Part shown: in pieces, positions 1-64,000 of the stretch
Numbering within the stretch: the stretch's first letter is position 1
Layout: each line of letters opens with the position of its first letter
Virus record (IMG/VR): IMGVR_UViG_2837229570_000001
Length of the DNA stretch: 64,000 bases
Origin: an uncultured virus (IMG/VR IMGVR_UViG_2837229570_000001)
Lineage: Duplodnaviria > Heunggongvirae > Uroviricota > Caudoviricetes
Reading direction: 5' to 3' (one strand)
Made by a program: the position numbers and the translations under genes
Notes under the pieces: model-generated
What the model was told of the DNA's origin: nothing
The model's input: the letters and a program-made list of their open reading frames with translations, nothing else
Databases searched by the model: none

Positions 1-360
1 TCACATCTGCTGGCTCATGGCCTGGTCGGGAGCGTCGCCTTTCTGTTCCTGCTGCTCCTGGAGCTTCTGCTCGTAGGCGTCGTTGACGGCATCCACCAGA
101 GCGTTCCGGGCTTCGGCGGTGATGGCATGGAAGGTGTCGTTGTACTTGGTCTCACCGTTTTTCTTGTAGGAGTCCTGGGGCATGGAGATGAAACGGCCCT
201 TGTCGGACTCGATGACCCGGATGCCGTGGACGGCAAAGGCCCCGCCGATGGTAGCGCTGGCAAAGGCTTTGGTCTTGAAATCTCCGTCCACCAGACGGTC
301 GATCCGCGCCTCCACCTGGGGCGTGGTGGTTTCCTGCTGTTTCTTTTTGGTCGCTGCCAT
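1..360 (-). CDS. SpoVG-family nucleic-acid-binding protein
   Basis: KAFASATIGGAFAVHGIRVIESDKGRFISMP..YNDTFHAIT matches the SpoVG pattern. AGGAG RBS precedes the ATG at 360. Confidence 0.8.
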   Translation of the reverse strand: MAATKKKQQETTTPQVEARIDRLVDGDFKTKAFASATIGGAFAVHGIRVIESDKGRFISMPQDSYKKNGETKYNDTFHAITAEARNALVDAVNDAYEQKLQEQQEQKGDAPDQAMSQQM

Positions 361-380
361 GGTTATCAAGCTCCTTTCAC

Positions 381-1109
381 TCACATGGATGGGGTTGTCA
401 TGCCGGCAGATTCGGCAGGATCTTCCCGCCGGATCTGTTCCAGGCTTTCTCTTGCCCAGTCGGGCAGATGTTCTTCCTTGAGAATGCCGATGAAATCGCT
501 CCGGTTCCACCGGGTTCGCTCCCCGTCACCGAGGCAGGTGGCGTATACCGCTCTGCCCGCAGCGTTGGGGGCGCAGCCGAAGCCGCCGGTCGCCAGCCAG
601 AGCTGATTCTCCGGCGCCCAATAGGACTCCTTCAGCGTGAATGGACTCATTACCAGCACCTTGCCCTCCAGCTCCTGCCCGGTCATATCGTCGCAGTGGG
701 AGCGCACAAACATCCCAAGCGCATCCTGGGCGTCGCGAAACTCATTTACGAAGATGTCCAGAACACCGACGTGACTTTCCACCATGAACTCATAGTTTCG
801 GTCGCTGCGGGGGATAAAGGTCGCAGCGGCCCATTCCTTGTTCCGGCGGCTGAAGCGCCCATCCTCCGGTTTCAGCTGAATGGTTGCGGCCAGCACCCAT
901 CCCACACGCTTGAAGCCAAAGTCCTCGATGACGCCCCTGGCGCAGTCGTGACTCAGGTGCATCCCATCAAAGCCCTTGCGGATGGCCTCCTCGATGGCCT
1001 GCTTACAGGCGATGTTCTCCAAGTGGCTTGCCCGCCAGAGAGCCACCTCGTTTTGCCGTTTGGCCTCGGAGATGGAACTGAGGTAGAGGTAGGCGTGATC
1101 CTTAGTCAT
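381..1109 (-). CDS. DUF3849-like ICE protein
   Basis: WRASHLENIACKQAIEEAI..DGRFSRRNKEWA and ATGGFGC motifs. Start reassigned to MTKDH. Confidence 0.7.
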   Translation of the reverse strand: MTKDHAYLYLSSISEAKRQNEVALWRASHLENIACKQAIEEAIRKGFDGMHLSHDCARGVIEDFGFKRVGWVLAATIQLKPEDGRFSRRNKEWAAATFIPRSDRNYEFMVESHVGVLDIFVNEFRDAQDALGMFVRSHCDDMTGQELEGKVLVMSPFTLKESYWAPENQLWLATGGFGCAPNAAGRAVYATCLGDGERTRWNRSDFIGILKEEHLPDWARESLEQIRREDPAESAGMTTPSM

Positions 1110-1608
1110 CGTCCTCGTCCTCATCCAGCTCCATGACTGCCTTGACCAGCTTCTCGAAATCGACCCTGTCGATGCCGAGCTGTTCCAGGCTCTTGTCCAG
1201 CTCGGACGCCCACTTGGTCTTGCGATCATCGGATACCACCAGAACAGCGCCGTCCACGCTGACCACACGGAGGTTGTCGTGCAGGATGCCGGCATCCGCA
1301 AAGGCCTCCGCAGGAATGGGCAGCATATCCTCGCCGCAGCCAGAACAACCGTCGCACGGGTCCGCATCGCCCTCCTGCTTCTCCCATCCGGCCATCATAT
1401 CCGCCCACAGGCTGTTGACCAGACGAATCAGCGCCATCATAGCGGTGGCTTTCTCCACCGGCTCCATCTCCTGCTTGAGCAGGACAATGGCGTTTTCCAG
1501 GATATGCATCTCCAGCGTTTCCTCCCGCTCGAGGCCGCTCAGGGTGAGGGCCGCCGGCTGGATAACGGCCTTGCCGTCGTTGGTGTACTTGATAAAGGTC
1601 ATCTTCAT
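1102..1608 (-). CDS. Hypothetical protein (possibly AbrB-like)
   Basis: 168-aa ORF translationally coupled to both neighbours. Confidence 0.55.
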   Translation of the reverse strand: MKMTFIKYTNDGKAVIQPAALTLSGLEREETLEMHILENAIVLLKQEMEPVEKATAMMALIRLVNSLWADMMAGWEKQEGDADPCDGCSGCGEDMLPIPAEAFADAGILHDNLRVVSVDGAVLVVSDDRKTKWASELDKSLEQLGIDRVDFEKLVKAVMELDEDEDDD

Positions 1609-2588
1609 TCCTCCGTTTTATCAGATTTTGTTTTCGGTTCGTGGATCAGCGTGTAGCGCCCGTCGTCTTCCTCCGCGGCTGACAGATTGAAAATGCTGAG
1701 CTGCCAATGCCTTGCGGAGTTATAGAGACGGGGATCGTAGTTGGTGATGACGATCTCCTCGTATTCGCTTCCGGCTTTCTGGGACATACTGTTGGGGCGT
1801 GTGGTGTAGAAGATGTAAAACTCCTTGTACAGATCTACGATGAAGGGGCAGTAGTTGTAGGAAACCATCACAAACCCCTGGCACTCCAGAAGCGCATCGT
1901 GGAGGCGCTGGTGGCCTTCCTTGGGAAAGCCCACCGCATAGCAGTCCTCCGCATCGTAGTAAGGCGGGTCACAGTAGAAGAATGCGTCTTCCCGGTCATA
2001 TTGGCGGATGAGGTCGACGCAGTCCTTGTTCTCGATGACCACCTCCGCCAGTCTGCGTGAGCACTCCCAGACCAGATGGAAAAAGCGGCGGATGTCGCAG
2101 GATTTTCCGGCGAAGGACTTTGCGCCGCCGCTGAAGCTGTACCGGATAAGCTTGAAATAGTCAGCAGCCCGCCGCACATCTCCGCGAGGCGCTCGTTCCA
2201 GCATCATCCTTCGGATGGTTTTGGCATCCGGCGGTTCCAGATATCGCTGGGTCAGTTCCATCTCCTCGTCCAGATAGTCATCGGTGAATTCCTCACGGGA
2301 GAAAAACTTATACAGCACATTGAAGTCATCACGGGTGTTCAGCGGCAGGAAGCCAAGCTCCAGAAGGAGCGCCATGGTTCTGTTTTTGACACAGCAGAAC
2401 AGATTGGTCAGGTCGCCGTTGAAATCGTTATAAACCTCCATGCATCCCTGCTGGATCGGACGGCTCAGTGTTACTGTCCCGCTGCCGCCGAACACATCGA
2501 TAAACCGGGAATAGCGCGAGGGGGACAGCTTGTGGATCAGCCAGAGCAGCTTGCTTTTGCCTCCCACCCAGGGGATGAAGCTTTTCAA
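1605..2588 (-). CDS. Dam/D12-class N6-adenine DNA methyltransferase
   Basis: PWVGGKSKL, DVFGGSG, YNDFN and YCDPPY motifs. Confidence 0.9.
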   Translation of the reverse strand: MKSFIPWVGGKSKLLWLIHKLSPSRYSRFIDVFGGSGTVTLSRPIQQGCMEVYNDFNGDLTNLFCCVKNRTMALLLELGFLPLNTRDDFNVLYKFFSREEFTDDYLDEEMELTQRYLEPPDAKTIRRMMLERAPRGDVRRAADYFKLIRYSFSGGAKSFAGKSCDIRRFFHLVWECSRRLAEVVIENKDCVDLIRQYDREDAFFYCDPPYYDAEDCYAVGFPKEGHQRLHDALLECQGFVMVSYNYCPFIVDLYKEFYIFYTTRPNSMSQKAGSEYEEIVITNYDPRLYNSARHWQLSIFNLSAAEEDDGRYTLIHEPKTKSDKTEE

Positions 2589-2923
2589 GCGGTATCACCT
2601 CCCTCCAGAGGGAGGGATATCTGGCCGCTGTCGGTAAATTGCTCCAACGCTTTTGTGAGGCCGCGCTCCGCATGGGCGATCTTCTTGATCCTGCTTCGGA
2701 GCTGCCGGATCGTCCTCCGCAGCTCCTCCTCGGTGCCGGCGTAATAATAGCCGGCATCAGAGCTGCAAATGGGGATGCCGTCCCCGCGCAGGCTGTTGAT
2801 CAACCGTCGCAGGTCGGGTCCGCGGATCTGAAAAGCGGCCTCCAGCTCACGGCTGGGGACGACTCTCAGCTCACCGCAGTGATACTCCTTCAGGTGTTTG
2901 GCAATAGGGTTGTCCGTCGTCAT
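2585..2923 (-). CDS. Winged-HTH protein
   Basis: SRELE..DLRRLINSLRGDGIPICS..GYYYA. Confidence 0.6.
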   Translation of the reverse strand: MTTDNPIAKHLKEYHCGELRVVPSRELEAAFQIRGPDLRRLINSLRGDGIPICSSDAGYYYAGTEEELRRTIRQLRSRIKKIAHAERGLTKALEQFTDSGQISLPLEGGDTA

Positions 2924-2961
2924 GAAGACTCCTTTCCGGGACAGTTACCCGGAAAGAGCGC

Positions 2962-3003
2962 AAAAAAAGAAGGGGCCGTTCGTCCCTTTCGGGTAACGGC
3001 CCC
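2962..3003 (-). terminator. Rho-independent terminator
   Basis: GGGGCCGTT/AACGGCCCC stem followed by a T-run on the minus strand. Confidence 0.6.
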
Positions 3004-3079
3004 TGTAGCTTTCAGGCTATTTGACTCTTTTTATTTCATCACCTCCGTTGCGGCGAAGACTGGTCTGTGCGGCAGCTTT

Positions 3080-4120
3080 TCACATGGACATGGTCGGCTC
3101 CATCTCCGGCTGACTGTACTCATAGACCGGCTCTGTGCCGTTCCAGGATACAAACCCATGTTCTGCGGCGGACAGGCCCATGCGCTTCATTCTCTGATTG
3201 GCATAGCCCTCAGCGTCAAAGCAGGAGGCGAGCAGTTCGTCCTTGGGATAGATGCCATCCCGTTTTGCCAGCTCTTTTCCGAAATCGACAAGATCCATGT
3301 CACGGGGCATGAAGTGATAGCAGTGGAGGTTCTGCGCCAGATCTAAGGCGTAATCCAGGCGGTGGCAGTCCTCCAGCTCCATGACTGCCTGCCACTTATC
3401 CAGCCATTTGGGTTCTCCCTGTCCCTGCTCGCCCCAGATGTAACCAAAGTCGATGGCATGGCGGACAAGTTCCGACGCGGAGCCGTACTGGGAGAGGATG
3501 TCCTTCAGCTGCGGGAGGCAGCAGTCCACATCCACAGCAATGCACTCGGTCACGGATTCGACCTCCAGTGCGTCCAGCGCCAGGAGAAGTTCGTCCGGGT
3601 GTGCGGCGTCCATGTATTCGCCGGTGTCCGGGAAGCCCACCCACACGCCGTCCATGTTGGTTCGGCTGGCCAGCTTGACTCGGATGCCGTAGTCACCTTT
3701 GTCGGGATTCATCGAAGGGTTACTGTCCAGAAACGGATCGATTAAAGAGGTGCCCTTGATAAAGTGCCCGTCGCAGAAAGTGTTTCCGCCCTTTTGGCGG
3801 TAAGCCGCACCCACTTTTTCCGGGTCAAGAAACTCCCGCGCTTGATCAGAGGGACGCTGGATCTGCTCCATGATGAATTTGCCCAGCTGAACATCATCCC
3901 CGGCCCCATAGAACAGATCATAGTGATCCAATTGACTTGCAATCAGCATCACATCGCAGGTCATCCTCGGCTGCTCGATCTGCATTGCTCCGCGGAACAG
4001 AAGGCTTTCTTTTACCGTCATGTTCTCGAATCGCCGTTCCAGCCAGTCGTGTTGGGATTTGGTCATTTCAAAACCGTCCAGAAGATCCAGGAGTTGCCTG
4101 GTTTGCCGACTCGCCATCAC
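3080..4120 (-). CDS. ArdA-like acidic antirestriction protein
   Basis: Acidic ORF with FDAEGY and AEHGFV motifs resembling the ArdA C-terminal domain. Confidence 0.45.
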   Translation of the reverse strand: MMASRQTRQLLDLLDGFEMTKSQHDWLERRFENMTVKESLLFRGAMQIEQPRMTCDVMLIASQLDHYDLFYGAGDDVQLGKFIMEQIQRPSDQAREFLDPEKVGAAYRQKGGNTFCDGHFIKGTSLIDPFLDSNPSMNPDKGDYGIRVKLASRTNMDGVWVGFPDTGEYMDAAHPDELLLALDALEVESVTECIAVDVDCCLPQLKDILSQYGSASELVRHAIDFGYIWGEQGQGEPKWLDKWQAVMELEDCHRLDYALDLAQNLHCYHFMPRDMDLVDFGKELAKRDGIYPKDELLASCFDAEGYANQRMKRMGLSAAEHGFVSWNGTEPVYEYSQPEMEPTMSM

Positions 4121-5295
4121 ATCATCTCCATTCCGGCATTTTCTGCCTGTGTTTCTTCATTGCGGATCGGCTCGCCATCTCTGCGCTGAACCAGCCCGTA
4201 GGGGGTCAGCAGAGCGTTGTGTGCTGCCATGACATCCTGACCATAGTTGTAGAGGACGACGTGCTTCTGCAGAATGGACCGGGAATGCTCATCCACAATG
4301 AAGCGAAGTTCCTCTATGGCTACCTCCTCGGGGGTTCGCTGATCAGGCTCGAGCAGATAGTCATCCAGATTTTCCGCAATCTGGACAGCGGCAGCGATAT
4401 CGTGACAATCTGCCGCAAGGATAACTGCCTTGAATTTGGAAAGTTCTCCTTGTGTGCTCAGCTCCTTAAAGCATTTGGCCAACTCGTTCAGTCCATGGAT
4501 ATCGTCGCAGTCCGTGTTTTCCAGAAGCGCAGGCATCGCGCTGTCCTCCACCTGGAAGACCATTTCCGACCAGGAGGCGCCTCCGCAAGCCTCCAGCACG
4601 GCATCCAGCCGTTCCTGCGTGGCTGGCAGATCCAGACACATCATGTTATCCGGCTGCTCATTGGAGTGGAAGGGATACCTGCCGACCGTCAGGCGGATGC
4701 CGTATTCCGGCGCTTCGGGAAGCAAGGCCAGGCTGTCATATACCTGCTTCAGCTCGGTGTGCTGCGTGACATACCCGCCGCTTGCGAAAACGCCGCCCTC
4801 CTCAAACCTGGCTTTTCTTCCGAGCATCTCAAAGTCAAGATACTCGAAGATGGAATCCGGAACTTTTTCCAGGGCAGGGATGAAATCGTTCTCCGCATAG
4901 AACCTGCCGAGCTGCTCGTCCGTCGTGGCGTTGACCACATGACAGCAGTCTGCGCTGTAGGCCAGGTCGATCATGGTGGCAACGCTGATGGGACCGTATT
5001 TTTTGGCCACCTCCATGTTGAACAGCCCTTCGAAGGCCGTTCTTTCTCTGCCGTTCATCTGTCCCAGGCAGGTTGCCAGCGCATTGAGCTGATACAGATC
5101 GCATTCATGGGTCAGATGGACATGGAGGAACTGAAAACCATGGTGTTCAAGGAATTCCCACCTCGGCTTGTCGCCCAATGTCATTTGGAGCTTGTCCAGT
5201 GCGTCCGAAAGGCCATAGTAGGTAGCCGGAAGCTCCAGATCGCACCACCGATCCGTTTTTCCGCCGAACAGCTCCACACGGAACACTTCATTCAA
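4117..5295 (-). CDS. ArdA-like acidic antirestriction protein (two-domain)
   Basis: [12 protein letters not shown] and [13 protein letters not shown] motifs. Confidence 0.55.
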
Positions 5296-6277
5296 GGGTC
5301 ATCCCTCCCATTTGGGGCCTGTAGTCCTCCTCATATTTGGCGGGATCGGCACCGGGGACATCCCAGCCACACATACTGCCCACTTCCATAGCCTGGCGCT
5401 GGATGGGGTTGACTCCCAGCTTTTCATTCATCTTATCCGCCAGCTCCACATTTTGCTCCTTGTCGCCGGTGTCCCAATCGGAGGGGTAGTAGCCGGACTC
5501 GCCCCGGCGGATACAGATGAGGTCACCGGTGGACTTGAGAGTCGAGAAGCACATCTCCGGCAGCCCCTCCGCCACTCTGGGCGCGAAGCGTTCTGCCTCG
5601 GTCTGGATGTCCCAATCATCCTCCACGCTCCACAGATGGACATACAGCTCATCGTCGCCGGCGCAGATCTCCCGCTGTTCGAAGCCCTCGCCCCAGCCAT
5701 CCGACGCCTGTCCGGAGATATACTCTTTCAGGGTGATCAGTTCCTCCGGGGTGAGGGTGCCAACCACGCGGCACTCGGCAACACCCCAGAGCTGGCCGTT
5801 CCGATCCTCAACGGTGAACACGACAGATTTGACCTTCTGGTTGACGCTGTCATCCTCGCCATACCAGTGCATGATGCCGCTCTCGGATTCTTCCGGCATC
5901 CGGTTGTTGATCAGAGCCCTGAGGATCTCGCCTTCATAGACCCGCAGCGACCTCCCGTCCAACTGAGTGCAGTCATCCTCCATCTCTCCATACTCGTTGC
6001 GGGTGTAGAGATCCGCTGTCAGGGGCATATACAGCTTCAGCGTGGTAGGCTCGGGCGGCAGCACAGAGAAGCTGTCCTCTCCTATGGTCAGCGCCAGGGT
6101 TCTGCCATTGTCCCACTTCATGTGGAACTGGCCGGCATCGTCGATGTAGTCCAGAGTCCCCGTGCTGCCCGGCTCCAGCGGGGCATAGGGGTCTTTCATC
6201 TCTCTGAGCTTGATCCTTGAGCCTGCGGGAAACTGTTCTCGGAGAAAGCTCAACCACTCTCTCGGAATTTCTCTCAT
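5288..6277 (-). CDS. DUF4314-domain protein
   Basis: [42 protein letters not shown]. Confidence 0.75.
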
Positions 6278-7134
6278 GATAATCCTCCCATTGTCATGCC
6301 CTGCTGGGGCGTATTCTGCTCCAACTCCAATCGGAGCGTTTCTACTGCTGCGGCGACCTCCGGGTCGCACTTGAAGCTGTCCAGCTTCAAGTGGTCTGTA
6401 AAGAATTGCTGTTCCCCATCCAGAGAGCGTACCAGATCCACCGTGGCGATTCCGTCTTTAGTGACGCCAATCCGTTTCTCTGGACGGTCGCTGCCCAGAT
6501 AGGTGTGGATGGCCTCCTCCAAGGTCAGATCCCGGAAGATATGTTCTCCAGAGGTGTTGCAGTCAGTAATCACGAACCAGGCGTAGGTGTGGGGCAGAGT
6601 TTGGTCGGCAGCATCCTGCATGGCTTTGATGCCCTTTTCCGTCAGGCCGTAATTACAGGCTCGCCTTGGGTTATCTTCTCCGGCAAAGTCCAGCAGGATA
6701 TCATCCACCGCTTTGCAGATGTCCGGGTTCTCGGTCAGGAGCTTGTAGCGGAAGCCGGTAGTGGACATATAGTATGCGGCATAGTCTAATTTTTCGAAGT
6801 GCGGCTCCTCACAGGTCTGAACCAGTGCTTCTAAGGTTTGAGGATTCCGCAGGACATTCAAATACACATCTTTTCCGCGTGATACAAGCCAGAGCCGAAA
6901 ACTTGAGAATCCTTCTTCCTCGCTGTGGATGCCAAGCTCGAGGCTTTTGTCCCAGAGGTCGCTCCGGTAGGCGGCCCGGCCATACTCATTCAAAATTTCC
7001 TGCCAGTCCAGAATATCTTCTCTCTCGCGGTGGAGAAGGGCCTCTACGATCCTGCAGAAGTAGGTTTCTTGATCATGATCCTGCATGGATCGGTTTGTCT
7101 CATCAATGATTTGCCAGAATTGCTCTTTTTTCAT
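6274..7134 (-). CDS. DUF4240-like N-terminus joined to a second ICE-type domain
   Basis: [25 protein letters not shown] is DUF4240-like. AAGGAG RBS. Confidence 0.55.
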
Positions 7135-7210
7135 TGCTTCTCCTTCTCTATAGTACGAATGATCAACAAAATAAAGCATGGTTTTCGTCTTTCCTCGATT
7201 ACCGGATGGC

Positions 7211-7948
7211 TCAGGTCATGCGCATTTCAAATTCCGGCTCCGGGGACTCCATGATCTGTTCCAAGTGCTGCGGGTCTACGATGACCTCGCTTTCATTTCT
7301 GCCTGTGAACAGAGCCAGGATGTGTTCCTTTCGAATCTGCGCTTCATACACCGTTCCCTCCTCACCGAAGCGGTGGGCAAACCAGTCCGCCGTTTTCCGG
7401 TCCAGTGTCCAGGACAGCGCCCTGACATTTTTGGCGTTGTAGGGGGTAACGCCCCGATAGACCGTCACCGTATCCTCCAGCGCCTGGTGTGCGGCGCGCT
7501 CCTCCTCGTCCATCAGGGACTCCGGAGGGACGGATTGGAACAAGGCCACCAGTTCTCGTTTGCTCACATTGCAGTCCTGATTGGGGCATTCCTCCTGTGT
7601 CCAGGCGGTGGATAAGAGCTGTCCCAGATCCTTCTCCGAGAGAGCGGAGGCGGCAAATTTGATAAAAGTCAGATAATAGGGCGGGTTGAGCAGTACGAAA
7701 ATCTGATGGACATTTTCGGCGCTGTCTATCTGCTCCCCAACCTTTCTGCGCCACCTTGTGCAGTCATCCGAATTGTTGATCAGGTCGACCATGGAGAGGC
7801 TCCCATCCTCATTCCGAAGCGCGGAGATCCCGGAGTTTGTGAAGGGGTGGCTGACGATCACCGGGGAGAGGGCCGTTTCCTGGATCTGCACATCGAGGAG
7901 GGTGTGCGCCACCAGCTTTACGCGGAGCAGATCGGTTTCACGGGGCAT
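7211..7948 (-). CDS. Hypothetical protein (R-S-E pattern reminiscent of ADP-ribosyltransferase folds)
   Basis: TVYRG..LSWTLD..A.WFA.R..NESEVIV. Confidence 0.5.
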   Translation of the reverse strand: MPRETDLLRVKLVAHTLLDVQIQETALSPVIVSHPFTNSGISALRNEDGSLSMVDLINNSDDCTRWRRKVGEQIDSAENVHQIFVLLNPPYYLTFIKFAASALSEKDLGQLLSTAWTQEECPNQDCNVSKRELVALFQSVPPESLMDEEERAAHQALEDTVTVYRGVTPYNAKNVRALSWTLDRKTADWFAHRFGEEGTVYEAQIRKEHILALFTGRNESEVIVDPQHLEQIMESPEPEFEMRMT

Positions 7949-9069
7949 CAGGAAAGGCCTCCCATCTCCATCGCCTGGGTTTCCTCAGCGAAGGGGCTGC
8001 TGCATCGGCGGATCAGGCCAAACTCGGTTCGCCGGACTCCTTCCTCCGCCATAGTGTCCTCACCCAGCTTCTCGAAATCCATATACCCGTCGATGGTATC
8101 AATCAGCTCGTCATCAGCACCGATGCGCCGAAGGACTGCTTGCCCGTATTCGTAGGTGTCCTCCGTGATACGCTCATAGTCGTCCAGATTCATGGCATAT
8201 CGAAGAGCATCCTGCATGGTTTCCGGCCGCTCCACAGAAAGAACCGACAGGTATTTCATCAGCTCGCCGTCTTCAAGCTGCATCCCCTCGATGGCCCAAG
8301 CCAATTCGTTTGCATCTTCCACGCATACTCCCGTGGTGGGAATGTGCTCGTCCATATAGGGAACGGAAAACGACACCTTGGTTACTGCTGCCTCTGCAAA
8401 ACAATCGATTCCCAGTGTTCTTTTTACTCGCTCCAATTCTTCCTTCGTTGCCGGAAGGCAGATACTCACTTGCGCTTGGGAAGAGGAGAGGTCAAGCTGG
8501 ATCTTCGATTTTTTCTCTCTGACAAGCTCATCATCCTGCTTGCGGAGCACATAGCCGGCATAGGTATAGACACCGCCATGCTCGGCATAGTATTCTGCGC
8601 CGATTTTTGCGAAGTCCAGGTAGGGCCAGGCTGCTTCGGGGAATCTGGGATCGCCCTGAATCTGACCGGCAACAGCGACATAACGGCCAAGCGTCACATC
8701 TGAATTGACATTGGGAATGAGGATATAGTCCGACACCTGTTCCGCCACACGAATCATATCGTTCAGATCATTGATGCTGTTGCCATCCAAGGCGCCGGCA
8801 TAGATGTTCCGTTCGCGGGAGTCCATTTTGGCAATGATGCTCGAAAGCTGATTCAGCTGTGCAAGCTGCGTTCTGGAATCAGGGTCGAGTCCGCTGAGGT
8901 ACGACGGCAGATTGGCGATCACGCTTTTGATCTCGACGATCTCTGTTTTTCCTGCTCTGCTGGCCTCATCAAGCTGGCTGGCCGCTTCTGTCATAGCGTC
9001 ATGAGATGCGGGCAAATTGAGCGGGACAATGACAGGACTCCCACTTCGTTTCATGAAAAGTCGGATCAT
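7948..9069 (-). CDS. ArdA-like acidic antirestriction protein
   Basis: YLDFAKIG..AGYV and YMDFEKLG..TEFGLIRR motifs. Confidence 0.55.
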   Translation of the reverse strand: MIRLFMKRSGSPVIVPLNLPASHDAMTEAASQLDEASRAGKTEIVEIKSVIANLPSYLSGLDPDSRTQLAQLNQLSSIIAKMDSRERNIYAGALDGNSINDLNDMIRVAEQVSDYILIPNVNSDVTLGRYVAVAGQIQGDPRFPEAAWPYLDFAKIGAEYYAEHGGVYTYAGYVLRKQDDELVREKKSKIQLDLSSSQAQVSICLPATKEELERVKRTLGIDCFAEAAVTKVSFSVPYMDEHIPTTGVCVEDANELAWAIEGMQLEDGELMKYLSVLSVERPETMQDALRYAMNLDDYERITEDTYEYGQAVLRRIGADDELIDTIDGYMDFEKLGEDTMAEEGVRRTEFGLIRRCSSPFAEETQAMEMGGLS

Positions 9070-10268
9070 GTCATTCCTCCCATCTGAACCCCCTGTTCCC
9101 GCTGGCACTGATCCATCGGATCTTCTGCCATCAGTTCCTCCAGATCTACTGTGCCAACATAGGCGATGTAGCCTCGGTCGGTAAACACGCCCGACTGATA
9201 GTCCATGTGCTGCAGGCCATACCGCTCGTAGTCATAAAACTCGTCCAGATTGGGGTCATACTCAAAATGGCCGGATCTCTGAATCATGTATTTCCCATAT
9301 TCCTCGGGGGTATGAGCGCCGGAGGCGAATTCAAACAGATCCATGTTTTCCGCCAGACGGCGGATCTGGCTGGCGTTTTCCGGCTTGGCCATGCTTACTG
9401 CCGCTCCCAACTTCTTGCGGTCATGAATCGAAAACTTCTCCACAGCCAGCGCCAGCTCATTGAGTTCGTGGATGTTATCGCACTGGAAGTCCAGTGCTAC
9501 ATCCACTTCCTCTGGGAATGAACTGTCAGCTATAAAGAGGCGCATATCCTTTGGGTCAGCAATGCCGGAACGCTGCATGGCGCGCTCAATTTGTCCTTTT
9601 GATGCAGGGAGATAGATCCAGGTCACATTCCTGCTGTTCTCCTGCTCCCACCGGGAGGATATCCCGATAGCAGTCATATCGGCCTCATAGTGGTAGCAGG
9701 GCAGGTGCTTCCCATCATAGAGCTGTGAAAGCTGCACGCCGTTGTCATAGACCACTCCGTAGCGGGTGATAGTCCCCTCATTGTCCTCAATCAACAGGAC
9801 AGCGGTTTCCACTCCGTCCAGCTGTTCCAGTTCTTCCATGCTGGCACACCCGCCATGGATGTTCATGTAGTGATCACGGCCAACCTCTTTCAAATTTGTG
9901 AAGTCCGTGATCACCGTCGCCTGCTGACAGCAGAAGGTCAGGTTGATGAGATCCTTCATGCTGGTGAGATTCAGCTTTTCAGCCATCGCCTGAAATTGCG
10001 AAAACTCGCCCACAGTAAAGCTGTCCAGCCGCTTGGCCAGATAGTCCAGCTCGTCCAGATTGACCTTGGTGCTCACCAGCCGATTCAGCACGGGCCATGC
10101 GCTGTCGAGGGAGTCCAAGCGGCAGTCGGCTTCAGAGGTATCGCCGATCTCCATTGCCTCCAACAGCGCAACGCAGTGGTCGTATTGATTTCTGGGAATG
10201 GGAAGAGGGATCGTCGCAACACCGTATTCCGGGTGGTCGGCGTTGCTCAGAACTGCTTCCATCATCAC
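9066..10268 (-). CDS. ArdA-like acidic antirestriction protein
   Basis: NLDELDYLAKRLDSF and FYDYERYG..FTDRGYI motifs. Confidence 0.6.
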   Translation of the reverse strand: MMMEAVLSNADHPEYGVATIPLPIPRNQYDHCVALLEAMEIGDTSEADCRLDSLDSAWPVLNRLVSTKVNLDELDYLAKRLDSFTVGEFSQFQAMAEKLNLTSMKDLINLTFCCQQATVITDFTNLKEVGRDHYMNIHGGCASMEELEQLDGVETAVLLIEDNEGTITRYGVVYDNGVQLSQLYDGKHLPCYHYEADMTAIGISSRWEQENSRNVTWIYLPASKGQIERAMQRSGIADPKDMRLFIADSSFPEEVDVALDFQCDNIHELNELALAVEKFSIHDRKKLGAAVSMAKPENASQIRRLAENMDLFEFASGAHTPEEYGKYMIQRSGHFEYDPNLDEFYDYERYGLQHMDYQSGVFTDRGYIAYVGTVDLEELMAEDPMDQCQREQGVQMGGMT

Positions 10269-10279
10269 ATTGCATCACC

Positions 10280-10960
10280 TTACTTTCCTTCAAAATTCAA
10301 AATCGCATCTCCGTACTTGGCCAGAAGCAGAGCGCAGACAATCAGGTAGAACGCCTCATCTGTGACCAATTCGGGGGATGCGAGATCGGCAAGAGTGATA
10401 TTGCGGCTGCCGGTGGAGATGGCTTTGGCCGCCTGATAAACACTGTACAGTTCCGGCTGGATGCCAGAAAGCTGGACGGACTGGAAGTCAAATCCGCAGG
10501 CATCAAACTTCCAGATCATCCTGCGCCAGATATCCTCATACGCCGTGAGAAGAAACAGTGCGGCCAGGTTACGGTTCGGCATTCGAAAACAGCGCTCACG
10601 TCAGTGCTGCCAGCGCTCACGATGACTATCGCTCAGGAAAAATTCAATGGAGCAGCCATTGAAACTCCTCTCTAACCGGGCCTGAAGCTGCGCTCCAGCT
10701 TCAGGGAAGAAGCAATCCCTGACAAACTCGTTGAGGTCAATCGCACCAGCCACGATCCGTTCATCCAGACAGACGCACTGCTCCAAAGGGCAGGGATGAT
10801 TGCGTCTGAAGTTCATGCAGTATGGGCACTCCATGTCATCTCTGCTATATTGAAAACCGGGATAGTATCGGCCATGGCCTCTGGGCTTGAAATAGGGCGG
10901 GGTCATCATCTGCTGTTCCATCTGGCACAGCGGTGTATCCCGCATGAAGTAGCGTGTCAT
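10280..10960 (-). pseudogene. DUF6075-like gene interrupted by an in-frame TGA at 10601-10603
   Basis: ORFs 10601-10960 and 10280-10582 share a frame and read ..HRERWQH*RERCFRMPNRNLAALFLL. The second ATG has no RBS. Confidence 0.6.
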
Positions 10961-11400
10961 AAGGTCATGCCCATCCCTTTCTGCTTGATTTCGCAATCGT
11001 CTTCCCTGATTCCCTCATTCTCCTCCGTATCGCTTTTCTGGCCGGGCATAAGGCATTCGCCCGGATAAAGCTCCATTTCGTACAGCACGCTGTTATCACC
11101 GCTTCTGCGGTCAAGAACCTTGATGGTCGTGCCCTCAAATAAATAGTTGGATGCCTTTTCGAAATCAGAGCGGAATCCCTTCCCGTAATTACAGGTCGAA
11201 TACTGATGAGTCGGCTGATCCTTGACCACGGAATAGTAAGCGTTGGTCTGAACCTCAGTCACCACCCGTACAAGCCCGACCAGGGCAGGGTGCTTGCTAT
11301 GGCTGGTTGCCACCAACTCTGTCCCGGGGCGGATACAGCGTTTCAACTCAGCCAGGTTTTTGATGCGCAGCGGCGCTTTTTGTTCGTTCTTTTGATCCAA
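10957..11400 (-). CDS. Hypothetical protein
   Basis: 147-aa ORF with AGGAGG RBS. Confidence 0.6.
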   Translation of the reverse strand: MDQKNEQKAPLRIKNLAELKRCIRPGTELVATSHSKHPALVGLVRVVTEVQTNAYYSVVKDQPTHQYSTCNYGKGFRSDFEKASNYLFEGTTIKVLDRRSGDNSVLYEMELYPGECLMPGQKSDTEENEGIREDDCEIKQKGMGMTL

Positions 11401-11431
11401 TCTTCAATCCTCCTGTCTGGTTTGAGGCAAT

Positions 11432-11469
11432 AAAAAAGCGCCGGAGTCTTATTTCTAAAACTCCGGCGC
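11432..11469 (-). terminator. Rho-independent terminator
   Basis: GCGCCGGAGT/ACTCCGGCGC stem plus T6 on the minus strand. Confidence 0.6.
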
Positions 11470-11476
11470 CTGAATA

Positions 11477-12151
11477 TTACATGATCGGTTCCTGGTTGTA
11501 GGGTTCCATGGGGTGTTGCTCCTGCTCTCTTATGCGCTCCAGAGCATCGGGAGCTGCAATGGCAATCTGCTCCTGAACGCCCCGTATGCACTTTTCCTGC
11601 TCGGCAGTCAAGTCATAACCAGCGTCTAAGGTGTCAGAGCAGCACCGGTAGATTTCGATAAGCTGCTCCTGATTGAAGATTTGCTGTTTGGAAATGAGGC
11701 CGGCGCGGATGGCGAAGTCCTGCTTGGCACCTGCATAGTTTTCCTGAAAGTAATTGCCCTGATTGAGACCTGTGCGGTCGAAGCTCCAGTCCCATGTGAC
11801 GAATTGAACGCCAAGCCGGGTGGGATGGGCAGCCAGCACGGCTCCGTTGAAGTCAGCCAGCAGGCGGTAGTCACCGGTCAGGCTCTGGGCTTGCAGGGGC
11901 GGAGCCTGTTCCAGCAGCGTCATGTACTCCCGCACGGTGCAGGCCAGATCGGTGGCTCGCTCACAGGCTCGTTCCCGTTCCGGCGTCGCTACATCCACCT
12001 GCCAGTAGCGAACGCCTCCGTCCGCTGTGATCCGGCAGAGGGGGAGACCATCCCACTCCACAGGAAGCAATTCATCCTGTTCCGGCTGCGGAGTGAATCC
12101 CTCACGGTGGAGAGCGGTGCGAAGCTCCTGAAAAAACTGTTCTCGGTTCAT
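11477..12151 (-). CDS. Hypothetical ICE protein
   Basis: 224-aa ORF with AGGAGG RBS and FVTW..G.Y..Y..AK.DFA.R.GL motif. Confidence 0.65.
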   Translation of the reverse strand: MNREQFFQELRTALHREGFTPQPEQDELLPVEWDGLPLCRITADGGVRYWQVDVATPERERACERATDLACTVREYMTLLEQAPPLQAQSLTGDYRLLADFNGAVLAAHPTRLGVQFVTWDWSFDRTGLNQGNYFQENYAGAKQDFAIRAGLISKQQIFNQEQLIEIYRCCSDTLDAGYDLTAEQEKCIRGVQEQIAIAAPDALERIREQEQHPMEPYNQEPIM

Positions 12152-12169
12152 TTACTACCTCCTGATATT

Positions 12170-12318
12170 TAGTGCCCTTTTTGAATTTGTCTGAAAGCAA
12201 AAAGGGCGCCAATCTGATGGCCCGTCGTGACCAACAAATTGACGCCTCAAATTTTGTGTATTCTATTGATAGAAAAATAGCGCCCTTTTTGAAAATTGAT
12301 GCTTCAAAAAGGGCGCTA
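12170..12318. promoter_or_regulatory. Two inverted-repeat pairs built from one 16-bp motif, upstream of the ICE operon
   Basis: TAGCGCCCTTTTTGAA (12278-12293) and its perfect complement (12303-12318). A degenerate pair lies at 12170-12185/12197-12210. Confidence 0.55.
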
Positions 12319-12491
12319 CATGGTTTCTGGTTTTGCCAACCTCCGAGAAGAGGGGGTTCGAATCCCACCAGTTAGGGGGAAACAGCGGTTGGCATCTATG
12401 GAATCATCCGTGAATTTTTGAGCTGAAAAAGCCCGGAAACGGTTGATGCCACTGGCTTTTCGCCAGTGGCATCTATACCGTTTTGATTTTA

Positions 12492-12499
12492 TGGTGGAG
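12492..12499. repeat. Left att core (TGGTGGAG)
   Basis: Identical to the tmRNA 3' terminus. The reconstituted attP has GGGTTCG..CACT / AGTG..CGAACCC dyad symmetry. Confidence 0.8.
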
Positions 12500-12597
12500 C
12501 GAGTGCAACGGTAGACGAACCCTTTAAGCCCACAGTGATAGTGTTTGCGTCCTCTATTCTCCTGTGCATCCAGAATATCAGCGCGAAATAATGTCAA

Positions 12598-12650
12598 TAA
12601 AAAACGCCCCGGCTGCCGTGCTTGATTCCACGGTGGCCGGGGCGTTCTTC
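12598..12650. terminator. Bidirectional terminator at the prophage left end
   Basis: 18-bp stem 12603-12620/12629-12646 with an A-run on the left and CTT on the right. Confidence 0.75.
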
Positions 12651-12653
12651 AAA

Positions 12654-12992
12654 TTATTCGTTTACTTCCGCAAGCTGCTCGCGGTCGAGGTTTTTCTTTC
12701 GCTTCTCGGTATCGCCCATTTCATCCATAGCCTTTTGCAACTCGCCGTTCCAGTAGCAATGCGGCTCGGCTTTTTCGTGGGCTTTGATGCCATGATGAAT
12801 CCAGAAAAGCGCCCGGCTGATATTGTGCTGCAGCTCGTCGTCCAGCTTGTACCGCCGTTCCCGGCGTTCCTGTTCCTGCTTCTTCTTTTCCTGCGCCTCT
12901 TTCAAGGCGCTTTCCACAAGGAACTTCATAACTACCGTGGCAATGCCGGTGCTTGCCAGCACGGAAGCAACGACCGTTAAGACGGTGTTCAT
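12654..12992 (-). CDS. Small membrane protein (holin-like)
   Basis: N-terminal TM helix plus charged coiled coil, located in the lysis module. Confidence 0.55.
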   Translation of the reverse strand: MNTVLTVVASVLASTGIATVVMKFLVESALKEAQEKKKQEQERRERRYKLDDELQHNISRALFWIHHGIKAHEKAEPHCYWNGELQKAMDEMGDTEKRKKNLDREQLAEVNE

Positions 12993-13083
12993 TGTTCAGT
13001 CCTCCAACACTACGGAAAATAATGCCGCAATGGGAATCAGATTGTATGCCCAAACGGCAATCCGGGCAAAGATGCCTTTGCGC

Positions 13084-13413
13084 TTACTCGCCATCTTTGC
13101 CGCCCTCCTTGTCGCTTTCGCCGTGATACGCCACCGCAAACATTTTGATAGCGTCATAAATACTCTGGCACGCGCTCTGCACCCGGCTATCATTCATAAT
13201 CATAGAGATCAGTCGGGGGAGGTATGCTTTCACCTGCGCCACGACCCATGCCATTTTCTCCGGGCCTGTCGCCAGCTCCTTGTTCAAGTACGCCTGATAG
13301 ATCATCTGCGCCGCATAGATCATGGCGTTGCCCCAAGCCGCGACGGCAGCCACCAGCAGGGCGACCAGCACCGGCATCAGCAGAGTAATAAGGGTGTTCA
13401 AAATCTGTTCCAT
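13084..13413 (-). CDS. Holin-like protein (LL-H-like)
   Basis: N-terminal TM helix, AAQ....TGPEK motif. Confidence 0.6.
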   Translation of the reverse strand: MEQILNTLITLLMPVLVALLVAAVAAWGNAMIYAAQMIYQAYLNKELATGPEKMAWVVAQVKAYLPRLISMIMNDSRVQSACQSIYDAIKMFAVAYHGESDKEGGKDGE

Positions 13414-13434
13414 AAAGTCCTCCTATTCTTTCCG

Positions 13435-13719
13435 CTATCCCGCCGCGCCGGTGTCCTCGTCTGAACTGCCGGGCGTTGGGGTTTCTGTGTTCTGTTTTTT
13501 TCTGGATTTCAGCCAGTAGACCGCCACCGTGGCGATCAACTCACTTCCCCAAAAGTGGAAGCCATACTGGAAGTAGGAATCCGGGATGGTGTCGAAGCGG
13601 AAACACCAGATCAGCAGCGGGCCGCAGGTCATAACCAGCCCGGCGACCACGCACATCAGCACGATCAAGTCCAAATCGCTGCGGCGATTTTTCTGTTTCT
13701 TCCTTTTGCGCTTCTTCAT
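13435..13719 (-). CDS. Two-TM membrane protein of the lysis module
   Basis: Basic N-terminus and two hydrophobic helices. Confidence 0.55.
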   Translation of the reverse strand: MKKRKRKKQKNRRSDLDLIVLMCVVAGLVMTCGPLLIWCFRFDTIPDSYFQYGFHFWGSELIATVAVYWLKSRKKQNTETPTPGSSDEDTGAAG

Positions 13720-13730
13720 GGCAGCCTCCG

Positions 13731-15065
13731 TTATTTCAGGTACGCGCTGCTCACCCAGCCGGTCTTACTGCCTGCAGCAACATAGAACCACTTCACGCCG
13801 TTGGTAACAGCGTAAAAGCCGTACCATATAACGCCCGTGCCCTTGCCCAGCGTGGTAATGATGCCGTACTTGTCCTTGGTCGTTCCGGCGATCTTCTCTG
13901 CGCTGGGGCCATACCGCAGATTCAGGTTTTCGGTCGTGGTGAAGCGTTTCCCGCCCTTTGCGCTGCTGTCGTGGAGGGGTGCCGCCGCCATCTTGGTAAT
14001 GGTGGCCGTCTGCACGCTGGCGGCAGAGCTGGCCGATTCTACGGTAGCGCCGTCTTTGACAGCGGGATTGTAGATAAACCCCAAGAATGTGTAGCCGCTT
14101 CCCGCTCCCCAGTTTCCGTTGCCCTTTTTGCGGGTCTTTGTCCAGAACGGGGTCTTGCTGCCGTAACCGCTTTCCGATGTCACGATCTCCGTCGCGCTGA
14201 TGATCTTCTCCACAATGGCGACATGGCCCGCGCCGTCGGAGCCATTCAGCGTCGCGCCCTTACGCCACACCATGCAAGCGCCCAGCTTCGGGGTCTGCCC
14301 GGTGGCGAGGCCCCCGGCATACTGCATGAAGTTCTCCGCGTTCACCGGGCGCAGGTATTTGCAGCACCCATACCCGCCGATCTCGTTGAACCGGCCATAG
14401 GCATAGCCTACGCAGTTGGAGAGGACATTGCAGGCGGCATCCGTCGGGCTGCCCTTGATCGCGTCGGAGTAGCCCCCGGCGCTCTTTGTGATGTAATACT
14501 TGTTCCCGGCCTCCGGCCTGCTCAATCTCGGTTTGAACGACATGGTGGGTTCCTCCTTTGGTGCCGCACCAGAGTATTTGTCGTAATACTTCTGGCCGTA
14601 GCTTGCGCGCCTGATCTTGACAGCCTCGCTCTGATCGGCAGGGCGCTCAAATTCTAAAAGCACCTTGTCGGACGCGGCGCGTACCGACTTGGCGCTTTTC
14701 AGAGTGGAGCACACGCCGGAATACCCGGCGATCTCCTTTATCAAGAAATCAAGCTGCATATCAAGGTCGCCGATGGATTTGCCCTTGCTCTTGGCGAAAT
14801 CCAGCAGGGCTTTCTTGCGGGCGGGGTATGTCCACTGGGCAAGACCATAGCCCGCGCAGTCTTTCGCAAAGTTCGCGTAGGTGCCCTTATCCACCGCCGC
14901 CGTGTATGCCGCGTCGTTCATCCCCAGCTTTTTTTCGTAGGTGTTCTGCAGGTTGGTCGGCGACAATGCGCTTTCCGCATACAGATTTCCCATCAGACCG
15001 GCAATGCCGAAATCGTTGTACCCGGCAGCTTTGAGCCGCTGCCAGATTCTTTCCTCTGTGGTCAT
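13731..15065 (-). CDS. Endolysin: tail-type lysozyme + CHAP + SH3-like domains
   Basis: GIAGLMGNLYAES..GYGLAQWT..FERP; NCVGYAYGR..GAGHVAIVE; C-terminal TGWVSSAYL. Confidence 0.85.
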   Translation of the reverse strand: MTTEERIWQRLKAAGYNDFGIAGLMGNLYAESALSPTNLQNTYEKKLGMNDAAYTAAVDKGTYANFAKDCAGYGLAQWTYPARKKALLDFAKSKGKSIGDLDMQLDFLIKEIAGYSGVCSTLKSAKSVRAASDKVLLEFERPADQSEAVKIRRASYGQKYYDKYSGAAPKEEPTMSFKPRLSRPEAGNKYYITKSAGGYSDAIKGSPTDAACNVLSNCVGYAYGRFNEIGGYGCCKYLRPVNAENFMQYAGGLATGQTPKLGACMVWRKGATLNGSDGAGHVAIVEKIISATEIVTSESGYGSKTPFWTKTRKKGNGNWGAGSGYTFLGFIYNPAVKDGATVESASSAASVQTATITKMAAAPLHDSSAKGGKRFTTTENLNLRYGPSAEKIAGTTKDKYGIITTLGKGTGVIWYGFYAVTNGVKWFYVAAGSKTGWVSSAYLK

Positions 15066-15076
15066 GCTTTCTCCTT

Positions 15077-15265
15077 TCACGGGATGTCGGGCAGCTCGTC
15101 GCAGCCGATCAATGCGCGGTATGCCTTGTCCGCCTCCGCGATCTCGTCCCTCCCGGTTTCAACATCGCCCAGCTCCGCAAGGCGCGTTGCAAGCGCAGAG
15201 ATAATCCGCGCCTGTGTTTCCGTCAGGGCTTCCAGCTCCGCAATGATCTGTAAATGGCTGCTCAT
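15077..15265 (-). CDS. Small hypothetical helical protein
   Basis: MSSHLQIIAELE..., ATGA-coupled to the XkdX-like gene. Confidence 0.55.
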   Translation of the reverse strand: MSSHLQIIAELEALTETQARIISALATRLAELGDVETGRDEIAEADKAYRALIGCDELPDIP

Positions 15266-15417
15266 TCGTAACTCTCCCCGGTGATGCGTTCGTATTCCTC
15301 CGGCGTGATGCCCTTGCCGGGCTTTGCCTCGTTCAGCTTGACCCACCCCCGCAGGGTTTCGCGGGTGATGTAGCCCAGCTTCCACTTGGTTTCCAGCATC
15401 TCATACTTTGCGCTCAC
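15262..15417 (-). CDS. XkdX-family protein (not in the ORF track)
   Basis: GTG start after GGAGG: MSAKYEMLETKWKLGYITRETLRGWV..GITPEEYERITGESYE. Confidence 0.7.
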   Translation of the reverse strand: MSAKYEMLETKWKLGYITRETLRGWVKLNEAKPGKGITPEEYERITGESYE

Positions 15418-15432
15418 GGTTCATACCTCCTT

Positions 15433-15702
15433 TCACAGCATGGCGATTGCCAGCTCGATATTGCTCAACGACTGCTGCACGCCTTGGATGGCGGGCGAGA
15501 GCATCATGTAGTATTCCTCGCGGGTATACTCCCTCTGCTCATAGACCCACTCCGTCACGGTGATGGCGGTGTCACCCTCGCCGCGTGTGGTCGTTTCCTG
15601 CCGGATGTTTTTCCGCTCATACACCGTGGTTTCGCTGCTGGTGGTGTCGATGGTGGCGGGTTCCTCCGCGCGGCTGTCGTGTACGGTCTTAAACTCGGTC
15701 AT
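15433..15702 (-). CDS. Tail-fibre chaperone-like small protein
   Basis: 89 aa, located between the RT and XkdX genes. Confidence 0.5.
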   Translation of the reverse strand: MTEFKTVHDSRAEEPATIDTTSSETTVYERKNIRQETTTRGEGDTAITVTEWVYEQREYTREEYYMMLSPAIQGVQQSLSNIELAIAML

Positions 15703-16829
15703 GTTGCACTCATTCCTTTCCGCTTTTTCTTTTCTGCCGCTGCAATCCGTCGCTTGCAGTAGTGGATAGAAACCTTTGGCTTAATGTAGGTCAGATAATA
15801 CCCATACGCATCTGCGTGTTTGAACACGCCCGCCCGGCTTACCATGCTTGCGGAATCATGCCGGGTATATCGCTTCTTCTTGTGGATGTGATTGGCTTTC
15901 GCCCGTGTCCGCTTCAAGATGGATTTCCGAATGGTCACACGGTCGCGGTGTATCACAAATCCCAGCGCATTGACAGCGCGGCCTTTAGCCCTGCGCTTCC
16001 AGCGCCGTTCTTCTTCCACCGTCATGCCCTCCGGCTTTTTCTTCTTCTCGAAGCGGTACACCTGCCAATCGTCCTTGATGCGCAGATGCAATCTTTGCTG
16101 CAGGAATAGTTCGATCTGCTGCTCCATGCGGTGCAGCTCTTTCTTGTTCCTGTGGAAGATGAAAAGATTATCCATGTAGCGCAGATAGTGGTCGGGCTTT
16201 AGAACCTGCAACACGAAATTATCAAACTCGCTCATGTAGAGGTTTGCCAGCCACGGGGACGGATAAAAGCCTTTCGGCAGTCCCGGCCCAAACGCATCAA
16301 TGATGCGGAAAAGCACTTCTTTGAAACGCTTGTCCCGAATCAGCTTGTCCAGCTTGGCCTTTAACAGCTCCGTGTCGATGCTGTCATAGAACTTCCGCAC
16401 ATCGCCCTCGAATACATAAAAGCGTTTGTCCCCGTACTCGTTCCGCCACCGGGTCATAACCTTTACCGCGCCATGCGTCCCGCGCTGCGGCAGGGAGCCA
16501 TAAGCGTATCGGTATAGCCTCGGTATGATGATAGGCCGGAGCTGCCGCACGACCATGTGATGCACGATCTGTTCATCATCAAAGCGCGGCTTCACGATCT
16601 CGCGTTCCTTTTTGTGGCTGCCCTCCTGCAGCTTTTGCCTTTCGTGATGGGGCGGATACCATTCCCCGCGCTCGATCTTCTGGCATATCCGTTCAGCCAC
16701 TTCCTCCTTGTGCTCCAAAATGTGTTGCACGGATGGTCTGTCTTTCTTGTGCTGCGCCGCTTCTTCGATGGATGCAGCCGCCTCTTGGCGTTCCATCATC
16801 ATAGCGAACAGCCCATTGAAACTTTTCAA
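15699..16829 (-). CDS. DGR reverse transcriptase
   Basis: K.REI..P, YAYGSLPQRGTH, GDVRKFYDSI, GLPKGFYPSPWLANLY and LRYMDN motifs. Likely TTG start at 16829. Adjacent to TR. Confidence 0.9.
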   Translation of the reverse strand: MKSFNGLFAMMMERQEAAASIEEAAQHKKDRPSVQHILEHKEEVAERICQKIERGEWYPPHHERQKLQEGSHKKEREIVKPRFDDEQIVHHMVVRQLRPIIIPRLYRYAYGSLPQRGTHGAVKVMTRWRNEYGDKRFYVFEGDVRKFYDSIDTELLKAKLDKLIRDKRFKEVLFRIIDAFGPGLPKGFYPSPWLANLYMSEFDNFVLQVLKPDHYLRYMDNLFIFHRNKKELHRMEQQIELFLQQRLHLRIKDDWQVYRFEKKKKPEGMTVEEERRWKRRAKGRAVNALGFVIHRDRVTIRKSILKRTRAKANHIHKKKRYTRHDSASMVSRAGVFKHADAYGYYLTYIKPKVSIHYCKRRIAAAEKKKRKGMSAT

Positions 16830-16979
16830 GAGAGTTTTCCCTTTCTTATCCCCTCCGCGACGATGGGTGCCCATGCACTTACTGGCCGCGCCTCTTGACA
16901 GGTTAATTTTCAGAACTGTGCTGCGGAAATATGTTCACATTGTTGGGATAGCGACTATCCCGTAATGAAAGGGGCAAGG

Positions 16980-17087
16980 AAAGCGACGCGCCGATGTTCC
17001 ACCTCGCATTGCCAGACACATTGTTCACATTCAGGTAGCGCCCGCATTTCGAGCCGTTGTCGCAGTTGCCGCCGACAATCGGCACGG
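16980..17087 (-). repeat. DGR template repeat (TR)
   Basis: 108-nt ungapped match to 17213-17320. All 15 mismatches are at TR adenines; AAY-rich. Confidence 0.95.
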
Positions 17088-17147
17088 CAGGGTAGGAGCT
17101 GGACAAGCACGGTTTTCGTGAACATATTCCCTTATCATTCGGTTTTT

Positions 17148-17184
17148 ATGGGCGTTCCGCCCATGCGGGGGATGGCTCCCCCGC
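17148..17184 (-). promoter_or_regulatory. DGR homing hairpins downstream of VR
   Basis: GCGGGGGA-N4-TCCCCCGC (17165-17184) abutting ATGGGCG-N3-CGCCCAT (17148-17164). Confidence 0.75.
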
Positions 17185-17192
17185 TCCCCCTA

Positions 17193-18671
17193 TTAAGAGG
17201 GATTTTGTAAGAAAAGCGACGCGCCGATGTACCACCCCGCAGCGCCAGACACAGCGCCCACAGCCAGGTAGCGCCCGCAGTTCGAGCCGTCGGCGCAGGC
17301 GCCGCCGACAATCGGCACGGACACGATGGTCGGGTTGTAATAATGGAAATCACAATCGTAGGTGGTATCGCTGCCGGTCAGGTCGGTAGGGAACAAGCCC
17401 TGCTCCGTCTGCTGGGCGTTTTTCACCCAGCCGCCGCCCGTCGCCGTGGCGTTGATGCCCTTACGGATAGCTTCGTACCCTGCGCCGGTCAGGTTGTAGC
17501 CGCCGTCCTCCGGGGTCATTTTCGCCTTGTAGGTGCCGTTGTCATAGATCAGGCCCACGATTCTGTCCCAGCGGTCGCCCCAGAAGTTTTCCATGTGGAA
17601 TACCTTGACGCTGTGCGTGGTATCAGAATAGCCGAAGAACTGCCCGCTGGTATTCAGCGCGCCGGTGGTCAGCAGGTCAGCAGCGGAGCTGCCGCCGGTG
17701 GTATGCCCCTGCCCGAAAACAGCCTGAATGTTGGTGCTTTTGCCCAGCAGCACCAGCAGATCGTGAATGAGGTTCCAGAACGCCCATGTTTCGATTGTCC
17801 ATGCCGAGCCGTTGGCCTGCGCCGCCGTCACTTCCTGCGTGGCGTTCAGGCTGTTCACGGGAGCCTGCCCCGAAAGGGAGCGCAGCTTCGTGTCGATCTT
17901 GCTGCCCTCGAACATCGCGCCGTAGGCAAACGGCGTAATGCTGCCGTCCGGGCGGGTGTGGGCGTAAGCATGGTAGCTCTCGTCATACTGGCTCTCGCAG
18001 AAGATCACATAGCGATAGCCGTTCTCATGGTATCGCTTCACCCATACCAGCGGGATAGCCGACATGGCGTTACCAGCAAACGCGGTGTTTGCAACATCAC
18101 TGTCCGCACCCGTGACCGCCCGTTTGGCGTAATTGTTCGGGTCAAGCTGATATGCCACGCTGCCGTCGTTGTTGACCATGCAGGGGAAGTTGTCGCGCAC
18201 GACCCAGAAATCCGCCCAGCTTCCATAGCTGAACGCGCCGGTGGAAAAATTCATCCCCGCCGGGGTCATGCCCACCGCGTCGAAAAGATATTCCACGCGG
18301 GAACTCGGATTGCTCTCGCTCTCTTTCACGCGGTAGCCGTACCGCTTCGGGCGCTGGCCGCGCAGCTCGGAGAGGATGGTATCGGCCTTGCTGCTGATGT
18401 TGTTCGCCGTGTTCTGCACATTGTCCACCTTTCCGCTGGTGGTCTCCACGGTGGTTTTCACGCTTGCGACTTTGGTATCGGTGCCCTCCACGGTGGTTTT
18501 CACGCTGGCGACCTTGTTGCCGGTGTCCTCCACTGTGGTTTTCACGCTGCCGACTTTCGCGCCGGTGTCCTCCACGGTGGTTTTCACGCTTACAACTTTG
18601 GCGTTGGTGTTCTCCACGGTGGATTTCACGCTATCCAGCGTTGCCTTATCTGCGACATAGGTTTTGCTCAT
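17193..18671 (-). CDS. DGR target: tail-fibre/receptor-binding protein with a C-type-lectin (Mtd-like) C-terminus
   Basis: Follows the tail-fibre collar gene; MENFWGDRW motif; ends in the VR. Confidence 0.85.
   Translation of the reverse strand: MSKTYVADKATLDSVKSTVENTNAKVVSVKTTVEDTGAKVGSVKTTVEDTGNKVASVKTTVEGTDTKVASVKTTVETTSGKVDNVQNTANNISSKADTILSELRGQRPKRYGYRVKESESNPSSRVEYLFDAVGMTPAGMNFSTGAFSYGSWADFWVVRDNFPCMVNNDGSVAYQLDPNNYAKRAVTGADSDVANTAFAGNAMSAIPLVWVKRYHENGYRYVIFCESQYDESYHAYAHTRPDGSITPFAYGAMFEGSKIDTKLRSLSGQAPVNSLNATQEVTAAQANGSAWTIETWAFWNLIHDLLVLLGKSTNIQAVFGQGHTTGGSSAADLLTTGALNTSGQFFGYSDTTHSVKVFHMENFWGDRWDRIVGLIYDNGTYKAKMTPEDGGYNLTGAGYEAIRKGINATATGGGWVKNAQQTEQGLFPTDLTGSDTTYDCDFHYYNPTIVSVPIVGGACADGSNCGRYLAVGAVSGAAGWYIGASLFLQNPS
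17213..17320 (-). repeat. DGR variable repeat (VR) at the 3' end of the target gene
   Basis: Encodes VPIVGGACADGSNCGRYLAVGAVSGAAGWYIGASL, versus TR VPIVGGNCDNGSKCGRYLNVNNVSGNARWNIGASL. Confidence 0.95.
18423..18632 (-). repeat. Five 42-bp (14-aa) tandem repeats, SVKTTVExTxxKVx
   Basis: CTCCAC recurs at 18444, 18486, 18528, 18570 and 18612. Confidence 0.85.
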
Positions 18672-18684
18672 GGTGCTTTCCTCC

Positions 18685-19281
18685 TTAATCGGTCACGATA
18701 TACACGCCGCCCGCGTCATAGCCCATCTTGAACGCAACGGTATTGCCCTCGTCCAGATCGACCTTTTTATCGAACAGGGCCTTATGCGATGCGTCGCCCT
18801 CGTCATGTGCTTTGATGGCTGCCGTCAGAGCTGCCGTCGTCGCCAACGCCGATGCGTCGATGGTCACCCGCAGCGTGCCGCCGGTGTTGGCGAACTCCAA
18901 AAGCCCGTAGAATGTATAAACATAGTCGGGCACGCTTTCCTTGCTGGGGATTTCCACGCCTGCGGCGGTGTCCGTCTGAAACAGCGCGATCATCTTTTCC
19001 GCGCCGCTCCCCAGCTTTGCCCACACGCCAAATTGGTTCAGGGCATAGCCCAAGGTCTGCGGGGTCACCTGCAGTTGCAGCTTTTGCCCCTGCGCTGTCG
19101 TTTTGTTGGACAGGATGCTGGCCGCCTGCTTCTCGTCCACAAGCGCCGTCTGCGCCAGCATGGCCGTTTCGCTCACGCGGCCCGTTCCCGCCGCCGCGCG
19201 GGTTATGGTCAGCGTTTTGCCCGTCGTCCACTGTGCCAGCAGCTCGCTTCCGCTGTTGGTGATAACGCCTTTCCAAGCCAC
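18685..19281 (-). CDS. Tail fibre/collar N-terminal protein
   Basis: ITNSG..LLA..LTITRAAAGTG..GYALNQFGVWA. Confidence 0.7.
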   Translation of the reverse strand: MAWKGVITNSGSELLAQWTTGKTLTITRAAAGTGRVSETAMLAQTALVDEKQAASILSNKTTAQGQKLQLQVTPQTLGYALNQFGVWAKLGSGAEKMIALFQTDTAAGVEIPSKESVPDYVYTFYGLLEFANTGGTLRVTIDASALATTAALTAAIKAHDEGDASHKALFDKKVDLDEGNTVAFKMGYDAGGVYIVTD

Positions 19282-19295
19282 AGTATCATTCCTCC

Positions 19296-19889
19296 TTAAA
19301 ACTTTGCTGCGGTGCCGTAGTCAACGATGGACGCACCCGCAATGGCCGCCGTGCCGTATACCGTTGCGGTGCCGCCCGCGTCGTAATACTCCACTTCTTC
19401 AAGGTGGGCGCTGAATCGTTTGGCCGTGGCAAGCCTGCGTTCGATCTCCGCAAGGCTCATCATCTGAAACTTTTCCCGTTCCTCCACGGTGGTAATGTTC
19501 ACGCGCAGGCGGAATTTGCCGTGGGTGCTGCCGTACTCATACCATTCTTCCAGCGTCGTGCCCGGATAGATGGCATCGGCCTGCGTCTTTGCCGCGCCCA
19601 CGGTTCCCATCGTCCGGCGGATATTCAAAGCCGTTTTGACAATGCGCCGCTTCTGCTCAATGTCGTACTCGGTGTCGTACCAGTCGATTTTCCAGTTGAC
19701 GGCCAGCGCGTCAAGCACTTCCTCCGCCACAAGGTCGATGGCGGTATAGATTTGGCTGCCGTCGATGTAGTCCATCGTCTTTTTATGCAGCTCCGCTACG
19801 GCAAGAGAGAGCGCCATTGCCCACGGCTGTTCCCGAAGAACGCGGGGCAGGCCGTCCGCGATCTGCGCGTCTCGCAGGCTTTTAATCAT
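19296..19889 (-). CDS. Baseplate protein, P2 gpI-like
   Basis: VLDALA..W..DWYD..KR.IVK....GT..A..EWYEY. Confidence 0.8.
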   Translation of the reverse strand: MIKSLRDAQIADGLPRVLREQPWAMALSLAVAELHKKTMDYIDGSQIYTAIDLVAEEVLDALAVNWKIDWYDTEYDIEQKRRIVKTALNIRRTMGTVGAAKTQADAIYPGTTLEEWYEYGSTHGKFRLRVNITTVEEREKFQMMSLAEIERRLATAKRFSAHLEEVEYYDAGGTATVYGTAAIAGASIVDYGTAAKF

Positions 19890-21039
19890 CCTCCATCCCT
19901 CCATAGGTGGCGGTGACACCGGCGCACTTGGGCAGCTCCGTGTTCTGCACCGCCGCGTCCGCCGGTGCGGTCAGCTTCACCCGCTTGGCTCCGGCTTCCC
20001 GCAGGCGGGCGATCAGCTCCGTGGGGTTGATGTCCCGGCCCAGCTTCCGTTGCCATGTCTGGAAGTCCGTCACCGCCGCCGCGACACGGCTTTGAATCTC
20101 GCTGGCGCTGCGCTGGTCGCTCTCGGCAATCCAGTAGGTGAACGCGATGGAGTAATCTACCTCCGCCGGGGCAATGCAGGTCACATGATCGCACAGCGGG
20201 CGGATGGTTTCGTCGGACAGGTGGGCGGCCATTTCCGCCAGCTCCGTGCTGTTGGGGATGCGCAGCCCCTCCGCGTCCTCGATCACAAAGTAGATGTTTA
20301 CCTCGTCCGGCTCCGGCGTTGTGATGCGCACATCCGCTACATCGCCCCGCCACTCCCGGGCGTAGTATTCGTAGGCATCCCTCGGCCCCGCGCAGCTATA
20401 CACGCTGGGAGCCAGATAGATGCGCCGGGTCAGGCTGTCGTCGTCCTCTGCGTCAAGGCCGCCGGTGCTGGGTGTGGTATTGCTCACGCTGGCGATGTAA
20501 GGGATGGGGTCAACCAGCAGCTTGATACCACCGGCAAGGATGCCGTTGCTGCCCGCTCCGGCTTCCTCCGCCTGCACCACTACATCCGCATACTCCGCGC
20601 CCGGCGCGACTTCCGCGTATTCCAGCGTATTGAAATACTTCCCGTCCTCGGTCTTGACCCGCGTGCCCGCCGGGATGGGTACGGCATCGCTCCGGGCTTC
20701 CGACAGAGTGAACCGCACCGCCGCCGTGGCCTTGTTCGGTTCCTTGCGCGTCAGGCCCACCAGCGCGGCCAGCGCATCCAGCGCGTCGCCGGTGCTGGTT
20801 TTCAGCATTTCCATCCGGCCCTTTGCGTCGGCATATTGCATCGTCTGATACTCCATGGCGCAAAAGGCTTTTATCAGCAGGTTCACCGTGTCCGCGTCGC
20901 CGATCTCCGGGTCTTTCCCGGTCAACTCCCGGTAATACTTCGTGTAAAGCTCCCGCAGTTGATCTTCTGTTTCCTGCAGGGTCATGTTCTCGATGAAGCT
21001 CAATTCCGGGCAGTTCGCCAATTCACTGATATTAGACAA
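19882..21039 (-). CDS. Baseplate J-like protein
   Basis: G.ALDALA, GG.DAEDDDSL.RR, AGPRDAY and RPLCDHV motifs. Confidence 0.9.
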   Translation of the reverse strand: MSNISELANCPELSFIENMTLQETEDQLRELYTKYYRELTGKDPEIGDADTVNLLIKAFCAMEYQTMQYADAKGRMEMLKTSTGDALDALAALVGLTRKEPNKATAAVRFTLSEARSDAVPIPAGTRVKTEDGKYFNTLEYAEVAPGAEYADVVVQAEEAGAGSNGILAGGIKLLVDPIPYIASVSNTTPSTGGLDAEDDDSLTRRIYLAPSVYSCAGPRDAYEYYAREWRGDVADVRITTPEPDEVNIYFVIEDAEGLRIPNSTELAEMAAHLSDETIRPLCDHVTCIAPAEVDYSIAFTYWIAESDQRSASEIQSRVAAAVTDFQTWQRKLGRDINPTELIARLREAGAKRVKLTAPADAAVQNTELPKCAGVTATYGGMEDD

Positions 21040-21346
21040 GCTCGATCACCACCTTTGGGGTCATAGTTCCGTCCTGCGATTGTCCCGCAGTCCACTCCAC
21101 GCGGGCAACGCTTGCCCGCGGCTCATATCGTTCTGTCTTTCGCACATACTCCGCCACCAGCAGCACTTTCGCGTTTTCCTGCGGGTGGTCGAGGATGCTT
21201 GCGTCAATACCGAAATCCCGGTCTAACGCCTGTTCTCCGGCCACGGTGTTATAAAGCACCTGCAGATTGCGGTAGACTTCTTTTGCCGTGCTGTCAAGCG
21301 CCGTGCCCGCCTCGATCTCAATGATCGGGTCTTTGATCGTTACCAT
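21032..21346 (-). CDS. Baseplate wedge gp25/gpW-like
   Basis: GEQALDRDFG..RYEPRA. Confidence 0.8.
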   Translation of the reverse strand: MVTIKDPIIEIEAGTALDSTAKEVYRNLQVLYNTVAGEQALDRDFGIDASILDHPQENAKVLLVAEYVRKTERYEPRASVARVEWTAGQSQDGTMTPKVVIELV

Positions 21347-21356
21347 GGCCGCCTCC

Positions 21357-21758
21357 TTACAGATATTCTTCGATGTTCAGGCTCACCTTGCACTCGACCA
21401 GCGCCCCGCCGGAGATCACTGCGTCCCACGAATCACTGACGCTTACCAGCTTAAACGGATAGGGGGATAGCGGCGCGCTGCCGATGATGAACCAATCGAC
21501 ATATCCGTTTTCCGCCGCCATCTGAAGATGCCGCAGCGTACTCCGTGGATTCACGCCATCCTGCGCCCGCAAGAGAATATCAAACTGATAGCTTTTCAGC
21601 TTCGGGGCCACAAACTGGCTCCGGCTTTTTCTGCCGATCACATCATGCACAGCCCACTCGCCGCCTGTACTTCCTTTCAGGCCGGAGGGTGTCAAGATGC
21701 GCCGATTGCTCACGGTGAAAACCATTCCCAAATAGCTGCCTAATGCCAATCCATTCAC
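21357..21758 (-). CDS. Tail protein, P2 gpU-like
   Basis: WAVHDVIGRK..QFVAP..L.IEEY. Confidence 0.75.
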   Translation of the reverse strand: MNGLALGSYLGMVFTVSNRRILTPSGLKGSTGGEWAVHDVIGRKSRSQFVAPKLKSYQFDILLRAQDGVNPRSTLRHLQMAAENGYVDWFIIGSAPLSPYPFKLVSVSDSWDAVISGGALVECKVSLNIEEYL

Positions 21759-21764
21759 CCCCTG

Positions 21765-22649
21765 TTACGGCTTCGGCGCGCTGGTGTCAGCGCCCAAGTT
21801 GCCCGTGTGCTTGTGCTTCGTCAGCTTAATGCTGCCGATCTCAACCTCGCCTGACGCGCCCTTGATATTGACCTCCGGGGCCTCCATGCTGACTTTGGTT
21901 GGGCTGGTGATGCTCACATCCCCCGCCGCGCTGATCGTCACGGTTGCGCCGTTGATGGTCAGGGTCACATCCCCGGTCACGGTTTTTTCCACCTTGCCGG
22001 TCACGGTTTCCTTGATGTCGCCCTCATAGATGCGCTCCACCTTGGCCTTGTAGGTTTCCTTGTCGTCGCCGGTGACAGAAAGCGCCCGCTTCCCGCCCAC
22101 CGCCTCGCTTATGGAGCCGTTGGCTTCCAGACTGATAAAGCCGCCCGCCTCCATGGTGATGTTGGTTCCTGCGATGATGCCCACGCCTGTTTTGGCGGTG
22201 ACGCTGGCGCTGGCCCCGGTACTTTTGAGCTGGATTTGACCGCCCGCAATAAAGCTCGCCGCGCCCTTTGCCTCGTCGTATATTTCGCCGTTGCAGTTTC
22301 GCCCGGTTCGCTTGTCCACATACTGCGTAAAAACGCCCGTGTTCTCGTCGTAGCGGTCATACGCCTGCCCTTTGGTATTGCTGTATTCCTTGCGGTACAG
22401 CCCCCGGTAGCCCTCCGCCGGTTTGTTGGTCTTGTTCCAGACCGTGCCGGTGGTCGTGGCCGCCACTGTGCCGTTGCTGTTGTGGCTCACGCTGACGATC
22501 TGCCCAATCACCGGCATTTTATATTCGCCGTTGGACATGGCGTTGATCTGCCGGGTCACGCTCTTGCCGCGATCAAAGTAGGTGACTTCATAGGTTCCGG
22601 CCTTATAGTCAATGGCGCTCACGCGCCCTGTTCTGTTGGTCGATGCCAT
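21765..22649 (-). CDS. Baseplate spike, gpV-like
   Basis: R.GRVSAID..MPVIGQ.V, beta-helix repeats, C-terminal HKH..TSAP. Confidence 0.8.
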   Translation of the reverse strand: MASTNRTGRVSAIDYKAGTYEVTYFDRGKSVTRQINAMSNGEYKMPVIGQIVSVSHNSNGTVAATTTGTVWNKTNKPAEGYRGLYRKEYSNTKGQAYDRYDENTGVFTQYVDKRTGRNCNGEIYDEAKGAASFIAGGQIQLKSTGASASVTAKTGVGIIAGTNITMEAGGFISLEANGSISEAVGGKRALSVTGDDKETYKAKVERIYEGDIKETVTGKVEKTVTGDVTLTINGATVTISAAGDVSITSPTKVSMEAPEVNIKGASGEVEIGSIKLTKHKHTGNLGADTSAPKP

Positions 22650-22659
22650 GGCTGCCTCC

Positions 22660-24360
22660 TTACCTTGTCCCGTTCCCGGCGCTGCCTCCGCCGCAATAAC
22701 TGGCAGGCACCCAGCCGGTCACATTCTGCCCCACAGGCAGCTTCCCGCACCGGGCGGCGCTGTTGGTAATGCGATACCGCCCGTTTATCAGGATGCCGTC
22801 ATAGAAGTAATAAGTGCCGCTCTTTGTGCCCGCCTTGTTGGTCGCGGTGCTGGAAACATAGAGCGGGGCTTTGTTCAGTGTGACCGCCGCCCCGGCAACA
22901 GCACCCGCCGCCGCGCTGGCGGCATTTGCCGCCGGGCTGGTGGTTTCATAGGTGCTGCTGTAATTCTCCTTGCTTTCCGCCGCCGTTTTCTGATATTCGA
23001 TCTTGCCGCCCACATCCCAGTGATGGAATCCCGGACGCACGGCGCTGGCCTCGATCTGCGTTTCATATCCGCCTCGGCTGACCTTGTGGGTCACTTTGTC
23101 CACAAAGTATTTCCCGTTCAGCCCGCCGTTTTCCCCGTCTCCGTAGCCGGTCAGGAGAATGTTCATGGCTGCGCTGATGTGCCACGCGCCCGGCATGGTG
23201 AATCTGATCTTGATTTGCCCGTGGTTGGCGTTGTTGATCTCGGCGCAGAGCTGCACGCTCGCATCGTAGACGCTGGAAGCCCTGCGGTTCACGCTCTTGG
23301 TGTGGGTGCCGCCGCCGACGCTGCAGGAAATATCGCAGTCCTTGTCCGGGTCGGTGTAGTCGAAATATCCGCCGGTGTAGGTGCCAAACAGCGTCGTTCG
23401 ATACGAAAAGCTGCCCGGCTTGATCTGCGTGCGGTCAACGGTGACGGCAGCCCGCTTTTCCTTGTAGCGCTCCCGGTCATATATCCACAGCCGGGATGCG
23501 TAAACTTTCAAGATCAGGCCGTAATTCTTGCACAGCTCATTGAGATAGCTGCTGTCGGTGCCGTCCTGTTCGTCGCTTTCGATGTCGTAGTCGTCGGCAT
23601 CGAAAGCGAATTGCAGGCCGTACCGGGCGGCTATGGTGCTGGCTATGCGCTTAATGGATGTGTTTTTCCACACATATTCCCGCTCCAACTCCGAGAAATC
23701 GGTGTTGCTGGGCTTGCTCACGCCGCCGATCTGCAAAGTTGTCGGCGCGTCCGAAAACGAGATGTCGTCCAGTACGAACAGCCCGCAGTGGATGGCGCGT
23801 GTGTCCCCGGTGCTGTCCCAGTCCCGCCCGACGATGCGTGGAGAAAGGGTAGCCCCCTTGTTTGGCATCCAGCCCCGCAGCCACTTTCCATCCTGCGCAT
23901 CCAGCGTAATGTCTACGCTGTCGCTGTTGTCTGCCGCGCTGTCAACATAGGTCAGGCTCTCCACATACTCCGCGATGTCGGTGCCGGTTTTCTTTGCGGC
24001 AGCGGTCTTGCTCTCTGCCGCACCAGCAGAGGTAATGCCTTTGCAGTCAGCATCGTTTACCCACCCGGTCACATTCTGTCCGACAGGCTTTTTACCCACC
24101 CGCGACAAAAGGTTGGTGATCCTGCGTCTGCCGTTGATCACAGCGCTGTCGTAGAGATAGTACACGCCCGTTTTGTGGGCAGACGGCTTATTGGTAGTGC
24201 TGGACGCATACAGCGGCGCATTGTTCAGCGTCACCGTCTGCCCGGCCACTGTCGCCGTGCCCTGCGCTGCCGCCTGCGTCGAACCGCTCTGTGCCGCCGC
24301 CTGCGCTAAATTGGCGTTGATGTAGAAAACTTCCAGAGATACGCTTCTGCCTTTCCTCAT
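22660..24360 (-). CDS. Baseplate hub/late control gpD-like protein with two extra domains
   Basis: LTYVDSA..SDSV, CGLFVLD and LNGKYFVDKVTH motifs; duplicated ..RRITN..VTGWV domain. Confidence 0.8.
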   Translation of the reverse strand: MRKGRSVSLEVFYINANLAQAAAQSGSTQAAAQGTATVAGQTVTLNNAPLYASSTTNKPSAHKTGVYYLYDSAVINGRRRITNLLSRVGKKPVGQNVTGWVNDADCKGITSAGAAESKTAAAKKTGTDIAEYVESLTYVDSAADNSDSVDITLDAQDGKWLRGWMPNKGATLSPRIVGRDWDSTGDTRAIHCGLFVLDDISFSDAPTTLQIGGVSKPSNTDFSELEREYVWKNTSIKRIASTIAARYGLQFAFDADDYDIESDEQDGTDSSYLNELCKNYGLILKVYASRLWIYDRERYKEKRAAVTVDRTQIKPGSFSYRTTLFGTYTGGYFDYTDPDKDCDISCSVGGGTHTKSVNRRASSVYDASVQLCAEINNANHGQIKIRFTMPGAWHISAAMNILLTGYGDGENGGLNGKYFVDKVTHKVSRGGYETQIEASAVRPGFHHWDVGGKIEYQKTAAESKENYSSTYETTSPAANAASAAAGAVAGAAVTLNKAPLYVSSTATNKAGTKSGTYYFYDGILINGRYRITNSAARCGKLPVGQNVTGWVPASYCGGGSAGNGTR

Positions 24361-24566
24361 AAGCTCGCCTCAAACTTCCATGGGGGCTGCAGTCCGTCCC
24401 GTTCTTCTTCCAGTTCCGGGGTGGCAAGCACCACCCCGGAGCCAAAGATGAATGTGTCGATGTGCTGCGGATTCGCGGCCATAAGCACATCCGCGTGGTA
24501 TTCGTCCCCGTATACTTCCTTGGCGATCATGTCCCATGTATCGCCGCTCTTGGTCGTGTATGCCAT
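24357..24566 (-). CDS. Tail protein X (LysM-like)
   Basis: YTTKSGDTWDMIA..YG..LMAANP..PPWK. Confidence 0.85.
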   Translation of the reverse strand: MAYTTKSGDTWDMIAKEVYGDEYHADVLMAANPQHIDTFIFGSGVVLATPELEEERDGLQPPWKFEASL

Positions 24567-24578
24567 AGCTGCCTCCCG

Positions 24579-27500
24579 TCAATAGGCCGTCCGCATCCTG
24601 CGGTGCTGCATCTGCTCATACCATTCCTCAAACTGGCTGCGCATTTCCGCGATGGCCTGCTCCATGACAGAGGCATCCGCATTGCCCTGAATGATGATCT
24701 GCGGCGCAAAGGTCATGCTCTCGCCGCCGGGGTATGCGCCCCAGCCCTGATCGTCCCGCTCGATCTCGTCCAGCTTCACAGCGTTCACGCCCAGCATACG
24801 GCCCGCCTGCTCCCACAGGGAGATATTGCGCGCCCGCTCGCTGGATTTGAAGCTGATAACCGCCTCGCGCCCGGCTTCGCCCGCGATACTCGGCCCGGCA
24901 GTAAAGCCGCCCCGGGCAAGCATGGGGATTTCCGGGATATTGATGGAGAACGATTTGCCGCCGATCAGCGGCACCCAGTCCGGGATAGTCAAGCCCAGCT
25001 TATTGATGCCGGAAATAGCGGAGTTGATAAGGGAGATCACCGCGTTAATGGGAGTTTTGCACAGCGTCACCAGCGCGTCGAAAGCGTTGCCGAACACCTG
25101 CTTGATGCCGTCCCACGCCTGCTGCCAGTTGCCCGTGAACACGCCGGTGATAAAGGAGATCAGGCCGTCAAAGATGCCCTTGATATTCGCCATAAGGGCG
25201 CTGATGCCCTGTGCGAATACCGAGAACGCGGACAGCACTGCCGGGATGGCGACGCTGCCGATGTTGAGGATGATCTGGATGATAGCCTCGATGATGGGCA
25301 TGGCCGTCTGAATGGCAGAGCCAATGAGCTGCATCCCGGTCATAACCGCAGAGCCGATGCCGGAAATAATGCTGGCGATGGTCGGTGCCGCCGACGCGAA
25401 CATGGTCACGATGGTGGGCAGCACGGTTTGTGTGATGAATGTAAACGCCCGCTCAATGATGGGCTGTACGGTGTTTACCGAGAAAGAAACGAGCTGGCCG
25501 ACAACGCCCATGACGGACTGGATGATCTGCACCACGCCGTCAAAGGCGGCAAGGCCATTCTCCTGCCCGCCGAAGATGGTAGACAGCAATCCGCCCTTGC
25601 CCAGCGCCCCGGAAAACATTTCCCGCAGCGGTGCCAGCGCGTTTGCCACGCCGCCCTCTTGGAACAGCCCGGATATGAACTGACCAACGCCCTTGATCTT
25701 GTCGGTGAATGTGTCGAATATCACAAGGCCCTTTTCCCCGAACACATTGCCGACGATGCCCCGTATATCTTCCAGATGGTCGCCGAGGATGCTTACCACG
25801 GCAATGATGCCGCTGATCGCGCCCACCACGGGAGCCGCGCCCGCAAGCAGGCTTCCGAAGCCTCCCGCGATAGGCCCCCAGATGCTTCCCATCAAACCGG
25901 CACTGCCGCGCAGCAATCCGCCCGCCAGTTGCCCGCCTTTGGAATTGGCGAGGATATTGCCGTTGATGATGGCGCTCGCGCCGATGCCAGCGATACCCTT
26001 GCGGAGCGGAAGCGTCGCCGCGCTCAAAAGGCCGCCGATGCCGCTCTTGGCTGCCGCCGCCTTGCCGCCGATGAACCCGCCAGCTTTGTTCAGCAGCCCG
26101 CCCAAGAACTGTCCCGGTTTCGTGCCTCCGATCACGCTGCCCAGATTGCCCAAAGACGACCCGATGCCGCCGAGGTATTGTCCCGCTCGCGTGCCACCCA
26201 GAATACTTCCGATACTCTGATAGCCCGAAAGCAGCCCCGGTGTACCCGCCGCCGTTTGAAGCAGGCCGGTAGTGCCACGGAGGCCATTGCCGGAAATCAG
26301 GCTGGACAGCGTAGCGCCCAGTGTGGCCCGCAGGCCATTACTGCCCGCCGCGCCGGAGAAAGCGGAGATCGCTCCCGCTCCTGCCGCCGCCGCGCTCTGC
26401 CCGCCGGTAAAGAGGTTTTTCACACCGCCCAGCAGGCCGCCCAGCTTCCGCCCCTTTTCCTGCCCGGCACCGCCCGCAAACAGGCTTCCCATGCCGCCTT
26501 TGCCGGTCAACAGGGTTCCGATGCCGCGCGCCGCGCCCTCGATCTGCGGGGCGAATTTCATGCCGAGGAAAGCCGCGCCGATACCCTCAATGACCTTGAT
26601 TACCTTGTCGCCGTTGTTGACCAGATAATCAAGCGCCTGCTGGATGTAGGGCATGGCGGTTTTCAGCGCTTCTCCCGCCGATGCCACCCCGTTTGAAAGC
26701 AGCTTTGCCGCCGAGGTCGCCAGCGCGGTAAGCTCCGGCATATTCTTCCGTAGTCCGTTCATCGTGTCGATCATCATAAGAGAGAACTCTTTTTTGACCG
26801 GCAGGAATTGCGTTCCGATGTCGATTTTCAAAGCATCAAAGGAGTTTTTCATCATCGTGTCGATAGCGTCGCTGGTGCTCGCCTTGATGATAAATTCTCG
26901 CTCCATGCTGCCGCCGTAAAGGGCGGGGTCGGACACCATTTTCAGCGCGTCCGTAAATGTGGATAGGTTGCCGGTCAGCTTGGCCGCGCCCTTGATGGCC
27001 CACTGTCCAAACAGGGTATTCAAGGTCGCTACCTGCCGGGAAGCATCCATGTTGCCGATTCTTTCCAGCACATCCAGCATCGTGCCGGTCGCATCGGTCT
27101 GCATGGCCCTTGCCACGCCGGAGGCGGTAAGCCCCAGCTCCGCCCATGCCTCTTTCTGCTTTTTGGTGGCGCTCTCGCCCTTGGACATATTGACCAGCAT
27201 ACGGCTGATGCTGGTGCTTGCCACGCTGGAATCAACGCCCATCGCCAGCATAGCGTCTGCCAGCGCTGCGGTGGATGCTGCGTCCATGCCTGCGATGTCG
27301 CCGAGGGATGCCGCGCTGTTCACGACTTCGGCGATCTCCGCCGCCGTGGTAGCGCTGTTCGCGCCTAAGTAGTTGATCTGGTCAAACAGCACCATGACCT
27401 GCTCATGGGTCATGTTCAGAGATTTTTCCCATTTGGCCGCCCAGTTACCGGCCTGATCTGCGGTGATGTCCATAGCCGTGCCGACCATGGCAACATCTTT

Positions 27501-27989
27501 CAGGAAACCGCCGATATTGCCGTTGCTGTCATAGGCAATCAGATCGCTCATACTCTTGCCGGACTGACCGGCGGCAGCGGCCAGCTTGGTTAAGTCCTCC
27601 GCCGTCATGGGAATTTGGGTGGAGAGGTCAAGCAGGGCATTGGACATTTCTTTGTAGTTCTGCTGGAATGTCCGCCCGTTTCCGCCGTCCGCAGCGCCCC
27701 AAATGTTGTTGCTGATCTTGCCGGTTTTGTCGGCGAGGCCGTCAACATATTTGACAACATCGGCCATGCTTTTCTCGAAGCTCTCCGCCTCTTTTGTGCA
27801 TTTGCCCAGCGCAACAACAGTTCCCGCCGCCAGCGCGCCCATCGCCGCAAGGCCAACCGTGCCCATGCGGCTCATATTCTGGGAAAGGCTGCTGATCTGT
27901 CCATTTGCCGAGCTGATGGCCGCCGTCAGGCTCTTGTCCATGTGCCCGGCAATCCAGATGCTTAATTTTAGCGTTTTATCGCCCGCCAT
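24579..27989 (-). CDS. Tape measure protein
   Basis: 1136 aa, Ala/Gly-rich; FE.SMADV.K, IP.LARGG and GEAGREAVI motifs. Confidence 0.92.
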   Translation of the reverse strand: MAGDKTLKLSIWIAGHMDKSLTAAISSANGQISSLSQNMSRMGTVGLAAMGALAAGTVVALGKCTKEAESFEKSMADVVKYVDGLADKTGKISNNIWGAADGGNGRTFQQNYKEMSNALLDLSTQIPMTAEDLTKLAAAAGQSGKSMSDLIAYDSNGNIGGFLKDVAMVGTAMDITADQAGNWAAKWEKSLNMTHEQVMVLFDQINYLGANSATTAAEIAEVVNSAASLGDIAGMDAASTAALADAMLAMGVDSSVASTSISRMLVNMSKGESATKKQKEAWAELGLTASGVARAMQTDATGTMLDVLERIGNMDASRQVATLNTLFGQWAIKGAAKLTGNLSTFTDALKMVSDPALYGGSMEREFIIKASTSDAIDTMMKNSFDALKIDIGTQFLPVKKEFSLMMIDTMNGLRKNMPELTALATSAAKLLSNGVASAGEALKTAMPYIQQALDYLVNNGDKVIKVIEGIGAAFLGMKFAPQIEGAARGIGTLLTGKGGMGSLFAGGAGQEKGRKLGGLLGGVKNLFTGGQSAAAAGAGAISAFSGAAGSNGLRATLGATLSSLISGNGLRGTTGLLQTAAGTPGLLSGYQSIGSILGGTRAGQYLGGIGSSLGNLGSVIGGTKPGQFLGGLLNKAGGFIGGKAAAAKSGIGGLLSAATLPLRKGIAGIGASAIINGNILANSKGGQLAGGLLRGSAGLMGSIWGPIAGGFGSLLAGAAPVVGAISGIIAVVSILGDHLEDIRGIVGNVFGEKGLVIFDTFTDKIKGVGQFISGLFQEGGVANALAPLREMFSGALGKGGLLSTIFGGQENGLAAFDGVVQIIQSVMGVVGQLVSFSVNTVQPIIERAFTFITQTVLPTIVTMFASAAPTIASIISGIGSAVMTGMQLIGSAIQTAMPIIEAIIQIILNIGSVAIPAVLSAFSVFAQGISALMANIKGIFDGLISFITGVFTGNWQQAWDGIKQVFGNAFDALVTLCKTPINAVISLINSAISGINKLGLTIPDWVPLIGGKSFSINIPEIPMLARGGFTAGPSIAGEAGREAVISFKSSERARNISLWEQAGRMLGVNAVKLDEIERDDQGWGAYPGGESMTFAPQIIIQGNADASVMEQAIAEMRSQFEEWYEQMQHRRMRTAY

Positions 27990-28776
27990 TCGTCTGCCAC
28001 CTCACTGTTCAGCGCAATAAACTCATGGATGGGCAATTTCAAGTAAAAGTCCACGCCTGTTCTGGTCACGGCGGAAAGCCTGATCGCTGCTTTCCGCAGC
28101 GCCTTGGCCCCGCCTTTTACTCGAAAAAACCCGCGTCGTTTACCGCGTTCTTGACTTTGAGCACTTCATCCAAAGGCAGGCCGGTGAAAAATTCCTCCGG
28201 CAGCCCCGTTGCCATGCTCGCCAGCTCACAGGCAAACAGGTAGTTGAAAGCGGTATCTGTCACCATGAAGCCCGCCCGCACAATGCGGTTTTCCGCCTCG
28301 CTTTCGTGCAGGCTGTTCAGGTCGGCAATACCATTCAGGTCAACTTCGGTATAGGTCTTGCCCTTGAACTGATACGGCTGGTTCAGCTTCATCACATGGT
28401 TGATCGTCATGCCGTCGTCTGCCCGGATGAACGCCATCACGGTTCCCGTCACCCGTCTGCTCACCCGGCGCGGTGCCAGCTTGAAGAACTCAACGGGCAG
28501 CCCCGTGGCACGGACAGCCAGCTTGCGGGCAAACGCGGTAGTGGTTTCGCAAAGCAGCGAGGCCGCTACCTCCTGCTCGTTGAAAAGCTCCCGCTGCGCG
28601 TCCACCGCGTCCTGAATGGTCAGCTCTTTCAGCCGCCCCATGTCGATCTCGCTGTATTCCTTGCCCTCAAAGAGATAGGGAGTGTTCAGCGTGATAACGC
28701 CCTCCCGCTCCGTCGCAGTCTGCTCCGCCTCGGCGGCGATGTTTTCAGCCGCTTCCACTTTCTTTTCCTGTGCCAT
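27968..28776 (-). CDS. Tail assembly chaperone (28117-28776) with a predicted -1 frameshift extension to 27968
   Basis: GGT TTT TTC GAG TAA at 28117-28131. The -1 frame stays open: RVKGGAKALRKAAIRLS..DFYLKLP..EWRAIKR*. Confidence 0.75.
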
Positions 28777-28850
28777 TGTTAGGCTCCTTTCTGTGTGATT
28801 TTCGATATATGGAAAATAGCCCGCCCCCAAATTGGAGGCGGGCTTTCGCA

Positions 28851-29375
28851 TCAGATCAGGCTTTTCACGCCTGCCAGCATATCCACGCCGTTGACCTTGT
28901 AAACGCCGTTCAGCTTATCGACTTCGAGAAGCTGGTTGCCGTCCACTTCGATCATCAGGTAGGTAAGCTCGATGGTAACGGTCGCTTCCATCGCCTCGCC
29001 CTTTTCCACCTTGCCGGGGTTCAGCTTTTTCACGCGGCCCATTTCCACCACGCGCAGGCCCTTAAAGGCATAGCCGCCGGTCTTATCGTAGACCTGCTGG
29101 GCGGCGCGGAAAGTCAGATTGACCACAGACAGGGGGTTGAGCATATCCATGGCGGAGGAATACAGCGTGTTGAACTGGATTTCCTGCTCCATGCTCTCAA
29201 ACTGTCCAATGGTGGGGCTGTCCAGCTCGCCGTTGACACCCACGCCGGAAACGGTGCTGGTTTTCATGTTGACCTCCGGCAGCGTGGCGGAAGCGGCCAC
29301 GCCGATCATCTTCGTGCCGTCGAGGTAAACATTGTAGTCGTTGATCTTTTCGGGGATGTAGTTATTGGAAATCAT
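28851..29375 (-). CDS. Major tail tube protein
   Basis: LP......G.G..GELD.P..G..ESME; EVDKLN..YKVNGVD. Confidence 0.9.
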   Translation of the reverse strand: MISNNYIPEKINDYNVYLDGTKMIGVAASATLPEVNMKTSTVSGVGVNGELDSPTIGQFESMEQEIQFNTLYSSAMDMLNPLSVVNLTFRAAQQVYDKTGGYAFKGLRVVEMGRVKKLNPGKVEKGEAMEATVTIELTYLMIEVDGNQLLEVDKLNGVYKVNGVDMLAGVKSLI

Positions 29376-29393
29376 GGTCTGTTACCTCCCTTG

Positions 29394-30845
29394 TCAGTTC
29401 AGCGCGGCAGAGAGGGCATTGGGGTCAAACTCGATGATGTCCTCAATGTTTTCCGCCGGGGTGTAAGGGGTGATGTACTGATGGAAAGTCAACTTTCCGT
29501 TCAGCAGATCAGTGGTGGGGTTCTCGTCCTCGTTGAAAACGATCTCATACCGGGCGCACACACCACGGGCGACAAAGCCGTTGCCACGGACATTCTCGCT
29601 GTCCACAATGGCCTCGATCAGCCGCTTGTTGGCGGGGCTGTCCACCCGCTGGAAGTAGGTCAGGATGAAGCTGTTGGCCGCCCAAGTCAGGAAACGGCGC
29701 ACGCTGAACCAGCGATCTTTCGGGTCGCTGTTGCCCGGATAGGCAGCGGTGTTGTTGCCCCACAGACGGAAGCCGTTCATGTTCAGGAAAGTAGCCACGC
29801 CAAAGCTGTTGATGGTGTTGGCCTGCTCCTGATCGAGAACAACTTCGGTGCCGTCCGGCAGGCAGGCAGCGGACACCGCCAGCGCCTTGTTGGAGGGGCT
29901 GACATTGGGGGTGTCGTCGTTGACGGCATCCGTGTAGGCCGTGAGGGCGGCAGCCAGAGCGGAGCCGCTGTAAACGACCTTGCCCACCTTGGCATAGGGC
30001 CAGACGGCATAGGCGCTGGGGGAGCTGACAGCCTGCTTCTCCTTGGCGGTTTTCACATCGGTATACTTAGTCGCGCCGTTCTCGCCGGTGTTGATGTCCA
30101 CGATGCACACCGCGCCGAACACGCCGTTGATCTCGCGGGTCTTTGCCTGCAGAGCGGCGGCCACGGTGGCATCCTCGGAAAAGCGGGGCGCGATCAGGAT
30201 GCCGGGGGTCATGGACAGCTTGGGATAGATCTGTCTCACCACTTCAAGGCCGGTCTCCTTGCCGGTGGACACATCCACGCCGCCCACAATGTCGGCAGCG
30301 GTAACCTTGCTGGGGTCGATCTTCTTGCCGGTCACGGTCAGGGTGGCGGCCTGTTCGCCAGCGCCGCCGGAGATCAGCACGATATTGGCGGTGCCGTCGT
30401 CGTTGAAAGCCACGGTGTAGTCCTTATCCTTTTCCAGCGTAGTGCTTTCCTTTTTCACGGTCAGCTCGCCGGGGATAACGCCCACCACATCCAGCACCGC
30501 CACACCGGCATTGACGGGAACGGTGGTGCTGCTGATGTCAGCCGTGTGCTTGGCCGGGTCAAGCACATTGATCAGCACCAGAGGGCCGGAGCCTACCACG
30601 CTGAAATTGGCGCTGATAGCTTCGCAAAGAGTGAACTTGGCGAAGTCCTTGTCGTAGCCGACAGCGGCCACGGCTTCCTTGTAGTTATTCACCAGCAGCG
30701 GCACATTGACCGCCTCGGCGGGGTTGTCCAGCATATTCACAGGGGCGGTGCCCACAATGACCTGCAGACCGGCGGTGCCGGTGATCGGTGCGCTCATGCT
30801 GGTGGCCTGCTCGCTGGTGTAAACACCATGCTTGTAAGTGCCCAT
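29394..30845 (-). CDS. Tail sheath protein
   Basis: YKHGVY, SPSNK, LWGN.TAAYP and TPAE.I motifs. Confidence 0.92.
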   Translation of the reverse strand: MGTYKHGVYTSEQATSMSAPITGTAGLQVIVGTAPVNMLDNPAEAVNVPLLVNNYKEAVAAVGYDKDFAKFTLCEAISANFSVVGSGPLVLINVLDPAKHTADISSTTVPVNAGVAVLDVVGVIPGELTVKKESTTLEKDKDYTVAFNDDGTANIVLISGGAGEQAATLTVTGKKIDPSKVTAADIVGGVDVSTGKETGLEVVRQIYPKLSMTPGILIAPRFSEDATVAAALQAKTREINGVFGAVCIVDINTGENGATKYTDVKTAKEKQAVSSPSAYAVWPYAKVGKVVYSGSALAAALTAYTDAVNDDTPNVSPSNKALAVSAACLPDGTEVVLDQEQANTINSFGVATFLNMNGFRLWGNNTAAYPGNSDPKDRWFSVRRFLTWAANSFILTYFQRVDSPANKRLIEAIVDSENVRGNGFVARGVCARYEIVFNEDENPTTDLLNGKLTFHQYITPYTPAENIEDIIEFDPNALSAALN

Positions 30846-30859
30846 AGTTGTTTTCCTCC

Positions 30860-31186
30860 TTACAGTTCAGATTTGATCTTGTTATACAGGATGCTTTCGG
30901 CGGTGCCGGGAATCTCGACACGGCGGCGAACCTCCGCAAACAGATCAATAGGAACGACCAGCCCGGCAGCCGCCGGGTGTTCGTTCAGAAACGCACGCAG
31001 CGCCTCCGGCAGCTCGCCGGGGTAAACGGTGAACTGGCGGGCCACGCCGCGCACGCTGGGGCCGCAGTAAACGCGGCAGCAGGGCTTCGCAGCCTCCGCC
31101 GCCGTTTCCTTTACCTCTGCGGCCTCCGTCTGCGCTTCCCGCGCTTCGACGGCCTCCGCCGCCGCGATATTCTTTTTCGCGCTCAT
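30860..31186 (-). CDS. Small virion-associated hypothetical protein
   Basis: VYCGPS motif; position before the sheath gene. Confidence 0.55.
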   Translation of the reverse strand: MSAKKNIAAAEAVEAREAQTEAAEVKETAAEAAKPCCRVYCGPSVRGVARQFTVYPGELPEALRAFLNEHPAAAGLVVPIDLFAEVRRRVEIPGTAESILYNKIKSEL

Positions 31187-31200
31187 AAGTTGGTCCTTTC

Positions 31201-31728
31201 TCACAAGAGCCGGTACAGCTCCGTGTCCTGCGTCATGGATGGGGCGGTGCATTTGAGGAAGCAGGCCCCGAAATAGTACGGGTGACTGTCCTCGGTCTGC
31301 AAAGCCCATGTGATAGGTTTCTTCACCGTGAACGCGCCGCCGAAATACGGCGCGGTGCATACCCGCTGCACGATGTCCTCCTTGATGTTGGCGACATCTT
31401 GGAAGCCCTCGCGCTCGGTGCCCGTGTCGTAGGCGCACACAGTCAGGGAAAATTCGACCTCCTGCGGGCTGTCGTCGTCAGGAATCTGCCCGCCGATCAT
31501 CCGCACAACGATGTAGGGAGCCGCCGCCGCGTCCGTGTCCGCGTCCTCGTCGTTTTCTTCGGGGATAGGCAAGTCCTGCTTGTAGACTTTCAGGGGCTTT
31601 CGCCCGTTCTGCCCGTTGTATTTCTTCCCCTTGAAAAGCTCGGTCAGCATCTCGATCATTGCGTCTTGGCAGAGCTGTGCGGTTCTTCCGATACCCGCAG
31701 CCTCCACGGAATTTTTGTAGTCGTTCAT
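31201..31728 (-). CDS. Tail terminator-like protein
   Basis: Position; YKQDLP, PYIVVR and HPYYFG motifs. Confidence 0.6.
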   Translation of the reverse strand: MNDYKNSVEAAGIGRTAQLCQDAMIEMLTELFKGKKYNGQNGRKPLKVYKQDLPIPEENDEDADTDAAAAPYIVVRMIGGQIPDDDSPQEVEFSLTVCAYDTGTEREGFQDVANIKEDIVQRVCTAPYFGGAFTVKKPITWALQTEDSHPYYFGACFLKCTAPSMTQDTELYRLL

Positions 31729-31731
31729 GGG

Positions 31732-32427
31732 TTACGCCCTCCCGGATTTTGCAAGCACTTTCTGTACCTGTGCATTGAGGCGGTCGTGCAAAAATTCTTC
31801 CACATCCGGCTCAACCTCCGGCCAGATCGTGCGGTGCATGGCCGTGGCGCTGGGGCTTCCCAGCGTCACCAGCTTTTCAACATTGCCGTCCGCGTTCCGC
31901 CACCGGGGGCGGCCCTTTGCGGTCAGGTTATTGCCGGAGCTGGAACCGATCACACGCTGCACCATGCCGATGTGCCCGGATTTGAACTCCGCCAAAAATG
32001 CCTTGCCCCTGTTTCCCTCTCCGGGCAGCGGCTTCATGCTGCTGGCTTTCAGCACCTTGCCATACCAGACATCGGGGCCGTTGACCCACTGTGTCCCGGT
32101 ATAGTGCGTCGGGTACGGGGGATTGGTCAGGAAATAACCCAGATCATTGCGCATCTTGGCAATGTGGATTTCAGCGGAAAGGCTCTTATTGGTGGCTTTC
32201 TTGCGCTGCACAAGGTCTTTCAGGTGGCGCTTGCCCGCCGCGTTTACGGCATATCGCGCCTTGGCTTTGGCGATCATCAGCTTGCGGGCCTCTCTGGCCG
32301 TGGCGTTGATGGCGACTTTTGCCGCCGCCGGGGTTTTCCGTTTCAGGTCACCCAGCGCCCGCTCCACGGTGTCCAGCCCGTCTACCGTGATCGTCATATT
32401 GCCCGCGTCATAGGTAATACTGCTCAT
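31732..32427 (-). CDS. Minor tail Z-like protein
   Basis: AINATA, KAFLA.FKSGH.G and GSPS motifs. Confidence 0.7.
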   Translation of the reverse strand: MSSITYDAGNMTITVDGLDTVERALGDLKRKTPAAAKVAINATAREARKLMIAKAKARYAVNAAGKRHLKDLVQRKKATNKSLSAEIHIAKMRNDLGYFLTNPPYPTHYTGTQWVNGPDVWYGKVLKASSMKPLPGEGNRGKAFLAEFKSGHIGMVQRVIGSSSGNNLTAKGRPRWRNADGNVEKLVTLGSPSATAMHRTIWPEVEPDVEEFLHDRLNAQVQKVLAKSGRA

Positions 32428-32834
32428 TGACGCACCCGCTTCATCGTCATGCGATACACGCCCGCCTCGTCCTCGCAGCTCTTGATCTCGTAAGTGCGGG
32501 TCTTGCCGTCGCCTATGCCCAAGATCAGTTGCTTACCGACTTTCGGCTTGGGGCCGTAGTCCTCGGCGCGGATATACAGGATGGAGTATGCCGCGTAAAG
32601 GCCGGTGTCGAAGTTCTGCTTCGCGCCCGCCTCCCAGTGGCTCGAATGTTCTTTCAGGGTGCTTTCTTCCAGCACGATCAAACATTCTTTGCCGTCCACC
32701 GTGCGCCGTTCCGCGTGCTCGCCGCCGTTGAAGAACGCGAGGGAAATATCCGCCGCAGCGCAGTCTTTGAATGTGGGGGGCTTCCAGCCGTCCGCCGCGT
32801 TCTCATATTTCTGGTTCAGTTCAAACAGCGCCAT
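32424..32834 (-). CDS. Head-tail joining protein
   Basis: TFKD...DI...FFN..E.A motif; position after the capsid gene. Confidence 0.6.
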   Translation of the reverse strand: MALFELNQKYENAADGWKPPTFKDCAAADISLAFFNGGEHAERRTVDGKECLIVLEESTLKEHSSHWEAGAKQNFDTGLYAAYSILYIRAEDYGPKPKVGKQLILGIGDGKTRTYEIKSCEDEAGVYRMTMKRVRQ

Positions 32835-32851
32835 AGTTCCCTCCAAAGCAG

Positions 32852-32883
32852 AACCCTCGCCGGTTTCCCGGCGAGGGTCTTTT
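32852..32883. terminator. Stem-loop after the major capsid gene
   Basis: ACCCTCGCCGG/CCGGCGAGGGT. Confidence 0.55.
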
Positions 32884-32885
32884 CA

Positions 32886-33938
32886 TCAGCAGACGGTGGC
32901 TACCAGCCAGCTATCCGCCTTGTCGGGGATGGGCAGGGGGTGAGCCTGCAGCTCGATCATGCGGCGGTCAGGGTGATGCTCCACATAGCTGCGCAGAACG
33001 CGGTCAGTCTGTGCCGTCACCCACTGGCCGCTGGCATCCTCGATGTAGGTGCAAGCGCCGTAGCCCAGCATGAAGTTGGCCGCAGAGGAAATCATAATGA
33101 CCATCTTATCGGGGATAAGAGGCTTGGTTTCCTCGTTCTCCGGGTCAGTCCAATCATCCAGATAGACTTCCCGATATTCGTAGATGTCCACATTGGGCTT
33201 GTTCAGGTGGGCGATGTAACGCACGCCGTTGGGCAAATCCTTGGGATGGATGATGCCCATTTCCACGCGGCGATTGTCCAGCTTCTTCTGCACATCCTCG
33301 TCCGCGAGGAACAGTTTCAGAGCCTCCTTGCCCATGATAACCATGTCCACATTGGTAAAGCCGTTGACCAGCACCCGGCTCTCCCACTCGTCCAGATTGT
33401 CAAGGATTTTGGCGGCGCTCTGGCCCCAGCGGGCGGTGCCGGACAGCGTGACCTTGTTGGTGAAACCGAAGTCGATCACTTCATCCACGCCGTCGCCCAC
33501 AATGGGAATCTGGCCGGTGGTGATGGCCTGAACAGCCATCCATTCCTCCCGGCGCGTGGTCGCATCGTTCAGGTCGTTGTACTCGTCCATGAGCTTCTGC
33601 GCGGCCCGCTGGGCGGGGGTCATGCCGCTGTAAATGTCCTCGCCGGGCAGGCGGGTCATAAGCTGGTCAGCGGTGCTTATGGTGTAGGGATTGACCAGAG
33701 GGGGCTTGTAGCTCTCGGTCTGGTAGCCGCTGGATTTCAGCACCTTGCCGCCGACGCGGGGGTGGACAAAGGCTGCCATGCGGCGGCCGCCTTTCTTGAT
33801 GTCGATGTCCACCCGCTCGGTGACAAAGTTCTTGCGGTTGGTGAAAAAGGTATCACGGAAAAAGGTGTGGACAGGGGGAGCCTGACGCACGACCTCCGCC
33901 AGATAGCGCGGAGTGTAGATGTTCACTTCATTGGGCAT
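32886..33938 (-). CDS. Major capsid protein (lambda gpE family)
   Basis: TFFRDTFF, RRMAAFV.P, TRREEWMA and HPLPIP motifs. Confidence 0.92.
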   Translation of the reverse strand: MPNEVNIYTPRYLAEVVRQAPPVHTFFRDTFFTNRKNFVTERVDIDIKKGGRRMAAFVHPRVGGKVLKSSGYQTESYKPPLVNPYTISTADQLMTRLPGEDIYSGMTPAQRAAQKLMDEYNDLNDATTRREEWMAVQAITTGQIPIVGDGVDEVIDFGFTNKVTLSGTARWGQSAAKILDNLDEWESRVLVNGFTNVDMVIMGKEALKLFLADEDVQKKLDNRRVEMGIIHPKDLPNGVRYIAHLNKPNVDIYEYREVYLDDWTDPENEETKPLIPDKMVIMISSAANFMLGYGACTYIEDASGQWVTAQTDRVLRSYVEHHPDRRMIELQAHPLPIPDKADSWLVATVC

Positions 33939-33951
33939 TTTTTCTTCCTCC

Positions 33952-34305
33952 TTACTTCAAGAAGATGCCCAGATTCCGCAGGGCAACTTCGATGTCGGCA
34001 GCGGCAACGCCGCTGGGCAGGGCCAGACCGTCGGCAAAAAACTCGCCGGACAGGTAGATGATCGCGTCCTCGCCGCTCTCGGCAGCCTCGGCGGTGATGC
34101 CGTACAGGCCGGTGGTGGAGAGGGGATGGGAACCGTCCACGGCGGCAATGGCTTTCACCTTGCCGTCGTTGCCCAGCAGCACGGGGGCGTGGGCGGCCAG
34201 AGCGGCACCCGCCACCTTAACGGCGGTGGCAATGCCGATGGTCGTACCGGCCACGAAATAATCAGGCTGGGTGCCGAAAGTCTGCTTCGCCAAATTCATG
34301 CTCAT
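33952..34305 (-). CDS. Head decoration protein
   Basis: YGI.A..Y.SGEF..L..LR..GIFLK. Confidence 0.75.
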   Translation of the reverse strand: MSMNLAKQTFGTQPDYFVAGTTIGIATAVKVAGAALAAHAPVLLGNDGKVKAIAAVDGSHPLSTTGLYGITAEAAESGEDAIIYLSGEFFADGLALPSGVAAADIEVALRNLGIFLK

Positions 34306-34319
34306 AACTGCATCCTCCT

Positions 34320-35426
34320 TTACTTCTTGCCCAGACCCTTGATGGCATCCATGAACTCGTCATTTCCGCCGGTGGGGGTGGGCTGATTTCCTACGCCGTC
34401 AACGCCGCTGCCCGCCGCGTCGTTGGCTGCGCCCGCCAGATAGGTAGCGCCCTTGGTCTTGGCGTTCTTCACCATAGCCATAGCGTAGTCGCTGGCGCTG
34501 ATGGGCTTGGTGAACTTGGCCTCATTGGTCACTGCCTCGCTGCCGGGCAGGGCCATTTCCTCGATGTCGCGGATACGCTGGCGCTCTGCGTCCTCCGCCC
34601 GCTTTTCCGCCGCCTGCTCGATCTGGTCTACCAGCGTGGGATATGCGCTGCGCAGATCGTCCACGGTCTTGATTTCGTTTGCCATTTCTGTTACCTCCTT
34701 ATGGCAAGTTGTGTTCTCCGGCACGCCTGCCGGGCCGTTATTTACAAAACTGCTGGCGGCGGGGTCTGCTGCCAAGCTGTCCTGTACGAATTTGGGTGCC
34801 TTATCAAAAGGCAGGTGCATGTCAATGCTGTTGACGAACAGCACGCCGCCGCGATTTTCCACGACGGTATTTTCTTCGCCCACCAGCTCGTCCACAAAGC
34901 CGTTTGCCTTGGCCTGCTCGCCCGTCCACCAGCTCGTCGCATCCATCCATGCGGCAACCTCGTCTTTGGGCTTGCAGGTCTTTTTGGCGTAGAGGGTCAC
35001 GATGTTATCCCGGATGGTGGTCAGCGCGTCAATGTACTGCTGCATGGTCACGGCATCCACATAATCGCAAATGCCCATCCGCACGGGATGCACCATGTAG
35101 GTGCTGTCCGCCGCCGCCTCGACCTTGTTGCAATGGCAGGCAACGATGGTAGCGGCGCTGGCGCACAGGCCGTCAATGTGGGCCACTACCTCCGCCGCGT
35201 GCTGTTCCAGCAGATTGCCGATGGCCTGCGCGGCGAATACATCACCGCCGCCGCTGTTGATGCGCACCGTAATGCGGCTCACCGCGCCCAGCGCGTTCAG
35301 ATCGTCCGCAAACTGCTTCGGGGTCACTTCATCGCCCCACCAACTGCTGTCTGCAATGTCGCCGTAAAGCAGCAGCTCCGCGCTGCCTCCGGCCATGTTG
35401 CGAAATTGCCAAAACTTTTTAGGCAT
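34320..35426 (-). CDS. ClpP-like head maturation protease/scaffold
   Basis: RINSGGGDVF, IDGLCASAAT and YMVHP motifs. Confidence 0.9.
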   Translation of the reverse strand: MPKKFWQFRNMAGGSAELLLYGDIADSSWWGDEVTPKQFADDLNALGAVSRITVRINSGGGDVFAAQAIGNLLEQHAAEVVAHIDGLCASAATIVACHCNKVEAAADSTYMVHPVRMGICDYVDAVTMQQYIDALTTIRDNIVTLYAKKTCKPKDEVAAWMDATSWWTGEQAKANGFVDELVGEENTVVENRGGVLFVNSIDMHLPFDKAPKFVQDSLAADPAASSFVNNGPAGVPENTTCHKEVTEMANEIKTVDDLRSAYPTLVDQIEQAAEKRAEDAERQRIRDIEEMALPGSEAVTNEAKFTKPISASDYAMAMVKNAKTKGATYLAGAANDAAGSGVDGVGNQPTPTGGNDEFMDAIKGLGKK

Positions 35427-37020
35427 CGCCATTTCCTCCCGTCTTGATCTGCGGTTTTGTGATCTCGTCAACCTCCCGCTTTTGGGCGGCCTCGATCTTC
35501 CGCTGTTTGATATTGGCGCTGTAACTGCCGCCGGTCATTTGGGCGGCTTCTTCCTCCGCCGTGGAGAAACCGGCGTCCACCCGCTGCACCGCCGCGTTGA
35601 CCTCCTGCACCGGGTTCAGATTGGTGCGGGCAGGGCCGTTCCAGACACATTCCGTATATGCCTTGCGGATTGCCGGGTCGTCAAAGAATCCGGGGGCGTT
35701 GATGCGCCCGCGCGCCACGGCCTCGGCAAACCATTCCTCATAGATCGGGCGGCAGAAATCGTCCACGAATCCGTCACGCTGCATCTGGCAGGTGCGCCAA
35801 AACTCGTTGAGCGCGCCCCGCGCCGCGCTGTAAGAGGTCGTGAACTGCTTCATCATCACTTCCAGCGGAATTTCCAGAGCCGCGCCGATCTGCTTCAACA
35901 TGGCATTGGTGAAAGCGTCATAACCGGCATTGGGGTGCTTGGGGTCTGCGAAATTGACGGTTTCGCCGGGGTTCAGCCCGATAATAGCCGCAGGCCCCAG
36001 CTCAATGCTGCTGGTATCCGCGCTGTCTACCTGCTGTTCCTGCGGCAGCATTTCACCGAACGGCCTTGCGTCCGTTGCAGTTTCCGACTGTACGAACACG
36101 GTAAACATGGAGCTGATAACCGCCGCCATGATCTCCGCGTCCGTGTAGCGCCCAAGCTGCTTGATGGCTTCCAGCACGGGGGCCAGCATGGGCACGCCCC
36201 GGCGCTGCCCGATGCGCTCCCGGTCGATGATGTGCAGCACATTTCGCCGCCCTGTCTCCGCGCCGTATGCCTCCACCCGCTGCCAGCGCATTTCCTCCGG
36301 GCGCACCGTCCCGAAATTGGAGAGCGGATGCCGGTTGCAAATCCAGTAGGCGACCACCATGCCGTCCGCGTCTGTTTCAACGCCCTGCACAATGCTTGTG
36401 ACCTTATGCCCCTGCACTTCGCAGGGGGAAAGCCTGTCAAAGCCGTTCGGGCTGCATACCCGGTCAGCCTCCACCAGCCGTACCCGCAGATCGTATGGCT
36501 GCCCGGTCTGATGCTTCATGGGCAGCAGCGCGATTGCGTCACCGTTCATGCAATAGCTCAAAAACGCGAGCCGCTGCAGCTTGTAGAAGTTATCCACCCG
36601 GTCGGCATCGCAGATCGGCGTATCAGCCCACAGGGCAAATTCCCGCACGATCTGCTCCCGCAGTGCGCCCGTCTGTTCGTCGGTCAGCTTCAAATACGCG
36701 CCGTCGATCTGCGGCGCAGGGGTCAAGCCACCGGCTACAACATTGGTGCGCATGGTTTTCAGGGCTGCCGTTGCGGCGGGAACGCCCATATAAGCATCCC
36801 TGCTTCTCTGCCGCAGGACATTGATGTTGTCCTCGATGTCCTCTTTTGCGCTGCCGCCGAAATACTCCCAGCCGCGCATACTCTTTTTGGTCACATTGGC
36901 ACCGTAATTGCCGTAGCCGCTGTTGATGATGGATAGAGCCTGCCGGGCGGCAGCTCTCTTTGCCGCGTGTACCGGCGCAACGGTAGCGATGGCCCTGTCA
37001 AGGATATTCGGTTTTGCCAT
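35419..37020 (-). CDS. Portal protein (lambda family)
   Basis: LRQRSRD, R.GQRRGVP.LAP and SYSAAR motifs. Confidence 0.92.
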   Translation of the reverse strand: MAKPNILDRAIATVAPVHAAKRAAARQALSIINSGYGNYGANVTKKSMRGWEYFGGSAKEDIEDNINVLRQRSRDAYMGVPAATAALKTMRTNVVAGGLTPAPQIDGAYLKLTDEQTGALREQIVREFALWADTPICDADRVDNFYKLQRLAFLSYCMNGDAIALLPMKHQTGQPYDLRVRLVEADRVCSPNGFDRLSPCEVQGHKVTSIVQGVETDADGMVVAYWICNRHPLSNFGTVRPEEMRWQRVEAYGAETGRRNVLHIIDRERIGQRRGVPMLAPVLEAIKQLGRYTDAEIMAAVISSMFTVFVQSETATDARPFGEMLPQEQQVDSADTSSIELGPAAIIGLNPGETVNFADPKHPNAGYDAFTNAMLKQIGAALEIPLEVMMKQFTTSYSAARGALNEFWRTCQMQRDGFVDDFCRPIYEEWFAEAVARGRINAPGFFDDPAIRKAYTECVWNGPARTNLNPVQEVNAAVQRVDAGFSTAEEEAAQMTGGSYSANIKQRKIEAAQKREVDEITKPQIKTGGNGDA

Positions 37021-37031
37021 GCTCCGCCTCC

Positions 37032-37268
37032 TTACACATCACGGGGGCAGAAGTGAAACAGGCGGTTTCTGCCACCCGCTTTTTCTTCGGCCTCCGCTTC
37101 TGCCAGCTTCTTGCCCCAGTATTCCATTTCCTCCCGTATCTCTTTGAGGTTCGCCCTCGTCAGCATACGGGTGCCGATTTGGTAGCTCTGCCCGGTTGCC
37201 ACGCTTTCCTCGGCGGCAAGCCAAGTGTTTAACTTCTGCTGGCAAAGCTCCTTTGTGAAAATAGCCAT
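37032..37268 (-). CDS. Head completion protein (gpW/DUF6148-like)
   Basis: GQSYQIGTRMLTRANL. Confidence 0.8.
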   Translation of the reverse strand: MAIFTKELCQQKLNTWLAAEESVATGQSYQIGTRMLTRANLKEIREEMEYWGKKLAEAEAEEKAGGRNRLFHFCPRDV

Positions 37269-39109
37269 TATCCGATTCCTCCGTTCAATCGTCTGCGTCC
37301 CTGCCGCTGCTTGGGCGGGGCGGCGGCTTCCTGTCTCAACTGCACGGGGTTGGCGATTTCAAGGGCCGCCGTGGCGTAATTGCGCAGGTCAAGGGGTTCA
37401 TTTCGCTTGTATTTCTCGTCTTTCAGCACCCACATGGTCGTCATGCGCCCCTTGCGGAATCGCGTCACCAGCTTTTCGCTGGTCAGTCCACGGAAATAAA
37501 GCTCGTCATATCCCGCTTCCTCCGCCGCCGGGAAATGGCAGTAGTTCGGCCCCTTGGTCTTATGGGCAAGCCGCTTGTAAAGCAGCGCCTTGCCCGCGTC
37601 AACGCCGAGGATGAACAGTGGTGCCTTGACCCGGTTGTTGGTGGACGGGTCTCTGATGTATGGAACATCCGCGCCGCCCTTGCCCTTGATGGCAAGCACG
37701 CGCCGGTCATATCGCTCTTTGCAGAACGAGTAAACCGCGTTGGCATGGTGGCCGCCGCTGTCCACGCAGCAGGCCAATATGCGCATGGGCGTACCGTCTT
37801 TTTTGTAGAACGCGCTCAACAAGAAAGCGTCAAGGTCGTTCCACACCTGTTCTTTCAGCAGGTCGCCGTATATCTTCTGATAGCGGATGCCCCAGCTCTC
37901 CTTGCCGATGCCCCAGCCGACCACTTCAACCTCAAAGCGATCATCCTGCACATCGACACCGGCTGTCAGCACCAGCACATCGTCCGGCACTTCCGCCTCA
38001 TAGATTTCCCGCCGCTGGAACAGGTCGCCGTCCTCCAACTGCTCGCCCTGTTCCTCCCATGTCTCGCCCAGCTCCGTGTTGACCCAGACTTTCATGCCCT
38101 CCGGGTTTCCCTGTTCAAGCTGTTCATGGGCAACGGCAAACTTCTGCACGATCTCGTTCCACCCGCAAAAGGTGGAAGCAAGGGTGTTCAGGTGGAAGCC
38201 CCGCGCCTCCGCCGTCGGATTTTCCGCCACGAAGCGCCCGCGTTTGCTGGCTTTCTTCCATGCGTATTCGCTGCTCAAAACGCCGCAGCGCTCGCAGGCG
38301 TATTCCACCGGCGCGGAGAGATCGTCTTTATCGAACTTGACCCCGCCCCACACAAGGGGCTGATAGTGCCCGCACTCTGGGCACGGTACATTCCATTCCT
38401 CCCGCGTGGACTGATTGAACTCTGTTTCAATGCGGCTGTGTCCCTTGATAACCGGGGTGCTGACCATAACGGTTTTCTTGTCCCAAAAGGTCGTCTGCCG
38501 CTTCTGGGCAAGGCTCAAAGGGTCGCCCTCGGTTCCGGCGCTGGTGGGGTATCGGTCTACCTCGTCGGCCAGCAGAACTTTGATCGGGCGGCTGGCAAGG
38601 CCGGTAGCACTGTTTGCGCCTACGATGGTGATGTGCCCGCCGGGGAAATTCTTTTTCAAGATCGTGTTCCCGGAGTATCGGCTTTTGGTATCGACCTTAT
38701 CCCGCAGCTCCGGCGTGTCCCGCAGCATAGGTGCAAGGCGGTCTTTGGAAAAGGTCTGCCCCATGTCCAATGTCGGCTGCATGACCAGCATCGGGGCGGG
38801 GGCGTAATCCATGTAGTAGCCGATGGTGTTCAGGATAAAGGCATCCGTTTTGCCGATCTGCGCAGCGGACATGATAACCACCTTGCGCACATGGGGGTCG
38901 CCGATGGCATCCATGATCTCCCTCTGATACGGGGCTTTGTCTGTGTGCCAGCGTCCCGGCTCCGCGCTGCTCTCCGCCGATAGCATCCTGTATCGGTCTG
39001 CCCACTGGGAAAGCGTCAGCTCCGGCGGCGGTTTCAACACCGCCACACATCGGGCCAGCATTTCCAGCGTGCTTTCCGGGATGTCAACGGTGCTGTTCCG
39101 GCTTGGCAT
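37268..39109 (-). CDS. Terminase large subunit (GpA family)
   Basis: SAQIGKT Walker A, LADEVD, GVDVQD and RNEPLD motifs. Confidence 0.95.
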   Translation of the reverse strand: MPSRNSTVDIPESTLEMLARCVAVLKPPPELTLSQWADRYRMLSAESSAEPGRWHTDKAPYQREIMDAIGDPHVRKVVIMSAAQIGKTDAFILNTIGYYMDYAPAPMLVMQPTLDMGQTFSKDRLAPMLRDTPELRDKVDTKSRYSGNTILKKNFPGGHITIVGANSATGLASRPIKVLLADEVDRYPTSAGTEGDPLSLAQKRQTTFWDKKTVMVSTPVIKGHSRIETEFNQSTREEWNVPCPECGHYQPLVWGGVKFDKDDLSAPVEYACERCGVLSSEYAWKKASKRGRFVAENPTAEARGFHLNTLASTFCGWNEIVQKFAVAHEQLEQGNPEGMKVWVNTELGETWEEQGEQLEDGDLFQRREIYEAEVPDDVLVLTAGVDVQDDRFEVEVVGWGIGKESWGIRYQKIYGDLLKEQVWNDLDAFLLSAFYKKDGTPMRILACCVDSGGHHANAVYSFCKERYDRRVLAIKGKGGADVPYIRDPSTNNRVKAPLFILGVDAGKALLYKRLAHKTKGPNYCHFPAAEEAGYDELYFRGLTSEKLVTRFRKGRMTTMWVLKDEKYKRNEPLDLRNYATAALEIANPVQLRQEAAAPPKQRQGRRRLNGGIG

Positions 39110-39224
39110 GGCCTTTCTCCTTTACGCAGAACGGAAAGAGGCACAGGTATTTCCGATCATCCACTTTCCGCCCCCAGACGCATCCCTTGCACTTGCACTT
39201 GTCTTTCTTCTCATTCTTCGCCAT
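39084..39224 (-). CDS. Small Cys-rich hypothetical protein (not in the ORF track)
   Basis: MAKNEKKDKCKCKGCVWG..CLFPFC; fills the gap between the terminase genes. Confidence 0.4.
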   Translation of the reverse strand: MAKNEKKDKCKCKGCVWGRKVDDRKYLCLFPFCVKEKGHAKPEQHR

Positions 39225-39693
39225 CTCCGTCACCGTCCCTTGCGGCAAAAGCCACGCGGTAATCGCTCAATTCCTCCAACGCCTCGTCGATAGCCTGTTT
39301 CAGCTCGTCAAAAATGGCGGTTTGGTTTCCGCCCATGCTGGCAAGCGTGGGGGAGAGCTTGGCGGGCAGCGCAAGGAAGCGCCCACGGATATTCAAAAAC
39401 ACGGTTTTCAATCCGGCTTCAATGTCCTGCGTGCGGTGCAGCTCGCCCATCCGCAGCTTGTTTTCCATCTCCGCCGCCTCGCGTTTGGCGCGGGTCAGCC
39501 CCGCCCGCTCGTCGTTGAGATTGATCTTCCCGCTGCCATTGCGCAGGAAAGTAATGTATTTCGTCACCGTCGCCTGCAGGTCGTAAAGCCCCGGCTGCTT
39601 TTCGGAGATCACGCCCTCGTCCCGGAGCTGCCGCACCCGGCGCTCGGTCAAACCCAGCCATGCCGCCACGACCTTACTTGTGTATAGCTTCAT
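39211..39693 (-). CDS. Terminase small subunit (Nu1-like)
   Basis: A.WLGLT.RRVRQL..EG.I HTH; ERA.L.RAKRE.AE. Confidence 0.85.
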   Translation of the reverse strand: MKLYTSKVVAAWLGLTERRVRQLRDEGVISEKQPGLYDLQATVTKYITFLRNGSGKINLNDERAGLTRAKREAAEMENKLRMGELHRTQDIEAGLKTVFLNIRGRFLALPAKLSPTLASMGGNQTAIFDELKQAIDEALEELSDYRVAFAARDGDGDGEE

Positions 39694-40460
39694 TCCGCGT
39701 CAACCTCCACGCCCTCGTCCGTTTCATCCTCCGGGCCTCCCACATCGAACGCGCCGGTGGCCCTCATGCGCATAATGTCGAGGCGTTCCCGCTCCAACGC
39801 CATGCGCTTTTCGCTCTCTTCCAGCGCACGCAGGCTGTCGGCAATCTTGGTAATGCGCCCCTGCACCTTGTAAAGCGCCTCCTGCAGTTTCATGCTTCTT
39901 GCAAAGGCGCTGTCCTTGGTATACATGCCCATGTTCTGATTTGCGCCGTCCTGCTTCTTATCGCCGCGCCCGCCGGGCACGCGCATATCAAGCAGGCTGC
40001 TGATGTGCAGGGTGTCCTCCGGCTCCGCCTCATACTGGGCGATCTTCTCCAATATGCGGTGCTCCCGCACCTTGGCGATTTTCAACTCATGTTCCAGTGC
40101 TTCCTTGCTCCCGGTGGGCGTAAGCTGTACGATCTCCCTCTCCGAATCGGTGAGCATATCAAAAAAGATGGTGCTGTAAGCTCCATCCTTTTCCGCGTTC
40201 TTATTCCCCAGCGGCGCGCCCTCATGGCTGCCCGCCGCGTTTTTATGACCGGCGCTGTTCTTGTTGCCCGGCTGCCCGCCCCGCTTTTTCTTCGGTAGGT
40301 CGGCATCCCATTTGTCAGCCGCTTTCCAATTCCGCAAGGTCTGATAGGTCACGCCCAGCGCATCGGCCAGCTCGCGCAGGTTCACTTTCTCGCCCCGCGC
40401 CTTTCGGGCGATGTAATCAGCCTTGGCGGTGTCGCGCTTCTCGCTCCGCTTCGGCATCAT
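39690..40460 (-). CDS. Terminase-small-subunit-related HTH protein
   Basis: LRELA..LGV..TLRNWK..DKW, GGQPGNKN and GNKNAEK motifs. Confidence 0.75.
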   Translation of the reverse strand: MMPKRSEKRDTAKADYIARKARGEKVNLRELADALGVTYQTLRNWKAADKWDADLPKKKRGGQPGNKNSAGHKNAAGSHEGAPLGNKNAEKDGAYSTIFFDMLTDSEREIVQLTPTGSKEALEHELKIAKVREHRILEKIAQYEAEPEDTLHISSLLDMRVPGGRGDKKQDGANQNMGMYTKDSAFARSMKLQEALYKVQGRITKIADSLRALEESEKRMALERERLDIMRMRATGAFDVGGPEDETDEGVEVDAE

Positions 40461-41199
40461 CACACCCCCAAAATAGACGGCGCACCCCACTTGGCCTACC
40501 TGAATACCCCGCGTAGGGACGCAAGGCTTCGGCCAAAACAGGGCGCACCAATAACAAAGCCCGCAGCGTTTTAAGCTGTGGGCCTGTTCTTCACGCTATG
40601 AATATATCATGGAAAACCTGTCAAAGTTGCCAACTCTCAAAAATTTTTCTTGCCCTCCCGCCGCCGCGTCACTTTTTACTTGACCGCCTCCCGGCGCAAG
40701 CGCCCTCAAAACACCGTAAGCCCTTGCGGCTGCTGCATTTCTTTACTTGCCTGCAATTTGCCGCCCCCAGCAAAATGGTTTTCGATGTTTTGTCGATCTC
40801 ACCATTTCGTTGACCTCGCCAAAATGGCGAAGCGCCGCGCCCGCTGGTTCCGCTTCGGTGCCCTCATGCCCCCGGTGGTGCCCATTGATTTGCCCCTCCC
40901 GCGTTTTTTGAACCCCCTCCTATTTTCCGCCGCCCCGCCGGGGAAGCCCTAAAAAAATGTTCACACCTACAAAACTTTTGCGCTTCTGAACCCGTAAGGC
41001 ATCGCGCGGGCGCGCGCAGTACCTACGCGCGTGCGCAGGTATAAAATCGCGCGCGTTTATATATCGCGTGGGCGTTTGAAAGTCGCGGGCGGGTGCGGCG
41101 GGCGGTCATTGCTTCGGCGGTGTGCCGGTGGTGGGCTGCTGCTGGTGCTGCTGGTGCTGGTGTTTGTGCCGGTGCTGGCGGTTGTGCCGGTGGTGCTGC

Positions 41200-41468
41200 T
41201 GGTGCCGGTGGTGATCGTCGGCGCGGCTGCCGGTGGTGAGGCTGCCGGGCGGGGCTGGTGATCTGCTGGCTGCCGGTGGTGCCGGTGATCGTCGGCGCGG
41301 CTGCCGTTGGTGAGGCCGTCGGGCGGGGCTGGTGATCCGCTGGCTGCCGGTGGTGCCGGTGATCGTCGGCGCGGCTGCCGTTGGTGAGGCCGTCGGGCGG
41401 GGCTGGTGATCCGCTGGCTGCCGGTGGTGCCGGTGATCGTCGGCGCGGCTGCCGGTGGTGAGGCCGTC
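41200..41468. repeat. Non-coding 74-bp GC-rich tandem repeat (~3.5 copies)
   Basis: GATCGTCGGCGCGGCTGCC at 41213, 41287, 41361 and 41435. Confidence 0.9.
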
Positions 41469-41675
41469 TGGCGGGGCCGCCAGTGTCGCCGGGGAAGTAT
41501 TTACCGCGCGCGGTATCGTCTCCCGAAAGGCTATATAATACGCCCCCTATACCCCCCAGCACAGCGTTTTAACAGAAATTCACCACGGGAAAAGCAACGC
41601 CCCAGCGGAGCCGCCGAAAAATTTTTCCCCCTACGGGGGAACATCCCCGCCCCGAAAAAAATTTCAAAAAAACGC

Positions 41676-41735
41676 TTGACATTTACACGGCACCGTGTTA
41701 CATTCATGGCACAGCAAGCGACACGGCACCGTGTC
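41676..41735 (+). promoter_or_regulatory. Strong sigma-A promoter with two ACACGGCACCGTGT operators
   Basis: A-rich UP element, TTGACA-17-TACATT with extended TG. Palindromes at 41685-41698 and 41720-41735. Confidence 0.8.
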
Positions 41736-41771
41736 AAACGAAAAACGAAAAATCATCAGGAGGTTTTCACC

Positions 41772-42185
41772 ATGACGAACAACGAGATTATTTTTGAGAC
41801 TGTCCGCAGCAGCTTCACCCCCGCCCAGCTCGCCGATCTGGTCAACGCGACTTTCACCGCTGACCAGCTCAACGCCCGCCGCGCTGGCGTAAAGATCACC
41901 GTCGCCGAGGGCAGCGACGAAACCCCGGAAAGCGTGTTTAACGCCATGCTGGCCGCCGAGACTTTCCACACTTTCGCCGAGTGGAAGCGCATGGGGTACA
42001 GCGTGAAAAAGGGACAGCACGCCGCGCTTGTGTGCAATCTCTGGAAGTACACCGACAAGCCCGGCAAGGCCGCCCGCGAGGCCGCCGCCGCTGCTGGCGA
42101 GGATGCCCCGGAAAGCGACCCGCATTTTTACATGGCAAAGGCGCATCTTTTCCACGCCTTGCAGGTGGATAAGATCAGCAAGTGA
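41772..42185 (+). CDS. ArdC-like N-terminal (ssDNA-binding) domain protein
   Basis: HTFAEWKRMGYSVKKGQHA....LWK..LF...QV; AGGAGG RBS. Confidence 0.7.
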   Translation: MTNNEIIFETVRSSFTPAQLADLVNATFTADQLNARRAGVKITVAEGSDETPESVFNAMLAAETFHTFAEWKRMGYSVKKGQHAALVCNLWKYTDKPGKAAREAAAAAGEDAPESDPHFYMAKAHLFHALQVDKISK

Positions 42186-42195
42186 CCCCAGCGAC

Positions 42196-42242
42196 GCGGA
42201 CACTTTAGCAGGGCTGCACCGCACAAAGCAACCCCGCCCCAG
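42196..42242 (+). ncRNA. Motif A copy 1 (unassigned structured element, candidate ribozyme)
   Basis: Three intergenic copies with a compensatory change. Confidence 0.6.
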
Positions 42243-42286
42243 CCCATCGGGCATGAATCAAAATCAAACTTTGGAGGTTTTCAATT

Positions 42287-43216
42287 ATGGCAAAGCAAAA
42301 TTATTATGGCAGCTTCAACCCCAGCGCCGCCGCAAAGGCTCTGAAAATGGCCGACCGCTATTTCTGCCAGATCACCGAGGACGGCACAATTTACGCCGGT
42401 TCCGGCTATGTGCTTTTCAAGCTGACCCCCCACGACTACGCCGCCATTGTTCAGCCCGTCGCCTGCTGCGAGGCTGGCAACTGGACGATTGACCGCAACG
42501 GCAAGAGCGAAAGCAACATTGACGCGGCGCGCATCTTCTCCGAGGCCGTCAAGACCGCACAGAACGCCGCCGATCTGCAGTCCTGCCCGCTGGTTATCAA
42601 CTGCAAGAAAGACAAAAACCCCGCCGCCGCCTACTACAACGCCGAGGCCGATTTTGTAGCCCTTTACAATCCCGCATATCTCGCCGCTTTCCCCGGCGCG
42701 GCCATCCGCGCAAGCTCCGCTTGCAGCCCCGCGATCATGTATAACGGCGGGGAGGCCGTCGGGCTGGTAATGCCTATCCGCGCCGAACCCAAAGCCGCCC
42801 GCGCCGTTAAGGCATACTTTACCGAGGCCGACGACGACAACGACAACAACGCCGAGGCCGAGAAGCTGCGCGGCCAGTTGGCCGCCCGGAACGCCGAGCT
42901 GCTGGAAGCCCGCGACAAGATCAAAGCCCTGCGCGGTGAGATCAACGACCTGCAAGCGGAGGTTTGCGAGCTGTCCACCGTCAGCGCCGAGGCCGTGCCC
43001 GCCGCCGACAACAAGCCGGAACCCAAAACCGCCGCCGAGATCATCGCGGCGCGCTGGGCAGAGGTTGACGGCCTGACCGCAACTATCAAGGGCGCGCAGA
43101 CCGCCGCGCCGGTGGTGTGGCTTGCCGGTGACACAAAACCCCATGCAAAAGCCATCGAGGCCGACGGCGGCAAGTGGAGCGCCAAAAAGAACGCCTATTA
43201 TTTCCGCGTCGCCTGA
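42287..43216 (+). CDS. Hypothetical multidomain protein
   Basis: 309 aa; GLVMP.R, coiled coil, WL.GDTKPH..G.KWS.KK.A.Y. Confidence 0.7.
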   Translation: MAKQNYYGSFNPSAAAKALKMADRYFCQITEDGTIYAGSGYVLFKLTPHDYAAIVQPVACCEAGNWTIDRNGKSESNIDAARIFSEAVKTAQNAADLQSCPLVINCKKDKNPAAAYYNAEADFVALYNPAYLAAFPGAAIRASSACSPAIMYNGGEAVGLVMPIRAEPKAARAVKAYFTEADDDNDNNAEAEKLRGQLAARNAELLEARDKIKALRGEINDLQAEVCELSTVSAEAVPAADNKPEPKTAAEIIAARWAEVDGLTATIKGAQTAAPVVWLAGDTKPHAKAIEADGGKWSAKKNAYYFRVA

Positions 43217-43220
43217 CACA

Positions 43221-43293
43221 ACCCGCAAGGCCGACGGCATCCGCCGCCGCTGGTGCAAGCCCAGCCGCCCCACCGGGGCGGGCGCTCATGGGT
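43221..43293 (+). ncRNA. Twister-sister self-cleaving ribozyme, copy 1
   Basis: ACCCGCAAGGCCGACGGCATCCGCCGCCGCTGGTGCAAGCCCAGCC-hairpin-GGGCGCTCATGGGT matches, from memory, the four-way-junction twister-sister ribozyme. Confidence 0.85.
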
Positions 43294-43329
43294 CACAATC
43301 CAAACCAAAAAAACAGGAGGTAAAACACT

Positions 43330-43929
43330 ATGATGCTTGAAGAATTTGAAAGCCGTACCGGCTTTTATCCCACCCGCGACCTTTACAGCCGAATTGAAGC
43401 GGCTTACATGGAAAGCGGACTTGACAAAGACAGCTTTTGCGCCGCGTACAAAGAAAACCGCGACGGCATAGCGGAGGCAATCGCACGGGATGCCGCTTTT
43501 GATGAAATCAAGGCCGCCACCCAGCGAGAAAGCGAAATCAAGAAGCTGCAAGAGCAGGTCGCCCAGCTTACAAAACAGCTTGATCGGGAACTCGAATGGA
43601 AGCCCTACGAACTGTCGCAGAATGTGCCGCAAGCAGATTATGCAAAGCTTGCCGCCGGTGCCGAAAGCGGGCTATGCGCTCACTACATGACCGACGAGGA
43701 AGCAATCAAATGGATTTGTGACGAGTTTGATTTTGACCCGGCAAAGATCACGATCATTCACGAAGTCCCGGAATACGAAATCAACCGTCACAACCAGCTC
43801 CGCAAAACTGGGAAAATGTACGACTGCCGCCCGGTTTACTGTGCTACCGATTATCACTACATCCGCTTCAACACAAAGCGCTGGTTCTATGAGGTCTGGA
43901 ACGGCCAGCTCCGCCCGTTCTACGCATAA
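43330..43929 (+). CDS. Hypothetical protein
   Basis: 199 aa; MMLEEFE.RTG..Y..IE..YM....DKD.FC; AGGAGG RBS. Confidence 0.7.
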   Translation: MMLEEFESRTGFYPTRDLYSRIEAAYMESGLDKDSFCAAYKENRDGIAEAIARDAAFDEIKAATQRESEIKKLQEQVAQLTKQLDRELEWKPYELSQNVPQADYAKLAAGAESGLCAHYMTDEEAIKWICDEFDFDPAKITIIHEVPEYEINRHNQLRKTGKMYDCRPVYCATDYHYIRFNTKRWFYEVWNGQLRPFYA

Positions 43930-43935
43930 CCCACA

Positions 43936-44009
43936 ACCCGCAAGGCCGACGGCATCCGCCGCCGCTGGTGCAAGCCCAGCCGCCCCCGCCGGGGCGGGCG
44001 CTCATGGGT
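43936..44009 (+). ncRNA. Twister-sister self-cleaving ribozyme, copy 2
   Basis: Identical to copy 1 except for the loop of the last hairpin. Confidence 0.85.
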
Positions 44010-44044
44010 CACAACCCAAAACCACAAAACAGGAGGTTTTCATC

Positions 44045-44488
44045 ATGGCAGCAACAACACGCCCCATCCCCGGCATCTTCTCCAAGGTTCCCGGCGGCTA
44101 CGCACAGCAGATCAACGAGCAGACAACGCTTTTTGTCCCGGATATGTGCGCCGCCAGTTTTAACCCCGACACCGGCGATCTTCGCGGCTACGCTCCCGAC
44201 TATGAAGCGCTGGAAGCTGCAAAGGCTCCCGCCGTCCACGCTGACAAACCCGGCGAATATTCCTATTGCTACGAAATGCAAAAGGCTCCAACGGGCTGCG
44301 ACTTCGCCGCCGATCTCTCCTATTACGGCAAGCACTACTTTCTCCGGCCACTCCGCGACGATCTCCCGCAGCTCCACGGGCGCGGCATCAGCTACGATGA
44401 AAAGCGTAACACCTATACGGTCACGCTCCGCGCCTATGAGAAGCTCAAAGAGCAATACCGCATCCGATACGAAACCTGCCTTGATTGA
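44045..44488 (+). CDS. Hypothetical protein
   Basis: 147 aa from MAATTRPIPG; AGGAGG RBS. Confidence 0.7.
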   Translation: MAATTRPIPGIFSKVPGGYAQQINEQTTLFVPDMCAASFNPDTGDLRGYAPDYEALEAAKAPAVHADKPGEYSYCYEMQKAPTGCDFAADLSYYGKHYFLRPLRDDLPQLHGRGISYDEKRNTYTVTLRAYEKLKEQYRIRYETCLD

Positions 44489-44495
44489 CCCCCAC

Positions 44496-44544
44496 CCGGA
44501 CACTTTCGCGGGGCTGCACCGGCACACAAAGCAACCCCACCCCA
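44496..44544 (+). ncRNA. Motif A copy 2
   Basis: CCGGACACTTTCGCGGGGCTGCACCGG..AAAGCAACCCC. Confidence 0.6.
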
Positions 44545-44589
44545 TAAGCAAAACCCAAAACCCAAAAATCCAAAACGGAGGTACACAAA

Positions 44590-45504
44590 ATGTCTGTTAC
44601 TTACTACCCGATCAACGAGGACACCGCCCGCAACGCGCATTACATGGTACACATGAGCGACTACAAGCCCGGCAGCGCCACGGCCGGCTACCGCGCCGCC
44701 GTGGACGAGGCCGCCGCGCTGGTGGAGGCGCAGAAAGCCAAGGTCAGCCCCTACTATCACGACAAGCTGGACGGCCTGCTTGACCGCTACGCCCGCCGCC
44801 TTGCCGAGTGGACGAACGACTACAACCGCAATCAGGCCAGCTATCCCAGCCAGTTTATTTCCGGGGCGGGCGGCTTCAATATGCGCAAGCACAACAAGCA
44901 GATGGCGCGGGAAGATACCCTCTGGAAAGAGTACGACGAGATCAAAGCCCTGCTGCACAAGATGGAAAGTGTCGGCACCGGCCCGGTCGATCTGGCAGAC
45001 CCCCACGCCCGTGAAATCCTCACCGACCAGCTCCAAAAGCTCCAAGCCCGGCTTGACCGCAACAAGGCTATGAACGCCTATTATCGCAAGCACAAATCCT
45101 TTGCCGGTTTCCCGGAGCTGACCGACGAGGCCGCCGCCCGGCTCGATGCACAATTTGCCGAAACCCGGCAGCAGTGCCCGTGGATTGACAAGCCGTGCCC
45201 CGACTATGAATTGACCAGCCTGCGCGGCAAGATTAAGCGCGTGGAAGAACGCATTGCGGAGCTGGACAAACGCGCCCAGCAGGCGGAGCAGCCCGCCGAC
45301 AACACAGCTTTCCCCGGCGGCGAGATCGTCCGCAATCTGGAAGCCGACCGGCTGCAGATCATCTTCGACGAAAAGCCCGACGAGGACACCCGCGCCGCCC
45401 TGAAACAAAACGGCTTCCGCTGGTCGCCCCGGTACGGCGCATGGCAGCGCCAGTTGACCCAAAACGCAGAATCCGCCGCCCGCCGCGCTCTTGGCCTGAA
45501 ATAA
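44590..45504 (+). CDS. DUF3560-like/polyvalent-type protein
   Basis: PS..ISGAG.F..RK; N.EADRLQIIFD.KPD..R..LK.NGFRWSP..AWQRQLT. Confidence 0.65.
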   Translation: MSVTYYPINEDTARNAHYMVHMSDYKPGSATAGYRAAVDEAAALVEAQKAKVSPYYHDKLDGLLDRYARRLAEWTNDYNRNQASYPSQFISGAGGFNMRKHNKQMAREDTLWKEYDEIKALLHKMESVGTGPVDLADPHAREILTDQLQKLQARLDRNKAMNAYYRKHKSFAGFPELTDEAAARLDAQFAETRQQCPWIDKPCPDYELTSLRGKIKRVEERIAELDKRAQQAEQPADNTAFPGGEIVRNLEADRLQIIFDEKPDEDTRAALKQNGFRWSPRYGAWQRQLTQNAESAARRALGLK

Positions 45505-45548
45505 TCAAAAGCCCGCCCCGGAGGTAACGAGGGCAGAAAGGACATAAA

Positions 45549-45743
45549 ATGTGTCTTACACAGCAGAACGCCGCCCAGTTTGTCGGCAAGTCCCTGTTTG
45601 GCGGGCACTTCCATTATTGGCCTCTGCGTGTCATTCAACACAAAAACGGCCTGTATTACTACATTGACCGTTTCGGCGTTATGATGAAATGCCCAGACCA
45701 AAACGACCTTTTCAACGCGGTTTATTTCAGCCGAGCCGAATAA
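45549..45743 (+). CDS. Small hypothetical protein
   Basis: 64 aa; AAAGGA RBS. Confidence 0.55.
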   Translation: MCLTQQNAAQFVGKSLFGGHFHYWPLRVIQHKNGLYYYIDRFGVMMKCPDQNDLFNAVYFSRAE

Positions 45744-45781
45744 CCGCCGCAACCATTTTCGTGACCTCACGAAAAAGATAC

Positions 45782-45828
45782 CCGGACACTTTCGCAGGGC
45801 TGCACCGGCCAAAGCAACCCCGCCCCAG
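45782..45828 (+). ncRNA. Motif A copy 3
   Basis: CCGGACACTTTCGCAGGGCTGCACCGGCCAAAGCAACCCCGCCCC. Confidence 0.6.
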
Positions 45829-45871
45829 AAGCAAAAACCCAAGAACATAACACAAAACGGAGGTACAAACC

Positions 45872-46108
45872 ATGTTCACCGTTCCCGCAGGCACCCCGCT
45901 CTACACAAAAGAGCATGACGGCACCGTACAGCGCTGGTATCTGTTCGGCTGGTACGGCGATACCTTTTCCGTCGCGCCTCGCAAAAACGCCAAGCTGCGC
46001 GACTACAAGCGCTATTATTCCGCCGCCGACATCGGCCAGACTATCTACAAGACCCGCAAAGAGGCCGCCGCCGCGCCCTGTCCCGCCACAGTCTACCAGC
46101 CCCGCTAA
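45872..46108 (+). CDS. Small hypothetical protein
   Basis: 78 aa; GGAGG RBS. Confidence 0.6.
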   Translation: MFTVPAGTPLYTKEHDGTVQRWYLFGWYGDTFSVAPRKNAKLRDYKRYYSAADIGQTIYKTRKEAAAAPCPATVYQPR

Positions 46109-46116
46109 ATCTATCA

Positions 46117-46145
46117 TAGACAGTAACACGACATCGTGTTATAAT
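46117..46145 (+). promoter_or_regulatory. Sigma-A promoter with an AACACGACATCGTGTT operator in its spacer
   Basis: TAGACA-17-TATAAT; palindrome at 46125-46140. Confidence 0.8.
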
Positions 46146-46167
46146 TCATGCACAACGGAGGGATTGC

Positions 46168-46431
46168 ATGGAACACAAATCGCAAGAAGTTTTTCCCGCT
46201 TTTCGCCTCGTCGCCCAGTTCGCCGACGGCCAGCGGCTTCTTTTTGACGGCCTGACGGAGCAGCAAGCCCGGCAGGCCATGGAGGCAGCGCAAACCCAGC
46301 ACGGCGACATTACATGGTGGGACGGCGTGACCGATCAACATTACGAAAATGGCCGCTATTTCGCAACACTGCCCCCGCCGCCAGAGATCACCATGTACGA
46401 TCTGACGGATTATCCCAACAAGGAGGAATGA
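46168..46431 (+). CDS. Small hypothetical protein
   Basis: 87 aa; GGAGG RBS. Confidence 0.6.
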   Translation: MEHKSQEVFPAFRLVAQFADGQRLLFDGLTEQQARQAMEAAQTQHGDITWWDGVTDQHYENGRYFATLPPPPEITMYDLTDYPNKEE

Positions 46432-46434
46432 CCC

Positions 46435-46653
46435 ATGCCCATAGCCGCATCCAAACGCCGCAACAACGATATTTACAACGCCAAGTGTGACCGCATCAGC
46501 GCCCGCCCCTTAAAGCCCGTCGGCAACGCCATCCGCGCCGCCGCGCAGGCCGCCGGGCAGAGCGTGCAGGCGTATGTGCTGCAAGCCTGTGAAGAACGCA
46601 TGACCCGTGAAGGCCGCCCCTTGGAACTGGACAAACCGCCCGATGAAACATGA
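46435..46653 (+). CDS. Ribbon-helix-helix (Arc-like) regulator
   Basis: YNAK.DRIS.R......IRAAA..AGQSV.AYV..A..ERM. Confidence 0.7.
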   Translation: MPIAASKRRNNDIYNAKCDRISARPLKPVGNAIRAAAQAAGQSVQAYVLQACEERMTREGRPLELDKPPDET

Positions 46654-46668
46654 CCCCCGCCGCGCGCA

Positions 46669-46712
46669 AAAACACCCCCGGTAGGCTCTCGACCAGCCCG
46701 CCGGGGGTGTTC
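46669..46712. terminator. Terminator between convergent operons
   Basis: AACACCCCCGG..GGCT / AGCC..CCGGGGGTGTT. Confidence 0.7.
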
Positions 46713-46921
46713 TATTATCCGCGTATTCGCAAATTGTTTTTCCAGCGGCTTTTTGAGCCTGCGGAAACAGCTTCGCGTCGCGCGGTTTGCAATTCTCTTA
46801 ATTTCTGTTTTTGGAACAGTTTTTGACAGTGCTTTTCCCGCCCGCCGGGCGCAGATCATCCCGGCGCGCGGTGCCGGAGGCAATGAGCTTCAAGACCAGC
46901 AGAAAATGACCCGATATACAA

Positions 46922-47404
46922 CTAAACGCGCGCGCGCGTCGCGCGGCCCAAAATCTCGCCGGTTTCCCCCGCATCTTCCAGCGCTTTTCCGAACCGAATC
47001 AGCGCCTTGCTGTCCCAGTGGCGCACAGTGCTGTCCGGCGCGCCGATACGGGCGGAAATTCCGCCCCAACTGTACCCATTGAGATAGCGCATGGTGAGGA
47101 TGTTCTTGTACCTACCGTTCACAGCGTCAAGGGCACTCTGAATGTGCCGCTGGTCGTCCTCCAAAACCTGCACCCGGTTTTCGATCTCCCGGATGCGGTC
47201 AGAGGCCCCGCTTTCCGCAAGTCTGACCACCGCGCTTTCAACCGGGCTGCCCGGCGATGTGCCGTGGGGCATCCCGTCCATGGAGATACCATGCAGGCCG
47301 CAGTATTCGTCCTCCAGCTCCCGGCGCTCCTGCTGCAAAAGCCGCTTCATTTCCGGGATGCTGCGGTAGTACATGATGATCGTTTTCGCGTCTTTCCGCT
47401 GCAT
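46922..47404 (-). CDS. ArpU/RinA-like late transcriptional activator
   Basis: DGMPHG..P.E; IL.MRYL.G.SW..I sigma-4-like HTH; last early gene. Confidence 0.75.
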   Translation of the reverse strand: MQRKDAKTIIMYYRSIPEMKRLLQQERRELEDEYCGLHGISMDGMPHGTSPGSPVESAVVRLAESGASDRIREIENRVQVLEDDQRHIQSALDAVNGRYKNILTMRYLNGYSWGGISARIGAPDSTVRHWDSKALIRFGKALEDAGETGEILGRATRARV

Positions 47405-47426
47405 AATGCTCGCCTCCGTTCCTCTG

Positions 47427-48083
47427 TCAGTCCAGAGTGTCACCAAAGACCGGCGTATCTGCTCCCGCCGTGTCCACATTGCAAGGGCTGTGCATGATCT
47501 GCCCCATTTCCCGTGCCAAAAGCTCATAGCCGTAGTAATCGCCGCTGTCCGCCCACTCACGGAACTGCTGGTAGTTGCCCACGGCCTCCTGCATGACGCA
47601 GGCCACCCGCTCGGCACCAAATCCCAGCGCCTTGTTCATGCCGTAGGCATACAGCTTCGCAACGGTGGCCGCCGCCGCGCGCTGTTCATAGGCCATCGCC
47701 ACATCCCGCTTCTTGGGCAGCTTGTGGATGGGCAGAATGAAGTCTGCCGGGAAGTATGCCGCCGTGTCGGCGGTCAAATCCAGCTCGGCCAGCTCCGGCC
47801 CAGTTTTCTTTTTCCCGTCCACAAGGCGCGGCAAGCCCTCTTTGGTCTGCTGGTAGCGCTCCGCCCGCTCGTTGGCAGCATCCGCCACCCGCTGCAGGCG
47901 CGTTTCTCCAATGCCGTACTTGTCATAGATCGCCGACAGTATGCACATCACAAAGACATCCGCCGTAGCCTTGCGGGCATCGTTTACCCGCTCGCTCTGC
48001 GTCTTTTTCTCCCGCAGAAAGCGCCGTTCCGCCTGTCTGACGGCGTTGTGTCCCCAATATGCAGGTTTACCCTTGTGCTTCAT
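47427..48083 (-). CDS. Hypothetical phage protein
   Basis: 218 aa with duplicated YGIGE.RL / LGFGAERV motif. Confidence 0.6.
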   Translation of the reverse strand: MKHKGKPAYWGHNAVRQAERRFLREKKTQSERVNDARKATADVFVMCILSAIYDKYGIGETRLQRVADAANERAERYQQTKEGLPRLVDGKKKTGPELAELDLTADTAAYFPADFILPIHKLPKKRDVAMAYEQRAAAATVAKLYAYGMNKALGFGAERVACVMQEAVGNYQQFREWADSGDYYGYELLAREMGQIMHSPCNVDTAGADTPVFGDTLD

Positions 48084-48288
48084 TTTCCGCCTCCTGACAG
48101 CCTACCAGCGCCCCGCAGAGGGGGCAGGCGTTGACGCACAGAACATTCAGCCCGCCGCCGGTGGTGGTGCTGTCCATGCACAGGCGCGGTTTGCCGTCCT
48201 CGCCCCACTCCATCCAGAAATCCATGTTGTCCGTGGTGTGCATCTTCTGGTGCCGCTCGCACAGCGGGCACAGTTTTTTTCTTTGCAT
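48067..48288 (-). CDS. Small Zn-finger protein
   Basis: CPLC..CPLCG. Confidence 0.5.
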   Translation of the reverse strand: MQRKKLCPLCERHQKMHTTDNMDFWMEWGEDGKPRLCMDSTTTGGGLNVLCVNACPLCGALVGCQEAENEAQG

Positions 48289-48292
48289 AAAA

Positions 48293-48778
48293 TCACTCCT
48301 TTGCCAGCTTCCGCCACTGGGCATCTTCTTCCTTGCTGTCTGCGGTGATGATTTCCCGGAACTTCCAGCCCAGCGGGCGTACCTGCTCCAAGAAAATCCG
48401 CCGCCGGATATGGTAATCCCGCTGCATCCGCCGGACGAACTTGCTTTTGACCTCCACGATCTCCACGGTGCCGTCGGCATACTCCAAGCGGAAATCCGCC
48501 GTGTAGCGAATGGCGCGCAGTTTTATCCCGTCATACTCGCCCTCCGGGAACAGCACAAAGCGCGGGTGCTGCTCGCATTTCACGATCTCACCCGTTGCCA
48601 TTTTGGGCGCAATGGTGCCTATGTAAAATTCATACTCGCCCCGGCTGTCAAACTCCCGCCCGGTGGCCTTTGCGGCTTTCGCGGCAGCAGAGAGGGAGTT
48701 TCCCGCTCCTTTCGCCCGCCGGGCAAGCTGCTTTTCCGCCTGCGCCCGTGCCCAAGGCGGCAGATCGGACAATTCCAT
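48293..48778 (-). CDS. DUF1064 PD-(D/E)xK nuclease
   Basis: FDSRGE..Y, IRYTADF.L and EIVEVK motifs. Confidence 0.75.
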   Translation of the reverse strand: MELSDLPPWARAQAEKQLARRAKGAGNSLSAAAKAAKATGREFDSRGEYEFYIGTIAPKMATGEIVKCEQHPRFVLFPEGEYDGIKLRAIRYTADFRLEYADGTVEIVEVKSKFVRRMQRDYHIRRRIFLEQVRPLGWKFREIITADSKEEDAQWRKLAKE

Positions 48779-48780
48779 TC

Positions 48781-49653
48781 TCAACGGTTCATCCTCCCAT
48801 TCTTCCGTCCCCGATACGCGCCGTCGGCGGCGGTTTTGAACTCTGCCCGGCGCAAGATCACCAGCGTATGCCGGTGCCCGGTGTTGCTGACCTTTGTTTC
48901 CACCCGGTTCAGGGTGTAGCCCGGATATTTCCGCTCCCAAAATTCCCGGTCGTCGATGTATAGGGTGCTGGCTTCTTCCAGCTTTTTTCGGCTCCACTTG
49001 CTGTCGTTAGGGGGCGGTGTCTTTGGCTTTTCAAGCCCTCGGCTCTGCCTCCACCGGCGGGCGCAGCGCTTGTTCTTGTTGATGTACTGCACAAGCCCCT
49101 CCACGCTGCCGTGGTCGAAATGCAGCCGCTCGCACCGGCAAAGCCCCATCGTTTTTCCGGCGGTGTCTCGCCACAATTCTTCCAGCGTGTCCCGGCTCAA
49201 TCCGTCGGTGTGCTGAATGATGGCGTGGTGGTGGTGGCGGCCGTAGGTAGCCCCCGTTTCGTCGGTGGTGGTGTATTCCGTCGCCATCAGCCACAACGGG
49301 CGCTCAACTCCGTGCTTGTCACACCAGCGGTAGACCCGCCTCATGTATGCCGTCCAGTCCCGATCTACCCGCTCGGTGTCTCCCGGCGCAGGCAGATGGT
49401 CGTCGTCATAGGTGGCCGTCAGAGCATAGTCCTGTTCGGTGAAGTTGGCGTTGACAAGCTGGACGCAATAGCGCTTTGCCCGGTTGTCGTTGTAGGTCTG
49501 CATGGCAAGGGAAGTGGCTTCCTTGCGCTTCGCCCTCCGGCTCGCCCGGTGTTTCTTCGCTGACACAGCATAGAGATCAACTTCCATGTAAGGGGCGGTG
49601 TCGTAGTCTTTCCCGCAGATATGTTTTTGTTCCCGGTAATATATCGCAGACAC
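48781..49653 (-). CDS. HUH-type replication initiator-like protein
   Basis: LVNANF..LTATY, ATE..GRHHHHAII, EELW..G, LVQYINK and RRW.QSRGL motifs. Confidence 0.65.
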   Translation of the reverse strand: MSAIYYREQKHICGKDYDTAPYMEVDLYAVSAKKHRASRRAKRKEATSLAMQTYNDNRAKRYCVQLVNANFTEQDYALTATYDDDHLPAPGDTERVDRDWTAYMRRVYRWCDKHGVERPLWLMATEYTTTDETGATYGRHHHHAIIQHTDGLSRDTLEELWRDTAGKTMGLCRCERLHFDHGSVEGLVQYINKNKRCARRWRQSRGLEKPKTPPPNDSKWSRKKLEEASTLYIDDREFWERKYPGYTLNRVETKVSNTGHRHTLVILRRAEFKTAADGAYRGRKNGRMNR

Positions 49654-49964
49654 AGCTTTACGCCCCTTTCGCGAGATTGCGTTCACCTATGCGGGGGCGT
49701 TGCCCCCGTATTTTGTTATCACGGAGGAATACCCCCCCATTGCTCCGCAGGCAAGGGAGGACAACGCCGGGCGGGGCGTTTCCGCTCTGCATCTGGCCGT
49801 GCAGCATGGCCCCGCCCTCTGTTTTCCCCCCTTGGCCCCTCTTTCCCCGGCTCTGTGGTTCTAAAGTTAAGCACGATATACAAGCCCCATGCGGCCCGCA
49901 GGCCGCATAAGATTTCCGCCGCCGGGGTGGGGTTTTTCATTTTCCGCACCGGCGGCGGGGAGCT

Positions 49965-50192
49965 TCACACATTGATGTACCTGTTCTGGCAGTTCACATT
50001 GTTGCAAAACCGCTCTGTTCCGATCACGCGCAGCGGTTGCCCGCAGAATTGGCAGAAGTTGCCAGCCTGCCGGGGCGGAGCATCGTCCGCGTGCGTGCCG
50101 CCGTATCTCATGCGGTTTATCAGGCACACCACTGACCCCGGCTGCGCCGCCGCGATGCAATGCTCTTTCGCCTTGCAGTTGTAGCACTCCAT
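49965..50192 (-). CDS. Cys-rich Zn-finger protein
   Basis: CxxC motifs. Confidence 0.5.
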   Translation of the reverse strand: MECYNCKAKEHCIAAAQPGSVVCLINRMRYGGTHADDAPPRQAGNFCQFCGQPLRVIGTERFCNNVNCQNRYINV

Positions 50193-50196
50193 GCCG

Positions 50197-50712
50197 TTAC
50201 TCCTTGTCTTTTCTGTTCTCGCAGCCGCCGGGCTGGCACTTGATGCACGGCAGATCGGTCGCGCCGCACACCGTGCCCGCTTCCTTTTCGGCTTCCAGCC
50301 GGTCAGCCAGCCGGGACAGCTTGATACTCTCCCAGTCGGAACAGTCCCCGAAGATCACATGGAGCTGGTTCAACATGATTTCCACATCGGCGCGTTCCTC
50401 GTTGATGGATTCCAGCACCGCCGGGCGTTTGCCGTAACGAATGAATTTCAGCAGGGCCTTGGTCAGCTCCGCCATTTCTTCAACGGCGATAAGGATTTGT
50501 GCGTTGGCACCATAGGTTTGCACAGCCGCCTCATAGAGCGCCATTTCCTGCTGCGCTGCCGTCATGGCTTCATCCGCCGCCGCGAGCTGGGCTTTCAGCG
50601 CCTCCACGCCCATGCGGCAAGCCTCGGTGACTTCTTCCAAACCGCCCTCGCGCTCGTAGTACAGTTCGCGGTGTTCGGGGTTAAGAATTTCAATCGCTCT
50701 CTGAATATCCAT
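50197..50712 (-). CDS. MazG-like NTP pyrophosphohydrolase
   Basis: AVEEMAELTKALLK..INEERADVEIML. Confidence 0.7.
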   Translation of the reverse strand: MDIQRAIEILNPEHRELYYEREGGLEEVTEACRMGVEALKAQLAAADEAMTAAQQEMALYEAAVQTYGANAQILIAVEEMAELTKALLKFIRYGKRPAVLESINEERADVEIMLNQLHVIFGDCSDWESIKLSRLADRLEAEKEAGTVCGATDLPCIKCQPGGCENRKDKE

Positions 50713-51541
50713 TGTGTTCCTCCTTATGTGGCAGCATTTTTGCTGTCGCTTCCACAAAAAATTCCTTTGATCGCTCAAAGCCATAGGCGTTTCGCCCGCA
50801 CTCATAAGCAGCGCGCAAGGTCGAACCACTACCAGCCACTGGGTCGATCACGACATCGCCGGGGTCTGTGAAAATCTCAATCAGTTTTTTCAGCAGCCCA
50901 ACCGGCTTTTGCGTGGGATGAATTTTGGGGTACTCTTTTCCGTCCCGCTCCCACGGGAACCAGTTAAATACCATGTGACCAGTCCCGCGAATGATCTTTC
51001 CTTTATCGTCCCTCTGCGCGCCATTGCGAAACTTTGGCAGCTTGTCCCGATAAAGCACCACCGCGAACTCTGTTGCTCCCACGATACGCATATTGGCTTT
51101 CAGGACTTGCGCGGAATAGTTTTTGCAGAAGAACAGAGGGTAGGAATTTTTGAATCCATACTGTTTCCCGTATTCTGTTACAGTCTGCATCTGCTCATAG
51201 GCACAGAATACGATCATGGCCGGTGCTGTTCCGGGCGCTTTCGGCTCTTTTTTCAACAGGCGGTTGCAAAAGTGCATATACTCTGCGATTTTGAATTGCC
51301 CATCACCGTCAAAGAAAGCCGATTTTGCCAATTTGCTTTCCCCGTTCCTGTTGTCGCCGCCGTTATACCACATCGGATTGCTCCCATAAGCATCGGCTCC
51401 GATGTTGTACGGAATATCAGCAATCACAAGCTGGGCTTTGGGAATGTTATATCTCTTGAAATTCTGGAAATTATCGTGGTACAGCTCGACCTTTATCTCT
51501 TTGCGCTTGCCCTCGATGTGATCTGCCAGCTCATTCCCCAT
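50690..51541 (-). CDS. N4/N6 DNA methyltransferase (beta class)
   Basis: IADIPYN, HPTQKPV and VIDPVAGSGST motifs. Confidence 0.88.
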   Translation of the reverse strand: MGNELADHIEGKRKEIKVELYHDNFQNFKRYNIPKAQLVIADIPYNIGADAYGSNPMWYNGGDNRNGESKLAKSAFFDGDGQFKIAEYMHFCNRLLKKEPKAPGTAPAMIVFCAYEQMQTVTEYGKQYGFKNSYPLFFCKNYSAQVLKANMRIVGATEFAVVLYRDKLPKFRNGAQRDDKGKIIRGTGHMVFNWFPWERDGKEYPKIHPTQKPVGLLKKLIEIFTDPGDVVIDPVAGSGSTLRAAYECGRNAYGFERSKEFFVEATAKMLPHKEEHNGYSESD

Positions 51542-52196
51542 CGGCCATATCCTCCATTTCGACCTGTTCCGGCTCCGCTTCGCCCTCTGCGATCTCCGCC
51601 GCCTCTCCCGCTTCCGCCCGCGCACGCTGGCGGAAAAGCTGCTCGGCGCAAAGTGCCTCAAATTCCTGAAGCTCTGCAAGGAATTTCTCGCTGATAATCT
51701 GCAATGGAAGAATGACTGCCAAGATGCTGAATCCATCCTTGACGGCAATATACCGCGTCCCGCTCGGCAGGCGGCGCACCGTCATTTCCAGATAGTCGCT
51801 ATCTTTCAGCACATCGGACAGCGGGGCAAGATAGTTGTCGTCATAAAAGATCAGCTCGCCGTCGTTGGTGCGCAGGGCGGATGCATATATACCTTTGACT
51901 GCCGCCACCATGGCGACCGGCTTTGTGGCCTGTTCGCCGGGGTCGTAGTCCCGCAGGTTATAACCGATCACATCCCGCGTTTCTTCGCAGTCATATTCCC
52001 GCAGATAAACCTTGTCCATCTGCTTATCGTCAAGGCTCAAAATGGCTCGCGTCTGCTCTCGTCCGCTGAACTCCGGCAGCTCACCGGCGCGATATATCGC
52101 CCCTTTGCAGCCCAGCCATACACCGTCGTTATGTACCCGGAACACACTGCAAAGGCCCTCCCGCCGCACCAGCGCGGCATACTTTGATAGCTTCAT
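51531..52196 (-). CDS. Hypothetical phage protein
   Basis: 221 aa; GGAGG RBS. Confidence 0.6.
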   Translation of the reverse strand: MKLSKYAALVRREGLCSVFRVHNDGVWLGCKGAIYRAGELPEFSGREQTRAILSLDDKQMDKVYLREYDCEETRDVIGYNLRDYDPGEQATKPVAMVAAVKGIYASALRTNDGELIFYDDNYLAPLSDVLKDSDYLEMTVRRLPSGTRYIAVKDGFSILAVILPLQIISEKFLAELQEFEALCAEQLFRQRARAEAGEAAEIAEGEAEPEQVEMEDMADGE

Positions 52197-52509
52197 CGTG
52201 CGCCCTCCTTATCCCATCAGGAACAGCCAGCACAGCTTAATGATCGCCGCAGGGGCGATGATTGCCGCCGCCGACCACAGCGCGGCACCCACCACCAACA
52301 GCGCACCAAACAACAGCGCCAACGCCTCGTTGTTCTCGTTCTTCATAAAGGCTCTACCTCCGCCGGGTATTCCTTGTCCTGATCGTCCCGCTCGGCATCC
52401 TCCCGGACATGGTTCAGAAAGGTTTCCGTCTGCCGCAGGCAGAACGCTTCTTCACCCTCGGCCTGCAGTTCCAAGCCGAAATAGCGCATCGTGATCTTTG
52501 CCATGGCTG

Positions 52510-53049
52510 TTATCTCCTTTCACCGATGGTCACATAGGCCGTTCCCCGGCTGTTGATCTCCATGTCAACAGGGCTGCCGCAGTCCATGCAGATGTGCGTG
52601 TGCTGCTTTGCCGTCAGATTGGTTTTGTAGCGGAAAGTCTTGCCGCATTTACAGTGCATGAACATGGGGCGCAGCTTTTCCAGCGGCGTTTCGTGACCGC
52701 ACTTGCACTTAAAGCCGTAGGTTTCCCGTCGGGCGTTATAGGCTTTGACCTCGCCGCAATCCTCGCACTGAATCATCAGAAAGCCCTTGTACGGCCCCTG
52801 ATCGCTGTCGGGGTTTCGGGGCTGTGCCGGGGTGTCCCATGTATCGCGGCTGCCAAACACCCGCTCCGTCCGGCTCCGGCGCTCCGGCTCCCGCTGGGGT
52901 GCGGTGCTTGCTTTGGCGGGCTGATTATCCAGCCGGACGCTCTCGCCGGTGGCCGTGTCCTCCAAATACACGCCGCCGTCCTTGGCAAACGCCCGCAGCG
53001 CGCCCCGCTGGCACAGCTCCCGCACGCTCTGAATGTTGATGTTCTCCAT
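52510..53049 (-). CDS. Zn-ribbon protein
   Basis: YKGFL.I.CE.CG..C.CG..CKCG..C..CG. Confidence 0.6.
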   Translation of the reverse strand: MENINIQSVRELCQRGALRAFAKDGGVYLEDTATGESVRLDNQPAKASTAPQREPERRSRTERVFGSRDTWDTPAQPRNPDSDQGPYKGFLMIQCEDCGEVKAYNARRETYGFKCKCGHETPLEKLRPMFMHCKCGKTFRYKTNLTAKQHTHICMDCGSPVDMEINSRGTAYVTIGERR

Positions 53050-53060
53050 GGTGTTTCCTC

Positions 53061-53300
53061 CTATTTTCTTTTGAAACTCTTGTATGCCGGGCAGGTTGCC
53101 CAGTGCGGTACAAACGCCACCGTGCCCGTGTTGATCTCCGTCGCGGTGCCGGTGATGGTGTCGCCCTCGTCGGTGATGAAAACCTGATTGCCGCCCTCGG
53201 CCACAAATACCGGCTCCGGGTTGATGGGCATTGCCTTTCCGCTTTTCATCCGCACCCAGTCGATTTCCGTGCCACAGCCTTTACAGATGCTCATAGTCAA
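53061..53300 (-). CDS. Small Zn-binding phage protein
   Basis: CKGCG.EI.W..SGK.MP..HWATCP. Confidence 0.6.
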   Translation of the reverse strand: MTMSICKGCGTEIDWVRMKSGKAMPINPEPVFVAEGGNQVFITDEGDTITGTATEINTGTVAFVPHWATCPAYKSFKRK

Positions 53301-53716
53301 TCCCCCGTGCTGCCGTAGCCGCCGCGATCACGATTGCCCAGCGTTTCCACCGGCGCAAACTCAACAGCCGCCGCTTTCTCCACGATGCGGAATTGACAGA
53401 TGCGCGTGCCTTTGGGAATCTTCACGCCCTCTTTGCGCAGGCACAGGGCGGGGAGGCCCCAAATGTCGCCGTCGCCGCAGTAGTCGTTTTCGATCACGCC
53501 CATGCTGTTTGCCTGAATAATGCCCCACTTCTTAAAGGTAGAGCTGCGCGGGACGACATGGGCATAGTAGCCTTTCGGCAGCTCCATCGACACGCCAAGC
53601 GAAATGATCTTGAAGTCGAGAAAGCCCAGCTCCACATCCTCCGCCGTGGCAAGGTCTACCCATTCGCCGTGACTTTCCGGCAGTGGGTTCCCGTGCGTAT
53701 TGATCTTGATTTCCAT
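53297..53716 (-). CDS. dut: Trimeric dUTPase
   Basis: VDL, PRSS, GVIENDY.G, RICQ and RGGYGSTG motifs. Confidence 0.88.
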   Translation of the reverse strand: MEIKINTHGNPLPESHGEWVDLATAEDVELGFLDFKIISLGVSMELPKGYYAHVVPRSSTFKKWGIIQANSMGVIENDYCGDGDIWGLPALCLRKEGVKIPKGTRICQFRIVEKAAAVEFAPVETLGNRDRGGYGSTGD

Positions 53717-53749
53717 AGCTTCGCCTCCTGATTATTTGAAACCGGCAAA

Positions 53750-53959
53750 TCACTTGAACAATCTCCCGGTTTTCTTCTCTTTGAGCGTTATCCTGCCGAC
53801 GATCTCAAAGCCCGCAAGCTCGGCGATCTGGCGGAACGCATAGATGATGGCCCTGTTTTTCTTCTCGGCCTCGGTTTCCTGTTCGATGATCTCTTTGGTG
53901 CCGTAGTATGCGGTGGGGTCTGCATAGCCCTCCGCGTTCTTCCGTGGATTGCCTGTCAT
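53750..53959 (-). CDS. Small phage protein
   Basis: KNAEGY.DPTAY..GFEIVGRI. Confidence 0.6.
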   Translation of the reverse strand: MTGNPRKNAEGYADPTAYYGTKEIIEQETEAEKKNRAIIYAFRQIAELAGFEIVGRITLKEKKTGRLFK

Positions 53960-54288
53960 GCCGTGCCCCTTTCTTGCTTGGTGTTTCTCCTTTTGCCGTC
54001 GCCGCAGAAATAGTTCTCGTCAAACATTTTCCAATCCGAACTTTCGTGAGGATGGCAAAACTCGCCGTCAGACAGGACGAAGTGCGAGTGAATGTCACAC
54101 CACCCTAATTCTTTGTGGTAATGCTCGCACTCGCGGCAACGCACAACTGGCACCCAGTCTTTCACATTTTCTGCCTGTTGCTTTAGCTGCCTTTCCATCG
54201 TTTCCTCGTTGTGTTCAGCGCACCGAAGATGTGCCAACAATTCCGCTTTTGGTAAGCGCAGCAATGTGGAATCGGCCAGCCTTTTCAT
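53956..54288 (-). CDS. Hypothetical phage protein
   Basis: PVVRC.EC.H..FCGDG. Confidence 0.55.
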   Translation of the reverse strand: MKRLADSTLLRLPKAELLAHLRCAEHNEETMERQLKQQAENVKDWVPVVRCRECEHYHKELGWCDIHSHFVLSDGEFCHPHESSDWKMFDENYFCGDGKRRNTKQERGTA

Positions 54289-55103
54289 TTCCGGCTCCTT
54301 TCCGCATAGAACATATACTGCTGGATAACACCGGCAGTCTGCGGGTACAGCTCCACCGGGAATTTCCCGGCATACTCTCTGGCGATGATCTTCTTTATCC
54401 ATGTGTCCACCGGGAACGCCTCTTTGCGGCCAAGGCCGAACAGGAGGATGCAGTTGCTCACCTTTTCCCCGATGCCGAAGATGCTTTTCAGGTAGGTGTG
54501 CGCCGCCTCGGTGGGCATCTGTTGGATGGCGGCAAGGTCAATTTTTCCGTAGCACACATTTTGCGCGAGGCGGGCGATATACTTGTCCCGGTAGCCCAGC
54601 CCCAGCCCTTGCAGCGCTTGCAGATTGACCAGCGCCGCCGGAGTGGGAAATGTATGGTAGGTGCCATACACGCCCTCCCGCGCCTCTCCCAGCTTTTTGC
54701 ACATGGCCGCAATCGTCTTTTTGATGCGGGGGATGTTGTTGTTTTGGCTGATGATAAACGACACCATGATTTCCCACAGATCGGCGTTGAGGATACGCAG
54801 CCCCGCCGCGCTCTCCGCCGCCGCGCGGAGGTAATGATCTTCCGCCGGAATGGAACGAATGATCGCGCCGTAGTCCGTCCCGGCATCCAGATAATGCCGC
54901 CACCTATTTAATTTGTTATCTTCGCGCCACAGTTCAACGCCACCGTCAACTTGTCCAAGCAACGCTTGATCTGCACCGTCGCACACGATATATGCACCGC
55001 TGGGGAAAGACGGGTGATCGGTCGCTTTCCAACGAAAGCACTGCCCGCTCTCGGCGATCTGCCGGAGATTGCAGTGGTTTGAAATCAGCAAGCATTTCTC
55101 CAT
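54285..55103 (-). CDS. 8-oxoguanine DNA glycosylase (OGG1-like, HhH-GPD)
   Basis: SGQCFRW, SFIISQNNNIPRI, GIGEKVSNC and FPVDTWI motifs. Confidence 0.88.
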   Translation of the reverse strand: MEKCLLISNHCNLRQIAESGQCFRWKATDHPSFPSGAYIVCDGADQALLGQVDGGVELWREDNKLNRWRHYLDAGTDYGAIIRSIPAEDHYLRAAAESAAGLRILNADLWEIMVSFIISQNNNIPRIKKTIAAMCKKLGEAREGVYGTYHTFPTPAALVNLQALQGLGLGYRDKYIARLAQNVCYGKIDLAAIQQMPTEAAHTYLKSIFGIGEKVSNCILLFGLGRKEAFPVDTWIKKIIAREYAGKFPVELYPQTAGVIQQYMFYAERSRK

Positions 55104-55105
55104 GA

Positions 55106-55270
55106 TTACCTCCCGGCGTTGGCCTTTTCGCAGCAGATCACGGCGGCAAGACGGCTCTGCGCCGCGTTAAGCTCCATGATTGCCGCGTCGATATGTTCCG
55201 CGTCCGCGAAAGCAAAGTGGTTTTCCGCCACCCGCAGCGCGGCCAACGCTTCCTTAAATTCAGGTGTCAT
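55106..55270 (-). CDS. YaaL/DUF2508-like protein
   Basis: AENHF.FA...IDAAI.ELNAA. Confidence 0.55.
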   Translation of the reverse strand: MTPEFKEALAALRVAENHFAFADAEHIDAAIMELNAAQSRLAAVICCEKANAGR

Positions 55271-55557
55271 TCGGTTGCCCCCTCTGCAAAAATGATGGGT
55301 TTCCCGACATACTTGCACCACGCATATTCCAGCATCGCGCCCTTGCTTTCTTTGTAGTCAGGGAGGAACATCACCGCGTCCGCCGCCTCCATCATCGCAA
55401 AGCAAATCCGCATATAATCGACCGGGCGTAGCCCGTCGGGATTGTTTGCCGGGTTCAGGGCGATGTGCCCGACCTGTTCCATTTCGTTTGCCGCAGCGCT
55501 GAATTTCTCCTTGTAGTGCGCGTCGCCGGTGATCTTGCCCGATATGTAGATTTTCAT
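55267..55557 (-). CDS. DUF4406 protein
   Basis: MKIYISGKITG..F..A..LNPA..YM.I..S.GA.LE. Confidence 0.8.
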   Translation of the reverse strand: MKIYISGKITGDAHYKEKFSAAANEMEQVGHIALNPANNPDGLRPVDYMRICFAMMEAADAVMFLPDYKESKGAMLEYAWCKYVGKPIIFAEGATE

Positions 55558-56033
55558 TTCTCCGCCCTCCATTCCAAAGCTGGGAGCATGGGCGGCATCT
55601 TGGCTGTCTGGTAGCTCTGCTCGATCTGCGGCATCATGTACTCTCCGACGGTCTGGCCGTTCGGCAGCACGGTATCGTAGAAAAATTCCCGCTCGAATAC
55701 CGAAATGCCCGCTTCACAGGCAGCAAACTTTGCCTTGATCGTCACGGCCAGCGCCCGCCACCGCTGGCGCACTTCCTGTTCGTATGCCTTTTCCTGCTGC
55801 TCCTTGGTGCGAAGTTGCCCCCGCGCCGGGGTGTGGGTGATCTCGCGGTCATTCCTGCTGGGCAGCGGCAGAACAAAGCGTACCTGTCTGCCGTTCATGG
55901 TAAAGCCGATCACCGCCGCCTCGTCTTTCCAGCCGTAAATAAACTGGCTGGCCCCGAAGCGCACAAGTGTCCGCTCGATCTCGTTCCGGCTCTCGCCGGA
56001 AGAAACCGCCGTGTTTTCTGCGTACTTCGCCAA
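55554..56033 (-). CDS. Hypothetical phage protein
   Basis: SR.EIE..L..FGA; RQRWRAL..IKAK..FEREF. Confidence 0.65.
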   Translation of the reverse strand: MAKYAENTAVSSGESRNEIERTLVRFGASQFIYGWKDEAAVIGFTMNGRQVRFVLPLPSRNDREITHTPARGQLRTKEQQEKAYEQEVRQRWRALAVTIKAKFAACEAGISVFEREFFYDTVLPNGQTVGEYMMPQIEQSYQTAKMPPMLPALEWRAEK

Positions 56034-56052
56034 AGTAAACCATCCCTTTCTG

Positions 56053-56965
56053 TCAAAACCATTTCATCTGAATGTCACCATCCAGCATTGACCATTTGAA
56101 AGTCTTGTCGCCCGGCAACAATATCCCGGCATCTTCAAGCGCAAACCGCCGGTCATAATCGTGTACTGTGTGGCCGTCCGGCTTAAAGCTCACTGGGCTG
56201 TCACTGTCCCATTTCATAAGTAATTTCCATAGATCAGGGTACATCTGCCGCAGCTTCCGCATCTGATCTATGCCTTGGTTATGGCAGAACCAGCAACCGC
56301 CGCGCGTAGCCGTCGTGTAAATCGGCGACAATAGCCCGGCGTATTTGCACCATAGGCCGCAATAATCTTCTTCCCATCCCAGTTCTACCAGCGGAAGAAG
56401 TACGCCCGGTTTGGTATGGCGCGCTATTCGCTCCCGCTCGTCAGCCGCTATTCCAAAGTAATGCACAGTATTTGTGTTCGCGCCCCGTGCGGCGCAGGCA
56501 GAAAAGCCCTCTGTTTCAGATCGCTGGTGCACCAATTTCCCTTTATCATCGGGAAGCCTCTTATCAGCGCACCCCCCCCGCGTTATCTAATGGGTTGGTT
56601 TTTAATCTGTCGTTGCACCAAGCGCCTTTCTGATACGGAAATCCCGCCGGACTGCCGCCAGTAAACTTTCCTCCGGGTTTTCTGTTCGGTACATGGTAAA
56701 AAAGCTGTTCGTATGTGCGCTTTGTTCCATCGGCATTTCGCGCGCATATATGTTCAACTTCAATGCCCCATCGGCGTTTTATTTCATCATCCGCATACTG
56801 CTTAAACTCGACCATCGGGGGAGGGTCTGCCGGAATCGTATCGGTTGCCCACACATCAGCGGTTACGATACGATGAAGCGGCCAGCCCAGCAGCTCGATT
56901 GCCCGCAGGCACGCCATGCTGTCTTTGCCATATGAAAGGCTCAATACATATTCTTCCGTAGGCAT
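56053..56965 (-). pseudogene. PAPS-reductase/PP-loop-like gene split at a G8 tract (possibly phase-variable)
   Basis: LSLSYGKDS half and GIAADE..RGGCWFC half lie in different frames; C8 at 56572-56579. Confidence 0.75.
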
Positions 56966-57043
56966 CCCCGCCGCCCTCCTTTGCTTGGTCTTTCTGGGCC
57001 GGTGCTGTTTTGTGCCCGCACAACCGGCCAAAGCGGGATGTAT

Positions 57044-57701
57044 TTATTCGGAATTAGTGCGGCAATCTCCTGCCCATTGGCTTGCCATCGCTTCGGCAAA
57101 TCCTTTGCAAAGTTTGCTTCTATTGGCCTGCCGATCTTTTCCACCTTTCATAAACCATGTTCCTGCTTCATGGCAGTTACATTCCGGGATTACGATATTG
57201 GTTGGTATAAGTTCAGGGAGGCCGTACAGCCATAGGAGCGTTTTTTTACTCCATTTGTGGCCGAATTGAAACGGTTGAATTGCCTGCGTCGGCGGGGGGT
57301 ATTCAAATATCTTTGATGGCGTAGGGTTTTCGATTGCAATTTTCTCGCACTCGGCGTGGCGTATTGCTTCAAACAGCGCCTTACCACACATGCCCTTGTA
57401 GTATCGTTCAACATTCAGGTGATGGTGCCGGAACAGGTGCTTTGCGCCTGCATTTGTGGTATAGGTGCAGGGAGGAAAGGCAATAATCATATCCCATTGC
57501 CCGTTAATAACTACCTGCACCCCCCCCCCGCGTGGTAAAGCTGCAGTTCCCATTAAGGAGGGGGAGGCAATCGCCTTGAATGTGCCATTCGTCATGTCCC
57601 CCGGAGCACGGGAGGATGTCGCAGCTATATGCTTCATGTCCAAGCTCCCTTAATGCTATCGTGACCGCTTGGCTTTCCTCGCAAGCAACTAACACCCTCA
57701 T
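57044..57701 (-). pseudogene. C5-cytosine methyltransferase-like gene split at a G10 tract (possibly phase-variable)
   Basis: MRVLVACEESQ..SCD half and FPPCT..IENP..K.T.LW half lie in different frames; C10 at 57520-57529. Confidence 0.8.
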
Positions 57702-58267
57702 TTTCCCGTTACCTCATCACAATGCGTCGCCATCATGTCAGCGAAGTGCAGGAGCATCGCCAGCGGGCAGGCATCGTATGCCTTGCCCAGCGTGTTCCAA
57801 TCTCTTTCTCCGCTGTACGCGCCCATGTGCCAGCGGATTGCCAGCGTTTCATCGTGGGACAGTCTGATAAACTGTTGTGCAATGATAACGCTTTCCTCGC
57901 CATGCCCCAGCAGGCGGGTGTCGTCATAGGTGTACTTCCCGTTGTCCCCAGCGCGGTACTTCCCGATCTTGCACAGGTCATGGAGTAGCGCCGCTACCAT
58001 AGCTTCTTTGGCGTTCACAGCCATAAACGCCGGGGTGTTGCACAGATCGCTCGCGTTCATCGCCACATTGATGGTGTGGCGGCACAGCCCGCCGGGCGTG
58101 TTCAGGTGGTGGCGGGCGCTGGCAGGGGCGGTAAAGAATCCAGCCGATTCCATCCACAGCAGCAGCGCCTTTGCGCCGGGCCGGTCGCCCAAGCACTCCG
58201 CATACATAAGGCGATACTGCTTTTCCGCATCCATTTCAGCGAAATCCATATCAGCAACAATATCCAT
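57698..58267 (-). CDS. HD-domain phosphohydrolase
   Basis: FF.APAS.RHH..GGL..H, LLHDLCK, GHGEES, IRWHMG and ADM motifs. Confidence 0.85.
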   Translation of the reverse strand: MDIVADMDFAEMDAEKQYRLMYAECLGDRPGAKALLLWMESAGFFTAPASARHHLNTPGGLCRHTINVAMNASDLCNTPAFMAVNAKEAMVAALLHDLCKIGKYRAGDNGKYTYDDTRLLGHGEESVIIAQQFIRLSHDETLAIRWHMGAYSGERDWNTLGKAYDACPLAMLLHFADMMATHCDEVTGK

Positions 58268-58268
58268 G

Positions 58269-58757
58269 TCAATCCTCCTTTGGCTTCTCTCGGTAGGCAA
58301 GCCATGTCTTTCCGTATTCAGCAAAGCTAAATTTGTAGCGAGAATAACTCATGTTGTCCGTTGGAGGAAGCTGTGTACCAAAAGTCGGTTGTGGATAGCA
58401 AACCCACACAACGCCGTCAATCTGCCGTAGCTCGTCCAGCGTCAGCGGCACATTGAAAGCGTTGCGATTTGTCACGGTTTCCCGCCCGGCGATAGCAACG
58501 CTCAATTCCGACTTGCTATCGTGCAGTTCCTTGACCAGCGCCGCTTTCTCGTCAGTCAGATTCTCGATCATCCGCCGCAGCGCCGCATTTTCGGTCAGTA
58601 AATTTTCGATGGCATCCGCCGCCGCGATGCTGACTTTGTTTGCGCACTCGCACAGATCATCGGCAGGGTCGTTGCAGGGACATTCTTCACATGAGCTGTT
58701 GACCGCCGAGCAAAGGCGCAAGGCTTTCACGATTTCCGCGTAATCTCCCACGCTCAC
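58269..58757 (-). CDS. Hypothetical phage protein
   Basis: ALR.C..C.ECP..AADAIE; PLTLDELR..YGKTWLAY. Confidence 0.6.
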   Translation of the reverse strand: MSVGDYAEIVKALRLCSAVNSSCEECPCNDPADDLCECANKVSIAAADAIENLLTENAALRRMIENLTDEKAALVKELHDSKSELSVAIAGRETVTNRNAFNVPLTLDELRQIDGVVWVCYPQPTFGTQLPPTDNMSYSRYKFSFAEYGKTWLAYREKPKED

Positions 58758-59077
58758 GCCCCCTGTTCCTGCTCCGCAAAATAGCGCTTCCACTCCTGAC
58801 GGCGGCGTTCCTCCCGCATCGGTGCCTCCCGCTCCCACTGTTCCTGCCGTGCCTGCAGCTTGCGCAGGCGGAAAATGCAGCGTTCAAGACCACAGACAAC
58901 AGCCCAGAGGCAGCGAATCAGCGCGCCGCAGCCCACCATTGCCAGCACTACCAGCCAAAGTGGGGTGCCGCCCTCCGCCCACGCTTCCGGCAGGCAGATG
59001 ATGAACAGCCCGGCCAGAATGACGCAGCATTTCACGCTCTCACGCAGAGCGCACAGCCAAAAGATTTTGCGTTTCAT
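58754..59077 (-). CDS. Small membrane protein
   Basis: Two hydrophobic helices. Confidence 0.55.
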   Translation of the reverse strand: MKRKIFWLCALRESVKCCVILAGLFIICLPEAWAEGGTPLWLVVLAMVGCGALIRCLWAVVCGLERCIFRLRKLQARQEQWEREAPMREERRRQEWKRYFAEQEQGA

Positions 59078-59437
59078 TGTGCTTCCTCCTTATTTTGGGG
59101 ACACCATGCCGGGATGTAGGGCAGGAATCGTTCAACTCCCACCACATATCCACAAGTGCTTCCCGGTGCAAAGCACCGAAAAGCCGTCTTTATTGGTGTC
59201 CATTCTTCCATCTTGATGAAACCGCAGCCCTCGCAGGTCTTTGAAAAGTCGGCCATACCGCCGCGATTATGTATGCTCATTCTGGCGCTCCCGCTCGGCT
59301 TTCCACTTTTCGTAGGCAGCCTGATTTTTCGGGTCGCTGTAAAACCTGTCCATCAGGGCGATCAAACTCCGCGCCTGCCACACGCCGATGATCGGCGGGC
59401 GTTCGGCGGTTATTGCCTGCGGCATTGTCAGCCCTCC

Positions 59438-59602
59438 TTATGCGCCCTGCCGGGCTTCGCTTCCCGCTTTCGCGGCTTCGGCTGCTGTCCCATGAACAAG
59501 GGCGGCTCCCTCGATGATGTAGCCCACTCTTTCCTGCACCGATTCGGGCAGCTTCTTCAACTGCTCGACCATGCGGCGAGCATCCATTTCCTTTTCGCTC
59601 AT
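59438..59602 (-). CDS. First lytic-direction small gene (not in the ORF track)
   Basis: AGGAGG RBS; MSEKEMDARRMVEQLKKLPESVQERVGYIIEG. Confidence 0.6.
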   Translation of the reverse strand: MSEKEMDARRMVEQLKKLPESVQERVGYIIEGAALVHGTAAEAAKAGSEARQGA

Positions 59603-59629
59603 TGCAAACCCTCCTTTTTGGCTTGTCTT

Positions 59630-59734
59630 GTGTCCTATGCCAACCTTGTACCCCCATTATAGTAACCTCTGCCAACTTTGTCAACCCCTTTTTCACATTT
59701 ACCAGTTGACTTTGCCAACATTCTGCATTATACT
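59630..59734. promoter_or_regulatory. Divergent immunity promoters with GTTGAC-N3-GCCAAC-like operators
   Basis: Minus strand TTGACA(59684-59679)-17-TATAAT(59661-59656). Plus strand TTGACT(59706)-17-TATACT(59729). GCCAAC half-sites at 59639, 59671 and 59714. Confidence 0.8.
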
Positions 59735-59759
59735 GTTGTCAAGAAAAGGGGTGAAACGA

Positions 59760-60233
59760 ATGAACGACAGAGTAAAAGAGTTGCGCGCGGCACTTTCTCT
59801 TACATCAGAGGCTTTCGGCGCTCGATTGGGTGTAACAAAGGCTGCTATCAGTAAAATCGAAAACGGCTCGCGCTCCGTCACCGATCAAATGGTTCTCTCT
59901 ATTTGCCGGGAATTTAATGTTAATGAAGCATGGCTGCGCAGTGGGCAGGGTTCCATGTTCCGGCAGGATAGCCAAAGCGTTCTCGACCGAATGGCAGACG
60001 AATACAGCCTGACCCGCCGCGAGCGCGCTGTGATCTCCGCCTTTTTGGAGCTTGATTCTACTGACCGCGCCGCCGTTATGCGCTATGTTGATAATCTGGT
60101 AGATAAGCTGGCACCGACCAGCGCCACCGTTGATGATGCCACCGCCGCCGGGATTGCAGCAATGCAAGACTACGCCCGCATGGTGGCCGAGGAAAAAGAA
60201 GCGGAGGAAAGATCGTCCACATCCGCCGGGTAA
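59760..60233 (+). CDS. XRE-family prophage repressor
   Basis: RVKELR..L.LT..FGARLGVTKAAISKIENG..IC.EFNVNE.WLR.G.G.MF. Confidence 0.88.
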   Translation: MNDRVKELRAALSLTSEAFGARLGVTKAAISKIENGSRSVTDQMVLSICREFNVNEAWLRSGQGSMFRQDSQSVLDRMADEYSLTRRERAVISAFLELDSTDRAAVMRYVDNLVDKLAPTSATVDDATAAGIAAMQDYARMVAEEKEAEERSSTSAG

Positions 60234-60330
60234 TGTTGGATAACGCCGTGAACGATTGGCGGCGCAGGCATAAAAAATAGCCCGCCGGGAAGATTCCCAG
60301 CGGGCTTAATTTTACATAGGGGGTAATCCA

Positions 60331-60933
60331 ATGCGTAAAATATGTTCTATGATAATCGCTTGCTTTTTCGTTTGTAGCTTGTTGGCCGGATGCGGCGGCA
60401 GCAATAAAATCTCTCCGCCGTTCTCGGTTGAAGAGCGAACAGGCTACACCGCCGAAGAAGCCATTTCCTTGTTTGAGGATGCCGGTTTTATCAACATTTC
60501 AACCGAAACGGTTTCCACTATATCAAGCAGCAAGATTGGTAAAGTTGATATGGTTACGATTGACGGCAGCTATACTTTTGGGAAGTACAGCAGTTTTGCG
60601 CCGGATGTCCCGGTTGTTATTTCCTATTATGTGGAGCTGGAAAGGACTGCGCCACAGGATGAAAACCCTGACCAGCGCTATGCTGACCGTCTGGACTATA
60701 CCTTGGAGCAATACACCAGCATGAAAGCCGCCCTTATCGCCTGCGGCGTAACCGAAAACGATGTCAAAGCCGTTGCGCGCATCGGTAGTCACGAAGCCTG
60801 CCTTGTTCTTGGCAACTATTCTTTTACTATCAACTTCAATAATGACTACGAATGTGTGCAGATATGCAATGCTGATGCCGTATTTTATGAAGCCGGTGAA
60901 GTCCTGCTTCTTATTTCTGAATACATCAAGTAG
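60331..60933 (+). CDS. Lipoprotein (lysogenic conversion / superinfection-exclusion candidate)
   Basis: Signal peptide with LAGC lipobox; lower GC; lies between the repressor and integrase genes. Confidence 0.65.
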   Translation: MRKICSMIIACFFVCSLLAGCGGSNKISPPFSVEERTGYTAEEAISLFEDAGFINISTETVSTISSSKIGKVDMVTIDGSYTFGKYSSFAPDVPVVISYYVELERTAPQDENPDQRYADRLDYTLEQYTSMKAALIACGVTENDVKAVARIGSHEACLVLGNYSFTINFNNDYECVQICNADAVFYEAGEVLLLISEYIK

Positions 60934-60944
60934 GGGAGATTGGG

Positions 60945-62537
60945 ATGGCAAAGAAAAAAGAAAGCCCCGCCGCCGGTGAGCGCCTTGCGGCGTACTACCG
61001 ATACAGCGGGGGAGGCGGGCAGACCGAACAGAGCATAGAGGGCCAGCGCCGGGATTGCGAGGCATGGGCAAAAGCCCACGGCATGACGATCTGCCGGGAG
61101 TATATCGACCGGCATATCTCCGGCAAGACGGATAACCGCGCGCAGTTTCAGCGCATGATGGAGGACAGCGACAAGCACGCCTTTGACATCCTGATCTGCT
61201 GGAAAACTGACCGTCTCGCCCGGAACCGCTACGACAGCGCCATTTATAAAAGCCGCCTGCGGAAAAACGGGATAAAGATCGTCTATGCCGCCGAAAGCTC
61301 CGTGGATGGCCCGGAGGGCATCATTCTGGAGGGCTTGATGGAAAGCCTCGCGGAGTATTATAGCGCAGAGCTGTCTCAAAAGCTCCGGCGCGGCATCCGT
61401 GAAAGCGCCTTGAAATGTCATTCTCTCGGCGGCTACCATGCCCTCGGCCTGACCTCCAACAAGAACCATGAATTTGTGATCGACGAAACGCAGGCCCCGA
61501 CTGTGCGCTATATCTTCCAACAGTACGCCGCCGGGCAGTCCTCCGCCGCCATCGTCGCCGATCTCAACGCCAAGGGCAAGCGCACGGCCACCGGCGGGGT
61601 GTTCAACAAAAACAGCATCATGCGCATTGTCACCAATGAGCAGTATATCGGCACCTATATCAGCAAGGCCCACAATGTCCGGGTGGAGAACGCCATCCCC
61701 GCCATTATCGACCGGGAGCTATGGGACAAGGTGCAGGCAATGGTGCAGTATAACCGGGCAGGGAGAGCGCCGCACACCAAGCGCGCCAATTATATGCTTT
61801 CCGGCAAGCTGTTTTGTAAGCTCTGCGACAGCTCTATGAAAGGTATCTCCGGCACCGGCAAGCACGGCGAGAAGCACTATTACTACGCCTGTTCAAAGCA
61901 CACCATCCACCAGTGCGAAAAACACAATATCGAAAAGAGCTATCTTGAAAACCTGATTGCCTCCGCCACCGCTGATTATATCCTTGCCCCCGGCAAGCTG
62001 GAACAGATCGCCGACCGGGTGATTGCCGTCCAGCTCGCCGACCAGCACCGGGAAAATCCCGAAAAAGAAATGTTGGAAGCGGAACTGTCCGAAAATGTCC
62101 GAAAGCAAGATAACATCATGCGCGCCATTGAGGACGGAACCGGCAGCGCCCGGCTCTCTGCCCGGCTGCGTGATCTCGAAGAACAGGAAAGCATACTGCG
62201 CGCCCAACTGGCCGCCATTGATGAACCCGCCGCCGCGCCGGTCTATGACCGTGACCAGCTCATTTTTATGCTGTCCCAATTCCAGCGCGGCCCGGACGAA
62301 CAGGACGAGGAATACAAGCAGCGGCTCATAGATACTTTTGTCCATGCCGTCTATCTCACTGACGAAATAGCCTTTGTGCAATTTAACATAACCGACCCCG
62401 AAAAAGCAGAAAGCACCACGCTCGAAAGCGTGATGCTTGATCTGCTCCACGGTAAACCCATCGCGGAAAACCCCAGTAATTCGGGGCTTTCCGCCGGGTT
62501 CGACCGGGTTTCACTTGGTGGAGGCGGGGGGAGTTGA
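60945..62537 (+). CDS. Large serine recombinase (integrase)
   Basis: AYYRYS..QTEQSIEGQ, DRLARN, LSGKLFC..C and YYYAC motifs; the stop codon lies within tmRNA. Confidence 0.93.
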   Translation: MAKKKESPAAGERLAAYYRYSGGGGQTEQSIEGQRRDCEAWAKAHGMTICREYIDRHISGKTDNRAQFQRMMEDSDKHAFDILICWKTDRLARNRYDSAIYKSRLRKNGIKIVYAAESSVDGPEGIILEGLMESLAEYYSAELSQKLRRGIRESALKCHSLGGYHALGLTSNKNHEFVIDETQAPTVRYIFQQYAAGQSSAAIVADLNAKGKRTATGGVFNKNSIMRIVTNEQYIGTYISKAHNVRVENAIPAIIDRELWDKVQAMVQYNRAGRAPHTKRANYMLSGKLFCKLCDSSMKGISGTGKHGEKHYYYACSKHTIHQCEKHNIEKSYLENLIASATADYILAPGKLEQIADRVIAVQLADQHRENPEKEMLEAELSENVRKQDNIMRAIEDGTGSARLSARLRDLEEQESILRAQLAAIDEPAAAPVYDRDQLIFMLSQFQRGPDEQDEEYKQRLIDTFVHAVYLTDEIAFVQFNITDPEKAESTTLESVMLDLLHGKPIAENPSNSGLSAGFDRVSLGGGGGS

Positions 62538-62871
62538 ACCCCCGTCCGAAAACGTTTGAACGGGAACTTCTCCGGGCGCAGACGGTTTTTTAAGATTCCC
62601 TTCCCCAAGCGCGAGCCGTCACGCTCAGAGGGTCGGTAGCTTCATGATGCATGGTGCGCTCAAAGCTTTGCGCACGCACGGTCCCCACTCAAATGACGCC
62701 CCAATCCGGCTCGTGGGCCTTCCGGTTGGAACGGTCGCGGGCTAGTTAGGCCGCGACGAGTTCGCAGTTATCGTTGTTCTTTAATTTATAAAGAGTGCCC
62801 GTTTTTAGAAGGTCAGGCGCCTTCGCCCGCTATTCCCGCCTCCGCGTCCCCGTCGAAACCGGTACGCCCCC
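62516..62871 (-). ncRNA. ssrA: tmRNA; tag peptide (A)KNNDNCELVAA
   Basis: 5' GGGGGCG pairs with CGCCUCC-ACCA including G3.U; GGUUUCGAC 5' motif; T-arm GGGGGUUCAACUCCCC; smpB nearby. Confidence 0.95.
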
Positions 62872-62879
62872 ATGTCGTC

Positions 62880-63036
62880 GGAGCAAGCTGCGCTCCGTTT
62901 CATCCGCCTAACGGCGGATATACACTCTGCTCCGCTGCTCCGACTCTCCCCGGCAAAGCCGCATTGCTGGGCTCCGCCGGGGTAACGTGGGAACGGGAGC
63001 AAGCTGCGCTCCGTTTCATCCGCCTGACGGCGGAAA
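62880..63036. repeat. REP-like palindromic direct repeat (2 copies)
   Basis: GGAGCAAGCTGCGCTCCGTTTCATCCGCCT(A/G)ACGGCGGA at ~62880 and ~62996. Confidence 0.7.
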
Positions 63037-63059
63037 AACCAAAATTGACGGCTGCCGCC

Positions 63060-63581
63060 TCAGGCCTTCTCCGGCGCGGGATAGTCCACACCGAAGGTCT
63101 CCACGGTGACGGCCTTGATCCGCTGCTCCGCCCGGGGGCGGTCCATGCGGTCCCGGGGCTGGTTCACGATGGCGTCGGCCACGTCCATGCCCTCGGTCAC
63201 CTTGCCGAAGGCCGCGTACTCCCCGTCCAGGTGGGGGGCCTTCTCCACCATGATGAAGAACTGGCTCCCGGCGGAGTTGGGGTTCATGGCCCGGGCCATG
63301 GACAGCACGCCCCGGTCATGCTGGAGGCTGTTCGAAAAGCCGTTGTGGCTGAACTCCCCGCGGATGGAGTAGCCGGGGCCGCCCATGCCGGTGCCGTCCG
63401 GACAGCCGCCCTGGATCATGAAGCCGGGGATCACCCGGTGGAAGATGAGCCCGTTATAAAAGCCGGACTGCACCAGGCTGACAAAATTGTTGACGGTGTT
63501 GGGGGCCACCTCGGGATAGAGTTCGGCCACCATCTTTCCGCCGTTTTCCATCTCAATGGTCACAATGGGGTTCTGGGCCAT
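63060..63581 (-). CDS. Cyclophilin-type peptidyl-prolyl isomerase
   Basis: FHRVIPGFMIQGG, LSMAR, SAGSQFFI and LDGEYAAFG motifs. Confidence 0.93.
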   Translation of the reverse strand: MAQNPIVTIEMENGGKMVAELYPEVAPNTVNNFVSLVQSGFYNGLIFHRVIPGFMIQGGCPDGTGMGGPGYSIRGEFSHNGFSNSLQHDRGVLSMARAMNPNSAGSQFFIMVEKAPHLDGEYAAFGKVTEGMDVADAIVNQPRDRMDRPRAEQRIKAVTVETFGVDYPAPEKA

Positions 63582-63660
63582 GGGAAACACTCCTTTCTGT
63601 TGGGGGAGTATCGTAGAATACCACACTCCCCATGCCGTGTCAAGTGAGAATATGTGGATC

Positions 63661-64000
63661 TTACCGGCGCCGTTCCTTCAGGGTGCGGTCCATCTCCCGC
63701 TTGGCGTCCCGGGCGGCGGCGGCAGAGCGCTTGTCGTAGAGCTTTTTGCCCTTGCACAGGCCCACCGACAGCTTGATGTGGGGCCCGCGGAAATAGACCG
63801 ACAGGGGCACCAGAGCGTAGCCGTCCTGCTTCACCTTGGCGTAGAGCCGGAGAATCTCCCGCTTGTGCATCAGCAGGCGGCGGGGGCGCACCGGGTCCCG
63901 GTTGAAGATATTCCCCTTCTCATAGGGGCTCACATGGAGGCCGTGGACCATCATCTGCCCGTCCTTGATGATGCAGAAGGAGTCCTTCAGATTCACATTG
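63661..64000 (-). CDS. smpB: SsrA-binding protein (5'-truncated by the window)
   Basis: HVSPYEKGN..DP.R.RRLLMHKREI..GKKLYDKR. Confidence 0.95.
   Translation of the reverse strand, partial: NVNLKDSFCIIKDGQMMVHGLHVSPYEKGNIFNRDPVRPRRLLMHKREILRLYAKVKQDGYALVPLSVYFRGPHIKLSVGLCKGKKLYDKRSAAAARDAKREMDRTLKERRR

Follow-up and report, generated by a model that had tools for sequence, protein, structure and literature searches.

Introduction

What becomes of an integrase when integration rewrites the end of its own gene, and can such a change decide the direction in which the enzyme works? The question is raised by a prophage of a gut bacterium in the window (the whole stretch of 64,000 nucleotides that was analysed; Table 1), which was shown to recombine at the CCA end of the host tmRNA gene via a site inside its integrase gene, int. 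When the circle is joined by coordinates, the frame encodes 556 aa and ends with a TAA at 12589-12591, and the 4 host-derived residues of the prophage form give way to 30 phage-derived residues. The preliminary description of this DNA had proposed both the read-through of prophage int across the core into antisense tmRNA, giving 530 aa, and the open frame of the circle; the ORF and Rfam coordinates confirmed the former and the recomputed junction the latter. The long form is the only one available to a phage entering the cell, and the short form the only one available to a lysogen; we strongly infer from this that the former must integrate and that the latter must excise.

Table 1. Coordinates of the features discussed (positions of the window)
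Feature	Position	Strand	Basis or remark
Prophage	12500..62523	.	50,024 bp; Pfam; ends from core copies and metagenome junction
Host tmRNA gene	62516..62871	-	Rfam, E 1.8e-63; intact after insertion
att core copy TGGTGGAG, tmRNA end	62516..62523	+	within int codons 524-527
att core copy TGGTGGAG, far prophage end	12492..12499	+	8-bp match and metagenome junction
int-side attP arm	62496..62515	+	GTTC motif at 62498
Far attP arm	12500..12522	+	inverted GAAC motif at 12517, offset 43
int, large serine integrase, prophage form	60945..62537	+	530 aa; codons 527-530 from antisense tmRNA
Stranded 30-aa tail coding sequence (residues 527-556)	12500..12591	+	circle frame, cluster members
Repressor (cI-like)	59760..60233	+	Pfam; first of three co-oriented genes ending in int
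Gene of unassigned role between repressor and int	60331..60933	+	lipoprotein-like N-terminus by eye
Divergent promoter-like pair	59656..59734	.	consensus match only: 12/12 towards early operon, 10/12 towards repressor and int
Candidate recombination directionality factor, 52 aa	59267..59425	-	second in early operon, good ribosome site
18-bp hairpin between free-form int stop and converging lysis genes	12603..12646	.	z -7.3 plus, -8.4 minus
Hairpin just 3' of tmRNA, in int linker	62447..62508	-	tmRNA strand -40.9 vs -34.2 kcal/mol
Terminator-like site for tmRNA transcript, inside int	62411..62438	-	pattern match only
DGR reverse transcriptase	15699-16874	-	within DGR 15699-17320
DGR template repeat	16976-17087
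DGR variable repeat	17209-17320		in 3' end of tail gene
Twister-sister ribozymes, two	43218-43298, 43933-44014
RAGATH-5, three	42196-42248, 44496-44551, 45782-45834
DUF3800-VIII RNA	40481-40547

Prophage, Target and att Site

Pfam matches revealed contractile-tail phage genes in the prophage, together with terminase, portal, capsid and lysin genes and a DGR, in whose repeats 15 of 16 mismatches fall on template adenines. A cluster of structured RNAs lies between small phage genes at 40481-45834, a weak Pfam match to the replication-associated protein ORF2/G2P (E 1.2e-6) is present in this tailed phage at 48781-49686, and the DNA methyltransferase and PAPS-reductase-like genes at 56053-57701 each appear as two overlapping reading frames.

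The tmRNA gene runs antisense to int and overlaps its final 22 nt. Besides the two core copies, the regions 12300-12700 and 62300-62900 have one 9-mer and four 8-mers in common, so that the 8-bp core match alone is no better than chance and the junction needed proof from outside. In X10, a metagenome run not marked as the source of the window DNA, record 3 (1481 bp, depth 13) covers 12492-13538, and its loose end before 12492 corresponds to 62486-62515 of the window; among the loose-end matches listed, the free junction was seen in one of four metagenome runs. The best database match, P0002, is a protein of 556 aa that is 98% identical and ends exactly in the predicted tail. In its 86-member cluster the long tail is found in 6 of the 15 members listed, four of these being identical to the prediction, and two long-tail members are located on contigs of 48,053 and 50,375 bp, close to the length of the prophage element (50,024 bp). 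The same two forms, diverging at the same two glycines, are present in the clusters of P0003, P0013 and P0020. The free junction and the long integrase form occur in nature, and free forms are common in metagenomes. An excision junction elsewhere had been set beforehand as an observation that would speak against the proposed switch; the X10 contig and P0002 both place it as predicted. An exact search with the far attP arm returned no match in viral and genome contigs, a collection from which near-identical genomes may be absent.

The dyad symmetry described for the rebuilt attP is real: the inner CACT/AGTG pair is centred on GG 62520-62521, and the outer pair is one base off. From the dyad centres, this GG, which corresponds to tRNA positions 71-72, is the likely crossover dinucleotide. 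The 8-bp core, the dyad and a motif shift of 5 bp, from an offset of 43 in the free arm to 38 in the tmRNA T-loop (GAAC at 62536), are the features of a large-serine-integrase site.

To the left of 12492 stands the end of another mobile element (ArdA, DUF3849 and DUF4314 genes; Pfam) and not core chromosome. Positions 1-12491 have the content of an ICE-like element end, with three ArdA genes, DUF3849, DUF4314, DUF4240 and a D12 methylase, and adjoin the prophage at tmRNA in a tandem arrangement. In L074, the same mobile-element end (199 of 200 bases alike) directly follows an identical core behind an integrase of the clade described below, and in X10 record 2 it is joined to T-arm-like sequence. 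Because the flank is another mobile element, no empty site matching it was found among the tmRNA flanks of relatives.

The Integrase Body

PF00239 (Resolvase), PF07508 (Recombinase) and PF13408 (Zn ribbon) were found over the cut-off in int, and its catalytic S21 is invariant. Helices at 351-424, combined with the fold match, correspond to a coiled coil inserted in the zinc ribbon, which places the protein among the large serine integrases; its recombinase domains are of the serine type only and not of the tyrosine type represented by Mx8. Fold searches matched only the canonical integrase part: solved integrases align with int only up to about residue 488 (for 9dxh_A, Z 19.2, rmsd 18.9, 448 aligned), and the canonical fold is complete by about residue 485, some 40 codons short of the core. 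Since the alignment with solved integrases extends only to about residue 488, the prophage form contains the canonical enzyme in full, and the tail is an extra element. The 530-aa form was thus shown to keep all catalytic and DNA-binding domains while being devoid of the conserved C-terminal beta-hairpin. From its co-oriented position behind the repressor gene, int is probably expressed in the lysogen.

Distribution of Tail-Swapping Integrases

The best 80 loci each from genomes, viral contigs and metagenomes, taken from longer lists, were surveyed together with the two window forms and classed from DNA alone. The set is redundant. Of its 242 sequences, 12 are incomplete, 16 show no arm that could be recognised and 13 stop too early; in 200 of the 201 scorable ones the frame crosses the core. 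Locus searches with single proteins reached one viral and nine genome loci, and two viral loci. The survey showed that tail swapping is the rule in a large integrase clade, present in phages and IMEs of Firmicutes, that targets tRNA and tmRNA ends. Members of this clade insert in either orientation at CCA ends, both of tmRNA and of many tRNAs; L112, for example, whose integrase is 83% identical, resides in tRNA-Ala.

The GTTC motif on the int side is common to all surveyed sequences. The mirror motif has an offset of 43-44 in 26 of 27 free forms and of 38 in 114 of 123 integrated forms, where it is provided by the T-loop of the RNA gene; this result is partly set by the windows used for classing, and 43 and 38 are also the window's own values. 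According to passages in the literature on characterized systems, the zinc-domain motif of attB lies about 5 bp nearer the centre than that of attP (PMC3783163), with a shift of 4 bp in SPbeta (PMC11722253). These motif positions make it very probable that, in attB, the zinc domain reads its motif in the T-loop of the target RNA gene.

A tail of 22-42 aa with at least 8 hydrophobic residues in 16 was found at 13 of 24 distinct attP-type junctions, as against 4 of 34 tRNA/tmRNA read-throughs, 6 of 47 others and 4.5% of random starts. The other 11 attP-type junctions have no in-frame tail; in some of these the tail lies in a different frame, which is what the insertion of one element next to a second would produce, and in others it does not. 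At L309, L040, L053 and L065, tandem insertions join the integrase of one element to the tail of another, either in frame, as at L309, or out of frame, and tandem insertion is a likely route for the reassortment of tails. Circles were also rebuilt for 20 integrated elements of relatives and three elements of the window's own genome, which represent about three related groups; two of the frames were verified visually. The two ends could be located for 15 of the 23, no left end being found for 8 of the 20 relatives' elements, and all 15 circles lead in frame into a hydrophobic tail, which has 23-30 aa in eight cases and 52-62 aa with a basic extension in seven. The short forms end as the host RNA gene dictates, after 2 to 72 residues.

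Several database entries bear traces of the arrangement. Many of the representatives of the clade among P0122-P0265 are 620-970 aa long, their frame running past the core through host DNA, and read-through fusions in databases as a whole measure 600-970 aa. The GenBank record of Roseburia phage Shimadzu (L302, 3923-5586) annotates the integrase as a pseudogene whose span extends beyond the stop codon, although the frame opens into a normal tail. Three IMEs of the window's own genome with clade integrases, a split tail and a small partner gene are located in G000:C1 at about 725200-733340, 750200-762350 and 2424500-2432710.

Structure and Selection of the Tail

Two strands are predicted in the tail, at residues 536-541 and 545-551, which correspond to about 12526-12573 and thus lie outside the attP arm. 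AlphaFold2 with 77 rows gave a two-strand hairpin in the tail at pLDDT 70-83 behind a linker below 50, and with 30 rows the hairpin reached about 50; its output consists of confidence and secondary structure and contains no contact between tail and body. Strand, turn, strand is the pattern common to 77 long-form tails, which were chosen by eye, so that the figures on structure and composition lean towards this pattern. The tails reassort among the bodies, since bodies that are 96-98% alike carry tails that are 31% alike and bodies that are 63% alike carry one common tail; this behaviour fits strand addition driven by the backbone. A hairpin-like tail was present in all three virion or induced-phage records looked at (Shimadzu, Lelie and Pioen), and the tail is kept despite a differing frame over the core and a differing orientation to the target. 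Its conservation in relatives, on which the preliminary description had made its proposal depend, was borne out by the family survey and by the database clusters. In L311, L313, L314, L316, L317 and two own-genome elements, a basic Pro/Arg-rich stretch follows the hairpin, which we take to resemble a DNA-binding hook.

The tail is under selection as a protein. Six pairs of tails gave pN/pS values of 0.24, 0.25, 0.63 and 0.70, with two pairs uninformative, and L174 and L190, whose cores are opposite, have a common tail with more synonymous than replacement changes. These observations bear on the idea that the tail is a by-product, attP having drifted into the gene end for compactness so that the tail is T-rich att or terminator DNA read through, or else a membrane tether. 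T-rich DNA does read as hydrophobic residues, the window's tail reaching a hydropathy of 1.64 over 19 residues, and the tail region of tRNA-oriented elements also forms an RNA hairpin behind the tRNA; antisense-oriented elements such as that of the window, however, are free of this constraint and keep the tail equally, and the synonymous excess in L174 and L190 despite opposite cores also stands against a by-product. Membrane localisation, which had been suggested for the hydrophobic tail, found no support: in a 19-residue window, a hydropathy of 1.9 is reached in only one of the 77 tails, and the hydrophobic stretch is interrupted by a charged residue in 49, and the membrane anchor was rejected on these grounds. 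A by-product or anchor is accordingly regarded as highly improbable.

Hairpins, Terminators and the Amount of Integrase

The hairpin behind the stop of free-form int is fully paired on the plus strand only, with two G.U pairs, has its U-tract on the minus strand and folds at -39.0 kcal/mol on the minus compared with -37.6 kcal/mol on the plus strand; the terminator scan listed it on neither strand. Of the earlier proposal that it is an int terminator marked by G.U pairs in the plus transcript only, the pairing holds, while the assignment to int is weakened by the position of the U-tract and by the scan. It is at least as likely to be the terminator of the converging lysis genes, and probably is a two-way terminator. 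At the other end, a hairpin and a terminator-like pattern for the tmRNA transcript lie within int (Table 1), although terminator-like patterns in the region number seven against 5.4 expected by chance. In the family, stronger folding of the minus strand is seen in 77 of 82 distinct antisense-type elements and in 26 of 60 sense-type elements; the phage thus appears to supply, via hairpins in the int linker, a terminator for the RNA gene that it enters.

These arrangements also provide the ground for supposing that the swap controls the amount of enzyme, that is, that the half-life or level of the integrase, and not its chemistry, is altered by the tail or by its removal, or by the missing terminator together with the tmRNA transcription that overlaps int. 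The authors of the Shimadzu report guessed at such an effect (bioRxiv 10.1101/575076, in the passage concerned). Prophage int loses its downstream hairpin and meets a head-on tmRNA transcript that ends inside int, and an undocked hydrophobic hairpin could draw proteases. However, the long forms have no common C-terminal tag, the ends of the short forms are set by the host RNA gene at 2-72 residues so that no tuned signal is possible there, and the conserved feature is the strand-turn-strand pattern. An ssrA-type tag was rejected, since 3 of 77 long forms end in AA and the window's tail ends in K. Control of the amount is on balance unlikely.

A Candidate Recombination Directionality Factor

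The preliminary description had identified no separate recombination directionality factor (RDF). This has become doubtful, as a 52-aa gene of the early operon travels with the clade (26 of 46 integrases). The protein has no family match in Pfam, NCBIfam, PHROG or PDB; in the ESM Atlas it matches unnamed clusters at 0.84-0.85, at most a lead, and PHROGs named no excisionase or RDF among the 31 prophage proteins scanned. Homologues were found upstream of clade integrases at 25 of 80 genome loci, three of which (L060-L062) represent profile drift and were left out of alignment A4, and at 19 of 80 viral loci. None was found at the 80 metagenome loci, whose 1.5-kb flanks are too short, at eight distant integrase loci or at 19 tmRNA loci. 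In the window's own genome, with 17 recombinase-domain matches, four strong matches to the 52-aa protein lie upstream of its four clade integrases (one phage and three IMEs), and a fifth match, a fragment, lies near unrelated integrases.

Across 150 genomes of the family, which are kin and non-independent, 26 of 46 clade integrases are preceded by the gene at a distance of no more than 17 kb, and the tabulated genome counts are 26/10/20/94. It is absent near the remaining 20 integrases, five of which have less than 5 kb of contig upstream. Of 19 apparent orphans of the 52-aa gene that were fetched, 11 are located directly behind a far arm and tail of the clade type, one is ambiguous and seven show none, by a scan that misses some arms and fires in 33 of 300 random pieces. 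Among whole phage records, three of five contain a homologue and two, both near complete, do not; it is present in Shimadzu (orf36) and Pioen and absent within 5 kb upstream in Lelie. Co-occurrence thus makes the 52-aa protein a fair RDF candidate.

How the Tail May Set Direction

According to passages of a structural study, RDFs bind at the junction of DBD2 and the coiled coil, most of them adding a strand to the DBD2 sheet, and the C-terminal strands found in some integrases would block the RDF site (Shin et al., PMC12286644). The reading preferred here, with a rough probability of 0.45, is that the tail plugs this site, so that only the prophage form excises. Tethered by a flexible linker of 45 residues, the hairpin would extend the beta-sheet of the zinc domain (DBD2) by its own strands, at the RDF-binding position or next to it. 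The long form would then be deaf to RDF and would integrate even while the early operon expresses the 52-aa candidate. Integration would remove the plug, and the prophage form would accept RDF and excise upon induction; integration itself would thereby license later excision. A sequence-tolerant hairpin on a long tether would fit a plug for the edge of the DBD2 sheet. The plug model requires that int be shut off in lytic growth, since a long form insensitive to RDF could return an induced phage to the integrated state. The more inclusive proposal, that the clade reads the T-loop and CCA end as attB, that a tethered hairpin removed by integration plugs the RDF site and that the 52-aa family is the RDF, is tentative and somewhat doubtful as a whole.

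Direction might instead be set with no RDF at all, the tail enforcing one-way integration, the short form excising itself once expressed and the 52-aa gene being a bystander. Such a switch was proposed for phage Goe14 (bioRxiv 10.1101/2021.11.22.469490, in the part concerned), and it agrees with the absence of the candidate from two near-complete clade phages and from the neighbourhood of 20 of 46 clade integrases. The short form, however, is a whole canonical fold, which in solved systems performs integration only when RDF is lacking (PMC11722253, in the passages concerned); int is probably expressed in the lysogen, where a self-excising form would be dangerous; and the 52-aa gene accompanies clade integrases in phages and IMEs alike. 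An RDF-free switch therefore appears quite unlikely. Alternatively, the hairpin could act as a dial of activity by aiding folding or oligomers, the long form being more active both ways and a weak short form stabilising the prophage. Integration alters integrase activity in Mx8 (passages of PMC6070905), and a hairpin with two hydrophobic faces could associate with its counterpart in another subunit. Canonical integrases nevertheless work without such a tail, and the prophage must still excise well, given that free forms are common in metagenomes, which makes a dial of this kind improbable too.

If the tail does gate RDF binding, it would represent a new solution to the problem of how serine integrases choose direction and would answer a point left open by Shin et al., the role of C-terminal strand extensions. 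Under the plug model, direction would be gated by the DNA state of the int gene and not by separate int and RDF promoters. In practical terms, whoever takes such integrases from genome sequences obtains the shortened prophage version, which ends in junk residues, and has to reconstruct the free form. For work in gut anaerobes, integrases that are directed at conserved tRNA and tmRNA ends and do not damage their target could be of use.

Comparison with Known Systems

The bare architecture is already in print for two serine integrases. The integrase of Roseburia phage Shimadzu belongs to the same clade as that of the window, being a large serine recombinase with att within int, a similar tail and a 52-aa homologue (orf36); over residues 13-556 of the 556-aa form the identity is 39% (E 8e-110), the likeness of the tails being judged by eye. 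Its authors described an integration site within int and two forms differing in the last 22 residues, for which stability was guessed as the effect (Cornuault et al., bioRxiv 10.1101/575076). The passages of that report devoted to the matter amount to three sentences, which contain no family survey, structure, RDF or assay, and they do not name the primary target, which is tmRNA for the window phage. The serine integrase of Bacillus phage vB_BsuS-Goe14 likewise has attP in its C-terminal coding region, and its authors propose that the long form integrates and the short form excises (bioRxiv 10.1101/2021.11.22.469490). In the passages concerned, Goe14 differs from the window phage in its target spoVK, its 3-bp core, the loss of 131 residues and the lack of a visible sprB equivalent. 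In the window, 30 residues are replaced by 4 and the target is tmRNA rather than a protein gene, which sets it apart from the Goe14 type. A C-terminal swap is not mentioned in the relevant passages of PMC6109161, PMC12884075, PMC10083194, PMC5883640 and PMC11792537, and a search of the open-access literature, main texts without supplements, found no study of the clade, the hairpin, the T-loop reading or the 52-aa RDF candidate. A precedent in TndX found no confirmation in the same kind of search.

The precedents named in the preliminary description were Mx8 and the mycobacteriophage repressors; the closer serine cases, Shimadzu and Goe14, had been missed. In mycobacteriophage repressors, integration operates a degron switch, the free form bearing an ssrA-like C-terminal tag. 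The free-form tail of the window ends in K and is not of this type. The Mx8 integrase is a tyrosine recombinase, with different chemistry and no coiled-coil control. Like that of the window phage, the Mx8 gene (IntP/IntX) has attP inside it; in Mx8, integration rewrites the C-terminus with altered activity (PMC6070905, in part). The canonical integrases with an RDF, those of SPbeta, phiC31, Bxb1 and Listeria LI, have the same domain order and the same fold up to about residue 488, and no conditional tail in the passages that describe them (PMC3783163, PMC11722253, PMC12286644); among the structures listed by the fold search, none extends the alignment past residue 488. The 'suicidal' archaeal integrases of the SSV type also have the site within the integrase frame, but according to the passages concerned they are tyrosine enzymes split in two (PMC7253208, PMC8371274). 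In the window int, by contrast, the catalytic and binding regions remain undivided on the same side of the core.
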